Of a stretch of DNA of 57,871 bases, positions 1 to 57,871 are shown piece by piece; the first letter of the stretch is position 1, and the number at the start of each line of letters is the position of its first letter. A model generated the notes under the pieces. The model had not been told where the DNA came from. It ran no database searches and saw nothing but the letters and a program-made list of their open reading frames with translations. The position numbers and the translations under genes were made by a program. Origin of the DNA: Oscillospiraceae bacterium (GTDB lineage Bacteria; Bacillota; Clostridia; Oscillospirales; CAG-272); NCBI GenBank assembly GCA_015065045.1, contig SVRB01000001.1, positions 1 to 57,871 on the forward strand, in the 5' to 3' direction.

Positions 1-1022
1 GCACCACCAAGACAAGTAGCAGCTCCACCAAAAGGCTCAATTTCTGTAGGATGGTTATGTGTTTCGTTCTTGAACATCAAAAGCCAATCCTGTTCTTCTC
101 CGTCGATCTCTGCCTTGATCTTTACAGAACAAGCGTTGATTTCTTCGGATTCGTCGAGGTTCTTCAAAACACCCTTCTTCTTGAGGTACTTTGCAGCCAA
201 AGTACCGATATCCATAAGAGTCATAGGCTTATTCTTTCTGCCTGCATAAACCTCTTCTCTCTTTGCAAGGTAGTCCTTGTAAGTATCGGCAATAAACGAA
301 TCCTCTATCTTTACACCGTCAATCTGTGTCAAGAACGTTGTATGACGACAGTGGTCTGACCAATATGAGTCGATAAGACGAAGCTCGGACAAGGTAGGAT
401 CTCTCTTTTCTTCGTCTCTGAAGTATGCAACGCAGAATTCTACGTCGTCTTCATCCATCGCCAAAGCGTATTCCTTTATAAAGCCCTTAAAATCGGGTCT
501 TGTCATATTTACAAAACCGTCGATAGTAGGAACCATATCGGGCATTTCGTGCTTATCCTCAAGAGATGCGGGCATTTCAAATGATGCTTCGCGGCTCTCT
601 ACGGGGTTGATCACATATTTCTTTATGCTTTCAAATTCGTCAGCAGATATATCTCCTGACAAAATGTAAATCTTAGCAGTCTTTACAATAGGTCTGTCGC
701 CCTGTGTAAGAATCTGAATACACTGTGAGCATGAGTCTGCTCTCTGGTCAAACTGTCCGGGTAAATATTCTACCGCAAAAAGCTTGTCTCCCTCTTTGTA
801 TTCAATATCCTCTGTCGCAACGTCTGTCTGCGGCTCGGAAAAAATAGTATATTTTGCCTTTTCAAAAATCTCCTCGCTGATTCCCTCAACGTAATATCTG
901 TTGATAAGTCTGACATTTTCAAGTCCGCCTATCATCAAATTTTCGCGAAGGTCTCTCTTTACGCCGTCCGCTTCAATTCGGTTGTCTTGCTTTCTTTCAA
1001 CAAAAACTCTGAAAACGCTCAT
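1..1022 (-). CDS. purL: phosphoribosylformylglycinamidine (FGAM) synthase, N-terminal ~340 aa; gene continues beyond position 1
   Basis: Absent from the ORF track because it runs off the window. My own translation from the ATG at 1022-1020 gives MSVFRVFVERKQDNRIEADG...KNETHNHPTEIEPFGGAATCLGGA, which carries the FGAM synthase signature. The start overlaps the mtaB stop as ATGA. Confidence 0.85.
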   Translation of the reverse strand, partial: MSVFRVFVERKQDNRIEADGVKRDLRENLMIGGLENVRLINRYYVEGISEEIFEKAKYTIFSEPQTDVATEDIEYKEGDKLFAVEYLPGQFDQRADSCSQCIQILTQGDRPIVKTAKIYILSGDISADEFESIKKYVINPVESREASFEMPASLEDKHEMPDMVPTIDGFVNMTRPDFKGFIKEYALAMDEDDVEFCVAYFRDEEKRDPTLSELRLIDSYWSDHCRHTTFLTQIDGVKIEDSFIADTYKDYLAKREEVYAGRKNKPMTLMDIGTLAAKYLKKKGVLKNLDESEEINACSVKIKAEIDGEEQDWLLMFKNETHNHPTEIEPFGGAATCLGG

Positions 1023-2344
1023 ATTAAATCTCCCTCAGTTATTCTGTCTGTTTCGTTATATTTGCTCAAAACGACTTTCGCTATGCTTCCGCAAAGCGCC
1101 TTATCGCTTCTAACCTTTACGTAAATAAAATTATCTGTATGTCCGTATAAATATCCATCCAGTTCCTTCTCAAACAACACGCTTAATGCCGTCTTGTTTT
1201 CAATAAATCGCTCTATACATCTTTTCTCGGACATATTTGCCATATCCTGCATAATCTTATGCCTTCTTTCCTTTACGTCCGGCATAATCTGTTCTTTCAT
1301 ATCCGCCGCTTCCGTTCCCGGTCTTATTGAATACGAAAATATATGGCTGTTAAGTATATCAAGAGAGTCTATAAACTCTATTGTATCTTTAAAATCTTCA
1401 TCCGTCTCACCCGGAAAACCAACTATAAAGTCCGATCCAAACGTTACGTTCGGTATCATCTCACGCATATACGATACACATCGCTCTATCATTCGCGTGT
1501 TATAACGCCTACGCATAGAATTCAGTATCTTGTCTTTTCCGCTTTGTAATGACAAATGATAATGCGGCATAGGCTTCTTCAGCTTAGACAATCTTTCGAT
1601 TACGTTGTCCTTCAGATAAGCCGGTTCGATAGAACCGAGCCTTATCCTGTCTAACCCGTCTAAATCTTCAAGCCTTTCCAAAAGGTCTATCAAGCTATAT
1701 CCCATTCCGCTTCCGTAAGCCGCCGTTTCAATACCAACTAAAACGATTTCCCTATAGCCGTTTGATACTATCTTCTCAACCTCGGCTATAACCTCTTCAA
1801 TAGGCTTTGACCTCACCCTGCCTCGTGCTTTTGGGATTATGCAATAAGAGCACTTATTATTACAGCCGTCCTCGATCTTCAAAAACGCTCTCGTTCTGTC
1901 CTGCAGAGTCGCTTCCATAGATTCAAATTCCGAATTAAAAGGATCACCTACGTTTATGTGAGGATATCTGCTCTTTTCTCCCGTCACAAGATCTATTGCC
2001 TTTGTTACGATAAGCATCTTGTCTGTCGTTCCGCTGATATAATCAACATTTTCAATATTACTCACATCAGTCGGAAACATCTGTGAATAACAACCACACA
2101 CAAGTATTCTTGCATCGGGATTTGTCTTAATTGCTCTTCTGATGATCTGTCTTGATTTGCGGTCGCTTTCGGCCGTAACGGTACACGTGTTTATTATATA
2201 AACATCACACTTTTCTGAAAAATCGCATATCTCAAATCCGTTCTCAGAAAGCCCGTCCGCTATTGCCTCGCTCTCATACAAATTCACTCGACAGCCAAGC
2301 GTGTATATTGAAGCCTTATATTTCTTGAACATTACTTTCTCCAC
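1019..2344 (-). CDS. mtaB: tRNA methylthiotransferase, MiaB/MtaB family (radical SAM)
   Basis: 441 aa. It has the N-terminal UPF0004 cysteines (TLGCRVN...NTCTVT), the radical-SAM motif CNNKCSYCIIP and a C-terminal TRAM-like region. Confidence 0.85.
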   Translation of the reverse strand: MEKVMFKKYKASIYTLGCRVNLYESEAIADGLSENGFEICDFSEKCDVYIINTCTVTAESDRKSRQIIRRAIKTNPDARILVCGCYSQMFPTDVSNIENVDYISGTTDKMLIVTKAIDLVTGEKSRYPHINVGDPFNSEFESMEATLQDRTRAFLKIEDGCNNKCSYCIIPKARGRVRSKPIEEVIAEVEKIVSNGYREIVLVGIETAAYGSGMGYSLIDLLERLEDLDGLDRIRLGSIEPAYLKDNVIERLSKLKKPMPHYHLSLQSGKDKILNSMRRRYNTRMIERCVSYMREMIPNVTFGSDFIVGFPGETDEDFKDTIEFIDSLDILNSHIFSYSIRPGTEAADMKEQIMPDVKERRHKIMQDMANMSEKRCIERFIENKTALSVLFEKELDGYLYGHTDNFIYVKVRSDKALCGSIAKVVLSKYNETDRITEGDLI

Positions 2345-2498
2345 ATATACTTAATCAATATATTCTAACATTTTTTCTCGCTTCTGTAAACAGATATCTG
2401 CAAATTTTTTTATATTTATTTTTTTCTTGCTTTTTTTCTAAAAAATATGTATAATTATTTTGTTATTTTTAATTATTTTTGCAAAAAGGAACAGAAAA

Positions 2499-3455
2499 AT
2501 GCGGACACTTACAGTAAAAGAAAACGATGCGGGACAGAGACTTGATAAATTCCTGAATAAAACTCTCAAAACTCTCCCCACATCCCTTATGTATAAACAG
2601 ATCAGAACTAAAAAAATAAAAGTCAACCGCAAAAGAACCGAACCTAAATATATACTGCAAAACGGTGATACTGTCGAACTCTTTATTGCTGAAGAATTCT
2701 TTGAAAAAGCCTCTGCTAAAGAACCGTTTACACAGTTAAAAGCAAATCTTGACGTAGTATACGAAGACAAAAACATTTTGCTTGCGGACAAACGCTCGGG
2801 GCTTATCGTTCATTCCGACTCAAAAGAAGACACGAACACTCTTATCAATCATATAAAATCATATCTCTACCACAAAGGCGAATACGATCCCGAGAGTGAG
2901 AATTCGTTCGCGCCCGCCCTCTGCAACAGAATTGACAGAAACACCGGCGGAATCGTTATTGCGGCAAAAAATGCTGAAACATTGCGCATATTAAACCAGA
3001 AGATCAAAGACAGAGAGATTACAAAAAAATATCTTCTTGCTGTTCACGGAAGGCTGAATAAACCTACCGGAGTGTTGAAAAACTTTATTCTTAAAGACGA
3101 AAACACAAACACTGTAAAAGTATACGAAAAACAAGTAAAAGGCTCTAAAACAGCCGAAACAAAATACAGAGTTATCGAAGAAAAAAACAATCTTTCGCTT
3201 GTTGAAGCCGAGCTTCTGACTGGGCGAACACATCAGATCAGAGCGCAGTTTTCCTACATCGGTCACCCACTCTTAGGAGACGGAAAATACGGAATCAACA
3301 AAGACGACAGAAAATCGGGATATAAATCTCAAGCACTGTATTCTTACAAAATCGGGTTTGATTTTACTACTGAATCGGGTATTCTTTCCTATCTCAAAGG
3401 CAAATCCTTTGAAGTCAAAAAGAATAATATATATTTTCTCAGAGAATTCAACTAA
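2499..3455 (+). CDS. RluA-family 23S rRNA/tRNA pseudouridine synthase with N-terminal S4 domain
   Basis: It has an S4-like N-terminus (RLDKFL...) and the catalytic motif NRIDRNTGG, followed by RTHQIRAQ. I moved the start to the ATG at 2499 (MRTLTVKE), which sits behind AAGGA. The track start at 2460 looks like an extension. Confidence 0.85.
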   Translation: MRTLTVKENDAGQRLDKFLNKTLKTLPTSLMYKQIRTKKIKVNRKRTEPKYILQNGDTVELFIAEEFFEKASAKEPFTQLKANLDVVYEDKNILLADKRSGLIVHSDSKEDTNTLINHIKSYLYHKGEYDPESENSFAPALCNRIDRNTGGIVIAAKNAETLRILNQKIKDREITKKYLLAVHGRLNKPTGVLKNFILKDENTNTVKVYEKQVKGSKTAETKYRVIEEKNNLSLVEAELLTGRTHQIRAQFSYIGHPLLGDGKYGINKDDRKSGYKSQALYSYKIGFDFTTESGILSYLKGKSFEVKKNNIYFLREFN

Positions 3456-3486
3456 AAAAAGAGCTGTAAAAGCAGCTCTTTTTTAA
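3456..3486. terminator. bidirectional rho-independent terminator between rluA-like and ylmC
   Basis: The hairpin is AAAGAGCTG-taaaag-CAGCTCTTT, flanked by an A-run and a T-run. Confidence 0.7.
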
Positions 3487-3776
3487 TGATATTTTTTCTT
3501 TTTGTTGTCGCAGCAATTAGGGTCGCCAAACGGAAGCTCACCGACGTTTACCAATATTATATCGTCGCCTATCTTATCTATTTTGCACCAAGGAACATTC
3601 ATTCCGTCGCATTTCCCAAACAAGCTTACCTTGTTATCACCCGGAACTATAAGCGACAATATCTTTCCGTCGCAAACGTTAAATTCAATATCTATAACGC
3701 ACCCAAGTCTTCTACCGTCACATATATTTATCACTTCCTTGTTTCTTAAATCAGCTATACAACATCTATCGAACAT
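3483..3776 (-). CDS. ylmC: YlmC/YmxH family sporulation protein (PRC-barrel)
   Basis: 97 aa. The sequence LRNKEVINICDGRRLGCVIDIEF...GKILSLIVPG is typical of YlmC/YmxH. Confidence 0.8.
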   Translation of the reverse strand: MFDRCCIADLRNKEVINICDGRRLGCVIDIEFNVCDGKILSLIVPGDNKVSLFGKCDGMNVPWCKIDKIGDDIILVNVGELPFGDPNCCDNKKKKYH

Positions 3777-3793
3777 ATATCACCCGTTTTACT

Positions 3794-5272
3794 CTATAAA
3801 ATTATGCAGATCAAACCACCCGAACCCTCGTTTATAAGCTTCTGCAACGTATCTCCAAACTTAAGTCTTGCCTCATGCGGTATCTGAGAAAGCTTACTGT
3901 TAAGCCCTTCGTTTATAAGATCATATAAACTTGTTCCAAACATATTAGACTCCCATATCTTCTTCGGATCTTCCTCAAATTCTCGAAGCATAAATTTTAC
4001 AAGCTCTTCGGATTGTTGTTCTGTTCCCACTATTGGATTAAGTTCTGTCTGTATCGTTGCCTTTATCATATGAACTGACGGCGCTGACGCTTTTAGTTTT
4101 ACTCCGTAAGACCCTTGTTGTTTTGTCATCTCGGGTTCTTCAAGCTTCAAATCCTCAAGTCTCGGCGTTACAATTCCATATCCCTTTTCTTCCACGTCCT
4201 TCAACGCCTGTTCGACCTTTTCGTACTCCCTCTTTATCCTTGACATTTCTATCATTTGGGAAATAAGCTGTTCTTCATTTTCTATATCAAGCTCGGTCAT
4301 TTCCCCTACTGTCTTATAAAACAAGTCGTTTTGGAGTTCTGAAAATACACTCGCGCTTCCGTTTCCTAAATCAACACCGTTTAGATTTACCGAAAGTATG
4401 TACTCATTTTCTTTTAAAGCGTCAAAAGAAGACTCTATATCTCCCGCCTTATACACCTTATTTGCGCATTCAAGCACGCTATCGGTCAAGCTTTTTCTTA
4501 TTCTATGGTCGTCATCAAGTGCATACACCCAAGACGGCATCTTTACTCTTATTTCACGTACAGGAAACTCGAGCAATACCATCTCAAGTATTCCCTCTAT
4601 ATCTGCCTTATTTAATTCAAGGCAGTTCACCAACGCAACCGGAGCCTTATATTTTTCTTCAAGCTCATATGCCAAAGTTTCGCTCTCGGGTGAATCGGGA
4701 TTTGCTGAATTCAACACGATCACAAACGGCTTATTGATTCTGTGCAACTCCTCGGCAACCCTTTCCTCTGCTTCTACATACGAACTGCGTCCGATCTCGC
4801 CGACCGTTCCGTCCGTTGTAACAAGAACGCCTATCGTAGAATGATCGTTTATTACCTTTCTTGTACCTATTTCTGCCGCTTCATCAAACGGCATCGGCTC
4901 CTCACTCCAAGGAGTCATTACCATTCTCGGACTTCCGTTTTCTATATGGCCCAAAGCCTCCGGAACTATATATCCAACACAATCGACCATTTTAACCTTC
5001 ATAGTTGCATTGTTCCCCAAATTAACCATTACAGCCTCATCTGGAACAAACTTCGGCTCGGTTGTCATAACCGTCTTACCTGCCGCGCTCTGAGGCATTT
5101 CATCTCTTGCTCTCTCCGCCTCATATTCTTCCTTTATATTAGGCAAAACCGCTGTTTCCATAAACTTTCTTATGAAAGTAGATTTTCCCGTTCTTACAGG
5201 GCCCACTACACCTATATATATGTCCCCGCCCGTTCTTGTTGCGATATCATTATAAATACTTGTATCTGTCAT
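3794..5272 (-). CDS. spoIVA: stage IV sporulation protein A (spore coat morphogenetic ATPase)
   Basis: 492 aa. The N-terminus IYNDIATRTGGDIYIGVVGPVRTGKSTFIRKFME contains a Walker A motif, and length and C-terminus match SpoIVA. Confidence 0.95.
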   Translation of the reverse strand: MTDTSIYNDIATRTGGDIYIGVVGPVRTGKSTFIRKFMETAVLPNIKEEYEAERARDEMPQSAAGKTVMTTEPKFVPDEAVMVNLGNNATMKVKMVDCVGYIVPEALGHIENGSPRMVMTPWSEEPMPFDEAAEIGTRKVINDHSTIGVLVTTDGTVGEIGRSSYVEAEERVAEELHRINKPFVIVLNSANPDSPESETLAYELEEKYKAPVALVNCLELNKADIEGILEMVLLEFPVREIRVKMPSWVYALDDDHRIRKSLTDSVLECANKVYKAGDIESSFDALKENEYILSVNLNGVDLGNGSASVFSELQNDLFYKTVGEMTELDIENEEQLISQMIEMSRIKREYEKVEQALKDVEEKGYGIVTPRLEDLKLEEPEMTKQQGSYGVKLKASAPSVHMIKATIQTELNPIVGTEQQSEELVKFMLREFEEDPKKIWESNMFGTSLYDLINEGLNSKLSQIPHEARLKFGDTLQKLINEGSGGLICIIL

Positions 5273-5307
5273 ATCTTCTTCCCACTTTCAGATTTTTCTT
5301 TTGGTAA

Positions 5308-5336
5308 TATCTATGCTTTTATCACTCTAAATATGA
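5308..5336 (-). promoter_or_regulatory. candidate sigma-E-type promoter of spoIVA
   Basis: The minus-sense sequence reads TCATATT-N14-CATAGATA about 35 nt upstream of the spoIVA ATG. This resembles the sigma-E consensus (ATATT ... CATACA-T). In B. subtilis spoIVA is sigma-E dependent. Confidence 0.35.
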
Positions 5337-5360
5337 CAGTCTTGTTTTTCAATATCTATA

Positions 5361-5400
5361 AAACAAAAAATAACTTCTGCATCTTGCAGAAGTTATTTTC
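5361..5400 (-). terminator. rho-independent terminator of potABCD
   Basis: The hairpin is AATAACTTCTGCA-tct-TGCAGAAGTTATT, with a T-run in the minus sense immediately after the potD stop. Confidence 0.8.
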
Positions 5401-5404
5401 TAAA

Positions 5405-6517
5405 TTACGATTCAATTAAAATATCTTCCCAAAGCTTTTCATAATAACCACGGATCTCGGAAGGAAGATCATGGAAGTACTGTGTCTTGGGCTTCTTATC
5501 TTCGGAAGGATAAAGTATCTCATTACCCTTGAATTCGTATTCTTCGTTATTTACAACGGCAGTATTGGGTGAAGCATAGCAGATATATTCTGCATTTGCA
5601 AGAGCCACCTCGGGTTCAAGCATGAAGTTTATATACATCATAGCTGCTTCATAGTTCTTTGCATTCTTCGGAATACAAATCGAATCCACAAAAATGTTTG
5701 TTCCCTCTTTGGGATATACAAATGCAAGATCTTCATTGTTGCTCTGCATTGTCAAAAAGTCGCCTGCATAATAAGGTGCGATAGCGGCATTTCCGCCCTC
5801 CATCTTGTTAAACACCTGGTCCATTACTCTGCCCTGCAACAACGGGTTCTGTTCCTTAAGCTTTGCAGCTGCTCTATCCCACTCAGCCTTATCTGTTGTA
5901 TTCAAATCAATTCCAAGCAAAAACTGAGATATTGCAAAAGCATCTCTGGGATTGTTGAAAGTAAGAATATTTTCCTTATATTTCTTATCCCACATTACGC
6001 TCCAGCTTGTAGGCGCTTCCTTTACCATTGTGGTATTATAAATAAGACCTACCATACCTACGCTGTAAGGAACGGAATATTCATTGTTTTCATCGAAATA
6101 GAGACCCTTGTATTCATCGTCGATATACTTATAATTAGACAACTTTGTCGTGTCTATCTTCTGAAGCATATTTTCATTCTTAAGTCTTTCGATCATATAA
6201 TCGGAAGGAATTACTATATCGTAAGATACAGCTTCACTCTTCATCTTTGCATACATAGCTTCGTTGCTTTCATAAAGGCTGTAGTTTACCTTTATACCCG
6301 TAAGCTTCTCAAATGCCTTATTTACGTCAAGCGAACCCTCGCTTCCGTCCGAAATATATTCGCCCCAGTTGAATACGTTAATCGTTGTACCCTCGTATTC
6401 ACGGCTATATGTTCCCTCAAGGTTCTTTACTGTATCGTTGGTCTTTCCGCATGACGCCATCACAACCATTGAGCAAACCATTACACATACCAAAAGCAGT
6501 GCTGTAATTTTTTTCAT
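5405..6517 (-). CDS. potD: spermidine/putrescine ABC transporter substrate-binding lipoprotein
   Basis: 370 aa with a lipoprotein signal (VVMASCGK). It is PotD-like throughout and is the last gene of a potABCD-ordered operon. Confidence 0.85.
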   Translation of the reverse strand: MKKITALLLVCVMVCSMVVMASCGKTNDTVKNLEGTYSREYEGTTINVFNWGEYISDGSEGSLDVNKAFEKLTGIKVNYSLYESNEAMYAKMKSEAVSYDIVIPSDYMIERLKNENMLQKIDTTKLSNYKYIDDEYKGLYFDENNEYSVPYSVGMVGLIYNTTMVKEAPTSWSVMWDKKYKENILTFNNPRDAFAISQFLLGIDLNTTDKAEWDRAAAKLKEQNPLLQGRVMDQVFNKMEGGNAAIAPYYAGDFLTMQSNNEDLAFVYPKEGTNIFVDSICIPKNAKNYEAAMMYINFMLEPEVALANAEYICYASPNTAVVNNEEYEFKGNEILYPSEDKKPKTQYFHDLPSEIRGYYEKLWEDILIES

Positions 6518-7324
6518 TTATTTTCCACCCTTAATCTTTCTTTCTGACTTTTCCTGTACCACGTTTATTACAATAAGCAATACAAGAATAGTTACAAATA
6601 TCAGCGTAGATAATGCATACATATCAGGCTTTACCGTCTTCTTTGTCATCGCAAATATCTTAAGCGGAAGCGTCTGGAAGTCGGCTCCCGTCGTATAATA
6701 GCTTATCACGAAGTCATCAAGTGACAACGTAAACGACATAAGTGCACCAGATATAACACCGGGCATAATTGCAGGCATTACTACCTTAAAAAATGCCTTT
6801 ATCGGTGTGCAGCCCAAATCAAGCGCCGCCTCATACAAATGCACGTCAGTCTGACGGAGCTTTGGCAACACGTTCAATATTACGTAAGGTATGTTAAACG
6901 TTATATGCGCTATCAACAACGTAAAAAAGTTGAGATATTCACTTAATCCCAAAAGCTTACCTGCAAACACAAACAACAACATCAAAGATACACCCGTTAC
7001 AATATCGGGGTTCATCATCGGAAGGTTTGTTACAGTATTCATCGTACTATACAAGTACTTGTTTCTCATCTTGTATAATCCGACAGCCGCTATCGTTCCG
7101 AGAACGGTCGCTATAAATGATGACGCTATCGCCAACACTATCGTATTTCTCAAAGCTTCCATAACGTCGCTCTTTGAGAAAAGCTCGTTATACCACTTTA
7201 ACGAAAAGCCTGTGAATACAGATGTGCTCTTCGATTCGTTAAAGCTGAAAAACACCATTATCAACAGAGGCGCATACAAAAGAACGTAAACGCAAAAATT
7301 AAATATCTTTCCAAACGTCTTCAT
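6518..7324 (-). CDS. potC: spermidine/putrescine ABC transporter permease
   Basis: 268 aa with six TM segments and an EAA-like loop (EAALDLGCTPIKAFFKVVMP). It sits between potB and potD. Confidence 0.85.
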   Translation of the reverse strand: MKTFGKIFNFCVYVLLYAPLLIMVFFSFNESKSTSVFTGFSLKWYNELFSKSDVMEALRNTIVLAIASSFIATVLGTIAAVGLYKMRNKYLYSTMNTVTNLPMMNPDIVTGVSLMLLFVFAGKLLGLSEYLNFFTLLIAHITFNIPYVILNVLPKLRQTDVHLYEAALDLGCTPIKAFFKVVMPAIMPGVISGALMSFTLSLDDFVISYYTTGADFQTLPLKIFAMTKKTVKPDMYALSTLIFVTILVLLIVINVVQEKSERKIKGGK

Positions 7325-8145
7325 ACTACCATACCTCCGTCTTCATCGGAGAACTTATTCATTACCGCCATACTGATGAGTATCATTATCATCAACACAA
7401 GCGATATAGAAGCGCCGAGATTGTAATTATATGAAGTCTGCATCTGTCTTTCAATCGCATCTCCAACGAGTGTTATCTTTCCGTCACCAAGCTTCTGGCT
7501 AATGTAAAACGTACTTACTGACGGAACAAACACCATAGTTATTCCCGACACAACACCGGGTAAACTGAGGGGCATTATTACTCTTCTGAGCTTATTAAAT
7601 CCGTTACAGCCCAAATCCTCGGCTGCCTCAAGCAAAGACGGCTCTATCTTAGACATTACGGTATATATCGGCAATATCATATAAGGCAAATAGTTATACA
7701 CCATACCGAATATAACTGCTCCGGGAGTTCCTATCATCTTTATAGGCTCTATACCAAAAGTTCCAAGAAAATTATTTATAAGTCCGTTTCTTTCAAGAAT
7801 ATTCATCCAAGAATAAGTTCTTATAAGCAAGTTCATCCACATAGGAAGCATTACGAGCATCATCTGAAGTCTTCTTGACATCTCGCTCTGTCTGCTTAAA
7901 AAATATGCAAAAGGATAGCTAATAAGCAACGTTATCACTGTCGCTATCACAGAATACAAAATAGAAATACCGAATATTTCTTTATATTCCTTAAGCTGAA
8001 AAATATTCTCCATTGTAAACGCTCCGCTCTTATCCGTAAAAGCATAATACGCAACAATAAAAAGCGGCACAACGATAAATATTACCGACCATACAGCATA
8101 CGGTGAATTCAAAGCAACCGAACCAAGTCTTTTTCTCTTGTTCAT
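7321..8145 (-). CDS. potB: spermidine/putrescine ABC transporter permease
   Basis: 274 aa with an EAA loop ([20 protein letters not shown]). Its ends overlap potA and potC by 4 nt each. Confidence 0.85.
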
Positions 8146-9263
8146 TCGTCTACCTCTTCAAGCTCACTCATCTTATCCATTTCATCACTGTATGAGCTGT
8201 AATCACCATATTTACCTGAATATTTTGATTTCTTCATAACGTGAATTGCATCGGGCTCAATATAAAGACCAACAGTATCGCCTACTTTGCTTTCGTCTGT
8301 TGTCTGAATCATCCACTTAAAGCCTTCAACGTCTATAATTATTTCAAAATGTACGCCTCTGAAAAGAACCGACGTTACCTTGCCGACAAGCATTCCCTTT
8401 TCAACCGGTACAATATCAACGTCCTCGGGTCTGATTACCACATCGACAGGCTCGTTTGCTTCAAAGCCCTTATCAAGACAGTCGAACTGCTTTCCTACGA
8501 TAGAAACCTTATAGTCGCTTATCATATTGCCGTCAATAATATTGGATTCACCAATAAAATCGGCAACAAAAGCGTTCTCGGGTTCGTTATATATATCAAT
8601 AGGAGTTCCTATCTGCTGTATCTTGCCCTCGTGCATAACAACAACAGTATCAGATAAAGACAAAGCCTCTTCTTGATCGTGTGTTACATATATAAAGGTT
8701 ATGCCGAGCTTTCTCTGAATGTTCTTAAGCTCGTTCTGCATATCCTTACGAAGCTTCAAGTCAAGCGCTGCCAACGGTTCGTCAAGCAACAACACCTTAG
8801 GCTCGTTTACAACCGCTCTTGCAATCGCAACTCTCTGCTGCTGTCCACCGGACAATTTTGCTACACTTCTCTTTTCAAACCCCTGAAGATTTACAAGAGC
8901 AAGCATTTCCTTAACTCTCTTTTCGATCTCCTTTTCGGGCACCTTGCTAACACGCAATCCGAACGCTATATTGTCATATACGTTATAGTTCGGGAACAAA
9001 GCGTATCTCTGAAATACCGTATTAACAGGTCTTTGATATGGCGGCACGCCATTCTCCGACTTACCGTCAAAAAAAACATCCCCCGTCTGCGGCTCGATAA
9101 ATCCGGCAATTATCCTAAGTGTCGTGGTTTTTCCACAACCTGACTGCCCTAAAAGCGTAACAAATTCCTTGTCCTTTATTGACAAGTTCAAATCGTCAAG
9201 CACTTTTTCTCCATCAAACTCTACGGTGATGTTCTTAAGTTCAATAATGTTTTTAGAATTCAT
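8142..9263 (-). CDS. potA: spermidine/putrescine ABC transporter ATP-binding protein
   Basis: It has Walker [10 protein letters not shown], the signature [14 protein letters not shown], Walker B LLLDEP and a TOBE-like C-terminus. I set the start at the ATG at 9263 (MNSKNIIEL), behind AAGGGGGA. The track start at 9329 lies inside the structured leader. Confidence 0.9.
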
Positions 9264-9510
9264 TTTTTTGCATCCCCCTTTGCGGTAAAGACCGCGTACA
9301 GCTTCTGTTAAGCTCTGCGCGAACCCCATATCGGGCTAACCGATGCCCCCGCAAAGAGTTTGTTACAACTATATATACGCAAAAAGCAAGCTTCAGCTTA
9401 AACATAGTTGCAGCACTCGGTTTCTCAAACTGACTTAAAGTCAGTCACGGCTCTTGTTAAGAACTGCCCTGATATGTACATCTGACCCTTAAGTAAATCT
9501 AAAATTTACC
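9264..9510 (-). promoter_or_regulatory. long structured 5' leader of potABCD (candidate cis-regulatory RNA)
   Basis: About 245 nt lie between a TTGACA-N16-TATAAA promoter-like site (~9514-9545) and the ATG. Next to the SD is a 79-nt three-way junction (9278-9356). P1 is CUUUGCGG/CCGCAAAG, P2 is CAUCGG/CCGAU, and P3 is GCGCAGAGCUU/AAGCUGUACGC. There is also an upstream hairpin, TGACTT-a-AAGTCA. Confidence 0.4.
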
Positions 9511-9619
9511 CATCATTTATAAGGCGATGATATATTTTGTCAAACCTTTGCTTTTGACAAAAATGTTGGCACAGATGCAAAAATCGTTTTTATATTTTAT
9601 TATTCGTGTACATTATATT

Positions 9620-9648
9620 ATTATAAACACATTACAGCAATCCGTCAA
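9620..9648 (-). promoter_or_regulatory. sigma-70-type promoter upstream of pot leader
   Basis: The minus-sense sequence reads TTGACG-N17-TATAAT. Confidence 0.5.
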
Positions 9649-9682
9649 TAGTTTTTCCCATTTTTATACCTTAATACGCAAC

Positions 9683-9727
9683 AAAAAAGCACTGAACATC
9701 ATTCATCAGATATTCAGTGCTTTTTTA
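9683..9727 (-). terminator. terminator after the DUF1538/P-II operon (bidirectional shape)
   Basis: The stem is GCACTGAA...TTCAGTGC with A- and T-runs on either side, directly after the stop at 9735. Confidence 0.65.
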
Positions 9728-9734
9728 TCAGTAA

Positions 9735-10436
9735 TTATATACCCATAACAGTATCAATCGGCAATGAAATAACGTTTCCCTTAGCCTCGCTCTGCATACC
9801 AAAACGATCGCTGATAGCCTTCATTATATTAACCTTATTTTCGCAGTCAGATATAATTAAGAGAATCTCCTTTTCTTCGTTCATACTGATTCCCCAGAAA
9901 CCTGCTGTTTCTTCATTAATAAGCTGTCTGCTGTGAACAACTGTTCCGCCTCTGGCACCCGCTTCTCTTGCCGCTACCATCACATCACCGCTGAATCCTC
10001 TATTCATAACAGCCGCTATAAGTGTATATTTCTTTTCGTCCATATTCACATTATCTTCCTTTCCGACATTCAAATCACCGGTCTCTTCCTCGGGTTCTGC
10101 CATCTTGGTTATCATTCGCAGTAAAAGGTTATTTGCGCCCGTCACTGCAATGGTAAAGCCTATACCGCTGTTAACACCGCTCATACCAAGCTCGCTATGC
10201 AAATTACATAACAGCTTATCTGCAACGACCTTAGGCAATATACTTAAATATAATCTTTTTTCTGTACTTCCAAGCCCGAGCATATCCAAAATTTCACTCG
10301 ATGCAGTTCCCTCGGCAATAACGCCGTACTGTATCGGAATATGCAATTCATCGAACATATCTTCTGCTTTTTTCGATAATTTTTCTGTGGTGATCAACAC
10401 CAGTAATCTAACCGACGGATTCTTTTCACTTGCCAT
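9735..10436 (-). CDS. tandem P-II-like (GlnB-fold) signal-transduction protein, two fused halves
   Basis: 233 aa. There are two ~95-aa P-II-like halves (VRLLVLITTEK... and YTLIAAVMNRGFSGDVMVAAREAGARGGTV...) joined by an acidic linker. It lies 3 nt downstream of the DUF1538 gene, which is the usual partner of such proteins. Confidence 0.6.
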   Translation of the reverse strand: MASEKNPSVRLLVLITTEKLSKKAEDMFDELHIPIQYGVIAEGTASSEILDMLGLGSTEKRLYLSILPKVVADKLLCNLHSELGMSGVNSGIGFTIAVTGANNLLLRMITKMAEPEEETGDLNVGKEDNVNMDEKKYTLIAAVMNRGFSGDVMVAAREAGARGGTVVHSRQLINEETAGFWGISMNEEKEILLIISDCENKVNIMKAISDRFGMQSEAKGNVISLPIDTVMGI

Positions 10437-10439
10437 ATT

Positions 10440-11963
10440 TTACTCATCCCCCAAGTCGATAATTTCGTCACTGTCTTCAGGAACAATAACAGTATCAGCC
10501 TGTTTATTGATCTTCTGCGTCTTATATTTATAAACCAAACCCATCATCTGTATTGCTATAAGCGGCGTCAATGCAACCAATGCAACAACACCAAAAGCGT
10601 CTGTCATTATATCTCCGCCAACAGCAAGACAGGCGCCTATACTGATCGGTATCAAAAACGTCGACGTCATAGGTCCACTTGCAACACCGCCTGAGTCAAA
10701 TGCAATACCTACGAAAATCTTAGGCACAAACCTTGACATCACCAATGCGAGCACATATCCGGGAATCACTATATACTGTATCGGTACTCCCGTGAGCACT
10801 CGCAACATCGCCAAGCCTACACTTACCGATACACCTATAGACATACATGAGTTCATCGCCTTGACCGATATCGCACCGTCTGTAACGCTCTGAACCTGAT
10901 GGTTCAAAATCTGTATCGCAGGCTCTGCCTTTACTATATAATAACCTATCAACATACCGATCGGTACAAGTATCCACTTAAATTCAAATACTGCGAGCTG
11001 CTTCCCGAGGAATGCTCCTACAGGGGCAAAGCCTAAGTTTACACCGCACAAAAATAATACAAGACCTGTATAAGTATAACCTAAACCTATCAGTATCTTC
11101 CATATTTGCTTACCATGGTATCTCTTGCATAAAATCTGGAACACCACGAAAACTGCTATTACAGGAAGTAATGATATCAAAACCTCCTCAGCGTACTTAG
11201 GTAATCCCTTTAAGAAAACAGTTGCTACATCTCTTGTAGTCTTAACATTTTCAATATTTGCAAGTGTGTATTCCGATTGCTCTGGCTTAAAAAAGCAACC
11301 GAGCACCATTACAGCCAAAATAGGACCAATACTCGATAACGCTACAAGACCAAAGCTGTCGCTATCGGCGTTTTTGTCACTACGAACTGATGCCAAACCA
11401 ATACCCATAGCCATTATAAACGGAACCGTCATCGGACCTGTAGTTACACCGCCCGAGTCAAACGCTACCGCTATAAAATTCTTCGGAACAAAAAATGACA
11501 ATACTATCAACGCTCCGTAAAAAACAATAAGCATCGCCGACAGGCTTATCTGGTCTCTTATTCTCACTATAGACAAAGCGAGAAATATACCAACCCCTAC
11601 AGCTACAGCTAAAATCAATACGCTGTTAGGTACGCCCGGAACCTGTTCAGCCAACACCTGCAAGTCAGGCTCCGATATTGTAATTATAAAACCCATAATA
11701 AAACCGATAAAAAGTACTATCAGCACCTTTTTCGATTTTGATATCTGTACACCTATACCCTCTCCCAAAGGACTCATCGCCATCTCAGCGCCAAGCTGAA
11801 ACAGACCCATACCAAATATAAGCATTACTGAGCCCGATATAAACAGCACTATATGTCCAAGCTCCATCGGAACAAGGAGCACGCTTATCAGCAGCACTAT
11901 TGCTGTTATGGGAAGAACGGCGGTCAGTGATTCTTTCGTCTTTTCTTTAAGCTTCGGATTCAT
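10440..11963 (-). CDS. DUF1538-family integral membrane protein (internally duplicated, putative transporter)
   Basis: 507 aa and polytopic. The motif FDSGGVTTGPMTVPFIMAMGIG is repeated as FDSGGVASGPMTSTFLIPISIG, showing an internal duplication typical of DUF1538. Confidence 0.65.
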   Translation of the reverse strand: MNPKLKEKTKESLTAVLPITAIVLLISVLLVPMELGHIVLFISGSVMLIFGMGLFQLGAEMAMSPLGEGIGVQISKSKKVLIVLFIGFIMGFIITISEPDLQVLAEQVPGVPNSVLILAVAVGVGIFLALSIVRIRDQISLSAMLIVFYGALIVLSFFVPKNFIAVAFDSGGVTTGPMTVPFIMAMGIGLASVRSDKNADSDSFGLVALSSIGPILAVMVLGCFFKPEQSEYTLANIENVKTTRDVATVFLKGLPKYAEEVLISLLPVIAVFVVFQILCKRYHGKQIWKILIGLGYTYTGLVLFLCGVNLGFAPVGAFLGKQLAVFEFKWILVPIGMLIGYYIVKAEPAIQILNHQVQSVTDGAISVKAMNSCMSIGVSVSVGLAMLRVLTGVPIQYIVIPGYVLALVMSRFVPKIFVGIAFDSGGVASGPMTSTFLIPISIGACLAVGGDIMTDAFGVVALVALTPLIAIQMMGLVYKYKTQKINKQADTVIVPEDSDEIIDLGDE

Positions 11964-11989
11964 CTTCTACCGTCTTTCATTAGTATTTT

Positions 11990-12022
11990 TTATAAATAAA
12001 AGAGGGGTCATCCCCCTCTTTT
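11990..12022 (-). terminator. terminator of ispH-rpsA
   Basis: The hairpin is AAGAGGGG-tcatc-CCCCTCTT, followed in the minus sense by TTTATTTAT. Confidence 0.7.
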
Positions 12023-12079
12023 AAACGTCGGCCTCTCTTTTTTGGGAGTCAACAATAAAAATCAAATTTCATTCGAAAC

Positions 12080-14149
12080 TTATTCAGCTTCTGCTTCCTT
12101 TTCAGCGTCAGCTATGTAATCTTCAGGCATTGCTTCTTCTGCTGCCTTAGCTTCTTCAATGAGCGCTCTTACAGAAAGGCTGATCTTGTGGTTTTCTGCA
12201 TCGATATCAGTAATCTTTGCTTCAACTTCCTGGCCAAGCTCAAGAACATCAGCAGGCTTGTTGATCTTCTTATCAGCGATCTGTGAAATGTGGATAAGAC
12301 CGTCAACACCGGGAATAATTTCTGCGAATGCACCGAAGGGCATCATGTTTACTACCTTAACTGTAGCAACATCGCCTACTGCGTACTTTTCAGCAAAAAT
12401 GTTCCAAGGATTGTTTTCTTCTGTCTTGTATCCGAGAGAAATTCTCTTTGCTTCTGCATCGAAATCCTTTACGTATACTGTAAGCTTTTCGCCGATAGAT
12501 ACGATTTCGGAAGGATGCTTGAAGTGTGTCCAAGCGAGTTCTGTGCTATGGATCATACCGTCTACGCCGCCGAGGTCAACAAATACACCGTAATTTGTGA
12601 TTGACTTAACAACGCCTTCGTATTTCTTATCCTTTTCAATAGCTGTCCAGAATGCTTCTTCAGCTGCCTTCTTTGCTTCTCTTGCAACTACTCTGATAGA
12701 TGCAACAGCTCTTCTTCTCTGTTCATTTATGTCAATGATCTTAACTCTCTGTTCTGTACCCTTAAGAACTGAAAGGTCTGCATCCTTTGCAAGTCCTGAA
12801 TGTGATGCGGGAACAAAAAGTCTCTGGCCTTCTGCAAATACGATCACGCCGCCTCTTACGATCTCTGTAACCTTACCTGTAAGAATCTTACCTTCGTTAA
12901 AGCTTTCAACAACATTTTTCCAGTTTGTGATAGCGTCAACTCTCTTCTTTGAAAGTGATGCAACACCGTCAATGTCGCTTACTCTTGTAACCATTACTTC
13001 GATTTCGTCGCCAACCTTGAATTCTTCTTCAATCTTAACAGCAGGATTTTCAGATACTTCGCTGTAAGGAATAATACCTGTAACCTTTGCGCCAAGGTCA
13101 ACCTGAACTTCATTTGAGTTCACTGCGAGTACAATACCCTTTACGATCTCACCTGTATTTAAAGTTTTGAAAGATTCCTCAAGCATTGCAGCAAAGCTGT
13201 TTTCATCGTTTATTTCAAAGGACTGCTGAGTCAAGTCCTTTTCGATGTTGTTCATTGTGTTTTCGCTCATTTTGTTTTTTACCTCCTGTATGATACTGCC
13301 CGGAGTTGATGCCCCTGCAGATATACCCACTTTCATATTTTTTCTCAACAAGTCAAGTCGAAGCTCCGTCGCATTTTCAACCAAAATCGTATTCGGCTGA
13401 TATTTTCTCGCAGTATCAAAAAGCTTGTTTGTATTGGAGCTGTTTCTGCCCCCTATTATAACCATAAAATCCACTTTTTGTGCCAATAATTCCGTTTCCA
13501 TCTGTCGATTTTCGGTAACAGAACATATTGTATCAAAAATATATGAATTTGTATATAGTTTTTCAAGAATTTTTTGTGTTTTTTTCCATTCTGTTAGATT
13601 TTGTGTTGTCTGAGACACTACAACAACCTTTTTTTGTGCATTTTTATCACAATCAAGCTGTTTTTCGAGGTCCTTCTCGTTTTTAAACACAACAACCTTG
13701 CCCTTTGCAAAACTTACGATACCCTTTACCTCGGGATGATCGGGATCTCCGTAAACAAAAAGCAACGAATCTTCGTCTGCATTATCCTTTACTATTTTGT
13801 GTATCTTCTTCACATAAGGACACGCGCAATCAAGCATATCGAAATTCGGATTTTTACTTGAAAACTCCTCTAATTTCTCATACACCTCTTGCGTAACGCC
13901 ATGCGCTCTCACGACCACCGTACAAGGATTATTTTCATCACATTCCTCAAATACTCGGTCCAAGTCATTTTCTGATATAACCTTTACATTCTTCGACTCA
14001 AGATCCTCGCATATTGTCGGATTATGAATCAAATTTCCCAACGTATAAATATTATGCTTCGGCTTTTCTTCAATAAGTCTGTACACCGAATTAACAGCTC
14101 TGTCAACACCAAAGCAAAAGCCTGCATTTTTCGCTATCTCAATATACAT
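12080..14149 (-). CDS. ispH: bifunctional 4-hydroxy-3-methylbut-2-enyl diphosphate reductase / 30S ribosomal protein S1
   Basis: 689 aa. The N-terminal ~285 aa are IspH (AGFCFGVDRAV, cysteine ligands). The C-terminal ~390 aa carry four S1 repeats (GEIVKG..., GKILTGKVTEIVRGGVIV, YEGVVKSITNYGVFVDLGG, GDVATVKVVNMMPFGAFAEI). Confidence 0.9.
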   Translation of the reverse strand: MYIEIAKNAGFCFGVDRAVNSVYRLIEEKPKHNIYTLGNLIHNPTICEDLESKNVKVISENDLDRVFEECDENNPCTVVVRAHGVTQEVYEKLEEFSSKNPNFDMLDCACPYVKKIHKIVKDNADEDSLLFVYGDPDHPEVKGIVSFAKGKVVVFKNEKDLEKQLDCDKNAQKKVVVVSQTTQNLTEWKKTQKILEKLYTNSYIFDTICSVTENRQMETELLAQKVDFMVIIGGRNSSNTNKLFDTARKYQPNTILVENATELRLDLLRKNMKVGISAGASTPGSIIQEVKNKMSENTMNNIEKDLTQQSFEINDENSFAAMLEESFKTLNTGEIVKGIVLAVNSNEVQVDLGAKVTGIIPYSEVSENPAVKIEEEFKVGDEIEVMVTRVSDIDGVASLSKKRVDAITNWKNVVESFNEGKILTGKVTEIVRGGVIVFAEGQRLFVPASHSGLAKDADLSVLKGTEQRVKIIDINEQRRRAVASIRVVAREAKKAAEEAFWTAIEKDKKYEGVVKSITNYGVFVDLGGVDGMIHSTELAWTHFKHPSEIVSIGEKLTVYVKDFDAEAKRISLGYKTEENNPWNIFAEKYAVGDVATVKVVNMMPFGAFAEIIPGVDGLIHISQIADKKINKPADVLELGQEVEAKITDIDAENHKISLSVRALIEEAKAAEEAMPEDYIADAEKEAEAE

Positions 14150-14154
14150 AACAC

Positions 14155-14769
14155 TTATCTCTTTTCTGCAATCGAGCTATTGAGCTCAATAATTTTTTCA
14201 AAAATATACTGAGATGCGTTTGTATATTCGTCGCGCGTACCGTTTTCGATCTTCAAATCAGAATTCAGTATGCATTTTCCAATCTTTATATACACCTTAC
14301 GGAAAGGCAATATGCGGTTTTTCTTCGTCTTTATAAGCACAGGCAAAACGTCGGATTTCGAGCGGTGGGCAACCATACCTACTCCCGATTTAACCTCTGT
14401 TTCGGTAATTTCCTTACCAATATATCTCGTTCCCTGAGGAAACATACCAACCGCATCCCCATCAACCAACAATTTTATTGCAGTCTTGATTGCTGACGGG
14501 TCGGCTGAGCCTCTTGTTACGGGAAACGCGCCTAATGTCTTTATCAAAACGTTAAGCAACGGTATCTTAAAAAGCGAAGCCTTTGCCATAAATCTTATCT
14601 GTCTGTCAAAAACCACACCCAAAACTATCGGGTCCCAGTTAGATAAATGGTTAGGGCATACAAGCACTGCACCCTCTTTTGGTATATTCTCTTCCCCTTC
14701 AGTCTCTATCCTAAAAAGGAATCGCACAAAGCCTTGTACCAGCTTCTTTAAAAATGCGTACAATTTCAT
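14155..14769 (-). CDS. plsC: 1-acyl-sn-glycerol-3-phosphate acyltransferase
   Basis: 204 aa with the acyltransferase motifs NHLSNWD and FPQGTR. Confidence 0.85.
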   Translation of the reverse strand: MKLYAFLKKLVQGFVRFLFRIETEGEENIPKEGAVLVCPNHLSNWDPIVLGVVFDRQIRFMAKASLFKIPLLNVLIKTLGAFPVTRGSADPSAIKTAIKLLVDGDAVGMFPQGTRYIGKEITETEVKSGVGMVAHRSKSDVLPVLIKTKKNRILPFRKVYIKIGKCILNSDLKIENGTRDEYTNASQYIFEKIIELNSSIAEKR

Positions 14770-14794
14770 ATTGTAATACTCTCTTAACTAAATC

Positions 14795-15460
14795 TTATTT
14801 CAAAGTCTCGTCTATAATTCCAAGTATTTTTGAAATAGTTTCTTCAATATTCAAATCCGAGCTATCAAGCATAATCGCATCATCAGCGGGAACAGCAGGA
14901 GCAATCGATCTTGTTCTATCGTTCTCGTCTCTCTTTTGCATATCCGAAAGAACTTCTTCGAAAGTCGTTTCTATTCCCTTTTCTGTAAGCTCCTTATATC
15001 TTCTCATCGCTCTGACTTCATCTCTTGCAAACAAGAATATCTTCACTTGAGCATCGGGAAATATAACAGTACCGATATCTCTTCCGTCCATAATCACATT
15101 ATTCTTTTCTGCAGTCGCTCTCTGAATATCAAGCAAAAATGCTCTCACCTCAGGAATCGCAGAAACCTTGGAAGCATACATCGAGATTTCGGGAAGTCTG
15201 ATATCCTTATTTACGTTTTCTCCGTTAAGTAAAACCACCTGACCTTCATCAGAATGGTTAAGTTCGAGCGCTATATTCTTCAAATTTGATGAAACAGCCT
15301 CATTATCGTTTACATCTATCCCATTACGGAACATATATAATCCAATAGCTCTGTAAAGCGCTCCTGTATCAACATATAAAATATTAAGTCTTTCGGCTAC
15401 AGCACGTGCCATTACGCTTTTGCCCGAACCTGACGGTCCGTCTAACGCTATTTTAAACAT
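14795..15460 (-). CDS. cmk: cytidylate kinase
   Basis: 221 aa with IALDGPSGSGKS and DTGALYRA motifs. The cmk-(plsC)-rpsA neighbourhood is conserved in Firmicutes. Confidence 0.9.
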   Translation of the reverse strand: MFKIALDGPSGSGKSVMARAVAERLNILYVDTGALYRAIGLYMFRNGIDVNDNEAVSSNLKNIALELNHSDEGQVVLLNGENVNKDIRLPEISMYASKVSAIPEVRAFLLDIQRATAEKNNVIMDGRDIGTVIFPDAQVKIFLFARDEVRAMRRYKELTEKGIETTFEEVLSDMQKRDENDRTRSIAPAVPADDAIMLDSSDLNIEETISKILGIIDETLK

Positions 15461-15505
15461 TTTTCTTATATTTTTCTCCCCGTAAATTAAATATTTTAAA
15501 AAATC

Positions 15506-16747
15506 TTACCTTGCAATATCAATAGCGGCTAAATTTGCTGTCGAAAACGCTATCTGCAAATTAAATCCACCGGTATAAGCGTCAACGTCGATCAGCTCTC
15601 CTGCAAAATACAAGTTTTCAATTTTTTTGCACATCATCGTCTTCGGGTCTATTTCCTTAACATCCACACCACCTGACGTAATGATCGCCTCTTCTATCGG
15701 TCTGAATCCGCGTACTGTGCATTCAAGACACTTCAATGTTTTTAATATCGTCTGTCTTTCTGCTCGCGTTATATTATTTACCTTTTTATCCTCGGGAATC
15801 TTAGTCAAATCAACAAAAACAGGTATCAGCTTTTGAGGCAAAAGCTCGCCCAATGAATTACCGTAATTCTTGTTTTTATATTTTTCAAAATCGCCCAAAA
15901 GTCTGCTATCAAGCGTCTTTTCATCCAATGCAGGCTTCAAATCTATCCTTACGGAATATCTGCCCTTTTGCATCGGCTTCATATGACATGATGCGCTGAG
16001 TATCGTCGGCCCTGACAATCCGAAATGCGTAAAAAGCATTTCTCCGAAATCAGAATAAATCTCCTTCTGCTTAATTTTATCAAAAACAGACACTCTCACG
16101 TTCTTCAATGATAACCCCATAAGAGATCTCGGCCATATTTCCTCGGTCTCAAGAGGCACAAGCGAAGGCTTAGGCTCAATTATATTTATGCCCAATCTTT
16201 CAGCAAACAAAAAACCATCTCCGTCAGAACCCGTCTGCGGATATGATTTTCCGCCCGTACATACGGCAACCTTATCGTAAAGCACGGTCTTACCTGCAAC
16301 AATAACGCCCTTTATGCATCCGTCTTCAACCACCAGATCATCGACCGCTTCGTACACGATTTTTACTCCGTTCTTCTTACAAAAATCACGCAAAGCGTCA
16401 ACTATATCAAAAGATCTGTCACTTACGGGAAATACTCTGTTTCCTCGTTCGGTCTTTAATTCTACCCCCATATTTTCAAAAAAAGCCATTGTATCTTCGG
16501 ATGTAAAATTTGAATATGCCGCATAAAGAAAACGAGGATTTGTCGGTACGTTTTCAATAAACGTATTCCTATCGCAGTTATTTGTTACGTTACATCTTCC
16601 CTTGCCTGTTATAGCAAGCTTTCTGCCGACTGCGCTCTTCTTTTCGTAAAGGGTAACGTCACAGCCGAGCTCTGCTGCCTTTCCGGCGCACATAAGCCCT
16701 GCCGCTCCGCCTCCTATTACACAAACCTTTGTTCTGTCAAAGCTCAT
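15506..16747 (-). CDS. HI0933/BaiN-family NAD(P)/FAD-dependent flavoprotein
   Basis: 413 aa. It has the N-terminal dinucleotide fold VCVIGGGAAGLMCAG, GRKLAITGKGRCNVTN and a C-terminal GELIDVDAYTGGFNLQ motif. Confidence 0.8.
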   Translation of the reverse strand: MSFDRTKVCVIGGGAAGLMCAGKAAELGCDVTLYEKKSAVGRKLAITGKGRCNVTNNCDRNTFIENVPTNPRFLYAAYSNFTSEDTMAFFENMGVELKTERGNRVFPVSDRSFDIVDALRDFCKKNGVKIVYEAVDDLVVEDGCIKGVIVAGKTVLYDKVAVCTGGKSYPQTGSDGDGFLFAERLGINIIEPKPSLVPLETEEIWPRSLMGLSLKNVRVSVFDKIKQKEIYSDFGEMLFTHFGLSGPTILSASCHMKPMQKGRYSVRIDLKPALDEKTLDSRLLGDFEKYKNKNYGNSLGELLPQKLIPVFVDLTKIPEDKKVNNITRAERQTILKTLKCLECTVRGFRPIEEAIITSGGVDVKEIDPKTMMCKKIENLYFAGELIDVDAYTGGFNLQIAFSTANLAAIDIAR

Positions 16748-18009
16748 TTTATACCGATATCACGTCTGTAGTGCATCTTTTCAAACGTTACGTTTTCGAG
16801 TGCGCTATATGACTTTGCAATAGCTTCATCAAGTGTTTTTCCCATTGATGTAACACCCAAAACTCTACCGCCTGCCGTATATATCTTTCCGTCTTCTGCC
16901 TTTGTTCCTGCATGGTACACAAAAGCTTCTCCGTTCTTAAATACATCGCTGTCAAGACCGAATATTTCCTTACCTGTTTCATACTTTGAAGGATATCCGC
17001 CCGATGCCAAAACGATACAAACTGCTGCATCCTCTGACCATTCAATCTCAATCTCATCAAGCTTTTCGTCGATAACAGCGTTTATAATATCAACAAAGTC
17101 AGTCTTAAGTCTGGGAAGCACTGCCTGTGTTTCGGGGTCACCGAATCTTGCGTTATATTCTATAACCTTGGGGCCCTTGGGAGTAAGCATAAGTCCAAAG
17201 TATATAACTCCCTTGAACGTTCTTCCCTCTTCATTCATTGCATCTATTGTGGGCTTGAATATAGTCTTAAAGCACTCGTCTGCTATTTCCTTTGTATAAT
17301 TTCTGCTGGGAGAGAATGCGCCCATACCACCGGTATTAAGTCCCTTATCGTTATCAAGCGCTCTCTTGTGGTCCTGCGCTGAAACCATAGGAACAACGGT
17401 CTTTCCGTCTGTAAATGCAAGCACGGACACCTCGGGTCCTGTCAAAAATTCTTCAATTACAACTCTGCTTCCCGATTCACCGAACACCTTATCGCACATA
17501 ATGCTCTTTATAGCATCTTCTGCCTGAGCATAATCCTCAGCAATAATTACACCCTTACCGAGCGCAAGTCCATCAGCCTTTATAACTGTCGGATAATCAT
17601 TCTGAGCCTTTATGTATTCAAGAGCCTTTTCTGCTTCATAAAACACTTCATATCCGGCTGTCGGAATATTATATTTCTTCATCAAATCCTTGGAGAATAC
17701 TTTGCTTCCCTCAATTATTGCAGCGCACTGACGGGGACCGAATGCTCTTATTCCCTTAGCCTCAAGCGCGTCAACTGTACCCAACATAAGCGGGTCATCG
17801 GGAGCAACAAATACTAAGTCCATCTTATATTCTTCAGCAATATTTACAATCCCTTCAACGTCTGTAGCTTTTACAGGCAAGCACTTTGCGATTGATGCAA
17901 TACCACCGTTTCCCGGAGCGCAAAACAGTTCGGGTGCATATTTACTTTCGGACAATTTCTTTACTATAGCGTGTTCTCTTCCGCCGCTTCCTACAACCAG
18001 TATCTTCAT
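16744..18009 (-). CDS. purD: phosphoribosylamine--glycine ligase
   Basis: 421 aa. MKILVVGSGGREHA, an ATP-grasp core and the C-terminal RRDIG are typical of PurD. Confidence 0.95.
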   Translation of the reverse strand: MKILVVGSGGREHAIVKKLSESKYAPELFCAPGNGGIASIAKCLPVKATDVEGIVNIAEEYKMDLVFVAPDDPLMLGTVDALEAKGIRAFGPRQCAAIIEGSKVFSKDLMKKYNIPTAGYEVFYEAEKALEYIKAQNDYPTVIKADGLALGKGVIIAEDYAQAEDAIKSIMCDKVFGESGSRVVIEEFLTGPEVSVLAFTDGKTVVPMVSAQDHKRALDNDKGLNTGGMGAFSPSRNYTKEIADECFKTIFKPTIDAMNEEGRTFKGVIYFGLMLTPKGPKVIEYNARFGDPETQAVLPRLKTDFVDIINAVIDEKLDEIEIEWSEDAAVCIVLASGGYPSKYETGKEIFGLDSDVFKNGEAFVYHAGTKAEDGKIYTAGGRVLGVTSMGKTLDEAIAKSYSALENVTFEKMHYRRDIGIK

Positions 18010-18091
18010 ATTATTCCTCCAAAATACATTTACAAATAAATATAATTATATATATTTTACAATACAATAAACCAAAAGTCAATAAAACAGC

Positions 18092-18138
18092 CACAAATAA
18101 AAGCGGATATCGCCCTCTTTTTTTGAACGATATCCGCT
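18092..18138 (-). terminator. terminator of mntP
   Basis: The stem is AGCGGATATCG...CGATATCCGCT, followed in the minus sense by TTTTATTT. Confidence 0.7.
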
Positions 18139-18145
18139 ATTTCTT

Positions 18146-18709
18146 TTAAAGTATTCCAAGTCCCTCGAGCAAAAACTTGAACGCCATAACCACGAGAATT
18201 ATACCGCCGGCCATTTCTGCCTTGGATTTATATTTTGTACCAAACACGTTTCCGATCTTTGCACCGACAAAAGAAAACAAAAATGTCGTTACACCTATTA
18301 CCGCTACGGTCGAAAAAATCTCGACGTTTTCCATTGACAACGCCACGCCTGCTGCCATAGCGTCAATACTCGTCGCAATCGCAAGTACGACCATCGTCTT
18401 GAAATCAAGCGCCGCGTCAACACATTCTTCGTCCTTACCAAACGCTTCTTTGAGCATATTTATTCCTATCATACACAAAAGTACGAAAGCTACCCAATGG
18501 TCAACTGCCTCTATGTAATCCTTGAACATACTCCCGAGAAAAAAACCTATAAGCGGCATCAACGCCTGAAACAATCCGAAATAAACACCGACCTTTACTG
18601 CGTGTCTTATCTTAAATCCCTTCTCAAGCGAAAGCCCCTTACATATTGCAACAGCAAAAGCATCCATTGACAAGCCCACTGCGGTAGCTAAAATTGCTAT
18701 AATTCCCAT
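18146..18709 (-). CDS. mntP: manganese efflux pump MntP
   Basis: 187 aa with six TM segments and the duplicated motifs LSMDAFAVA and SIDAMAAG. Confidence 0.85.
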   Translation of the reverse strand: MGIIAILATAVGLSMDAFAVAICKGLSLEKGFKIRHAVKVGVYFGLFQALMPLIGFFLGSMFKDYIEAVDHWVAFVLLCMIGINMLKEAFGKDEECVDAALDFKTMVVLAIATSIDAMAAGVALSMENVEIFSTVAVIGVTTFLFSFVGAKIGNVFGTKYKSKAEMAGGIILVVMAFKFLLEGLGIL

Positions 18710-18723
18710 TTAATCCTCTTTTC

Positions 18724-19368
18724 TTAAACTATTCCATTTATGTTCTTTATTATTTCTTCAAACGAACCACACACAACACAACCCGTCTTTTTTAAAGTTG
18801 CTTCATCCGTATGCCCCTTTGAATACAAGATACAGTCTGCTCCGATCGTCTTTGCCGTTTCAAAGTCATGCAACGTATCGCCTATCAGCACACACTCGGT
18901 AGGATCAATCTTTTCGTTTTCTATAAGTCTTACTGCACGTTCAGTCTTGCTCCCTGCCTCGTGATCATTTGCCGCATCGATTTTTTCAAAGCAACCGCAT
19001 ACATCAAATTTTCTCGCATATTTCATAAGGTCGTCTACGTTCGCGGCAGATAATATATACTGCTTAACTCCGTTCTTACAGAGTATATCAACGGCATTTC
19101 TCGCACCATTTGCAAGGTCTATTTCACTTTCGTGTTTTATGTATAACTCTCCAAACAGAGGCTTTATAACCTCCATGGAAACAACGTTAAAATCAAATAT
19201 TCGTTCGTAAAATTTGTATATCGGCGTATCTATGTATGAATAATAAGTTTCAAGATCAAGCTGTGGTTTGCCATACATTTCAAGCATATCGTTCACAGCT
19301 CTGATCGACGCGTCAAGATCGTCAAGCAACGTTCCGTTCCAATCCCATATAACGTATCGATATTTCAT
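18724..19368 (-). CDS. HAD-superfamily hydrolase
   Basis: 214 aa. Motif I reads VIWDWNGTLLDD and motif IV reads GDTLHD. Substrate is unknown. Confidence 0.7.
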   Translation of the reverse strand: MKYRYVIWDWNGTLLDDLDASIRAVNDMLEMYGKPQLDLETYYSYIDTPIYKFYERIFDFNVVSMEVIKPLFGELYIKHESEIDLANGARNAVDILCKNGVKQYILSAANVDDLMKYARKFDVCGCFEKIDAANDHEAGSKTERAVRLIENEKIDPTECVLIGDTLHDFETAKTIGADCILYSKGHTDEATLKKTGCVVCGSFEEIIKNINGIV

Positions 19369-19371
19369 ATA

Positions 19372-20580
19372 TCACCTATATGCCTCAACGATATTTATCA
19401 TCATTTCAACAGCCTTATCCATATCCTCAACAACGGCGTACTCGTGTCTGCCGTGATGATTACCCGATCCTGTTCCCAAATTCGGACAAGGTAGTCCCAT
19501 AAATGACAGCTGCGCACCGTCGGTTCCACCACGTATCGCGCACACGTCAACTACCCCTCCTGCTTTTATTACGGCAGATTCTGCATTTTCTATCAAATGC
19601 TTGTGCGGCAATATCTTTTCAGCCATATTGCTGTATCTTTCAAACAGCTCGACCTTCACTGTATCTTCACCGTATTTAGCATTGAGGTATTCGCCTATTT
19701 TCACAAATATTTCTCTCTTCTTTTGCATCTGTTCCTTATCAAAATCACGCAAAAGATATCTCATTTCTGCCCTCTCAACATCTGACGTCATATCCATCAA
19801 ATGATAAAAGCCCTCGTGTCCTTCTGTATACTCGGGACGCTCGTTTTTTGGCAGCATTGAATCGAATTCCATAGCAATATTATTTGCATTTTTCATACCG
19901 CCTTGCTTTGCCGTTCCCGTGTGAACTGACTTACCGAAAACAGTTACCCTCGCATTTACGGCATTAAACGTTTCATACTCTACCTGACCAAAATCGCCGC
20001 CGTCCATTGTATATGCGAAATCTGCACCAAACTTTTCTATGTCAAAATAATCTGAGCCTCTGTTTATTTCCTCGTCAGGTGTGAAAGCTATACATACCTC
20101 TCCGTGAAGAATGGCAGGATCGTTCATCAGGCGTTCTGCCATAGTCATTATCTCGGCAATTCCCGCCTTATTGTCAGCACCCAAAATAGTCGTGCCATCC
20201 GTTACAACGAGACTACAGCCCTTATACTTTTCAAGTGAAGGCATTATAACGTTACCCTCTTTGTTAAGCACAATCTGACTCCCATCATAATCGGATATCA
20301 CTCTCGGCTTAACGTTTCTGTATTCAACATCGCTTATCGTATCAAGATGCGCTATAAACCCGATTGTTTTACCCATAACCAACTCGGAATTTGCGGGTAT
20401 TTTTGCATACACGTATGAACGCTCATCAACGCTTACATCACCTACACCCAACGCCTTTAACTCGGACACAAGGTATTCAGCAAATTCAAGCTGTTCGGGA
20501 GTTGACGGACTTGTCACGCTGTTTTCATCAGAGCCTGTTTCAAACTCCGTATACTTTATAAGTCTTTCGTATGCTCTCAC
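19372..20580 (-). CDS. pepT: peptidase T (tripeptide aminopeptidase, M20B)
   Basis: 402 aa with HLDT, GADNKAGIAEI and TPDEE motifs and a C-terminal GGTDG. Confidence 0.9.
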   Translation of the reverse strand: MRAYERLIKYTEFETGSDENSVTSPSTPEQLEFAEYLVSELKALGVGDVSVDERSYVYAKIPANSELVMGKTIGFIAHLDTISDVEYRNVKPRVISDYDGSQIVLNKEGNVIMPSLEKYKGCSLVVTDGTTILGADNKAGIAEIMTMAERLMNDPAILHGEVCIAFTPDEEINRGSDYFDIEKFGADFAYTMDGGDFGQVEYETFNAVNARVTVFGKSVHTGTAKQGGMKNANNIAMEFDSMLPKNERPEYTEGHEGFYHLMDMTSDVERAEMRYLLRDFDKEQMQKKREIFVKIGEYLNAKYGEDTVKVELFERYSNMAEKILPHKHLIENAESAVIKAGGVVDVCAIRGGTDGAQLSFMGLPCPNLGTGSGNHHGRHEYAVVEDMDKAVEMMINIVEAYR

Positions 20581-20715
20581 TTATTTCGCCCCTTTTACAT
20601 CTAAAAAACTTTTTTTATTATACTTCAAAAAATATGTAACTGTCAACACAAATATCCCTTTTATCATGTCATATCACACATTTTTACATATTTTTCTAAA
20701 AATATTATTTTCTTA

Positions 20716-20744
20716 TTGAATTATTTTTCTCGATATGTTATAAT
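20716..20744 (+). promoter_or_regulatory. sigma-70 promoter of the Ldh_2-family gene
   Basis: The sequence reads TTGAAT-N17-TATAAT, about 78 nt upstream of the ATG at 20822. Confidence 0.55.
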
Positions 20745-20821
20745 AATAAGTGGTCTAAATGAAAATATATTTCTTAGTTATACCAATAATTCTAATCTTA
20801 ATTTTGAAAGGAATTTAAACA

Positions 20822-21922
20822 ATGGCAGATTTGAAATTTTCCTACGAAAACCTTAAAAAATTCTGTGAAGACATCTTCTGTAAGTTCGGTTTTGACAAAA
20901 GATCAAGTGAAATTATCACAGACGTTCTTCTTCTCTCCGACCTCTACGGTATAGATTCACACGGCACACAGCGTCTTATGCGTTACTACAAGCACCTCCA
21001 GACAGGTCTTATCAAGGGTGACGCTAAAGCTGAAACAGTTTACGAAACTCCTATCTCCGCTGTTATCGATGCAAAGGAAGGTATGGGACAGCTCGTTAGC
21101 TACGACGCTATGAACCTCGCTATCGAAAAGGCTGAAAAATCCGGTATCGGTATGGTTACTGTTAAAAACTCTAACCACTACGGTATTGCTGGTTACTACG
21201 CAAAAATGGCTTGCGATAAGGGTCTTATCGGTATTTCTCTTACAAACACAGAAGCTATCATGGTTCCTACATTCGCACGTAAAGCTATGCTCGGAACTAA
21301 CCCCATCGCTGTTGCTGTTCCCGCTGAACCCTACCCCTTCTTCTTCGATGCTTCTACATCTATAGTTACAAGAGGTAAGCTCGAACTCTACAAGAAGCTT
21401 GAAAAAGAAATGCCCGACTGTTGGGCACTTGATGCTGAGGGCAAAGTAAACACAAGCGCTCCTCACGTTCTTGACTGCATCGCAGCTCACAAGGGCGGCG
21501 GTATTCTCCCTCTCGGCGGCGCTTATGAAAAAACAGGTAGCCACAAGGGTTACGGTTACGGTATGCTTTGCGAAATCTTCAGCGCTATTCTCGCTCAGGG
21601 TGTTACAAGTGATAAAACTTACAAGGATGGAAAGGCTCTCATCTGCCACGGTTTCATTGCTATAAATCCCAACCTCTTTGGTGATCCCGAAGCTATCAAG
21701 GCTCACTTCTCTTCATTCCTTGAGGATTTGCGTAATGCTCCTAAGGCTGACGGTTGTGACAGAATATACACACACGGCGAAAAAGAAATTATCGCTATGG
21801 AAGACAGATTGGCTAACGGTATTGCTATTAACATTAACACAGTTAAAGAAATGAAGAGCTGCGCAGAAGGCTTCGGTATGAGCTTCTCTGACTACTTCGG
21901 CAATATCGCTGACAACATCTAA
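20822..21922 (+). CDS. Ldh_2 family (malate/L-lactate/ureidoglycolate dehydrogenase type 2) oxidoreductase
   Basis: 366 aa. GIDSHGTQRL, NSNHYGIAGYY and GTNPIAVAVP are hallmark Ldh_2 motifs. Codon usage is strongly optimised. Confidence 0.85.
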   Translation: MADLKFSYENLKKFCEDIFCKFGFDKRSSEIITDVLLLSDLYGIDSHGTQRLMRYYKHLQTGLIKGDAKAETVYETPISAVIDAKEGMGQLVSYDAMNLAIEKAEKSGIGMVTVKNSNHYGIAGYYAKMACDKGLIGISLTNTEAIMVPTFARKAMLGTNPIAVAVPAEPYPFFFDASTSIVTRGKLELYKKLEKEMPDCWALDAEGKVNTSAPHVLDCIAAHKGGGILPLGGAYEKTGSHKGYGYGMLCEIFSAILAQGVTSDKTYKDGKALICHGFIAINPNLFGDPEAIKAHFSSFLEDLRNAPKADGCDRIYTHGEKEIIAMEDRLANGIAININTVKEMKSCAEGFGMSFSDYFGNIADNI

Positions 21923-21939
21923 TTTCTAATGTTTCTATA

Positions 21940-21973
21940 AAATCCTATGTGTAAATCACACATAGGATTTTTT
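21940..21973 (+). terminator. terminator of the Ldh_2 gene
   Basis: The hairpin is AATCCTATGTG-taaat-CACATAGGATT followed by TTTTT. Confidence 0.85.
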
Positions 21974-21978
21974 ATATG

Positions 21979-22020
21979 CAAAAAAAGATAACGCTTAACA
22001 ATTTAAGCGTTATCTTTTTT
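21979..22020 (-). terminator. terminator of secreted-protein paralog A
   Basis: The hairpin is AAAGATAACGCTTAA-caat-TTAAGCGTTATCTTT with flanking A- and T-runs. Confidence 0.8.
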
Positions 22021-22023
22021 ATT

Positions 22024-22842
22024 TTATGCTACAAAAGAATAGTTCTCAATCGGAGTGAGCACTTCGCCGGGCAAGCATATCTTTAAAGTAAAGGTATACT
22101 CTGTTCCCTCTGTAAGCTCGATATCCGACAAGTCTACGTTTGACAAATCTATTGTGGAAGCAAACGTTGTTCTCCACTTTGTAGATTTAGCTGCTTTATA
22201 GTAAACTGTCTGTACGTCGTTTCCGTCAGAAATCTCAACTTCAACGTAGATAATCTGTCTGTTTGACTTTACTGTACCGTTAACAACTCCGTTTGCAAGG
22301 TCTTTATCCAATGACAAATCTGTTACGATCGTTGTTTCTTCATCACTGTGGCCTGTTACAAGCTCGGGAATAGCTATCGGGATTGAACCTTCTGTAAACA
22401 GCTTTTCATAAGTATATGTGTTTTCAGCCCAACAGTTATAAAGCTTGGGATTATTTATACACTCGATTACTGTTACTGTCTGATTTACGGGGTCAACACT
22501 CGAAACCATTCTCATATGGCCGTATATACCATACTGTGTATTAGATTTATAGTATACTGTAGCATCTCCGGGCTGAAGCTGGTCGTATGCTGCATATATT
22601 GCATCTCTGCCGTTTCTTTCTAATATGTCAGTTGTATAAACATACGCATTTCCATCTTCGTCAAAGCAAGTGTAATCGCCTACTTTAACTGTATTCTGAC
22701 TTGCACCTGGAATCATATCTCTTGTACCGATAATAATACTGCCGTTTGAAAGACTTGATCTGTTATTTATTATTGTATTCCAAGAGGTAATAACAGACGT
22801 TGAACAGTCTGAACCCGGGAAATTCATATAGTTTTGATATCC
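22024..22842 (-). repeat. high-identity 3' segment shared with 25437-26276
   Basis: I aligned 22507-22680 against 25947-26120 by eye and found 14 mismatches in about 176 nt (~92% identity). Over the last 272/279 aa the proteins are roughly 80-85% identical. Confidence 0.8.
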
Positions 22843-25095
22843 CTGTGTCTTATCGGCCTCTGTTTTTCCACACGGAATAACACCTGCCATTGTCTGTAAT
22901 TTATTCAAATCAAGTACGTTAACCTGTCTTTCTTCACCTGTTTCTTCGTCTGTAACAGTTGTTACTGTCATATATTTTTCGAATGACTCAAGCTGTGAAG
23001 ATTTGTTGTTTGTATAAGGAATTCCTGAATATGTTTTTCCTGCTTCAAAATACAAGTTTGTGCTTACGCTTGAACCTGAACCGTTATAAAGCCAGAAGCT
23101 CTCGCTCGGTGTCCATTCCATATTCATCTGCGCTCTCATATATGCAACTACCTGTGCTCTGAGAGCTGATGTGTCGGCATAATTTTGTGTTACATCGTAG
23201 TTATCAAAAGCATTTATAACGTTTGTCTGGAGATATGTCTTTGTCTCCTGTGTTGCTTCTGTTCCTGCAATTACTGCCTTTGCAAGCTCATATACATTCT
23301 TTCTTACAGGATTAGAGTAAACATAAAATGTTTCACCGTTATAAGCCAATTTCATATATGCCTTTGCAATATAATCAACCTTTGCTCTGTTTAAGGGAAT
23401 GTTGCTTACCGTGCCTGAATATCTGAAACCGTTTGATGTTGTTTCATCATAATCATCAGCCTGAGGAGCAAGAACTGTCATTCCTGCTGTCTGCTCAAAA
23501 TTAAGCTTAGAAGCATCGTTCAAAACGTCTGCAGTTACGCTAATTATACCGTATTCTTCGATCGTCATTCCTGACTGTAATGTGTTTACCGTGTTTGCTA
23601 CAAAGCGTATGCCTTGTGCGTTTCCGTTTGTTATAAGTTCAGGTGTGCTGTTAAGTGTCAATGTGGGAACTTCGATTACTTCTACTGAGCTCGTGTAGAA
23701 TGTATTTGTTCCGTATTTATAAGTTGCTGTCTTTGTTCCTGCTGTTGATGTATCGCAAGCTACTGTGAATGCTTTATCTGCAGGATCGTATTTTACAACC
23801 TTGTTTGTGTAAGTGGTTGTATTATCATATTTATTCTGATAATTCACCAAAAGCTCCGCTCCCTCTGCTACAAGAGATTCGCCCTTCAATACACTTACGG
23901 GAGTTGCGGGAGCATTGGTCATACTTACGCTTGTAATCCAAGCTGCAGGGTAAGTAATATCAAAGCCTGTCGCACTTGTAATAAACGTATCGAGCAAGAA
24001 ATTCGCTGAGCTTCCGCTTGACTTTGCTGTCAATGATGCATTAGAAATATTCAATCTATATTCGCCTGCTTCATAGTTTGCAGCTGTAGAATACCAACGG
24101 GAAACCTTTGCGGAAGAATTATAGTATGAACCGCCGTACACATTTATTTCTACAATATTTCCTTCAGTTGCAAAACGGCCCTTACCTGTTGCATAAATCT
24201 GCTGACCGAACGTAGCGCCTGCATAAAGGTCGATCTGTATATCACCGTCCTGTGTTGCGTCAATAGCTCTGTTTGAGCCGCCGCATACATACCCGTTAAT
24301 TATACCGCCTTCAATGCTTATTTTTACGTTACCTGTGTGCTTGTAAACAACACCTGATGCACCGTTTGTCCACATGGATCCACAGATATTTGCAAATCTT
24401 CCTGATTTAATTGTTATATCAGTATCTCCTGTGAAATTGTTGTATCTTGTACCACCTACGATGGACAAAAGTGTGCTTGAATTGTTTGTTCCGCTTGTGT
24501 TGGAAGAATCAATTCCCTGTCCCATCACAATCTTATTTCCGTTAGCGCAGATCGCTCTGAGTGTTCCGGTTGTCTTGATTGCAATATTTTCAAATTCTGT
24601 AGGTGCGCCGAGAGTAATCTGCGCAGGTTCGGAAATACCCAAGTATGCTCCTGAACCGTTTGTTTTGTAGTTCACACCGTTATAAACACTTGTAATAACG
24701 ATGGGCTTGTCTGACTCAGGCAAAATAAAATCTCTGTTTGATGAGCTTGAACCGTAGCTGTCATCTCCGTCAATCACAACAGGACCACATACTACTATCG
24801 TTCCTCCTGTGTTGATCAATTTTTCTGCCGCCTGATAAAGGGCTGTAAGATAGTACTTTTTATTGTAATACTGTGAATTGGTTGAATCATTGACCATTGC
24901 CTGTCTCGCTGTTGACGGATAAAGAGGGGTATTTGCTGTCTTTCCATCTCCGCCTACTGTTGCATTGTCTGAGATAAATACAACATTATCGGACACTTCA
25001 ACCGTTGCTGCTGATGTGGTAAACGTCATCGCCGAAAGAGCTGCTATAAGCACAACAACCATCGCCGCTGACATACACGCATAAAACCTTTTCAT
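22024..25095 (-). CDS. large secreted multidomain protein, paralog A (beta-helix-like N-half, Ig-like middle, NlpC/P60-like Cys/His C-terminal region)
   Basis: The start is set at MKRFYACMSAAMVVVLIAALSAM (signal peptide) behind GGAGGA. GG/N-rich repeats suggest a parallel beta-helix. The C-terminal motifs PGSDCSTSV and PGDATVYY...YGHMRMV resemble the NlpC/P60 DCSG and H motifs. Confidence 0.7.
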   Translation of the reverse strand: MKRFYACMSAAMVVVLIAALSAMTFTTSAATVEVSDNVVFISDNATVGGDGKTANTPLYPSTARQAMVNDSTNSQYYNKKYYLTALYQAAEKLINTGGTIVVCGPVVIDGDDSYGSSSSNRDFILPESDKPIVITSVYNGVNYKTNGSGAYLGISEPAQITLGAPTEFENIAIKTTGTLRAICANGNKIVMGQGIDSSNTSGTNNSSTLLSIVGGTRYNNFTGDTDITIKSGRFANICGSMWTNGASGVVYKHTGNVKISIEGGIINGYVCGGSNRAIDATQDGDIQIDLYAGATFGQQIYATGKGRFATEGNIVEINVYGGSYYNSSAKVSRWYSTAANYEAGEYRLNISNASLTAKSSGSSANFLLDTFITSATGFDITYPAAWITSVSMTNAPATPVSVLKGESLVAEGAELLVNYQNKYDNTTTYTNKVVKYDPADKAFTVACDTSTAGTKTATYKYGTNTFYTSSVEVIEVPTLTLNSTPELITNGNAQGIRFVANTVNTLQSGMTIEEYGIISVTADVLNDASKLNFEQTAGMTVLAPQADDYDETTSNGFRYSGTVSNIPLNRAKVDYIAKAYMKLAYNGETFYVYSNPVRKNVYELAKAVIAGTEATQETKTYLQTNVINAFDNYDVTQNYADTSALRAQVVAYMRAQMNMEWTPSESFWLYNGSGSSVSTNLYFEAGKTYSGIPYTNNKSSQLESFEKYMTVTTVTDEETGEERQVNVLDLNKLQTMAGVIPCGKTEADKTQGYQNYMNFPGSDCSTSVITSWNTIINNRSSLSNGSIIIGTRDMIPGASQNTVKVGDYTCFDEDGNAYVYTTDILERNGRDAIYAAYDQLQPGDATVYYKSNTQYGIYGHMRMVSSVDPVNQTVTVIECINNPKLYNCWAENTYTYEKLFTEGSIPIAIPELVTGHSDEETTIVTDLSLDKDLANGVVNGTVKSNRQIIYVEVEISDGNDVQTVYYKAAKSTKWRTTFASTIDLSNVDLSDIELTEGTEYTFTLKICLPGEVLTPIENYSFVA

Positions 25096-25344
25096 AAATA
25101 TCCTCCATTTTTTATTTTTTTGTGAGCTCAATCATATTTTACAACGCGCAAATTGGTTAGTCAATACATTTTTGTTATTTTTTTCCATTTATTATAATTT
25201 TTGTTAGTATTAACAAAATATGTGCTATAATCTTTGTTACATTGGAACAAGATTTTTTTATTTAATAACACCTCATCCACCGCTACTGCGGTCCCCCTTC
25301 CCCTCAAGATTAAGGCTTTGGATTATAATTTTCATTTTTTACTA

Positions 25345-25392
25345 TAAAAATAAAAATTCCACAAACCGTTTGTTTTGGTTTGTGGAATTTTT
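25345..25392 (-). terminator. terminator of secreted-protein paralog B
   Basis: The hairpin is AAATTCCACAAACC-gtttgtttt-GGTTTGTGGAATTT with a T-run in the minus sense. Confidence 0.8.
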
Positions 25393-25436
25393 TCTCTATT
25401 TAATTTTTTCGACAGAAACAGTACAAATTCTAAGCA

Positions 25437-26276
25437 TTAGTTTGCTGTAAATGTATAGTTCTTAATCGGTGTAATAACCTCACCGGGCAAACATACTTTT
25501 AAAGTAAACGTATATTCTGTTCCGGGTGTAAGCGTTATTTTAGACATATCAATTTCTGATAAATCTACTTCAGAAGCAAACGTTGTTTTCCACTTTGTAG
25601 ATTTCTGTACCTTGTAATATACCGGCTGAGTGTTATCTCCATTCTTAACTTCAACTTCCAAGTAAACAATCTGTCTATTCGACTTTACTTTTCCGCTCAG
25701 TACACCATTGGAGAGATCTGTATCAAGCGACAAGTCTGTCACTATAGTTGTTTCCTCATCACTATGACCTGTTACAAGTTCGGGAATAGTTATCGGAATT
25801 GAACCTTCAGAATACAGCTTTTCATAAGTATATATTTTTTCCTCCCAACAGTTATAGAGAGTAGGATCGTTTATACATTCTATAACCATTACTTCGTTTT
25901 CATCGACTCTACAATCGGGATTATTAGGATCATATACTTCTGACACCATTCTCATATGACCGTATATTCCATACTGTGTATTGGATTTATAATATACGGT
26001 AGCATCTCCGGGCTGAAGCTGGTCATATGCCGCATATATTGCATCTTTGCCGTTTCTTTCTAATATGTCAGTTGTATATACATACGCATTTCCGTCTTCA
26101 TCAAAGCAAGTATAATTACCCACTGTAATTGTATTTTGACTTCCACCGGGAATCATATCTCTTGTGCCAATAACAACACTTAAAAGACTTGATCTATTAT
26201 TTATAATCGTGTTCCAAGAGGTTACAACTGACGTTGAACAGTCTGATCCGGGGAAATTAAGGTAATTCTGATAGCC
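25437..26276 (-). repeat. high-identity 3' segment shared with 22024-22842
   Basis: See the partner repeat. Shared peptide runs include FDEDGNAYVYTTDILERNG and AIYAAYDQLQPGDATVYYKSNTQYGIYGHMRMVS. Confidence 0.8.
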
Positions 26277-28466
26277 AAGTGTCTTATTAGTGTTATTATG
26301 AGAATAATAATAATTTCCACTATATTTCACCACACCTGCTGAGGTTACATTAAATGTACCATTTTCTATAAACTTTTCAAATGATTCTTTCTGTGATGAT
26401 TTATTATTAGTATATGGAATTCCTGTATAAGTTTGTCCTTTTTTGAAATACAAAGTGGTTGTAACACCGCCGCCTGAAGTATCCGGATCATTATAAATAA
26501 GAAAATTCTCATTCGGAATCCACGTGATATTCATCTGAGCTCTCATATAATCTACAACTTGCTGTCTAAGAGCTGCGATTGATTTTGCATCCACATATGC
26601 CTGATTTGCATTATAATTGTTAAACTTGGATATTACGTTATTATTAAGATACGTCCTTGTATCAGATGATTCATCTGAATTTTCCGCTGCAGCCTGTTGA
26701 GCAATCTTATACGGATTTCTTCTTATTGGATCAGAGTAAACATAGAATGTTTCATTGTTATATGTTATTTTCAAATAAGCTCTTGCAACATAGTCAATCT
26801 TAAAACGATTCAACGGAATATCTTCTATAGTGCAAGAATACTGACTTGCAGTATTATAATCGGTATCTCCAATAGTAAGTATTTCCATTCCCACAGTCTG
26901 ATCAAAGTCAAGCTTTGATTCATCGTTGAGAATATCAGATTGAACAGCAATCACACCACGTTCAGCTATCGTCATACCTGTAGGTAAATTACCGGAATAG
27001 TTTACAACAAAACGAAGACCCTGTGTATTACCGTCACTCTCTGTTTTTATTTTTGCACCTTTCACAGAAAAATCTATTACATTTACTGTACCTGTGCAAC
27101 TGTAATCACCATACTTATACGTAACCGACTTTGATCCAACTGTACTTGTATCACATATAGCAGAAAATGCCTTGTCTTCAGGAGAATACTCAATTGTTTT
27201 TGTTTTGTTGTTGTTATACTTTACAGAAAGCTTTGCCCCCTCCGCAGTAGGTTGTTTACCATTTAATACAAATGAGGGAGATTTCGGAACAATTACCCAA
27301 TCACACTCAGAAATCCAAGATGCAGGATATGTAATGTCAGTTGTAGCAGGAGCATTGTTAATAAAATTATTAACTAATGTATCGGTCAATCCGGTTTTTG
27401 AAAGATTTAAATATATTTTATATGCGGACTTGTTTACGTTTGATTCATGCTCTTTTACTATTGCAGACGTTGTTGTAAATGTACCACCATAAATATTTAC
27501 CTTAACTATATTTCCGGTTGTAGAAAATCCACCTTTACCTGTAATATAAATCGGTTTTTCTATTGTACCACTATGAATATCTATCTGGATATTACCATTT
27601 AGTGTGTTGGGGGTAGACTGGCTGCTATTGTATATATCACCACCGCAAACATTACCTCTTACTCTAGTCGTGCCCTGAATAGATATTTTTACATTCATAT
27701 CGTTTGTATAATTTCCCGATATAGCAGAGTACGTTGTTCCGCATATGTTATTATATACACCCGATTTGATTGTAATGTCTGAATTTCCTTCAAAACTTTC
27801 ATATCTTGTGCCGCCGGCAATTGACAACAAATTATTTGCTGTAGTAGTAGATGAACCTGTATTAAGGTTTTCACCCATTACAATTTTATTACCATTTGCA
27901 CATATCGCTCTATTAGTGCTACCACTAGGTATGCTTATTTTCATATTATTAAACTCTGTAGGAGCTCCAAGAGTAATATGAGCTGGCGTTTTTATTTCAA
28001 GATAAGCAGATGATGTAAAATCATATTGACCATACTTACTTGTGATAACTATCGGTTTATCGGATTCCGGCAGAATAAAGTCTCTATGCCAATCTCCGCT
28101 TCCGTACGAGGAATATGCATCAATCAAAACAGGACCACATATTACTATTGTACCACCTGTATCAACCAGCTGCTCTGCTGCCTGATATAATGCAGTTTTA
28201 TAGTAGTACCTTCCGTATTTATTTCCATAACTATTAGTCGCTGTTTTTTCATCAATTAACGAAGCACTAGGAGTATATGGTTTAAGCGGATTTTTCGGCG
28301 ACGATCCGCTTCCGTCAGAACCGGACGGTTGCGTATCCGAAACAAACACAACGTTATCATATACTTCAGTTGTCGCTGCCGATGCTGTGGTAAATGTCAT
28401 AACTGACATTGCCGCGATAACAATTACAATCATCGCCATCGACATAAATACATAAAATCTTTTCAT
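25437..28466 (-). CDS. large secreted multidomain protein, paralog B
   Basis: The start is set at MKRFYVFMSMAMIVIVIAAMSVM behind GGAGG. It is collinear with paralog A over its whole length. Confidence 0.7.
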   Translation of the reverse strand: MKRFYVFMSMAMIVIVIAAMSVMTFTTASAATTEVYDNVVFVSDTQPSGSDGSGSSPKNPLKPYTPSASLIDEKTATNSYGNKYGRYYYKTALYQAAEQLVDTGGTIVICGPVLIDAYSSYGSGDWHRDFILPESDKPIVITSKYGQYDFTSSAYLEIKTPAHITLGAPTEFNNMKISIPSGSTNRAICANGNKIVMGENLNTGSSTTTANNLLSIAGGTRYESFEGNSDITIKSGVYNNICGTTYSAISGNYTNDMNVKISIQGTTRVRGNVCGGDIYNSSQSTPNTLNGNIQIDIHSGTIEKPIYITGKGGFSTTGNIVKVNIYGGTFTTTSAIVKEHESNVNKSAYKIYLNLSKTGLTDTLVNNFINNAPATTDITYPASWISECDWVIVPKSPSFVLNGKQPTAEGAKLSVKYNNNKTKTIEYSPEDKAFSAICDTSTVGSKSVTYKYGDYSCTGTVNVIDFSVKGAKIKTESDGNTQGLRFVVNYSGNLPTGMTIAERGVIAVQSDILNDESKLDFDQTVGMEILTIGDTDYNTASQYSCTIEDIPLNRFKIDYVARAYLKITYNNETFYVYSDPIRRNPYKIAQQAAAENSDESSDTRTYLNNNVISKFNNYNANQAYVDAKSIAALRQQVVDYMRAQMNITWIPNENFLIYNDPDTSGGGVTTTLYFKKGQTYTGIPYTNNKSSQKESFEKFIENGTFNVTSAGVVKYSGNYYYSHNNTNKTLGYQNYLNFPGSDCSTSVVTSWNTIINNRSSLLSVVIGTRDMIPGGSQNTITVGNYTCFDEDGNAYVYTTDILERNGKDAIYAAYDQLQPGDATVYYKSNTQYGIYGHMRMVSEVYDPNNPDCRVDENEVMVIECINDPTLYNCWEEKIYTYEKLYSEGSIPITIPELVTGHSDEETTIVTDLSLDTDLSNGVLSGKVKSNRQIVYLEVEVKNGDNTQPVYYKVQKSTKWKTTFASEVDLSEIDMSKITLTPGTEYTFTLKVCLPGEVITPIKNYTFTAN

Positions 28467-28661
28467 AAACATCCTCCGCTGGAAGTTCAAAATATATACA
28501 TATTTATTGTACAATATATCGCTTTTATTGTCAAGTTTTTCTGTAAAATATATAATTATAGTACAAACTTTTTATTATTTATATATTATATTTCAAACAA
28601 TCAAGTATATTAAAAAAAGCTGCGTTATGATTTAACCTCATACCGTAGCTTTTATTATTCT

Positions 28662-29237
28662 TTATTTCTCTATCTCGTCAAGCTTTTCTTTTATCTTCTG
28701 CATATCTATAAGCATATCTTCCTTTTTTCTCGGGTCATGCAACAAAGCTGACGGATGATAAACTGCGCATATCGTAAAGCCGTTCTTCTCGTAAAACACG
28801 CCGTGTTCCTTTGTTATCATAAAATCCTGCTTTATCAATCTCTTTGCAGATATTCTTCCTAGACACACGATTATCTTCGGGTTTATCAGTCTTACCTGCT
28901 CGCGCAGATATTCTATACACAAATCCTGTTCGTCCTCTCTCGGATCTCTGTTCTTCGGGGGACGGCATTTCAACATATTCGCTATGTACACCTTTTCTCT
29001 GTCTATGTCAACAGCATAAAGATATTTATCGAGCATCTTTCCTGCCGCGCCAACAAACGGCACTCCGCTCAGATCCTCTTTTTCACCGGGGGCTTCGCCA
29101 ACAAACATTATATCTGCTTCTCTGCTTCCTGTTCCGAAAACAACATTAGTTCTCGTTTCTGACAACGAGCATCTTGTACAGCTTTTGCATCTTGCCTCGA
29201 GCTCTTCCCACTTCATATCCTTTTCTGCATTTGACAT
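28662..29237 (-). CDS. uracil-DNA glycosylase, family 4
   Basis: It has CxxC (CKSCTRC) and the motifs GEAPGEKEDLSGVPFVGAAG and HPSALL. The start is set at the ATG at 29237 (MSNAEKD) behind AGAGGGAAAG. The longer track ORF would overlap mecA. Confidence 0.85.
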   Translation of the reverse strand: MSNAEKDMKWEELEARCKSCTRCSLSETRTNVVFGTGSREADIMFVGEAPGEKEDLSGVPFVGAAGKMLDKYLYAVDIDREKVYIANMLKCRPPKNRDPREDEQDLCIEYLREQVRLINPKIIVCLGRISAKRLIKQDFMITKEHGVFYEKNGFTICAVYHPSALLHDPRKKEDMLIDMQKIKEKLDEIEK

Positions 29238-29268
29238 AACATCTTTCCCTCTTTGTTCTATCCGAATT

Positions 29269-29901
29269 CTATCCGAGCGCACCTATAACATCTACAGCAT
29301 TCTTTCCGACGATAACGTCCGCTCGTTCTTTTATGTAAAGCAACCATTCCTTGCTCGAAAGTCTCTTTCCAAACTCGTTTGCAAGGTCGCTTTTGCTTAC
29401 GCTTTTCCTTTTTCTCCCCTGTTGGTTCTGCACTACTTCTTCCTGCAACAAAAGATAATATCTAACCGTTGCGCTATCGCTTTTGTCAGAATAAAACGAG
29501 CTCTCATTCCTATATCCGTTCCTTTTTAAAATACAGCACGCCGATATAGCATCGTCTATATTCTCAAAAGAATACAAGCAGTTCTCCCTCTTATTCCTTA
29601 CGTTCGGAGATTTATCCTTTGTTCTTTTGTCTATTTTACCGTCGTTTTCCTTCTCATCGCAGTTAAGAGTTACATACACCTCACATCCGCCGTTCTTCGA
29701 CGGATACACCTGTATAAAAATACGATCTGAGGTACTGTTAAATCCTGTCTTCTCCCTTGCCTCATCAAGAAGCTTTTCAAAGACACGTCTCGTTTCTTTC
29801 TTCTCGTAACTCAAATACTCGTTTGATATGGAATAATTCTCCATATCGTCTGCCGTAAGCATTATTTTCAGCTTTGACTCGCTAATCAAAATCAGCTCCA
29901 T
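29269..29901 (-). CDS. mecA: MecA-like adaptor protein
   Basis: The N-terminus MELILISESKLKIMLTADDMENY...RIFIQVYPSKNGGCEVYVT is MecA-like. The start is taken at the ATG at 29901; the track uses the GTG at 29913. Confidence 0.6.
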   Translation of the reverse strand: MELILISESKLKIMLTADDMENYSISNEYLSYEKKETRRVFEKLLDEAREKTGFNSTSDRIFIQVYPSKNGGCEVYVTLNCDEKENDGKIDKRTKDKSPNVRNKRENCLYSFENIDDAISACCILKRNGYRNESSFYSDKSDSATVRYYLLLQEEVVQNQQGRKRKSVSKSDLANEFGKRLSSKEWLLYIKERADVIVGKNAVDVIGALG

Positions 29902-30012
29902 CTTCCCACTCACCCTTTACAATATCTATACATCTATTATAGTTACTAACATTATAATCGATGAGTACAAAAAATGTAACTGCAAACTTTTTGGCAAATT
30001 CGGAAAATTACG

Positions 30013-30966
30013 TCAGAATTCGCCCTTTAATGAACGAGTAAACAACGCCTTCAATGCGGTATCGGGATCTGCTCCGTTATACAAAATATCATACACTGCA
30101 TTACATATCGGCAAATCAACGTTATACATATCCGCTAACTTTAGTATAGCCTTTACCGTATAATATCCCTCTGCCAAGCTGCCGTACTGTTCACCCTTAG
30201 CAAAAGTCTCTCCATACATTCTGTTATGGCTAAATTTTGAAAACAACGTCGCTTCATAATCTCCCAAATGGCAAAGACCGTAAGCTGACAATTCGTTTCC
30301 GCCGAGCGCTGTTATCAATCGAGCTACCTCTCTTGTTCCTCTTGACATAAGCGCGCCCTTAAGAGATGAAAGTCCCTTTCCGTCAAGCAATCCTGCCGCG
30401 ATACCTATTACGTTCTTTGCTGCAGCGCCGATTTCGTTTCCTATAAGATCCTTGCCGTAATAAAAACGAATAAGATCGCTTGAAAACTGAGATATAAGAT
30501 ATTCCTGATACTCGCTGTTGTCACTGTCTATAACCATACAGTTCGGAATTCCCTTTGTAAATTCCTCAACGTGTCCGGGGCCTATCCACACGGCAATCTT
30601 AGTCTCGGGAGTTGTCGCTTCTCTTACTACCTCGCTAAGTCTCATACCTGTAGATATTTCTATACCCTTCATACAAAGTATGTATTCCTTTTCTGAAGCA
30701 CCATACTGCTGGAGCTCCTGCATTAACCCTCTTACTGCCTGCGACGGAATCGAAATAACTATCGTCTTGTTTTTTACGGCAACATTTATATCATCTGTAA
30801 TATTCATTCTATCGCTAAACTGACAAACACCGTTTGTGCGTGTTTCCATTATGCCTCTGATCTGCTTAAGATCATTTCCGTAAAGCGTTACGTTATGGCC
30901 TATCTTATCAAGATACCACGCTATACATGAACCCCATCTGCCACAACCTATTACTGTTATATCCAT
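30013..30966 (-). CDS. gpsA: NAD(P)H-dependent glycerol-3-phosphate dehydrogenase
   Basis: The N-terminus MDITVIGCGRWGS forms a Rossmann fold, and GAAAKNVIGIAAG is present. The start at 30966 sits behind GGAGGAATATAT. The track's 26-aa extension looks spurious. Confidence 0.85.
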   Translation of the reverse strand: MDITVIGCGRWGSCIAWYLDKIGHNVTLYGNDLKQIRGIMETRTNGVCQFSDRMNITDDINVAVKNKTIVISIPSQAVRGLMQELQQYGASEKEYILCMKGIEISTGMRLSEVVREATTPETKIAVWIGPGHVEEFTKGIPNCMVIDSDNSEYQEYLISQFSSDLIRFYYGKDLIGNEIGAAAKNVIGIAAGLLDGKGLSSLKGALMSRGTREVARLITALGGNELSAYGLCHLGDYEATLFSKFSHNRMYGETFAKGEQYGSLAEGYYTVKAILKLADMYNVDLPICNAVYDILYNGADPDTALKALFTRSLKGEF

Positions 30967-31057
30967 ATATATTCCTCCATAAATCAGAGCGTTTTTTCTG
31001 TACTTTATAACCAACATTTTAGCACATTTCCACCTTAGTGTCAATACGTTCTGTGGG

Positions 31058-31086
31058 GAGAAAAAACAGTTTCATTTTGGTATAAT
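31058..31086 (+). promoter_or_regulatory. extended -10 promoter in front of terS
   Basis: TGgTATAAT lies at 31078-31086. The -35 is poor (GAGAAA). Confidence 0.4.
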
Positions 31087-31148
31087 ACACTCCGAGCAAT
31101 AACAGTTGTATATCCACTATTTCTATTACTTTTTTTAAAACGAGAGAG

Positions 31149-31625
31149 GTGATCAACATTATTTTAGACTACGAAAAAGCCGAGGATGAATACATCTCAT
31201 CCAATCTCTCCTACGCAGCCTTAGCAAGTAAATACAACATTCCCTTAAGATTACTTGCAAGGTACGCAAAAGACAATAACTGGGTTCAAAAAAGAAAGCA
31301 ATATAACACCTCGCCTGATATGCCCACGCTTGACGTTTCAAAATTAGCGCGCTCTTCAGACACCTTAGAGTCTATTATCGAAAACGCTTTCATATCCGTA
31401 TCAGAAGCATCCGCCGTAAACGGAGACGTTGATACAAAAACCCTTAAAGAGCTTACTTCCACACTCAAAGAAGCCATTAACATCAAACAAAACATCTTTC
31501 TCCTCCCAATTCTCACCGAACAAAAACAGCTTGAATACGAGCAAAGAAAAAATCCCGCCACTATTACATCAGAAAACGAGATTCGAGTCATACTTGAAAA
31601 CGATGCGGAGAAATACTGTATGTGA
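31149..31625 (+). CDS. terminase small subunit (HTH-type)
   Basis: ~158 aa lying directly upstream of terL, with an HTH-like segment LSYAALASKYNIPLRLLARYAKDNNWVQKR. The start is uncertain because there is no in-frame ATG; the GTG at 31149 sits inside the SD GAGGTGAT. Confidence 0.65.
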   Translation: MINIILDYEKAEDEYISSNLSYAALASKYNIPLRLLARYAKDNNWVQKRKQYNTSPDMPTLDVSKLARSSDTLESIIENAFISVSEASAVNGDVDTKTLKELTSTLKEAINIKQNIFLLPILTEQKQLEYEQRKNPATITSENEIRVILENDAEKYCM

Positions 31626-31634
31626 GGTGATATC

Positions 31635-33017
31635 TTGAAGCATATTTCTTTAGGTATTCCCAATCCTAAGCAAGCTGAGTTCCTTCTTGACAGGCATCGC
31701 TTTGTCGCATTCGGCGGAGCAAGAGGCGGCGGCAAATCCTGGGCTGTCAGAGTCAAAGCTGTTTTACTTGCGCTTAAATATTCGGGCATAAAACTACTTA
31801 TTATCAGAAAAACGATCCCCGAGCTTCGCAACAACCACATTACTCCTCTCATAGAGACTACAAAAGGACTTGCCTCATACAATGATTCAAAAAAAGAGCT
31901 TATATTCAAAAACAATTCTCTTATTCGCTTCGGCTACTGCGCCTGCCAAGCTGATCTCACTCAATACCAAGGGTCTGAGTGGGACGTTATTTTTATTGAT
32001 GAGGCTACTCAGCTTAAGGAAGAATGGTTTGATGAGTTAAAAGTTACCGTCAGAGGTGTAAACAGCTTTCCAAAAAGAGTATACCTCACCTGTAACCCCG
32101 GCGGTGTCGGTCATTCGTGGGTAAAACGATTATTTATCGATCGAGTATACAAAGACGGCGAAGACCCGAACGATTATAGCTTTATACGCTCTCTTGTCAG
32201 CGACAACAAAGCTCTTATGGATTCAAATCCCGACTACGCAAAACAGCTTTCCTCACTGCCTCCAAAGCTTAGAAAAGCCTGGCTTGACGGTGACTGGAAT
32301 ATATTTGAGGGACAATTCTTTGAAGATTTTATCGATGCTCCCGAGCATTACGATGATCGACGTTTCACCAACGTTATAGAACCCTTCGAAGTTCCGCCCG
32401 AATGGAATATCGTTCGAAGCTTTGACTGGGGATTCGCAAAACCTTTTGACTGCTCGTGGTGGGCTATTGACTATGAAGGGCGGGCATATCTTATTTTGCA
32501 TTTTTACGGAAGCAACGGGGTGCCTAACGAGGGATTAAAATGGCATGCCGAAAAGGTATTTGCAGAAATTCACAGAATCGAATCAGAACACAGATGGCTT
32601 AAAGGCAAATCAATTACCGGTGTAGCTGATCCGTCTATATGGAGTGAAGACGGCGGTGAACCTATTATTGCCGCAGCGGACAGGCATCAAGTCTTTTTTC
32701 AAAAAGCTGACAACAGTAGAATTCCAGGTTGGATGCAAGTCCATTACAGGCTCGCCTTTGATAACGATGGGAAGCCTATGGTCTACTTTTTCAACACCTG
32801 CAAGCACGCCATCAGAACGCTCCCTCTTTTACAGTTCAGCAAAACCCACCCTGAAGATCTTGATACCTCTCAAGAAGATCACTTTGCCGATTCGTTCCGT
32901 TATTTCTGTATGTCAAAACCTATAAAACCACAAAAGCATATCATTACCCAATACGCTGCTGCCGACCCGCTAAACCTGCTAAACACTCAAAATTACAGAA
33001 AATACAGCTATGTATAA
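31635..33017 (+). CDS. terminase large subunit
   Basis: 460 aa with Walker A FGGARGGGKSW, Walker B VIFIDEATQL and the C-terminal nuclease motif EDHFADSFRYF. It uses a TTG start 3 nt after GAGGTGAT. Confidence 0.9.
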   Translation: MKHISLGIPNPKQAEFLLDRHRFVAFGGARGGGKSWAVRVKAVLLALKYSGIKLLIIRKTIPELRNNHITPLIETTKGLASYNDSKKELIFKNNSLIRFGYCACQADLTQYQGSEWDVIFIDEATQLKEEWFDELKVTVRGVNSFPKRVYLTCNPGGVGHSWVKRLFIDRVYKDGEDPNDYSFIRSLVSDNKALMDSNPDYAKQLSSLPPKLRKAWLDGDWNIFEGQFFEDFIDAPEHYDDRRFTNVIEPFEVPPEWNIVRSFDWGFAKPFDCSWWAIDYEGRAYLILHFYGSNGVPNEGLKWHAEKVFAEIHRIESEHRWLKGKSITGVADPSIWSEDGGEPIIAAADRHQVFFQKADNSRIPGWMQVHYRLAFDNDGKPMVYFFNTCKHAIRTLPLLQFSKTHPEDLDTSQEDHFADSFRYFCMSKPIKPQKHIITQYAAADPLNLLNTQNYRKYSYV

Positions 33018-33046
33018 GCTTTATTATTCAGAAATGGAGAAAGTCT

Positions 33047-34966
33047 ATGAAGAAAAAACACAACAAAAAAATTCCGGACAAAAAACTTGTTTCATCAATC
33101 TATCTTGAAAAAAATTCGAACGGGCTTTTCGATCCCGATTATTCTCCCGATAAAATCAACAAAAGCTCTATTGATAAAGCATACTCGCTTTTAAAAAATT
33201 ATAAAGCGGGAAAAACCAATCTTGAAAGAAGGGTTACAGAAAACGAGCTCTGGTGGAAAATGCGCCATTGGGAACAGATACGCGATAGAAACCGTAAATA
33301 CAATCCTGCTTCCGCGTGGCTTTTTAACGCTATTGCAAACAAGCACGCTGACGTTATGGATAACTGTCCTGAAAGCATTGTTCTCCCCAGAGAAAAAAGC
33401 GACTCCGATGCCGCAAAACAGCTCACCGAAATCCTTCCCGTTATACTTGAGCAAAACTCCTTCGAGGAAATCTATTCTGATGTTTGGTATGACAAGTTAA
33501 AAGGCGGAACAGGTGTATACGGCATATTCTGGGATCCCTCTCTTAACAACGGCACCGGAGATATTGCAATCAAAAGATGTGATATTTTAAATCTTTTTTG
33601 GGAACCCGGAGTATCTGATATTCAAAAATCTCCCAATCTCTTTCACGTTGAACTTTTCAACAACGACGAGCTTGAAGCGAAATATCCTTCCCTTCACGGC
33701 AAGCTTGGAACCAACGGCTTCAACGTTACCAAATACCACTACGATGATGCTGTTGACACAAGCAATAAAACTCCCGTTATCGACTGGTACTACAAAGTCA
33801 ACAACAACGGAAAAACAGTTCTTCATCTTTGCAAGTTCTGTGCTGACGAGATCCTCTATTCCTCGGAAAACGACATCGATCTTTACAACAAAGGCTACTA
33901 TGATCACGGGCTTTATCCCTTTGTCTTTGATAAGCTCTTTAACGAACAAGGTACGCCTTGCGGATTCGGATTTATTGACATAATGAAAGATACTCAAACG
34001 CAGATCGATCTTATGAGCGCTTCAGTTTGCGAAAACATAAGAATGTCTTCAACTGTTCGTTATTTTGCTAGAGGCGATGGTTCTATAAACGAAAAAGAAT
34101 TTGCCGACTGGAGCAATCCTATAGTGCATTATACAGGTTCCGGTAACCCTAATGACAGCATGACTCCTATCAAAGTTTCCGGTATATCTCCTCTTTACGT
34201 ATCCTTTATTGATAATAAAATAAACGAGCTTAAAGAAACCACGGGAAACTCCGATTTTACACGCGGTAATACTGCATCAGGCGTTACAGCCGCATCGGCA
34301 ATCGCCGCACTTCAGGAAGCAGGAAGCAAATTATCAAGAGATATGATAAAAGGCTCATACAGGATATTTGTTAAAATCAATAATCTCTTAATTGAGCTTA
34401 TCAGACAATTCTACGATTTGCCGAGATGCTTCAGAATCACAGGAGATAACGGTGAATATGAATTTGTTTCATACAGTAATGAAACTCTTTTGCCTCGTTC
34501 TATGGGCTCTTCATTCGGGGTTGATTTAGGAAATCGTTTGCCCATCTTCGATATCAAGGTTAAAGCTCAAAAACAATCTGCGTTTACTAAGCTTTCGCAA
34601 AACGAATTGGCTAAAGAATTTTACAGACTTGGATTCTTCAATCCTGCGCAAGCTGATCAGGCGTTGGCTTGTCTTGATATGATGGAGTTTGACGGCAAAA
34701 ATATTATTGCAGAAAAAATAAACGAAAAAAGCACTATCTATTCCAATTATTCGGAAATATATTCAAAGCTTCTTGAGCTTGCCTCTATAGTTGAAAAAGA
34801 CCATCCCGAGTTAAACGGTTTGTACGATGGGTTTGCTAAAAAATACACCCACTCTTCGTTCTCTCAGTCTAATTCATCTGCAAAAAAATACGCTAACACT
34901 AAAAAAAGTCTGTCAAGAATAGAAAAATCAAGACAGAGAGCGGCTAATTTGAGTACGCCGAGATAG
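33047..34966 (+). CDS. portal protein
   Basis: 639 aa lying immediately after terL. The call is by position and size; I did not recognise a family motif with certainty. Confidence 0.6.
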   Translation: MKKKHNKKIPDKKLVSSIYLEKNSNGLFDPDYSPDKINKSSIDKAYSLLKNYKAGKTNLERRVTENELWWKMRHWEQIRDRNRKYNPASAWLFNAIANKHADVMDNCPESIVLPREKSDSDAAKQLTEILPVILEQNSFEEIYSDVWYDKLKGGTGVYGIFWDPSLNNGTGDIAIKRCDILNLFWEPGVSDIQKSPNLFHVELFNNDELEAKYPSLHGKLGTNGFNVTKYHYDDAVDTSNKTPVIDWYYKVNNNGKTVLHLCKFCADEILYSSENDIDLYNKGYYDHGLYPFVFDKLFNEQGTPCGFGFIDIMKDTQTQIDLMSASVCENIRMSSTVRYFARGDGSINEKEFADWSNPIVHYTGSGNPNDSMTPIKVSGISPLYVSFIDNKINELKETTGNSDFTRGNTASGVTAASAIAALQEAGSKLSRDMIKGSYRIFVKINNLLIELIRQFYDLPRCFRITGDNGEYEFVSYSNETLLPRSMGSSFGVDLGNRLPIFDIKVKAQKQSAFTKLSQNELAKEFYRLGFFNPAQADQALACLDMMEFDGKNIIAEKINEKSTIYSNYSEIYSKLLELASIVEKDHPELNGLYDGFAKKYTHSSFSQSNSSAKKYANTKKSLSRIEKSRQRAANLSTPR

Positions 34967-34972
34967 TACAAC

Positions 34973-35010
34973 AAAAAATGGATACTTATTTCTATAAGCA
35001 TCCATTTTTA
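34973..35010 (+). terminator. intrinsic terminator-like hairpin after portal
   Basis: The hairpin is ATGGATACTTAT-ttct-ATAAGCATCCAT (one mismatch) followed by TTTTTAT. Confidence 0.55.
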
Positions 35011-35144
35011 TTCGCCGATTTTATCTTCTCTCCCCACTCAACTTGTCATCTAACTGACCTTACGGGGAGAGATAAAACAGATTTTATAGTATAATATCAC
35101 ACGAGTTAAAACAACACTCTGACACTTCGGAAAGGAACGATGTT

Positions 35145-35966
35145 ATGAAAAAAACACTTTTACCCATTAAAATTTCTCTTCAGTTTTTTGCATCAGAGGA
35201 ACTCTCTGTCGAGGATCCTTCTAATTCAAATGGTGCCGCATCACCGCAAACACAAGAAATATCTAACTCAGCTTCTGTCGACAACAACTTGGACGACAAT
35301 CAGCTTGAAGAAGAGTTCGAAAAGCTTATTAAGGGCGGAAAGTATGAAAACGCTTTCAAAAAAAGAACACAGGGCATTATTGACAAGCGTTTTAAAAACT
35401 TGAAATCCCTTGAAGAAGCACAGGCAAAACAGCAGCCTGTACTCGATTTTCTCTCCAAAAAATATGGAATTGACTCTTCTGATACGGATACTCTTCTCAA
35501 AAAAATGCAGAACGATGCTCTTGCTGACAAGCCTAATGAAATGGGTAATGCTGAAAAAAACGAACTACACATGAGAAACCGCTATATTGCAAACAAAGCA
35601 AAAATGCTTCACGACAAATGGACTGCCGAGGGAGATAGCTTAAAAAGCATTTTCCCTGATTTCGATTTCAAAACCGAACTTAAAAATCCTGTTTTTTCCT
35701 CGCTTTTAAAAAACGGTATGTCTGTAAGAAAAGCATATACAGCGGCTCACTCGGATGAGATCATTAAAAATGCAGTATCCGGAACTGCAAAAAGGGTCGC
35801 CGAGCAAACTCTCAAAAGTATTCGTGCTCAGGGCAGTCGCGTTGCCGAAAACGGACTCCATAACGGCGCGGGAATAGTCCGTAAAACTGACGTATCTACT
35901 CTTACCGGAGACGAGATACGCTCCATTCTTAAGCAGGTCGAAAACGGTTCTAAAATAAAATTTTAA
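35145..35966 (+). CDS. head scaffolding protein
   Basis: 273 aa. The N-terminal LQFFASEE motif is common in Firmicute phage scaffold proteins. The protein is helical and charged and lies directly upstream of the MCP. Confidence 0.65.
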   Translation: MKKTLLPIKISLQFFASEELSVEDPSNSNGAASPQTQEISNSASVDNNLDDNQLEEEFEKLIKGGKYENAFKKRTQGIIDKRFKNLKSLEEAQAKQQPVLDFLSKKYGIDSSDTDTLLKKMQNDALADKPNEMGNAEKNELHMRNRYIANKAKMLHDKWTAEGDSLKSIFPDFDFKTELKNPVFSSLLKNGMSVRKAYTAAHSDEIIKNAVSGTAKRVAEQTLKSIRAQGSRVAENGLHNGAGIVRKTDVSTLTGDEIRSILKQVENGSKIKF

Positions 35967-36033
35967 TTTGACCTGCTAACTAAAAAATTCCTGCCTATTA
36001 AACTTTATTTTTTAGAAAAGGAGATCATTATCT

Positions 36034-37368
36034 ATGGGAAACACAACCTCTTACGGAGCAAACAGTATAGTTCACGGCACAGAAGGTTTTATTAACGCCA
36101 ACTCCGGTACTACCGAAAATTATAACGGTGGCGGCCTTTCTGCCGAAATGAAAACATTCTACGATAAAACACTTTTGGAACTCGCTTCCCCCAACCTCGT
36201 TCATATGCAGTTTGGTCAGAAGCGTTCAATCCCCCCTCACGGCGGCAGAACGATCGAATTCCGCAAAATGAAGCCCTTGGCTAAGAACGCAAACACAATA
36301 ACAGAAGGTATTACTCCTGCAGGCTCAAAGATGACTGTTGTTCCGCTCACTGCCACACTCAATCAGTACGGCGATTATATTGAACAGACAGACCTTATTG
36401 AAACAACTTCAATCGACAACACTGTTATTGAAGCTACAAAGCTTCTTGCCGATCAGGCAGGCAGAACTCTCGATACTGTTGTTCGTGACGTTCTTCAGAC
36501 AGGCACTAACGTATACTACTGTCCCAATAATATGGGAGAATACATGGAAGAAGTTTATTCTCGATCATATCTCGACTACGGTTCAAGACTCCGCGTCGTA
36601 GACGTATTCAAAGCAGCTGCTCAGTTAAAAGCACTCAACGTTCCTACTATTGACGGTAAGTATGTAGCTATTATACATCCTCACGTAGCATTCGACCTCA
36701 TGCAGCAGTCAGGCGACGCGTGGATCGACATTAAGAAATATGCTGACCCCGAAAACATTCTCAACGGTGAAGTTGGTACATTGGGCGGCGTAAGATTTGT
36801 CGAATCTTCCGAGGCTAAGATCAATTATGGTAAGCTTCTTGATGAAAACGTTGGACATCTTAAAATCAAATCGTACACGAACAACGGTACAAATTCAGTT
36901 TCTGACGGTTGCGGAATTACTACACCATATCAGATTACTGTCGAAGGAAAGTTCGACTCTGACATTGTAGGCAGATTGATTCAGTTGAATAATCCTGCTT
37001 ATGAAAGCTTTACAGCATACAAGGTAGTCGGAGCTAATATTTCAAGCAACATCTTGTTTATAGAAAACAAGCTCGGTGATGAGGATTATACAAATTTATA
37101 TCTTTATGCAGGCGAAGGCGGTAGATTCGGAATTGCAACCTACTCCACATTGTTCCTCGGCCGTGACGCTTACGGCATTATCGATATAAATGGTTCCGGC
37201 ACTATCGAACATATCGTTAAGCAGAGAGGCTACGGAAATGACCCTCTTAACCAGAGAAGCTCTATCGGTTGGAAGGCATTTATGGCAGCTGCAATCCTTG
37301 CTGACGAATACATTCTTCGTGTTGAATCTTGCTCTTCATTCTCTTATGACATCAAAGAAGCTAACTAA
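36034..37368 (+). CDS. major capsid protein (HK97-fold, N4-gp56-like family)
   Basis: 444 aa with motifs QFGQKRSIPPHGGRTIEFRK, TEGITPAGSK and ATLNQYGDYI, in the position after the scaffold gene, followed by its own terminator. Confidence 0.75.
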   Translation: MGNTTSYGANSIVHGTEGFINANSGTTENYNGGGLSAEMKTFYDKTLLELASPNLVHMQFGQKRSIPPHGGRTIEFRKMKPLAKNANTITEGITPAGSKMTVVPLTATLNQYGDYIEQTDLIETTSIDNTVIEATKLLADQAGRTLDTVVRDVLQTGTNVYYCPNNMGEYMEEVYSRSYLDYGSRLRVVDVFKAAAQLKALNVPTIDGKYVAIIHPHVAFDLMQQSGDAWIDIKKYADPENILNGEVGTLGGVRFVESSEAKINYGKLLDENVGHLKIKSYTNNGTNSVSDGCGITTPYQITVEGKFDSDIVGRLIQLNNPAYESFTAYKVVGANISSNILFIENKLGDEDYTNLYLYAGEGGRFGIATYSTLFLGRDAYGIIDINGSGTIEHIVKQRGYGNDPLNQRSSIGWKAFMAAAILADEYILRVESCSSFSYDIKEAN

Positions 37369-37382
37369 TAACTAACAAAATC

Positions 37383-37419
37383 GGGGGCTTCTTCTAACCA
37401 AGAAGTCCCCCTTATATAT
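37383..37419 (+). terminator. terminator-like hairpin after MCP
   Basis: The hairpin is GGGGGCTTCTT-ctaacc-AAGAAGtCCCCC. The following tract is T/A-rich rather than a clean T-run. Confidence 0.45.
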
Positions 37420-37476
37420 TATAAAATACAACTGTTTTTTGCTTAATATTTAATATTTATATAAAGGAGTTTTTTT

Positions 37477-37707
37477 ATGAAAAACACAATAAAAGATAAA
37501 CAGAATGTTCTCAACGAATTGGTTCCGATCTTTATTCCCAAAAGATATAAAGAAGATGATGTACGTACCGTTTCTGTAAACGGAAAATACAAAACTATTC
37601 CTACAGGCAAACAGTTTTTTGTCGAAAGATACTTTGCTGAAGCAATTCAAAACTCTATGATAGCTGATGAAATGGCAGAAAAATATAAAAGAACTGTATG
37701 TAAATGA
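37477..37707 (+). CDS. hypothetical small phage protein
   Basis: 76 aa behind AAAGGAG. It overlaps the next ORF as ATGA. Confidence 0.5.
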   Translation: MKNTIKDKQNVLNELVPIFIPKRYKEDDVRTVSVNGKYKTIPTGKQFFVERYFAEAIQNSMIADEMAEKYKRTVCK

Positions 37708-38090
37708 GGTGCCTTATGACATTAAGAGAGGCTATTTCAAAGTTTGACAGAGAATCAAAAAATAATATTCCTGACGATATTAAAATCGAGTGGGTATCAT
37801 TACTTGACTCTGCAATCTATAACGACATAATTCTTACTCACGAAACAAAAACACCCCTTTCATTTAGCGGTTACACAACGCAAACCGACGACAATACAGT
37901 TCTGCTTGTCCCCGAACCGTTTTCTGATATATACTTGCGTTTTCTTACCATTAAAAAAGACCTTTATCTCTCCGATATCTCAAGATACAACAATGACGTT
38001 GTACTTTATTCAACAGCATATCGCGATTTTGAAAACTATTACAACAGAAATAACATGCCTATTAAAAAAACATATTATTTCAATGCTTAA
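37704..38090 (+). CDS. hypothetical phage structural protein (possible head-tail adaptor by position)
   Basis: 128 aa. An alternative start exists at 37716 (MTLREA). No motif was recognised. Confidence 0.5.
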   Translation: MRCLMTLREAISKFDRESKNNIPDDIKIEWVSLLDSAIYNDIILTHETKTPLSFSGYTTQTDDNTVLLVPEPFSDIYLRFLTIKKDLYLSDISRYNNDVVLYSTAYRDFENYYNRNNMPIKKTYYFNA

Positions 38091-38117
38091 TCCATCTAAT
38101 TTAATAGGGGGTGTAAA

Positions 38118-39914
38118 ATGTTTTTCCCAAAATTAAAACCCTATAAACTTTCAGAAAACACAATTTCAACATTTGGTGGTATTGATAAAAATGCTGTAGG
38201 TATTGAAAATCTCTTCTTTGATACGCAAAACACAACCTCAGCAAACTTCCCTCTTGTTTCAACAAGAGAAAAAAGGGTAACTCTTACCACACTGAACAAC
38301 GTCCCCTCTGCCCTTCACACAACCAACGGCATTACCTTTGTTCTCGGAAGTTCGCTGTATTATAACAACGTACTTCAATTCTCCGGACTTGACACCACCA
38401 GCAAAAAGCAAATTGTGTCAATGGGAAGCAATATTATTGTTTTCCCTGACAACTATTATATTGACACAATGACACTTAACGAAAACGGTGTCTGTAAAGA
38501 AAAGGGATACCTTAATTGCCTGACATCCTTTAATCAAGTCGATATATGTGTTTATCCTTGCATACTTGGTATGTCTTACCCCTTTATCAGTGATACACAG
38601 CCCCAAAATCCTACTGACAGTATGCTTTGGCTTGATATTTCCTCAATCCCCAATAAAATGTTTATATACTCGTCGCAATCTAACACCTGGAGTGATATTG
38701 TCCCTACGCATATCTGCATAATGGCAGACCATATACATGAAGGTATTAAAGTTGGTGATGGAGTTGAAATCAGGGGTATTGGGGACGGAATTGACGGTCA
38801 GCATATAATTGCGGGCGTTGAAGAAAGTATAATATATATTTCCGGATATATTGATAGATACACTGAAATTTCATTGGGGACTAAAGAATCTTACTCCATT
38901 GAACGCTCGGTTCCCGTTATGGACTTTGTTTGCGAACATCAAAACAGACTGTTTGGGTGCCGTTACGGACTTAACAAACAAGGTGAGTTTGTTAATGAAA
39001 TATACGCTTCAAAGTTGGGAGACCCAACAAACTGGAACGTATATCAGGGATTATCTACCGACAGCTATTCAGCTTCATGCGGAAGCGAGGGTGAGTTTAC
39101 GGGTATTGCTTCATATATGGGCAATGTTCTTTTCTTTAAAGAAAACAGTATCCACCGTTTGCACGGCACCAAACCATCAAACTTTACCCTTTATAATGAT
39201 AATTATCCCGGAATTAAAAAAGGCTCTTACCCCTCTCTATGTATCTGCAACGGTTCTCTGTTCTACCATTCCAACGAAGGTATCTATTCATATTCGGGAA
39301 GCTCTCCCGTATTTATCTCAAGAGCCTTGGGGTTTGATAAATTTACAGATGCTGTCGCTTCAGTTGGCAAAAATATGTACTTTGTTTGCATGACTGATAA
39401 AAACCAAAACAGGCAATTATACGTTTATGATTTTATTAGAGAAATATGGCACAGACACGATAGCTCAAATTATTTATTCCTTTCAAAATATGATAACAAT
39501 ATTTTGGGCATTAAGCGTTTTGAAAACAAATATACGCTTGAACTTTTATTCTCATCGGAAATCCCTGAAAAATGTCAATCATTTTTCTCAAGCTCAATGA
39601 AAATTGAAAATAATTTTGATTGGTATGCAGAAAGCGGACTTATCGGGCTTTCATTTGATGATTGTAAATATCTAAACAAGCTTAAAGTTCGTGTTGAAAT
39701 AGATAAGGATAGCTCGTTTTCTATCTATGTACAAACTGACTCGGAACAGAATTGGGAGCTGTTCGAAACTTTGACAACCACTAAGCTTACCTCTAGAACA
39801 CTGCATATTCTTCCTCCTCGATGCGACCATTTCAGGCTGAAATTTGCAGGAAAAGGAAACTTCAAGCTATACTCTATAACTAAAGTTATTGAAAATGCAG
39901 GAGAGGTGGTATAA
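38118..39914 (+). CDS. large phage structural protein, beta-propeller-like
   Basis: 598 aa behind AGGGGGTG. Repeated strand-turn segments such as GNVLFFKENSIHRL, NGSLFYHSNEGIYSY and KNMYFVCMTD suggest a propeller. Family unknown. Confidence 0.55.
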   Translation: MFFPKLKPYKLSENTISTFGGIDKNAVGIENLFFDTQNTTSANFPLVSTREKRVTLTTLNNVPSALHTTNGITFVLGSSLYYNNVLQFSGLDTTSKKQIVSMGSNIIVFPDNYYIDTMTLNENGVCKEKGYLNCLTSFNQVDICVYPCILGMSYPFISDTQPQNPTDSMLWLDISSIPNKMFIYSSQSNTWSDIVPTHICIMADHIHEGIKVGDGVEIRGIGDGIDGQHIIAGVEESIIYISGYIDRYTEISLGTKESYSIERSVPVMDFVCEHQNRLFGCRYGLNKQGEFVNEIYASKLGDPTNWNVYQGLSTDSYSASCGSEGEFTGIASYMGNVLFFKENSIHRLHGTKPSNFTLYNDNYPGIKKGSYPSLCICNGSLFYHSNEGIYSYSGSSPVFISRALGFDKFTDAVASVGKNMYFVCMTDKNQNRQLYVYDFIREIWHRHDSSNYLFLSKYDNNILGIKRFENKYTLELLFSSEIPEKCQSFFSSSMKIENNFDWYAESGLIGLSFDDCKYLNKLKVRVEIDKDSSFSIYVQTDSEQNWELFETLTTTKLTSRTLHILPPRCDHFRLKFAGKGNFKLYSITKVIENAGEVV

Positions 39915-40837
39915 TGCAGCTCAATATCACACTCCCCTCTCTTTCGGATATTTCCGACAAGCAAAATTATAATAAAATTAAAGGTTATCTTGAAACACTA
40001 CATAATCAGCTTCAATATATGATGGTGAATATTGAAGACGATAATCTCTCTGATAATCTATCAGACACAATAAACACGGCATATCAAACAGCAAACCTCA
40101 CAAAAGAAACAACTGTCTTACTTGATGATAAATTATCAAAAGTCAGCCAAACAGCTGACAAAATCAACTGGCTTATACAAGACTCAAATTCATCAACCGA
40201 CTTTTCTCTTACGAGTTATGCCGCATCGTTAATTTCTGATACTATCAATATAACCGGTTACGTAAAATTCTCTGATCTCGAAAAATCAGGAAACACAACC
40301 ATCAACGGAAGCAATATAAAAACCGGCTCTATTTCCGCAGACAAGCTTTCTGTAAACGACCTATCCGCGTTGTCCGTCAGAATAGGTGGTTGGTATCTTT
40401 CTCCAACCTCCATCTCAAGTAACTTGAACGGCATGGGTTCTATCTTTTTTAATTCAGCCGAATCAGAGGATAATTACTGGATCAAAGCCTATGACGTTTT
40501 CGGTGATGTATCATTTTCTATTTCAAAAGACGGTACCTGCTTTATGAATGGCGATTATATTGCCAACGGCACTGTTTCTGCCGACAAAATCACAACAGAT
40601 TCAAACAAAAGACTTGATCTTTTGAATAATTATATGGGAACAAGAATCGGTAAAGAGCTCTGTATTTCTTCGCCTGATATAAATTGCCGACTTTTTATTA
40701 ACAACGCTAACATACTCACCTTTGATACAGGCACCGGAAACAGCGCTTTCTCTTTTGCTTTAAACAGAAACGGCTCGTCATACAGTTTATCTGTTCTTAA
40801 TGGATCCGGAACTGTTGTAGGTACGATAAATCTATAA
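39914..40837 (+). CDS. tail fibre / receptor-binding-like protein
   Basis: 307 aa. It has an N-terminal coiled-coil and the motif INGSNIKTGSISADKLSVNDL, typical of Firmicute phage tail fibre proteins. The start overlaps the preceding stop. Confidence 0.6.
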   Translation: MQLNITLPSLSDISDKQNYNKIKGYLETLHNQLQYMMVNIEDDNLSDNLSDTINTAYQTANLTKETTVLLDDKLSKVSQTADKINWLIQDSNSSTDFSLTSYAASLISDTINITGYVKFSDLEKSGNTTINGSNIKTGSISADKLSVNDLSALSVRIGGWYLSPTSISSNLNGMGSIFFNSAESEDNYWIKAYDVFGDVSFSISKDGTCFMNGDYIANGTVSADKITTDSNKRLDLLNNYMGTRIGKELCISSPDINCRLFINNANILTFDTGTGNSAFSFALNRNGSSYSLSVLNGSGTVVGTINL

Positions 40838-40859
40838 TTTAAACCATCAGGAGCGTCAT

Positions 40860-41240
40860 ATGAAATTAAAAAACAAAGACATTCTAAAATCGGTAAACTC
40901 TTTAAAATATCTATATGAAAAAGATAATATTCCCTTTTCTGCTGCCCTTGCAATCAGCGATAACATCTTATTGATTGATAAATTCTTAAGTAAATATTTT
41001 TTACAAAAAGAAGAAATAGACAATAAGCATCTCACCAAAGGCTCTGATAATACCGATACGCAAAGCACTGAAAAGTCATCTATCATCTACGGCCATGAGG
41101 AAGATTATCTCAAAGAAATTACAGAATTAAATGAAAAGATTATCGATATAAATATTAAAAAAATTTCTCCTAAAGAATTATTTAATATTTCCTTTTCTCC
41201 CAAATATATTGAAGGAATTTCATTTATGCTCGATAAATAA
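40860..41240 (+). CDS. hypothetical phage protein
   Basis: 126 aa behind AGGAG. No motif was recognised. Confidence 0.5.
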   Translation: MKLKNKDILKSVNSLKYLYEKDNIPFSAALAISDNILLIDKFLSKYFLQKEEIDNKHLTKGSDNTDTQSTEKSSIIYGHEEDYLKEITELNEKIIDINIKKISPKELFNISFSPKYIEGISFMLDK

Positions 41241-41263
41241 TTATTTGATAAAGAGGTGATATT

Positions 41264-42175
41264 TTGTCAAACGCTTATAACTTAACAAACAAATATAAAG
41301 AAAGTAAAAAAGTCAAAGATGCCTTTGAAAAATATAATACGTACAAAAACACAAATAAGCCCAACGACTATTCTTATTCCGACTCTGAACTTTTATCAAA
41401 AACGCAGGATAAGTATTTCAATTACGGTGATTTTTCCTACGATGCCTCAAATGACCCTGCGTATATTCAATATAAGCAGATATATCAGTCAAACGGCAAA
41501 AAGGCTATGGAAGATACTGTCGGTAACGTATCTTCTCTTACAAGTGGATATGGTAATTCATACGCTTTGACAGCAGGTATGAATTCATATAATCAGTATA
41601 TGGAACAGCTGAACGAAGTCATTCCCGAACTCTACTCTGCAGCCTATTCCCGTTACGAATCCGAGCTTGACAGACTTGAAAACAAGCTTAGTTATTTGTC
41701 AAACAAGGATAAAACCGAGTACGATAGATATTTGGATCAATACGACATTTATTCCAGCGAAGTCGATTCACTGCGCGATCTTTACCTAAATGAATATAAA
41801 AACGATATTGCTATTCAGGAAGGCGAATGGGAAGATGCCTATAAATATTATTCGGCAAACCTTGATAAAGAAATGTTTGACAGCGAGCTTGCATACAAAA
41901 AAGAAGCTGACGCTACTGACAACTTTTATCGTTTCTATGATCTTTTGCTTGATGCAAGCAAAAACTCTCAAGCTATAGCAGAATCCAAAAACAACAATAA
42001 AGAAACGTTGCGCGAAGATGAAATATATGTAATTCTTGGCAAATACGGAGAGTATGATGCATTGGCAGCTCTTGATATGAACTATGACAGTGATGAAATG
42101 GTCAGAAACAAAGCTCTCGCTATGGGTATAGAAAAATCATATGTCGATGCTTATTTTGATGCAAAGAAAAAGTAA
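41264..42175 (+). CDS. hypothetical phage protein (Y/N/D-rich)
   Basis: 303 aa with a TTG start 3 nt after GAGGTGAT. No motif was recognised. Confidence 0.5.
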   Translation: MSNAYNLTNKYKESKKVKDAFEKYNTYKNTNKPNDYSYSDSELLSKTQDKYFNYGDFSYDASNDPAYIQYKQIYQSNGKKAMEDTVGNVSSLTSGYGNSYALTAGMNSYNQYMEQLNEVIPELYSAAYSRYESELDRLENKLSYLSNKDKTEYDRYLDQYDIYSSEVDSLRDLYLNEYKNDIAIQEGEWEDAYKYYSANLDKEMFDSELAYKKEADATDNFYRFYDLLLDASKNSQAIAESKNNNKETLREDEIYVILGKYGEYDALAALDMNYDSDEMVRNKALAMGIEKSYVDAYFDAKKK

Positions 42176-42224
42176 CAAAATATCAAGCAAAACACTATAA
42201 TATAATGATATACAGGAGACTGAT

Positions 42225-42305
42225 ATGGCATATACATACAACAAAAACAATAAAACAACAAAACGACATTCCTTTATACCTTATTCGATCGAGGTGATCA
42301 TATGA
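42225..42305 (+). CDS. candidate 26-aa micro-ORF coupled to the lysis cassette
   Basis: My own reading gives ATG at 42225 behind CAGGAGAC and the peptide MAYTYNKNNKTTKRHSFIPYSIEVII. Its stop overlaps the next ATG as ATGA. It is not in the ORF track because it is too short. Confidence 0.3.
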   Translation: MAYTYNKNNKTTKRHSFIPYSIEVII

Positions 42306-42544
42306 ATCCCGAGCTCTTTATGTCACTTACCGGTGTTTTAGGAAGCTTTTTAGGCACACTTGCCGGTATAATGATCAACTCAAAGCTGATGAATTACAGA
42401 ATCGAACAGCTCGAAAAAAAGGTTGACAAACATAACAAGGTTATTGACCGTGTTTACAGCCTCGAAAAACACACCGCAATCATCGACGAAGATATCAAGG
42501 TTGTTAATCACCGTATATCCGACCTTGAATTATATCACAAATAA
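42302..42544 (+). CDS. small N-terminal-TM / coiled-coil protein of the lysis cassette
   Basis: 80 aa with one TM segment (LTGVLGSFLGTLAGIMI) followed by a heptad-like helix. It lies directly upstream of the holin. Confidence 0.55.
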   Translation: MNPELFMSLTGVLGSFLGTLAGIMINSKLMNYRIEQLEKKVDKHNKVIDRVYSLEKHTAIIDEDIKVVNHRISDLELYHK

Positions 42545-42566
42545 CTTTTTGAAAGGTGTTGTCTAT

Positions 42567-42800
42567 ATGAAAATAAATTGGAAAAGAAAGCTTACAAGCA
42601 GAAAATTTTGGATGGCTATAGTGGGGTTCACTACTCCGCTCATGATTGCTTTTGGCATTTCTAAAGATACCGCTTCTCAGGTTGCCGGAATAATTATGTC
42701 AGGAGCTTCCTGTATTGCATACATACTTGGAGAAGGCCTTGTGGATGCGGAAAATCTCTCTAATTCAAATTACACGCATATGACTGATTTTAAAGAATAA
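42567..42800 (+). CDS. holin (phi LC3-like family)
   Basis: The start is set at the ATG at 42567 behind GAAAGGTG. MKINWKRKLTSRKFWMAIVGFTTPLMIAFG plus a second TM segment matches the INWK...FW pattern of phi LC3-type holins. Confidence 0.7.
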   Translation: MKINWKRKLTSRKFWMAIVGFTTPLMIAFGISKDTASQVAGIIMSGASCIAYILGEGLVDAENLSNSNYTHMTDFKE

Positions 42801-42816
42801 AAAGGAGTAGATTCAG

Positions 42817-43857
42817 ATGAAAAAATTTGGAATAGACATCTCCAGATGGCAGGGAGATTTTAACTTGTCCGCCGCTGTCAAAGAAGGTGTTTCATTCATT
42901 ATCTTAAAAGGCGGAGGAGGAGATGACGGCCTATATACAGATAGCAAATTCGAAGAAAATTACAATACCTCCAAAAAACTTAATATCCCCGTTGGAGTAT
43001 ATTGGTTCAGCAAAGCCGTTACCACGGAGGATGCAATCTCTGAAGCTGATTACTTTTTTAAAAACATTCTTCAGTCCAGACAGTTTGAGCTTCCTGTTTT
43101 TATCGACGTTGAGCATGAAGAAATGCTCAGCTTAAATAAAGACAAGGTTACCGACATCATAAAAAGCTGGTGTAGTTACCTCGAAAATAAAGGATACTGG
43201 GTAGGTATATACTCAAGCGTATATGCTTTCTCAAAGCATATGAATGACAAAGAGCTTGAAAAATATACACACTGGGTCGCTCAATGGTCTAAAGAGTGTA
43301 CATACAAAAACAAAGACATTTTGGGCTTTTGGCAGTTCGGCGGAGACACAAACCTCTTACGCTCAAATACGATTGCAGGAGTTGTATGCGACCAAAACTA
43401 TATGTATTCTGATTTTCCAAAGCTGATCAAAGAAAAAAACCTTAACGGCTTTTCAGATTTATCGCAAAATGCCCCCCCTGTTTCAGCAACGCCCCGCAAA
43501 TCGGTAGGAGAGCTTGTACAGGAAGTTATTGCAGGAAAATGGGGTAATGGTAATGACAGAAAAAACAAGCTTACCGATGCAGGTTATGACTACAACGAGG
43601 TTCAATCGGCTGTTGACGCTTTTCTTTCTAAGAAAACATCTCCCTCTAAGAACAACGTTATTAAAGGCGGCGATCTTGTCAGGTTATCAGCCGATGCGGT
43701 AATTTACGGTACAAACAGTAAATTTGCTGACTTTGTTTATAAAAATTTACTCTATGTCAGAGAATTAAACAACAACAGAGCGGTAATTTCCACAGTTCCC
43801 GATGGCCCCATCACCGGTGCCGTTGATGTTAAATATTTAACCAAACACAATCCGTAA
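42817..43857 (+). CDS. endolysin: GH25 muramidase + CW_7 (Cpl-7-like) + C-terminal SH3-like binding region
   Basis: 346 aa. FGIDISRWQG matches GH25, and GKWGNGNDRKNKLTDAGYDYNEVQSAVD matches CW_7. Confidence 0.9.
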   Translation: MKKFGIDISRWQGDFNLSAAVKEGVSFIILKGGGGDDGLYTDSKFEENYNTSKKLNIPVGVYWFSKAVTTEDAISEADYFFKNILQSRQFELPVFIDVEHEEMLSLNKDKVTDIIKSWCSYLENKGYWVGIYSSVYAFSKHMNDKELEKYTHWVAQWSKECTYKNKDILGFWQFGGDTNLLRSNTIAGVVCDQNYMYSDFPKLIKEKNLNGFSDLSQNAPPVSATPRKSVGELVQEVIAGKWGNGNDRKNKLTDAGYDYNEVQSAVDAFLSKKTSPSKNNVIKGGDLVRLSADAVIYGTNSKFADFVYKNLLYVRELNNNRAVISTVPDGPITGAVDVKYLTKHNP

Positions 43858-43860
43858 AAC

Positions 43861-43902
43861 AAAATCTCCCGAACACACATAACTGTTCGGGAGATTTTTA
43901 TT
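43861..43902. terminator. bidirectional terminator (endolysin / CapD-like gene)
   Basis: The hairpin is AAATCTCCCGAACA-cacataac-TGTTCGGGAGATTT, followed by TTTATTTTATTTTT. Confidence 0.85.
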
Positions 43903-45780
43903 TTATTTTTGAATTATGTAAGTCGGCACGATCTGCTTAACAAGCGAACGTATATCAAACGTATCATCCTTCATACACTGTCTCATTTCATGAAGAACAG
44001 CAAAGAAGTATTCATCATCCATCTCTATAGGTTTGCCTATATGGATAAGCTCGTTATCTGTTGCCTCAAGGCCCTCTTCACTCATAAGCAATTCTTCATA
44101 CAATTTTTCACCCGGACGAAGCCCTGTGAAAACTATATTTATATCCTTATACGGCTCAAATCCGGATAAACGAATAAGATTCTCTGCAAGATCCAATATT
44201 CTTACCGGCAATCCCATATCCAATACAAATATTTCGCCACCCTTTGCTGATGCCCCTGCCTGTAAAACAAGCGAAACAGCTTCGGGTATTGTCATAAAAT
44301 ATCTGATTATATCGGGATGGGTTACTGTTATTGGTCCGCCTGACTTAATCTGTTTCTTAAACAAAGGAATAACCGAGCCGTTACTGCCGAGAACGTTTCC
44401 GAATCTTACGGCAACAAACTCTGTCTTTGAATATTTGTCAAATGCCTGAACAAGCATTTCACAAATACGCTTACTTGCGCCCATAATATTTGTCGGGTTA
44501 ACAGCCTTGTCTGTCGAGATCATAACAAATCTCTTTACCTGGTATTTATCCGCCATCTGAACCACGTTAAGTGTACCAAAAACGTTATTCTTTATAGCCT
44601 CGTTAGGACTATCCTCCATAAGAGGAACGTGTTTATGAGCAGCTGCATGGTATACGATCTCAGGTCTGTATTTCTCAAAAACCATATCCATTCTCTGATT
44701 ATCTCTGACTGATCCTATCAAAACCACCAGATCAAGCATCGGATATGCTTGTCTTAACTCAAACTGGATATCGTAAGCATTGTTTTCGTATATGTCAAAT
44801 ATAATAAGCTGCTTAGGATTATATGCAGCGATCTGTCGGCAAAGCTCACTACCGATCGAACCACCGCCGCCTGTAACCATAACGACCTTTCCGCTAACAT
44901 AGTTCATCACAGAATCAAGATCGATTCTTATTGAATCTCTACCCAAAAGGTCCTCTATCTCTACGTCTCTGATCTGCTTTACATATTCATCTAAATCATT
45001 TGATTTATCCATCATTTGATTTAATGAAGGCATAGTCTTCACAACGCATCCGGTTTTTGCACATATATCAAGTATTTCAGTCTTATCCTTTTGATTACAC
45101 GACGGAATTGCAAATATAATATTTTTAATATCATATTTTTTCACGTTGCTCTCAATAGCATATCTGTTTCCGACAATACATACACCGTTCAAATACATAC
45201 CGTGCTTTGACTTGTCATCATCAATAATGCACTTGAAATTATATATATTATCCTTATACTTTTGAATATGGGCCATAAGCAGGTTACATGCGTCTCCTGC
45301 TCCGATGATCATCGTATTATTATCCGTATTGGGTTTATCGCTGGAATAAACCATTACCCTCTTGTTCTTATGCTCAACAATGTAAATAATAATACGCGAT
45401 ATGGAAATAAGTAATGTAGCAATTATTCCTGCAGATATATGAATCTTCAAATAATCACTCAAGACCAATACGTTACCTACAGAAAGTCCCACTGATATAT
45501 GGATCACGTACGATATCATTTGGGAGAAAAACAAAGCTAATATAAGCTTCATGATCTCCTGAAGCGTAGCGTAATACCACATAATCTTATACGTGTTCAA
45601 TACGTATAACATTACTGCATAAGATACTGCCTGAACAATAACTCCTGATGAAGATACGAAGAAATTCTCAACAGTAAAATTCAAACTTTTTACCAGTATT
45701 ACTGAAAAGGCAAGAGATACTATGGCAACAATTACATCAAATATTCTTAAAATATATGGTTTCCACTTGCTTATACGCAA
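43903..45780 (-). CDS. membrane-anchored polysaccharide biosynthesis protein, CapD/PglF-like nucleotide-sugar 4,6-dehydratase
   Basis: 625 aa with four N-terminal TM segments, the Rossmann motif VTGGGGSIGSEL and the catalytic region YHAAAHKHVP...STDKAVNPTNIMGASKR. Confidence 0.85.
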   Translation of the reverse strand: MRISKWKPYILRIFDVIVAIVSLAFSVILVKSLNFTVENFFVSSSGVIVQAVSYAVMLYVLNTYKIMWYYATLQEIMKLILALFFSQMISYVIHISVGLSVGNVLVLSDYLKIHISAGIIATLLISISRIIIYIVEHKNKRVMVYSSDKPNTDNNTMIIGAGDACNLLMAHIQKYKDNIYNFKCIIDDDKSKHGMYLNGVCIVGNRYAIESNVKKYDIKNIIFAIPSCNQKDKTEILDICAKTGCVVKTMPSLNQMMDKSNDLDEYVKQIRDVEIEDLLGRDSIRIDLDSVMNYVSGKVVMVTGGGGSIGSELCRQIAAYNPKQLIIFDIYENNAYDIQFELRQAYPMLDLVVLIGSVRDNQRMDMVFEKYRPEIVYHAAAHKHVPLMEDSPNEAIKNNVFGTLNVVQMADKYQVKRFVMISTDKAVNPTNIMGASKRICEMLVQAFDKYSKTEFVAVRFGNVLGSNGSVIPLFKKQIKSGGPITVTHPDIIRYFMTIPEAVSLVLQAGASAKGGEIFVLDMGLPVRILDLAENLIRLSGFEPYKDINIVFTGLRPGEKLYEELLMSEEGLEATDNELIHIGKPIEMDDEYFFAVLHEMRQCMKDDTFDIRSLVKQIVPTYIIQK

Positions 45781-45808
45781 TTATATCCCTCACTTTTTTT
45801 AAAATTTT

Positions 45809-47137
45809 TTATTTTACAAATTCCTCGTAGATCGCCTTCATTGCATTGTCAAGATCTTTTTCGTTTACGCCTACGATTATGTTCAATTCACTTGAACCTT
45901 GGTCAATCATTCTGAGGTTGATTCCCGCTTTTGCAATAGCATTAAACACTCTTGCAGCAGTACCTCTTTCGCCTACCATACCGCGTCCAACAACAGCCAA
46001 GAGGGCGAGATTATCTTCAATATAAATGCAATCGGGTTCAACCGCACGGCAAAGCTCGTTTACAAGCTCGTCGCGACATCTTTCAAGCTGACCTGTTCCG
46101 AGAACTACGCTCATCGTATCAATACCCGAAGGCAAATGCTCGAAAACCATACCGTGCTTTTCGAATACCTCAAGCACCTTTCTGCCAAATCCGATAGCAC
46201 TGTTCATCATATCCTGCTCGAGAGTAATTACAGAGAAATTCTTCTTACCTGCAATACCTGTAATAACGTGTTCTGTATCAACAACGTCTGTCTTAGGAAC
46301 AATAAGTGTACCGGGAGCATCGGGATCGTTTGTATTCTTGATCTGTACGGGAATACCTACTGTTCTTACGGGGAATATTGCGTCCTCGTGCAAAACTGTA
46401 GCGCCCATGTATGAAAGCTCACGAAGCTCTCTGTATGTAATAATTTCAATAGGCTTGGGATTTTCAACGATTCTGGGGTCAGCCATAAGGAATCCAGATA
46501 CGTCTGTCCAGTTTTCGTACAAGTCAGCATCACACGCTCTTGCTACGATAGAACCTGTTATGTCAGATCCGCCTCTTGAGAAAGTTCTGATAGTACCGTC
46601 GGGGTTAGAACCGTAGAAACCGGGAATAACTGCCTTGTCGTGTGTCTTGAGAAGGCCCTTAAGAACTGCATTTGTCTTATCTTCATCAAATCTGCCGTCT
46701 TCTTTAAAGAAAATAACGTCAGCAGCATCAATAAATTCATAGCCTAAGTAAGCAGCCAAAATTTTACCGTTGAGATATTCTCCGCGGCTTGCTGCATAGT
46801 CGCTGCCGGACTTATTCTTTATGTTCTTCTTAACAGTCTCGAACTCTTCTTCAAGAGAAAATTCTGTCATTCCGAGACCTTGGATTATTTCATTATATCT
46901 CTTCTTTATACCGTCAAAGTATACGTCAATGGATTCGTCCTTCTCAGCAAGTGCATTACACTTGTAAAGCATATCTGTAACCTTTACGTCATCCTTGTAA
47001 CGCTTACCGGGCGCTGACGGAACTACGTAACGTCTGTTTTCATCTGATAAAATTATGTCGGCAACCTTTTTGAACTGATTCGCATCGCTAAGCGAACTAC
47101 CACCGAATTTCACTGTTTTTACATGATCTCTGTTCAC
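45809..47137 (-). CDS. aspartate kinase
   Basis: 442 aa with VKFGGSSL, a kinase core and C-terminal ACT repeats (LLAVVGRGM...INLRMIDQGSSELNIIVGV). Confidence 0.85.
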   Translation of the reverse strand: MNRDHVKTVKFGGSSLSDANQFKKVADIILSDENRRYVVPSAPGKRYKDDVKVTDMLYKCNALAEKDESIDVYFDGIKKRYNEIIQGLGMTEFSLEEEFETVKKNIKNKSGSDYAASRGEYLNGKILAAYLGYEFIDAADVIFFKEDGRFDEDKTNAVLKGLLKTHDKAVIPGFYGSNPDGTIRTFSRGGSDITGSIVARACDADLYENWTDVSGFLMADPRIVENPKPIEIITYRELRELSYMGATVLHEDAIFPVRTVGIPVQIKNTNDPDAPGTLIVPKTDVVDTEHVITGIAGKKNFSVITLEQDMMNSAIGFGRKVLEVFEKHGMVFEHLPSGIDTMSVVLGTGQLERCRDELVNELCRAVEPDCIYIEDNLALLAVVGRGMVGERGTAARVFNAIAKAGINLRMIDQGSSELNIIVGVNEKDLDNAMKAIYEEFVK

Positions 47138-47426
47138 AATGATTTCTCCTCTTAACTAATACAAAATATACATTATATTATATTTCATTTTTTAACTTTT
47201 GTCAACACAAAAACCATCAAAATAACCAATATAAACACTATTATAAAGACAAATCAACCAAAATTTACAAACATACCGAGCAGGCATTAAGCTGCTTTTT
47301 TTTACAATGTGTATTTTTTTATTACTTTTATCATATATTTTTAAAAAACAAGAACAGAGTGATATTTTTTGGAAAAAGTTATATTTTATTTATTCTTTGT
47401 AATTATTCTTATGACGGTAGTGAAAT

Positions 47427-48002
47427 ATGGATAAAAGTCTCAATATAAAAATCGGATTTCCGACCATAATTTTCTTTGTGGTTTTATTAACCTATAATTT
47501 TTCTCTGGTATCAATACTTCCGTTTTTTGCTGCACTATTGCACGAAATCGGCCATGTCGTTGCCATGAAGTTATGCGGAGAAAAAATAACGACAATAACC
47601 ATCCTCCCCTTTGGAATAGACATAAAAAAAGCCCCTTCTGTAACCTCGTATAAATCAGATCTTTTTATCTGTTCCGCCGGAATCATAACCAATATACTAC
47701 TAATAGTCATCTTTAAAACACTGCCGCAAACGCCTAACACTACACTGTTTATAACAAGTAATTACCTCCTCATTTTTGTAAATATACTACCAATAAAATC
47801 CCTTGACGGAGGGCAATTTCTCGAAAAAATTATTTCGATAAAATACAATATCTCAACGGCAGAAAATGTTCTAACTATAACGTCGTTTATATTTATTTTG
47901 CTACTTGGAAGTGTAGCTGTTTGGTTGTTGTTTTCCTCATCCTATAACTTTACGCTCCTGCTTATGTGTATGTATTTATTCTGCGGAATTTTTTTAAAGT
48001 AA
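47427..48002 (+). CDS. M50-family site-2 metalloprotease (SpoIVFB-like, short form)
   Basis: 191 aa and polytopic, with the HExxH motif LLHEIGHVVAM in a TM helix and a second motif NILPIKSLDGG. Confidence 0.7.
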   Translation: MDKSLNIKIGFPTIIFFVVLLTYNFSLVSILPFFAALLHEIGHVVAMKLCGEKITTITILPFGIDIKKAPSVTSYKSDLFICSAGIITNILLIVIFKTLPQTPNTTLFITSNYLLIFVNILPIKSLDGGQFLEKIISIKYNISTAENVLTITSFIFILLLGSVAVWLLFSSSYNFTLLLMCMYLFCGIFLK

Positions 48003-48315
48003 CAATATCCCGAATTTTTTGCATATAGAATCATTTTTTTCATAAATTACATAAATCATAAAAAAAGTCGTTTTATCTTGTCATAAGCACCCATACCAAA
48101 ACGAAACCTGCCGCATACAATAATATCAGGGTAAAGGAAATCCCGCGTTTGAAAAAACGACCTTCCCGGAAAGGAGGTTTCGTATGAACTGCTTGTGTAA
48201 TCTTTTTGATTGTGAAAACATCTGGGTTATCATCGCTATCTGCCTCGTGCTCTTCTTCCTTTGCAACTGTGGCGGCGGCTGTGGATGTGGATGTGGCTGC
48301 AACTAATCTATATAC

Positions 48316-48354
48316 AAAAAACACCTTTTGTCTGAAAAGACAAAAGGTGTTTTT
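48316..48354. terminator. palindromic terminator, copy 1 of an exact 39-bp repeat
   Basis: The sequence is AAAAAACACCTTTTGTC-tgaaaa-GACAAAAGGTGTTTTT, identical to 49872-49910. It serves as the terminator of the LRR-like gene. Confidence 0.8.
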
Positions 48355-49228
48355 AATCTCTCTCCATATCGTTTGGCGGATATATGCTGTTTTCGTATTT
48401 TTTTACAAGAGAATCGTATTTTTGTTGATACTTTTCTGTTTTTGAGATATGGTCAAGATTTTTCGGAGTTCTCTTGCCGATGATAGAATAGAAATCTTTA
48501 CAATAATTGTGCACACAATCAAGTCCTTCCTTTACGTTAGTCAGCTTTGATTTGAGCCACGCAAACTGTTGAAATGTAAAGAAGCTGTCGGGCACGGTAA
48601 ATATTTCAAGGCCTTGGCATTTCGAAATCAATGTCAGATAATATTCACTGGGTTCATCTTTAATAATATCAATACGTAATTCTTTCAAACAGGGCATATC
48701 CGTGATAAAACTAAAATCCTTTATATGCATTTTTGATGTAAATGAGGAAAATCCATTGCATCCAAATAAGCACAGCGATTCTATAGAGCTGTTGCGAAAA
48801 GCCGAAAAATCAGAAACTTTATAATAGTCTCTAATCATAAAGCTTTTTAATTTGGTGTTCTTTTTTACATCCCATAGTGTTTCTTGTCTTGTATTCCACT
48901 CCAAATAAACCGATTCAAGCTTTGAACATTTTTCGAGAGGAGTTAAATCATATATCAGGTTACTTTTTGACAGAATGCGAAGGGACACTACAAATTCTTT
49001 TATTAAGTCAATTATATAATCAAACTCGTCTTGAGAGTCGAAATTAAAAGTAATATCGTCAGGAGTTATCTTTTTAATTAAATCGGCGAATTCTGTATGA
49101 TTATAGTATTCGCCTTCTCCTGCAAATTTTTCGTCTCCTTCTATGTCGGTAAAAGAAATAAATTTATCATTCGTTTTTTGGTTTTTGTCGGAAAGTCGGC
49201 CTTCCGCAATGAATATTATCTTGCGCAT
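48353..49228 (-). CDS. leucine-rich-repeat-like hypothetical protein
   Basis: The start is set at MRKIIFIAEG behind AAAGGAA. The irregular LRR-type pattern includes LTPLEKCSKLESVYLEWN, IESLCLFGCNGF and MPCLKELRIDI. No signal peptide. Confidence 0.55.
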   Translation of the reverse strand: MRKIIFIAEGRLSDKNQKTNDKFISFTDIEGDEKFAGEGEYYNHTEFADLIKKITPDDITFNFDSQDEFDYIIDLIKEFVVSLRILSKSNLIYDLTPLEKCSKLESVYLEWNTRQETLWDVKKNTKLKSFMIRDYYKVSDFSAFRNSSIESLCLFGCNGFSSFTSKMHIKDFSFITDMPCLKELRIDIIKDEPSEYYLTLISKCQGLEIFTVPDSFFTFQQFAWLKSKLTNVKEGLDCVHNYCKDFYSIIGKRTPKNLDHISKTEKYQQKYDSLVKKYENSIYPPNDMERD

Positions 49229-49463
49229 ATTGTTCCTTTCGTGTCTTCTCAAAATATATTCTTGAATGTCTATACTGTTTTAGTATATCATAGATGATTC
49301 TTTTTTTCAATAATATACCATAATGAATAAAGATCGGATAATAAACACTAATTCTGCCTTTGAAGCAGGTAATTAAATTTAATAAACAATGTAATATTGA
49401 CTTTTTTTGGGGGTATGCTATAATTATTTTGTAAGAAAAATTTATCAATGGAGTTGCAAATAT

Positions 49464-49811
49464 ATGAGACATACGTTTAAATTTAAATTATTTGGAAGCA
49501 AAGTTCAGATGTTTTGTGAAGAACATAAGGGAATTGTCATTGAAAAAGAACCTGATGTTGTGTGCGTATACGGAACAGATGAAAAATACAAAGATGTTTT
49601 TTGCGCTATCCCTTTGTGCCATCCTAAATTTTTAAAGGGGGCGGAATATATAGTTGATTTCTGCGAAAACGAACAGGTCAAGGTATGTGTTGGTGACTTG
49701 CAGATAATTATCGATTTCGGCAAGAAAAAATGTGCAAACAACAAATCTATTAAATGTTATGGTTCAGATAGTTGGGGTCAGGATGTTCAGCTTGAATGGA
49801 ACGAAATTTAA
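49464..49811 (+). CDS. small Cys-rich hypothetical protein
   Basis: The start is set at the ATG at 49464 (MRHTFKFKLFG) behind GGAG. 115 aa with 9 Cys. It is divergent from the LRR-like gene. Confidence 0.5.
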   Translation: MRHTFKFKLFGSKVQMFCEEHKGIVIEKEPDVVCVYGTDEKYKDVFCAIPLCHPKFLKGAEYIVDFCENEQVKVCVGDLQIIIDFGKKKCANNKSIKCYGSDSWGQDVQLEWNEI

Positions 49812-49870
49812 AGCTAACCATCTTCAATATATCGAATAAAATGTTATTGTATTAGTTTTAATATTAGCAT

Positions 49871-49911
49871 AAAAAAACACCTTTTGTCTGAAAAGACAAA
49901 AGGTGTTTTTT
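49871..49911. terminator. palindromic terminator, copy 2 of the exact 39-bp repeat
   Basis: Same hairpin as 48316-48354. It abuts the tRNA-Pro 3' fragment. Confidence 0.8.
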
Positions 49912-49938
49912 GGTCGAGATGACTGGATTCGAACCAGC
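49911..49938 (-). pseudogene. 28-nt duplicate of the 3' end (T-arm, acceptor, CCA) of tRNA-Pro
   Basis: TGGTCGAGATGACTGGATTCGAACCAGC is identical to 50152-50179. No matching 5' half lies within 200 nt. Confidence 0.8.
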
Positions 49939-50111
49939 CCTGCCCTTCCTGAAACATTGGTCGAAATGCGGCGCAAATCATTTAGATTTGCTTCCATTTC
50001 TCCCTGTTTCAGTTAAGCCTCGGCGAAAAACAGTCCACCGGACTCTTTTTCGCTCTCGTTACCCTGCGTCCCGTTCGGGACTTCGATGACCGCGGTTCGA
50101 ACACTAATATA

Positions 50112-50150
50112 CACAAACAAAAACGAGTGAACCTACGTTCACTCGTTTTT
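50112..50150 (-). terminator. terminator of tRNA-Pro
   Basis: The hairpin is AACGAGTGAAC-ctac-GTTCACTCGTT, with the T-run TTTTTGTTTG in the minus sense. Confidence 0.8.
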
Positions 50151-50151
50151 T

Positions 50152-50228
50152 TGGTCGAGATGACTGGATTCGAACCAGCGGCCTCTGCGTCCCGAACGCA
50201 GCGCTCTACCAAACTGAGCCACATCTCG
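50152..50228 (-). tRNA. tRNA-Pro (anticodon CGG), CCA encoded
   Basis: I folded it by hand. The acceptor is CGAGATG/CATCTCG, the anticodon stem is CTGCG/CGCAG with loop TTCGGGA, and the T-arm is GCTGG-TTCGAAT-CCAGT. Length is 77 nt. Confidence 0.9.
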
Positions 50229-50245
50229 TATTATCATACCCGATT

Positions 50246-50274
50246 ATTTTATCAAAACAAAACCTGTTTGTCAA
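50246..50274 (-). promoter_or_regulatory. promoter of tRNA-Pro
   Basis: The minus-sense sequence reads TTGACA-N17-TAAAAT, about 18 nt upstream of the mature 5' end. Confidence 0.65.
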
Positions 50275-50303
50275 TACCTTTGGCAAAAAACAAACGCTAT
50301 GCA

Positions 50304-50359
50304 CACAATAAAATAACCCTTGACTGCTTCATCTTTTCCTACTCTGCAGCCAAGGGTTA
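50304..50359 (-). terminator. minus-strand terminator closing the ORF-free region
   Basis: A 14-bp stem joins 50314-50327 and 50346-50359. It is perfect in the minus-sense RNA (one G-U pair) but carries an A-C mismatch in the plus sense. In the minus sense it is followed by UUUUAUUG. Confidence 0.5.
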
Positions 50360-50935
50360 CTTATTCTCTGTCTTGATATCTAACATCATTGATTAACCTC
50401 TCTTTCTTATATTTACGACTCACTTCAAATCCATCCGATCCTCTTTCTAACGGTTCATTTCCTACAAACATTTTCTCTTAAGCGAGATCATCTTACGTAA
50501 CTCTGATCGGCTATTCTGTTTGACAGTTATCGTATTTGTTTTGAAAACTCACATCTTAAAGATCTTTACAAACTTCTTTTTGGAATCTACCTCTTTTCCC
50601 TACATCATTTTCTTACGGAAAACTTCTTCCTACACTTTGAATTATTGTGCTCATCGGGTATCGCCTTTTCTCAAACCACTTCACATACGTTATTTGAACT
50701 TCTTCAACCCCATCTCTATGTAATAGGCTTTCATTTCCGCTAACCCCTTAGCTTTCTGCCTTTTCCTAAAAGCTTCGGTTTTTGTTTACCTGTACATTGG
50801 ACTCACCCTTTCTTCGCTTATATGTTACCATATATTTCACCTTTTTGCAATACACGATTTGTACAAACTTCATTAAAACTTTTTATACATTTAGCAGAAC
50901 TTTGTATATATTCACCACTAAAATGTTATTTTCTA
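50360..50935 (-). other. ORF-free, strongly purine-skewed (minus sense) region: candidate large ncRNA or decayed gene
   Basis: The minus strand has no ORF of 60 aa or more. The plus strand is visibly T/C-rich and G-poor. UAGGRAAA-type motifs recur. See findings. Confidence 0.25.
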
Positions 50936-50964
50936 TTGACATTAACACTTGTGTGTGATATAAT
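50936..50964 (+). promoter_or_regulatory. consensus sigma-70 promoter with extended -10 (orphan)
   Basis: TTGACA (50936-41), a 17-nt spacer, then TGaTATAAT (50956-64). Confidence 0.7.
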
Positions 50965-50970
50965 GGTTTT

Positions 50971-51042
50971 GTTAGTTTGTTAAATTTGTATTGATTATAA
51001 AACAAAATCCCCGTTAGTTAAAATACTAACGGGGATTTTTTA
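50971..51042 (+). ncRNA. candidate ~70-nt sRNA between the orphan promoter and the shared terminator
   Basis: The predicted transcript is GGUUUUGUU...AACAAAAUC (5' hairpin) plus the terminator hairpin AUCCCCGUUAG-...-CUAACGGGGAU followed by a U-run. It contains no ORF. Confidence 0.3.
51001..51042. terminator. bidirectional terminator (AI-2E transporter gene / candidate sRNA)
   Basis: The hairpin is AAAATCCCCGTTAGT-taaaata-CTAACGGGGATTTTTT. Confidence 0.85.
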
Positions 51043-51044
51043 TA

Positions 51045-52172
51045 CTATTCAATTTTTATATTCTTTTCAGCCAAGCGTCTGTCGGTATACTCTTTTAACA
51101 GAGTAAAAACAACAGCAGTAAGAGGGATAAAGAATACTATTCCTAAAAAACCCATTACATTTCCGCCAACAAGTGCGGCAAGCAAAGTCAAAAGCGGACT
51201 TAATCCAACTGAATTACCCACTACGTGAGGATATATAAACTGAGTCTCAATGAACTGAATAACCGACGAAATTACTATACACAAAAGCGCCTGCATAGGA
51301 CTTACAAGGAGAATTAAGAATGCTCCGATAAAACACGCGATAAACGCTCCTACGTACGGTATAAATGCCGACAGACCCGTCATAAGACCAATAATACCAG
51401 CGTACGGTATACGGAAAATCAAAAAGCTTATGGTTATAAGGCTTCCCAATATAAAAGCTTCGATACATTGACCGGATAAATAATGCGCGAACATCTTATT
51501 AGTCAGTCTTGCAACGTCACATACTTTATCTGCGTACTCTTTCTTAATTGCAATATAAAGAAGTTTTTTTGAATGTCTCTTTACCGTATCCTTGCTGAGC
51601 AACACGTATATTGCTATAACGCAAGCAAACACAAAGCTTACGATTCCGGACACCGTTTGTGTCGCAAAATTCAAAATACTAACAAGAACAATACCTGCAC
51701 CTGACGTTATCTTACTCATCAAACCATTAACATCAAACGCTGATATCCACTCTCTGATCTTAGAGGTATCTATATTATATTTCTCGAGCAGCGACATTAA
51801 CTGAGGAATCTTTTGTTTCAAAAGAGCATAAATACTCTTAGCAGATTCTATAATTTCGGGAATAGCAAGTAAAGCCACTATAGATACGACCAAGAACAAA
51901 CAAAGAATCGTGCTGAATAAGCTCAATATACTTATCAACTTATTGCCGGGCTTTTTCTTGCACTTTCTGAACATCCAATTATACAAACGCTGAAAAGCGC
52001 GCATTGGAACGTTAAGCACAAAAGCAATAAGAAGTCCTGCAAATATGGGCAGTATCATCTGCACAACGCCCGATACAAAACTCCATACCTTAGATATATT
52101 CATCACAACCGCAAAAAACACAATAGCAAAAGCAATTAACATCATTATTGTCTTTTTCAGATTTTTGTCCAT
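51045..52172 (-). CDS. AI-2E family (PerM/UPF0118) transporter
   Basis: 375 aa with about 8 TM segments. The C-terminal half has the typical pattern (IPYVGAFI..., GLSPLLTLLAALVGG). Confidence 0.8.
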   Translation of the reverse strand: MDKNLKKTIMMLIAFAIVFFAVVMNISKVWSFVSGVVQMILPIFAGLLIAFVLNVPMRAFQRLYNWMFRKCKKKPGNKLISILSLFSTILCLFLVVSIVALLAIPEIIESAKSIYALLKQKIPQLMSLLEKYNIDTSKIREWISAFDVNGLMSKITSGAGIVLVSILNFATQTVSGIVSFVFACVIAIYVLLSKDTVKRHSKKLLYIAIKKEYADKVCDVARLTNKMFAHYLSGQCIEAFILGSLITISFLIFRIPYAGIIGLMTGLSAFIPYVGAFIACFIGAFLILLVSPMQALLCIVISSVIQFIETQFIYPHVVGNSVGLSPLLTLLAALVGGNVMGFLGIVFFIPLTAVVFTLLKEYTDRRLAEKNIKIE

Positions 52173-52211
52173 TTCCTATTCCCCCTTTTTATTAAAATAA
52201 AGTTCTGTAAA

Positions 52212-52439
52212 TTAACCGAAAATTCCCTTTTTTACTGTTATTTCACCAACACTAAATCCGAGCTTTTCAACCGCAGATTTTAAAGTGTCATCCGATACGT
52301 CCTTCTTTAAAACAACAACGGCATTCTGCTTTGCAAGATTAACCTTTGCTGCTACTCCTTCTATCTCGTTTAAAGCCTTTTCAACTCTTGAACTGCATTT
52401 TTCACAATGCATTCCGTTTATTTCGATAATTTTTTTCAT
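52212..52439 (-). CDS. copZ: heavy-metal-associated (HMA) domain copper chaperone
   Basis: 75 aa with the metal-binding motif GMHCEKC in a beta-alpha-beta-beta-alpha-beta sized protein. Confidence 0.75.
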   Translation of the reverse strand: MKKIIEINGMHCEKCSSRVEKALNEIEGVAAKVNLAKQNAVVVLKKDVSDDTLKSAVEKLGFSVGEITVKKGIFG

Positions 52440-52455
52440 AAACTATTCCTCTGTT

Positions 52456-52896
52456 TTATTTATCAAAAGAATTAACCATATCTACACGAGCCTGATGTCT
52501 TCCGCCCTCATATTCTGTGCTAAGGAATGCGTCAACAAGCTCAAAAGCAAGACCTGCTCCAACAACACGTTCACCAAAACACAAAACGTTAGCATCATTG
52601 TGCATTCTTGTAGCCTTCGCAGAAAAAGTATCTGACACACAAGCTGCGCGAATGCCCTTATGCTTGTTAGCTGCCATCGACATACCGATTCCTGTTCCGC
52701 AAACAAGAATTCCCATATTAGCCTTACCCTCTTGAATAGCCTTACAAAGCTTTGATGCATATTCAGGGTAAGCTACGCTCTCTGTAGAATTTGTTCCGAG
52801 ATCTATATACTCTATTGATTTTTCCTCGAGGTGCTTCTTCACCTGTTCTTTTAATGAATAACCTGCGTGGTCACTTGCAATTACAATTGGTAACAT
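52456..52896 (-). CDS. rpiB: ribose-5-phosphate isomerase B
   Basis: 146 aa with the motifs IASDHAGY, GILVCGTGIGMSMAANK and RMHNDANVLCFGERV. Confidence 0.9.
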   Translation of the reverse strand: MLPIVIASDHAGYSLKEQVKKHLEEKSIEYIDLGTNSTESVAYPEYASKLCKAIQEGKANMGILVCGTGIGMSMAANKHKGIRAACVSDTFSAKATRMHNDANVLCFGERVVGAGLAFELVDAFLSTEYEGGRHQARVDMVNSFDK

Positions 52897-52923
52897 TATT
52901 TTGCCTTCTTTCTTAAATTAGCC

Positions 52924-53631
52924 TTATTGTTCTTTGTTAATTCTTTCGAGTCTTTCCCTCTCTGCCTGAGGTACTCTTAAATAAGTAGGCTTCAACACTC
53001 TGTCTGTATATTCGCCGTCTTTATTTTCGTTATATTTTTTCAGCGCGGTCTGAGCAACAGAATAAGCATTCTGTTCTCTTAGAAGCATCGGTGTATCCAT
53101 AGATTCAACTTCGATAGTCTTCTTAGTCAAAGAATAACCGTCACCGCATAAGTAAATATTTTCTTCGTCTATGCTTTCGAGCTCGGTCTGTAACTCTTTA
53201 AGAGGGATAGCTCTGTCCTCGGTCAATCTCTTAATATTCTGACCATCGGACATAAACAAAGCGTTGTATACCTGATCGCGACGCGCGTCCATCACAGGAC
53301 ATATCAAGCCTTTAAAGCCTCTTAAATTATACGCCAAAGCTTCAAGCGTTGACACACCTAAGCAAAGCTTGTTCTTACCGAAAGCTAAGCCCTTAAGTAA
53401 TGATACGCCTATTCTTACCCCTGTAAATGATCCGGGACCGTCAGATATTGCAAACATATCAATATCGTCAATATTCATCTGCGCCGTTTTTAGCGCGTTC
53501 TCAACCATCGGCAACAAGGTTTCGCTGTGATTAAGCCCTGCTGTAACTGAATATATACTTATAAGTCTTTCATCTTCACAAATACAAACAGAAGCTGTTT
53601 TTGCCGTTGAATCAAGAGCAAGAATCTTCAT
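52924..53631 (-). CDS. tsaB: tRNA t6A37 biosynthesis protein TsaB
   Basis: The start is set at MKILALDSTAKTASV (ATG at 53631). GPGSFTGVRIG is the YeaZ/TsaB hallmark. It follows tsaE. Confidence 0.85.
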   Translation of the reverse strand: MKILALDSTAKTASVCICEDERLISIYSVTAGLNHSETLLPMVENALKTAQMNIDDIDMFAISDGPGSFTGVRIGVSLLKGLAFGKNKLCLGVSTLEALAYNLRGFKGLICPVMDARRDQVYNALFMSDGQNIKRLTEDRAIPLKELQTELESIDEENIYLCGDGYSLTKKTIEVESMDTPMLLREQNAYSVAQTALKKYNENKDGEYTDRVLKPTYLRVPQAERERLERINKEQ

Positions 53632-53636
53632 ATCTA

Positions 53637-54092
53637 TTACTCCGTAATTTTTTCTATTTTTATGTTTCTTGAGCAACCGTCGTCTATCTTTGAAATTTCC
53701 ACACGATAATAATTATCCGGTATCGCAAACGGTATATTCTCACACCATTCAGCAACGATTATGCAATTTTCGTAATCATAAAATCCGGTTGATTCAAGAT
53801 CGTCTTCGCTTGTTATACGGTACATATCGTAATGGCAAATTCGATATTTGCCTCTGTATTCGTTAACCAAAGCATACGTTGGACTCTGAACAAATTCATC
53901 GGGACAGATCACGGACGCCAAACCTCTTACGAAAACCGTTTTTCCTACTCCAACGTCACCGTAGAGAGCTAAGAAAATATTCCCGTAAGAAATATTCTCC
54001 ATATCCTTGCATAAAGATAATGCAAATTCTTTTGCAACAGCCTCTGTTTCATTAGCAGAGGCTGTCACTGTTTCTTTTATGAGTTCAATCAT
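53637..54092 (-). CDS. tsaE: tRNA t6A37 biosynthesis ATPase TsaE
   Basis: 151 aa with the motifs LYGDVGVGKTVFVRGL, SPTYALVNEY and HYDMYR. Confidence 0.9.
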   Translation of the reverse strand: MIELIKETVTASANETEAVAKEFALSLCKDMENISYGNIFLALYGDVGVGKTVFVRGLASVICPDEFVQSPTYALVNEYRGKYRICHYDMYRITSEDDLESTGFYDYENCIIVAEWCENIPFAIPDNYYRVEISKIDDGCSRNIKIEKITE

Positions 54093-54094
54093 TT

Positions 54095-55768
54095 TTAGAA
54101 CAATCCTGTAATAATACCGTCATCGTCAACGTCAATATTTTCTGCAGCGGGAACCTTAGGAAGTCCGGGCATTGTCATAATATTGCCGGTCAACACAACG
54201 ATAAAGCCTGCGCCTGCGGAAAGTGTTACGTCTCTTACTGTAACGGTAAAGCCCTCAGGTCTTCCAAGTAAGGTAGGATCATCGGAGAGTGAATACTGTG
54301 TCTTTGCTACGCATATAGGATATTTCTTGTATTTTTCATCAAGAGATTCGATCTGCTTGATAGCATTCTGTGCCTGAGCTGTAAAGGTTACGCCATCAGC
54401 TCCGTAAATTTCTTTTGCAACAGTTTCTATCTTTTCGCAAATAGAAACGGATTCATCGTATATAAACTTAAAGTTTGATTCCTTTTCACAGGATTCAACA
54501 ACCTTCTTTGCGAGCTCAATACCGCCATCGCCGCCCTTTGCAAATACGTCTGAGAGAGCAAATTCAGCGCCCTTATTTCTACATACTTCTTCAATATAGT
54601 TAAGCTCTGCTTCGCTGTCTGTGTCAAAACGGTTGATTGCAACAACACAAGGAACGCCAAACTTTGCTATATTATCAATATGAGCTTCGAGATTGCAAAT
54701 ACCCTTCTTCAAAGCTTCGAGGTTTTCTGTCTTAAGCTCAGCCTTGGGAACACCGCCATTATATTTCAATGCGCGAACAGTCGCCACAAGAACTATTGTA
54801 GAGGGCACGATACCTGCCATACGGCACTTAATGTCAAGGAACTTTTCAGCACCCAAATCAGCGCCGAATCCTGCTTCTGTAATTGCATAATCTGCAAGCT
54901 TAAGAGCAAGCTTTGTAGCCTTTACAGAGTTACATCCGTGAGCTATGTTAGCGAAGGGACCGCCGTGAATAAGCGCGGGTGTGTTCTCAAGTGTCTGAAC
55001 CAAATTAGGCTTCAAAGCATCCTTGAGGAGCGCTGTCATAGCGCCGTTCGCCTTAATATCGCGGCAGTATACGGGAGAACCGTCATATTTATAAGCAATA
55101 AGAATATCGCCAAGTCTTTCCTTAAGGTCAGTTACAGAGTCAGCAAGACAAAGAATAGCCATAACTTCACTTGCAACTGTAATCATAAAGTGGTCTTCAC
55201 GCGGAATACCGTCAACCTTTGAACCAAGACCGCAAATTGTATTACGCAATGCTCTGTCGTTTGTATCAGTTACTCTCTTAAAGAGAATTCTTCTCTGGTC
55301 TATACCAAGAGCATTTCCCTGGTGAATGTGGTTATCTATCATCGCGCAAAGCAAGTTGTTTGCAGCAGTGATTGCGTGGAAGTCACCTGTAAAGTGAAGG
55401 TTAATATCTTCCATGGGAACTACCTGAGCGTAACCGCCGCCTGCAGCGCCGCCCTTTACACCAAACACAGGGCCAAGTGAGGGCTCACGAAGTGCAATAA
55501 CAGCATTCTTACCGATCTTTTCCATAGCCTGTCCAAGACCTATTGAAGTTGTAGTTTTACCTTCTCCTGCGGGAGTGGGGTTGATTGCTGTAACAAGAAT
55601 AAGCTTTCCGTCTTTCTTATCGGAATTACGCTTAATAAACTCGTTAGTAATCTTTGCCTTATATTTTCCATAAAGCTCGAGTTCGTCGGGCTGTACACCT
55701 AATTTTTCAGCTATTTCTGTAATAGGCTTCATAGAAGCGTTTTGCGAAATTTGAATATCGGTAAGCAT
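54095..55768 (-). CDS. fhs: formate--tetrahydrofolate ligase
   Basis: 557 aa with the motifs [15 protein letters not shown] and [23 protein letters not shown]. Confidence 0.95.
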
Positions 55769-55909
55769 TATTATATGCCCTCCTATAAAAATAGTTATTT
55801 GGTATAATTATATCACATATTTTTGAAAATTTAAACACTAAAATCAATATTTTTTCAAAAATATCCATTTTTTTATATTATTTTTATATAACAGCACACA
55901 ACATTACTC

Positions 55910-55938
55910 TTTACATTGTTTTTTATGTATGGTATACT
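55910..55938 (+). promoter_or_regulatory. promoter of tRNA-Arg
   Basis: The sequence reads TTTACA-N17-TATACT with TGg upstream (extended -10), about 18 nt before the tRNA. Confidence 0.6.
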
Positions 55939-55955
55939 GTTATGAACAATAACAT

Positions 55956-56032
55956 CTGCCCGTGGCACAGCTGGATAGCGCGTCAGACTCCGACTCTGAA
56001 GGTCGTAGGTTCGAATCCTATCGGGCAGGCCA
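55956..56032 (+). tRNA. tRNA-Arg (anticodon CCG), CCA encoded
   Basis: Hand fold: the acceptor is CTGCCCG/CGGGCAG, the anticodon stem is TCAGA/TCTGA with loop CTCCGAC, and the T-arm is GTAGG-TTCGAAT-CCTAT. Confidence 0.85.
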
Positions 56033-56034
56033 GA

Positions 56035-56076
56035 AAAAAGCACACATTTGTCTACCAGACAATGTGTGCTTTTTTC
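56035..56076 (+). terminator. terminator of tRNA-Arg
   Basis: The stem is AAAAGCACACATTTGTCT...AGACAATGTGTGCTTTTTT. Confidence 0.8.
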
Positions 56077-56079
56077 AAC

Positions 56080-56250
56080 GAAATTCGCCTTCGGCGAGTG
56101 AAATATGGCTTCGCCATGTGAAATAGCTCCGCTGTGAAATATTTGCTTCGCAAATGTGAAAGGCGAATTTCATTTCACATCGAACGAAGTGAGATATTTC
56201 ACAATTTCCGTAAGGGAATTATTTCACATTCGGCAACGCCGAATATTTAA
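56080..56250. repeat. array of GTGAAAT / ATTTCAC heptamers interleaved with short GC-rich hairpins
   Basis: GTGAAAT/GTGAAAG occurs at 56098, 56118, 56134 and 56156. The inverse ATTTCAC occurs at 56172, 56196 and 56221. The spacers are mini-palindromes: CGCCttcgGCG, ATGGCttcGCCAT, ATTTGCttcGCAAAT, TTCCgtaaGGGAA and ATTCGGCaaCGCCGAAT. Confidence 0.75.
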
Positions 56251-56251
56251 C

Positions 56252-56280
56252 TTGAATAACTTACCGATTCATGATATAAT
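56252..56280 (+). promoter_or_regulatory. promoter of the four-helix-bundle gene
   Basis: The sequence reads TTGAAT-N17-TATAAT with TGa (extended -10), 24 nt before the ATG at 56304. Confidence 0.6.
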
Positions 56281-56303
56281 GACGGCAGAAAGGCGGTGAT
56301 ATT

Positions 56304-56651
56304 ATGGCAGATTCGAAACTTCGTGACCTTTCCACAGATTTTGCGGTAAAAGTTATCAAAATGTGTGACGGTGTAAAAGGCCACCATTCTCTCATCAATC
56401 AGTTGGAGCGTTCGTCAACCTCTATCGGAGCCAACATTCACGAAGCGAATTACGCACACAGTAAGGCTGACTTTATTGCTAAGTTTCAAATTTCTTTAAA
56501 GGAGTGCTACGAGACGGAATATTGGCTTGAATTGTTTGTAAAATCTGAATTACTCGACCGCGGCATTGCAAAAGATTTATATAATCAGTGCGGCACAATT
56601 CGCCGAATGCTCATCTCCTCCATCAACACCGCAAAGGAGAACGCAAAATGA
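56304..56651 (+). CDS. four-helix-bundle protein (23S rRNA intervening-sequence protein / Avd family)
   Basis: 115 aa with the family-typical motifs QLERSSTSIGANIHEANYAHSKADFIAKFQISLKECYETEYWLEL. Confidence 0.8.
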   Translation: MADSKLRDLSTDFAVKVIKMCDGVKGHHSLINQLERSSTSIGANIHEANYAHSKADFIAKFQISLKECYETEYWLELFVKSELLDRGIAKDLYNQCGTIRRMLISSINTAKENAK

Positions 56652-56971
56652 AAAACAAACCGTTCATCACCGGAATTATATCGATTGTATCTCCAATACC
56701 AATGTTTATTTTTACTATACTGTGGTGTTGGGTGTGGTTTTTTGGTATTGGTATAGGCTTGCTAAACTACGACACTGTTCCGCAATGGATACTTGTTCTC
56801 TCGTTATTACCCTTGCTGATAAGTCCGATTTTATGCTTAACGGGAATATTTTATGGCATTGTAAAAATTAAAGCAAGGAAAGCTGTGCTGGGAATTTTTT
56901 TATCGGTCGCAGGATTGTTAGAAAATTTTATCTTGATTTATGGAATGTACTATCTCGGCAGCAGGTTTTGA
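56648..56971 (+). CDS. small hypothetical membrane protein (3-4 TM)
   Basis: The start is set at the ATG at 56648 (MKNKPFITGIISIV), which overlaps the upstream stop as ATGA. It is hydrophobic throughout. Confidence 0.55.
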   Translation: MKNKPFITGIISIVSPIPMFIFTILWCWVWFFGIGIGLLNYDTVPQWILVLSLLPLLISPILCLTGIFYGIVKIKARKAVLGIFLSVAGLLENFILIYGMYYLGSRF

Positions 56972-57088
56972 TCTCATTACTTTTAGTCGTTTTTTCAAGT
57001 AAATCGTCCTATCAGAAGAAATGATATATCATTGAAATTTACAACTTTTTATTCAATAAAAATTTATCATAGTAAAAGGTACAAACAA

Positions 57089-57679
57089 ATGCAAGAGTTA
57101 AGAAACAAAATACAAGACCTTGTCGATAAATACGAAAATAAACTTGGAGCAAACGGCATCAAAATTATTGTATCAAAAAAATATTTTGAAGTTGGCGTTG
57201 TTGAACATTTGACTCACAGCCATGAATTATTTGGAAGTATTGACCGTTATATACACAAAAAGAAAGAATGCAAATATAATCACCAAAAAAACAGATTCCA
57301 TTGCATCGTTCTCACTTGTGTCCCCATTGATAAATCAATAAACTCAAATAAAGAATACCGAGAATATGCATTTCTTCTCAGTAAGGTATGGCGTGCGTAC
57401 ATTGGACACGAGCCAAAACATGTCATTTATAAAGAAAACAAAATACTATCCAAAATCGAAAAAACAATACAAAGAATTATAAAAAAATCTACCGATGTAA
57501 ACGCGGATGAATTCTGTAAAAATTCTCTTCTTGATATACTTAGGTATACTTGGTCACATAAATATCTGTACAAAAACAAGTATTGTGGAAAAACACGTTT
57601 CTTCTGGAACCTTCTTTTCGGAATTTGCGTACTTGCGCTTTCAGCTATAGTTATTTTCGGAATCGAAAATCTATTTTAG
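57089..57679 (+). CDS. hypothetical protein with C-terminal TM anchor
   Basis: The start is set at the ATG at 57089 (MQELRNKIQDL); the track starts at the TTG at 57032. It is basic, with a C-terminal TM segment FFWNLLFGICVLALSAIVIFGI. Confidence 0.5.
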   Translation: MQELRNKIQDLVDKYENKLGANGIKIIVSKKYFEVGVVEHLTHSHELFGSIDRYIHKKKECKYNHQKNRFHCIVLTCVPIDKSINSNKEYREYAFLLSKVWRAYIGHEPKHVIYKENKILSKIEKTIQRIIKKSTDVNADEFCKNSLLDILRYTWSHKYLYKNKYCGKTRFFWNLLFGICVLALSAIVIFGIENLF

Positions 57680-57711
57680 TATGATCGATAAAAAATACAA
57701 TAAAACACAAA

Positions 57712-57746
57712 AAAAGACAGAGCAATTAAGCTCTGCCTTTTTTATA
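57712..57746. terminator. bidirectional terminator (hypothetical gene / tuf)
   Basis: The hairpin is CAGAGC-aattaa-GCTCTG, with an A-run upstream and a T-run downstream. Confidence 0.6.
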
Positions 57747-57761
57747 TATAATCAGTTATGA

Positions 57762-57871
57762 TTATTCAATGATTTCGCTTACAACGCCGGAACCAACTGT
57801 TCTACCGCCTTCACGGATAGCGAAACGGAGACCCTTTTCGATAGCTACGGGTGTAATGAGTTCAACTGTGA
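57762..57871 (-). CDS. tuf: elongation factor Tu, C-terminal 35 aa (3' end only; gene starts beyond window)
   Basis: My own translation of the minus strand gives ...[34 protein letters not shown], which is a canonical EF-Tu C-terminus. Confidence 0.9.

Follow-up and report, generated by a model that had tools for sequence, protein, structure and literature searches.

A podovirus-like particle gene cluster held at one chromosomal site in uncultured herbivore-gut Clostridia: a candidate gene transfer agent-like element

Is a block of phage particle genes that carries nothing for its own propagation a prophage in decay, or a device that its host lineage has kept? The question is posed by a 12.8-kb cluster in a 57,871-nt stretch of DNA from an Oscillospiraceae bacterium (GCA_015065045.1, contig SVRB01000001.1, positions 1-57,871 of the forward strand), the whole of which is referred to here as the window. 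A sequence-only reading had pointed to a gene transfer agent (GTA)-like or domesticated particle. Contigs from three further samples carry the cluster at 100% identity, and it is therefore not an assembly artefact.

Gene content of the cluster

The ORF list, taken with PHROG, Pfam, and NCBIfam scans, gives 14 intact phage genes at 31149-43857, all on the plus strand, in the order TerS, TerL, portal, scaffold, major capsid protein (MCP), a 76-aa protein, a 124/128-aa protein, nozzle, 307-, 126-, and 303-aa fibre-region proteins, an XhlA-like protein, holin, and endolysin. The co-oriented, intact block in canonical order that had been described from the sequence thus stands, with 14 genes in place of 15-16, and the family matches and translations support the terL, scaffold, capsid, holin, and endolysin assignments made there. 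The left host neighbor is gpsA (30013-31044, minus strand), followed by MecA (29269-29913) and UDG (28662-29282); on the right lie a CapD-like polysaccharide biosynthesis gene (43903-45780, minus strand) and aspartokinase (45809-47137), all assigned by Pfam. The flanking ORFs tested on both sides, out to the window ends, are housekeeping genes, as had been proposed for this site.

The small terminase (TerS) gene, directly upstream of terL at 31158-31625, matches phrog_1206 (terS) and phrog_4151, with a "DNA binding protein" PHROG among the matches. Its probable start, read from the sequence, is the ATT at 31158, 8 nt past the GAGG core of the Shine-Dalgarno GAGGTGATC, within which the mechanical ORF start (GTG, 31149) falls. 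An ATT or ATA codon stands at the equivalent position in 11/11 distinct loci of the clade described below, and an in-frame TGA in terS of L090 and L084 excludes any canonical start there. AlphaFold2 models TerS (pLDDT 75.6) with a four-helix HTH-like bundle at the N-terminus, a pair of long helices, and strands at the C-terminus, so that an N-terminal HTH-like domain appears to be kept; a Foldseek search was not significant, and Pfam gave no support. The dN/dS of terS is 0.08-0.13. The large terminase (TerL; 31635-33017), an ATPase and nuclease, matches phrog_2 and phrog_979 (7e-39) as well as Pfam Terminase_3 and Terminase_6N, and its translation shows Walker A (GGARGGGKS) and Walker B (VIFIDE) motifs; the NCBIfam "PBSX family" TerL model is matched below threshold (67.7 bits, cutoff 105), and dN/dS is 0.02-0.03. 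The portal (33047-34966; phrog_156 at 5.7e-75, PF16510, PF23899; dN/dS 0.04-0.05) is of the P22/SU10 type.

Between portal and MCP lies the scaffolding protein (35145-35966; phrog_13908 at 7.9e-45; dN/dS 0.13-0.20), whose N-terminal part includes KISLQFFASEE, an L27-like Prp cleavage site motif. The MCP (36034-37368; dN/dS 0.05-0.07) belongs to the N4-gp56 family with the HK97 fold (TIGR04387, 240 bits, cutoff 60; phrog_1357 at 4.7e-75) and carries an insertion of ∼90 residues. Two small proteins follow. The first, a 76-aa virion-associated protein and candidate head-tail connector (37477-37707; phrog_15239), is 68-78 aa long in every clade locus and is also kept in phage relatives (dN/dS 0.05). 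The second, a candidate adaptor or connector of 124 aa (37716-38090; 128 aa from the ATG at 37704; phrog_12105 at 6e-32; dN/dS 0.09), always has the nozzle gene as its immediate downstream neighbor, in the clade as in phages.

The 598-aa tail nozzle (38118-39914) was assigned by AlphaFold2 and Foldseek to the T7 gp12/P22 gp10 type. Its model (pLDDT 89.8, pTM 0.84) matches the nozzle-bearing tail complexes of LME-1, E1004, T7 (6r21, 7boy), P22 (8eap_D), and SU10 with E values from 1e-14 to 1e-11, and its length is 597-599 aa across all clade loci. The 307-aa tail fibre or tail tip protein (39914-40837; PF09327 Phage_Tail_Tip at 1.9e-5 and a weak match to tail family phrog_1101) lies in a fast-evolving, modular region, with 33-72% identity and absence or replacement in some species. 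The 126-aa protein after it (40860-41240; phrog_1401), a candidate for assembly or linking, is found in some clade members only. For the 303-aa fibre or receptor-binding-region protein (41264-42175), tblastn matches in phage loci cover residues ∼10-180 only, that is, the N-terminal ∼170 residues, and its size ranges from 303 to 406 aa across species. The lysis genes encode an 80-aa XhlA-like membrane protein, a candidate lysis accessory (42302-42544; phrog_1863 at 3.7e-12; PF10779 XhlA at 21.5 bits, under the cutoff of 34.7) that is 84-89% identical between species; a 77-aa holin (42567-42800; phrog_297 at 7.8e-8, with a gene call in the identical contig L163); and an endolysin with a GH25 muramidase domain and a CW_7 cell-wall-binding repeat (42817-43857; PF01183 at 7.7e-32, PF08230 at 2e-18, phrog_291).

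No integrase, repressor, or replication family was matched inside the cluster in the PHROG, Pfam, and NCBIfam scans, no direct repeats of at least 14 nt bracketing it were found, and no tRNA lies beside it, the nearest in the window being at 50152 and 55956. These results bear out the absences on which the sequence-only reading had rested its case. By its predicted gene content, the cluster is fully equipped for packaging, for building a head and short tail, and for lysis, and has no gene for replication, integration, or lysogeny.

Conservation at one site and its regulatory signals

The cluster occurs in ∼13 species-level lineages, all uncultured herbivore-gut "Ruminococcaceae/Clostridia" MAGs (11 GTDB species representatives, the window, and L086), in which it adjoins gpsA-MecA-UDG and/or the CapD-like gene and aspartokinase. 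The gpsA, MecA, and UDG genes adjoin terS in nearly all of these loci, the right flank is shared by L081, L083, L167, and L168, and the gpsA-MecA-UDG/cluster/CapD-like synteny recurs in the pairs L081/L088 (portal 88% identical) and L083/L092 (82%), among others. Sister versions have been interrupted in place: an ABC-transporter block sits between portal and scaffold in L084, L091, and L096, and in L086/L167 the cluster is split by an inserted host gene with one half in the opposite orientation, the terS-portal half retaining the gpsA-side flank and the scaffold-lysin half the CapD-like/aspartokinase flank. In L091/L168, which come from one MAG, terS-terL are missing from the locus and may have been relocated or lost. 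The clade is set apart by identity gaps in the portal (69-95% within, at most 59% outside) and in the nozzle (at least 42% within, at most 37% outside). As judged from synteny, the cluster has stayed beside the same host genes through species-to-genus-level divergence, which is neither the sporadic distribution nor the att-flanked arrangement that would have spoken for a strain-specific phage.

ORF lengths are conserved between clade loci, and the only pseudogene found is one split MCP in one IMG/VR contig. All cluster genes are under purifying selection, with dN/dS of 0.02-0.21 overall; the nozzle and fibre-region genes g8-g10 give 0.16-0.21 and g11 gives 0.03, and the flanking host genes UDG, gpsA, and MecA give 0.035, 0.06, and 0.17. 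For the same pairs, dS is 0.42-0.89 in element genes and 0.72-0.80 in flanking host genes, and host and element protein identities, similar in magnitude, show a positive correlation (r = 0.56, 55 pairs). The matching dS and the flanking synteny argue against the clade loci being recent horizontal copies. The clade includes lineages with saturated synonymous sites (dS about 2 or more) in which all 14 genes are intact. Together with the shared locus, these values favor the GTA-like or domesticated reading. We note that purifying selection tells us that the cluster genes have a use, but not which one.

The extended -10 noted earlier ahead of the first gene is present (TGgTATAAT, 31078-31086) and forms part of a promoter, P1, read in the sequence as GGGGAGA-N19-TATAAT at 31055-31086 (plus strand) upstream of terS. 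The signature RGGGAGA-N19-TAnAAT precedes terS in each of the 11 distinct clade loci that hold this gene. A second promoter, P2 (GGGGAGAG-N18-TATAAT, 35064-35095, plus strand), with the signature and spacing of P1, lies upstream of the scaffold gene, and does so in all clade loci, even where host genes part portal from scaffold. The window holds three matches to the signature against 0.04 expected by chance, two of them at the operon starts. The loci compared, 2.55 Mb in all, hold 43 matches, of which 42 mark one or other operon start in a clade member; the ∼140 related loci, whether phage, prophage, or other, have none. As read from these signals, the cluster is two transcription units, terS-terL-portal and scaffold-to-endolysin, each preceded by one clade-specific promoter signature. 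Just 5′ of the scaffold start codon lies a 26-nt leader, CTCTGACACTTCGGAAAGGAACGATG (35117-35142, plus strand), with a Shine-Dalgarno-like GAAAGGA; it has no match in Rfam and is 100% identical in 13 distinct clade loci despite saturated synonymous sites in coding genes. A scan for terminator-like structures found, on the plus strand, a GC-rich hairpin with an 11-bp stem after the MCP gene (37383-37410), possibly a partial terminator or attenuator, and a strong intrinsic terminator (15-bp stem and T run, 43861-43898) that closes the cluster.

Origin and competing explanations

IMG/VR viral contigs of ∼40-45 kb have the same structural order. Page-like podophages (Page, Pony, Pookie, and others, ∼40 kb) and uncultured ∼40-45-kb podophages of gut Clostridia share the module order terS, terL, portal, (Prp), scaffold, MCP, two small proteins, nozzle, and fibres. 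MCPs of the IMG/VR and Page-like phages are 34-58% identical to that of the cluster, the nearest cultured relatives being those of the Bacillus megaterium podophages Page, Pony, and Pookie (34.5%). The uncultured relatives L005, L006, L048, and L097 have related versions of the scaffold leader; unlike the cluster, the Page-like and uncultured podophages are without RGGGAGA-N19-TAnAAT promoters. Phage homologues of the scaffold have NLQFF/NLQLF motifs and a Prp gene, which the sub-clade of the cluster has lost. In L005, the sole viral contig checked, a replication initiator, resolvase, methyltransferase, and other such genes lie directly upstream of terS. Full phages thus share the module and have replication genes, but their portals are only ∼50% (43-59%) identical and form separate clades, so the window cluster is not a recent truncation of such a phage.

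A complete set of particle and lysis genes, kept at one site with nothing for replication or integration, is most likely a GTA-like device. We propose, with a probability of roughly 65%, that the cluster derives from a ∼40-kb Page-like podophage of Firmicutes and has been domesticated and vertically inherited as a GTA-like "viriform". A PBSX-like particle, selected for killing or competing with related strains or for lysis-linked release, in which DNA packaging is incidental and delivery unproductive, seems to us unlikely. It would suit the fibre/receptor-binding region, the fastest-evolving and most modular part of the cluster with genes gained and lost, and the XhlA-like/holin/lysin order, as in PBSX. 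Constraint is strongest on TerL and portal (dN/dS 0.02-0.05), which points to DNA packaging as a core function; PBSX keeps a terminase too, however, so this constraint is compatible with a killer particle. The tail also speaks against one: it is of the podovirus nozzle type, PHROG, Pfam, and Foldseek searches showed neither a sheath nor a tube or tape-measure protein, and we know of no podovirus-type tailocin. The authors who described FpGTA, a podovirus-like GTA compared below, leave the same possibility open for that element (PMC12946183). Rather doubtful is a lateral-transduction-like scheme in which TerS reads a pac site in the cluster and one-way packaging fills particles mainly with the cluster and adjoining chromosome in place of random DNA. 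The conserved HTH-like domain of TerS and its "DNA binding protein" match would fit, and since the element is unable to excise or replicate, any pac-initiated packaging would be in situ; but the HTH assignment lacks statistical support, no pac site was identified, and in the split or rearranged sister versions the host DNA lying downstream would differ, no shared cargo being obvious.

That the cluster is an inert cryptic remnant which by chance has not yet decayed is highly improbable: everything for autonomous propagation is indeed missing, but 14/14 genes are intact at dS of about 2 or more, every gene is constrained with its length kept, and promoters and leader are conserved. We give equally little credence to a helper-dependent satellite (capsid-forming, PICI-like), which the sequence-only reading had offered as an alternative, or to a temperate phage that repeatedly integrates between gpsA and the CapD-like gene. 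Compactness and the presence of its own packaging and capsid genes would suit a satellite, and site-specific integration could also yield a shared position across species. Neither accords with a locus that has no integrase, excisionase, replication or primase gene, att repeats, or adjacent tRNA, that encodes its own tail and lysis genes, that in sister species contains inserted host genes or has oppositely oriented halves, each still beside its original flank, and whose dS agrees with that of the host flanks.

Proposed working and known systems

In the GTA-like reading, a putative chromosomal factor outside the cluster (an activator or alternative sigma factor) would activate P1 and P2, probably in a fraction of the cells, and the conserved AUU/AUA start codon would keep TerS at a low level. 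Procapsids would assemble from portal, scaffold, and the N4-gp56-type capsid protein, with the scaffold cut at LQFF|A by the ribosomal Prp protease of the host, a role proposed because the phage Prp gene is gone from the sub-clade. Through headful packaging, TerS and TerL would load the heads with chromosomal DNA, while connector proteins, nozzle, and variable fibres would complete a short tail, and the XhlA-like protein, holin, and GH25 endolysin would lyse the producer cell. With their fast-evolving fibres, released particles would then adsorb to related cells, to which they would deliver DNA. Should the head still have its ancestral capacity of ∼40 kb, one head would hold the 12.8-kb cluster, unlike in classical GTAs.

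GTAs of the RcGTA type in Alphaproteobacteria resemble the cluster in having head, tail, and packaging genes without replication or integration, vertical inheritance, purifying selection, and regulators outside the cluster. They differ in being siphovirus-like, with a tape-measure protein and tail tube, and in having lysis and some structural genes at separate loci; they are unrelated in sequence and belong to another host phylum, with the regulators CtrA and GafA. PBSX of Bacillus subtilis is likewise a defective phage-like element of a Firmicute, with an xhlA-holin-lysin type lysis cassette, and it packages host DNA. Unlike the cluster, it is myovirus-like with a contractile tail and spans about 28 kb; its own repressor and sigma-like regulators (Xre, Xpf) are encoded in cis, and it serves as a killer particle.

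The earlier remark that no such system was known to have been characterized in this lineage no longer holds, as a podovirus-like GTA has since been described from a member of the same broad family: FpGTA of Faecalibacterium prausnitzii, whose 40-nm particles have been demonstrated to carry ∼9 kb of host DNA (Borodovich et al., Nat Commun 2026, PMC12946183). By analogy, the cluster most likely belongs to the kind already known from FpGTA. FpGTA and, as proposed, the present cluster are podovirus-derived and GTA-like, and they come from gut Ruminococcaceae/Oscillospiraceae. Compared by description, the gene sets agree (TerS, TerL, portal, (Prp), scaffold, MCP, nozzle, fibres, holin, endolysin); the MCP of FpGTA is also named "N4-gp56 family", a match by family name, and its nozzle, matched to PDB 8eap, likewise lies three genes after the MCP. 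FpGTA is also without replication or integration genes, has two transcription units, and resembles the cluster in being near-ubiquitous in its host genus. Its operons are ∼125 kb apart, whereas those in the window lie side by side and those in some sister species are parted by host genes; the sub-clade of the cluster, unlike FpGTA, has lost Prp. The host here is an uncultured, low-GC (∼39%) herbivore-gut lineage in place of Faecalibacterium, and a portal-motif scan of 185,579 species genomes returned no Faecalibacterium genome, so FpGTA is not a close orthologue. The TerS of FpGTA is reported to have no obvious DNA-binding domain, for which an RcGTA TerS study is cited (PMC12946183), whereas the TerS described here seems to keep an HTH-like domain, and its packaging may therefore not be random.

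Gene content and particle type of the cluster

The cluster comprises 14 plus-strand genes, all co-oriented, at window positions 31149-43857, where the surrounding housekeeping genes are on the minus strand. Scans with PHROG, Pfam and NCBIfam profiles identified the genes and place all 14 in packaging, structure or lysis. The sequence-only reading had described 15-16 co-oriented phage ORFs here; the co-oriented block stands, and the ORF list puts the count at 14. In order, the genes encode a TerS-like protein (gene 1), TerL (gene 2, Terminase_3/6N, with Walker A GGARGGGKS and Walker B VIFIDE in the translation), a P22/SU10-type portal (gene 3), a scaffold with KISLQFFASEE in its N-terminus (gene 4), an MCP of the N4-gp56 family (gene 5, TIGR04387 at 240 bits against a cutoff of 60), two small conserved proteins of 76 and 124 aa (genes 6-7), a 598-aa tail nozzle (gene 8, by fold match), three fibre-region proteins (genes 9-11), an XhlA-like membrane protein scoring under the Pfam cutoff (gene 12), a holin (gene 13) and a GH25+CW_7 endolysin (gene 14). 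Contigs of three other samples carry the identical 12.8 kb (100%). Transcription of the cluster (31045-43902) opposes the direction of all neighbouring genes, as it likewise does in the syntenic species, and it also runs against replication, judged from the negative GC skew across the window.

The identity of the nozzle comes from its fold. The AlphaFold2 model of the 598-aa protein is of high confidence (pLDDT 89.8), and Foldseek matches it to the podovirus tail nozzles T7 gp12, P22 gp10 (8eap_D), SU10 and LME-1 at E values of 1e-14 to 1e-11, including 6.5e-14 to 8eap_D and 1.7e-13 to 7boy, the T7 gp12 nozzle structure. A PDB sequence search with the nozzle, TerS and MCP returned nothing useful. 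No sheath, tube, tape-measure or baseplate family was matched in the cluster by the PHROG and Pfam scans, and because sheath, tube and tape-measure protein are absent, the particle would be short-tailed.

The same profile scans (PHROG, Pfam and NCBIfam) match no integrase, repressor or replication family in the cluster, the nearest tRNA lies more than 6 kb away, and an att search found no bracketing direct repeats, with short internal chance repeats only. The ORFs tested on both flanks, to the window ends, are housekeeping genes. Family scans, tRNA positions and the direct-repeat search thus bear out the absences (integrase, repressor, replication genes, tRNA and flanking repeats) that had first made the cluster look unusual, and the HMM searches proposed at that stage agree for integrase and replication functions (PHROG, Pfam). 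An Rfam scan of window 30000-45000, with E up to 1, gave no match, and neither did a megablast of the 12.8 kb against 50,697 phage records, so no phage deposited there is a near copy of the cluster.

The clade and its host locus

Portal homologues at 43-59% identity are found in IMG/VR viral contigs, many of a recurrent size of ~40-45 kb, and in prophage-like loci. The gene order of these phage relatives, terS, terL, portal, (Prp), scaffold, MCP, two small genes, nozzle and fibres, is that of the cluster. In L005, a 41-kb contig and the sole viral contig checked, a replication initiator, resolvase, methyltransferase and NTP pyrophosphohydrolase lie directly 5' of terS. The nearest cultured phages by MCP are Page, Pony and Pookie, ~40-kb podophages of Bacillus megaterium, at 34.5% identity. 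The clade that shares the cluster consists of 11 GTDB species representatives, the window genome and the locus L086, and it is set apart by identity gaps in both the portal (at least 69% inside, at most 59% outside) and the nozzle (at least 42% inside, at most 37% outside). Its members occur only in long bacterial contigs. Every host is an uncultured MAG labelled 'Oscillospiraceae/Eubacteriales/Clostridia', and the names of many refer to gut samples of ruminants or other herbivores.

In most clade genomes gpsA-MecA-UDG adjoin terS, and the CapD-like gene and aspartokinase adjoin the endolysin in most clade loci whose DNA reaches the right end. Three clade loci, L084, L091 and L096, carry a minus-strand host block between portal and scaffold (L084 12123-15219, L091 12463-15202, L096 12799-15956), made up of an ABC transporter of 746-749 aa, a DUF1854 protein and, at least in L084, a c-di-AMP receptor. 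In the most divergent member (L086/L167), an HTH-cupin-AMP-binding host gene splits the cluster into halves of opposite orientation; gpsA-MecA-UDG still abut the terS-portal half, and the CapD-like gene and aspartokinase still abut the scaffold-to-lysin half. This pattern is the one that a single old insertion, followed by rearrangement of the host genome, would leave.

The junction between portal and scaffold seems to be a rearrangement hot spot. In L091 9500-10010 (identical to L168; GCA_045645205.1), gpsA is followed by ~430 bp of unrelated sequence and then directly by the portal gene; terS, terL and the promoter P1 are missing at this locus, the remaining cluster and the promoter P2 are intact, and terS-terL may have been relocated or lost. 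Just beyond UDG in the window lie two tandem minus-strand genes (22024-25131 and 25437-28514) for ~1030-aa proteins, which have no confident Pfam domain, apart from a weak Big_3 match in the homologue from clade locus L081, and which evolve much faster than their neighbours (30-55% versus 80-90% identity). A surface location is possible for both proteins, and to connect them with the particle, for instance as its receptor, would be pure speculation.

ORF lengths are conserved throughout the clade (MCP 443-449 aa, nozzle 597-599 aa, TerL 453-463 aa), and Nei-Gojobori dN/dS, calculated for unsaturated pairs only (L093, L095, L096, L156), is low for the element genes: 0.02-0.03 for TerL, 0.04-0.05 for the portal, 0.05-0.07 for the MCP, 0.05 and 0.09 for the 76-aa and 124-aa proteins, 0.13-0.20 for the scaffold, 0.16-0.21 for the nozzle and fibre-region genes g8-g10, and 0.03 for fibre-region gene g11. 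The host flanks give 0.035 (UDG), 0.06 (gpsA) and 0.17 (MecA). In the same pairs, dS is 0.42-0.89 for element genes and 0.72-0.80 for flanking host genes; between the window and its nearest sister species it is already about 2. Scaffold and MCP (window 35145-37368) consistently have a lower dS (0.32-0.66) than terL, portal and host flanks (0.64-0.89) in the same genome pairs, as expected if codon usage for high expression constrains synonymous sites. The fibre region is the most variable part of the cluster, as expected of receptor recognition. Protein identities of host and element are of similar size and correlate positively (r = 0.56, 55 pairs), the modest r reflecting the largely star-like clade; the correlation is consistent with vertical descent and would not prove it alone.

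These results lead us to regard the cluster, with a probability of about 0.9, as a functional, vertically inherited and domesticated set of particle genes. The sequence-only reading had singled out the gpsA to CapD-like interval for comparison in related genomes; in ~13 lineages the cluster does lie beside these conserved flanks, on the gpsA-MecA-UDG side, the CapD-like side or both, with dN/dS of 0.02-0.21 and dS near that of the flanks, which is the vertical inheritance under purifying selection seen in GTAs and other viriforms. Synteny, ORF lengths, dN/dS and dS do not sit easily with any of three other origins: a remnant in decay, a phage that integrates recurrently, or a satellite. The phage relatives do share the gene order of the cluster, which has none of the integrase, repressor/Cro, replication module and att repeats of a temperate prophage. 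As for a capsid-forming PICI or similar satellite, its integrase, replication gene and att site are likewise absent, and nozzle, fibres and lysis functions are all encoded by the cluster itself.

What a domesticated particle does for its host is a separate matter. Judging from the genes, the cluster probably works as a GTA-like, DNA-packaging particle released by lysis, a reading we hold with distinctly less assurance than domestication itself; like GTAs and other viriforms, it consists of chromosomal phage-derived particle genes with no replication, integration or lysogeny genes. The main live rival is a PBSX-like role in killing or competition. PBSX is of myovirus type and has cis regulators, and the cluster is unlike it: the contractile tail of that type is missing, and the tail protein present is a podovirus nozzle. 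The cluster is also unlike RcGTA, which is of siphovirus type.

Promoters, leader and the TerS and scaffold genes

Two candidate promoters lie within the cluster region. P1, 5' of terS (31055-31086), reads GGGGAGA-N19-TATAAT with an extended -10, and P2, 5' of the scaffold gene (35064-35095), has the same arrangement and spacing. The upstream element of this signature is not TTGACA-like. In 2.55 Mb of fetched loci the pattern RGGGAGA-N19-TAnAAT has 43 matches, of which 42 fall exactly at the P1 or P2 positions of clade members, and it has none in ~140 phage, prophage or other loci. A third match in the window (15450-15481, minus strand) overlaps the Shine-Dalgarno region and first codons of cmk (MFKIALDGPSG...) and so is a chance match; the 43rd match in the fetched loci is likewise a cmk ribosome-binding region. 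There is no regulator gene within the cluster, and we infer that P1 and P2 are read by an activator or an alternative sigma factor whose gene lies in another part of the genome. P2 would explain continued scaffold-to-lysis expression where host genes part those genes from the portal.

A 26-nt leader, CTCTGACACTTCGGAAAGGAACGATG (35117-35142), precedes the scaffold gene and is 100% identical in 13 distinct clade loci, despite saturated synonymous sites in the coding genes. Close variants (CTGACACTTCGGAAAGGACGATG and similar) precede the scaffold gene in the phage relatives L005, L006, L048 and L097. The leader has no Rfam match; possible roles are to stabilise the mRNA, to act as a translational operator or to mark a processing site. 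A hairpin 5' of the leader seemed to covary (GAGTT/AACTC, GAGCT/AGCTC, GAGCG/CGCTC) and was set aside, as its fourth pair forms in 6 of the 13 loci only. The two candidate promoters and the invariant leader can be searched for genome-wide.

At window 31146-31163, terS appears to start from a non-canonical ATT, with the GAGG core of a near-perfect Shine-Dalgarno sequence, GAGGTGAT, 8 nt before it. An equivalent start is found in the clade loci L081, L083, L084, L086, L089, L090, L094-L096 and L156, as ATA in L081, L095 and L086, and an in-frame TGA just 5' of it in L090 and L084 makes an ATG, GTG or TTG start impossible. Gene callers give TerS lengths of 116-209 aa. The conserved weak start codon suggests that TerS translation may be kept deliberately low or regulated. 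A four-helix, HTH-like N-terminus is predicted for TerS, which also matches a PHROG 'DNA binding protein' family. The HTH has no Pfam match, and a Foldseek search with the TerS model was not significant, so that TerS only tentatively appears to retain an HTH-like N-terminus.

A phage Prp protease gene follows the portal gene in the basal clade member L086 (12047-12376) and in the relatives L087 (11637-11960), L105 and L132. It is missing from the window sub-clade, and in the window the portal-scaffold gap is only 178 bp (34967-35144). The scaffold there retains LQFFA, the motif at which Prp cleaves, and this implies that it depends on the ribosomal Prp of the host. An ORF of 110-117 aa located 3' of the portal gene in sister species (L156 12006-12335, L096 12008-12334, L095 6054-6383, L093 2366-2692, L091 11914-12234) was first read as Prp and proved to be the N-terminal domain of a DnaD-like helicase loader. 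This fragment, which is absent from the window, is intact in one sub-clade, matches only the N-terminal ~113 residues (phrog_8489, E down to 1e-63) and is under purifying selection (dN/dS 0.07-0.17); the viral contig L066 has homologues 5' of terS. The fragment may derive from a replication gene and have been exapted as a DNA-binding regulator.

Proposed working, known systems and further candidate clusters

What is known of tailed-phage assembly suggests how the observed genes, which are under selection, and the two promoters would act together. A host signal would activate P1 and P2, and portal, scaffold and MCP would form procapsids. The LQFF|A site of the scaffold, a mimic of ribosomal protein L27, would be cut by the Prp protease, a mechanism known for staphylococcal phage 80alpha. 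TerS and TerL would then package DNA by the headful, the two small proteins, nozzle and fibres would complete a short tail, and the XhlA-like protein, holin and GH25 endolysin would lyse the cell. Given the tentative HTH-like domain of TerS and an element unable to excise, packaging could instead, with lower probability, begin at a fixed chromosomal pac site and proceed in one direction, which would amount to directional, lateral-transduction-like export of the cluster and the neighbouring chromosome. We consider it unlikely that the whole of a wider proposal holds, in which podovirus GTA-like elements are general and repeatedly domesticated in gut Clostridia, and not peculiar to Faecalibacterium, and the window member is a non-random, pac-directed packager whose promoters (RGGGAGA-N19-TAnAAT) are read by a dedicated factor.

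To our knowledge, nearly all well-characterised GTAs come from Alphaproteobacteria. A podovirus-like GTA of a gut commensal was first reported in 2026, as FpGTA of Faecalibacterium (Borodovich et al., PMC12946183). Its operon I (10.5 kb) encodes TerS, TerL, portal, Prp, scaffold, an 'N4-gp56 family' MCP and a nozzle matched to PDB 8eap, and its operon II (5.5 kb), about 125 kb away, encodes fibres, a receptor-binding protein, holin and endolysin (proteins RCH50844-RCH50853 and RCH48794-48797); it makes 40-nm capsids with ~9 kb of host DNA (PMC12946183). The same study reports GTA-like packaging in other Ruminococcaceae, Oscillospiraceae and Christensenellaceae, in several of which no encoding locus was found (PMC12946183). 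Our cluster resembles FpGTA in gene repertoire, MCP family name and nozzle type: the MCP RCH50849.1 bears the NCBI family name of the TIGR04387 MCP, RCH50846.1 is an 8eap-like nozzle, as is the cluster nozzle by its match to 8eap_D, and in both the nozzle comes three genes after the MCP. However, the two operons of FpGTA lie ~125 kb apart whereas the cluster is contiguous in the window genome, FpGTA has Prp between portal and capsid genes where the window sub-clade has none, its TerS is reported to have no obvious DNA-binding domain where that of the cluster tentatively appears to keep an HTH-like N-terminus, and the host lineages differ. None of the 75 portal-motif matches in GTDB species genomes is a Faecalibacterium locus, so the cluster is probably not a close orthologue of FpGTA. 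Compared with FpGTA as described, the cluster looks more like the product of a separate domestication within one phage group than of common descent. For an uncultured lineage of the herbivore gut, it is a concrete candidate locus defined by sequence, and comparison between genomes indicates that its domestication is of long standing. It also supplies candidate regulatory elements for a phenomenon that had been tied to a locus in Faecalibacterium only.

A second compact packaging-to-lysis cluster of the same phage family is present in the bacterial locus L132 (8062-20482; also L131, L134, L135), in the order terS, terL, portal, Prp, scaffold, MCP, 83-aa and 120-aa proteins, nozzle, fibre (weak CBM match) and GH25. 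Between 7 and 9 non-viral flanking ORFs are common to four GTDB species ('Ruminiclostridium sp.', Oscillospiraceae SIG529); in L132 the left flank has a ROK kinase gene, hprK, MIP and azlC, and the right flank a CAP-domain gene. The ORFs tested include no gene for an integrase or for replication. This looks like another domesticated clade.

A separate portal clade, confined to bacterial genomes, occupies mini-loci whose portals are 62-68% identical to that of L105 (L105 9896-13839, L118 9971-13772, L157 9959-13416; also in L107, L108, L111, L114, L115, L119-L121, L126, L127 and L152). The three inspected (L105, L118, L157) hold a portal gene, a gene for a ~100-aa protein (Prp in L105) and small ORFs, with a peptidoglycan hydrolase in two of them (M15 in L105, CHAP in L157), and have housekeeping genes as immediate neighbours, among them ribF, sbcCD, gpr, spoIIP, a PBP1a gene and recD2. 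Within 10 kb of ten mini-loci tested there is no homologue of the TerL, MCP or nozzle of the window cluster, save a weak nozzle match in L114. The mini-loci may belong to GTA-like systems that are dispersed over several loci, or may be orphan relics. Together, the second syntenic cluster and the portal-plus-lysin mini-loci suggest that this phage family has been domesticated repeatedly in gut Clostridia, and that domesticated podophage particles may commonly serve these bacteria for gene flow, or for competition.

We also note a genome-only portal clade of high GC (0.58-0.65), present in MAGs of Oscillospiraceae and Faecousia (L099-L104, L106, L109, L110, L112, L113, L122), which shares the core gene order. 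In the NJ tree, a quick distance tree of the portal homologues among the matches listed, this clade contains no IMG/VR viral contig; its members are candidates for further GTA-like clusters and are possibly nearer to FpGTA.
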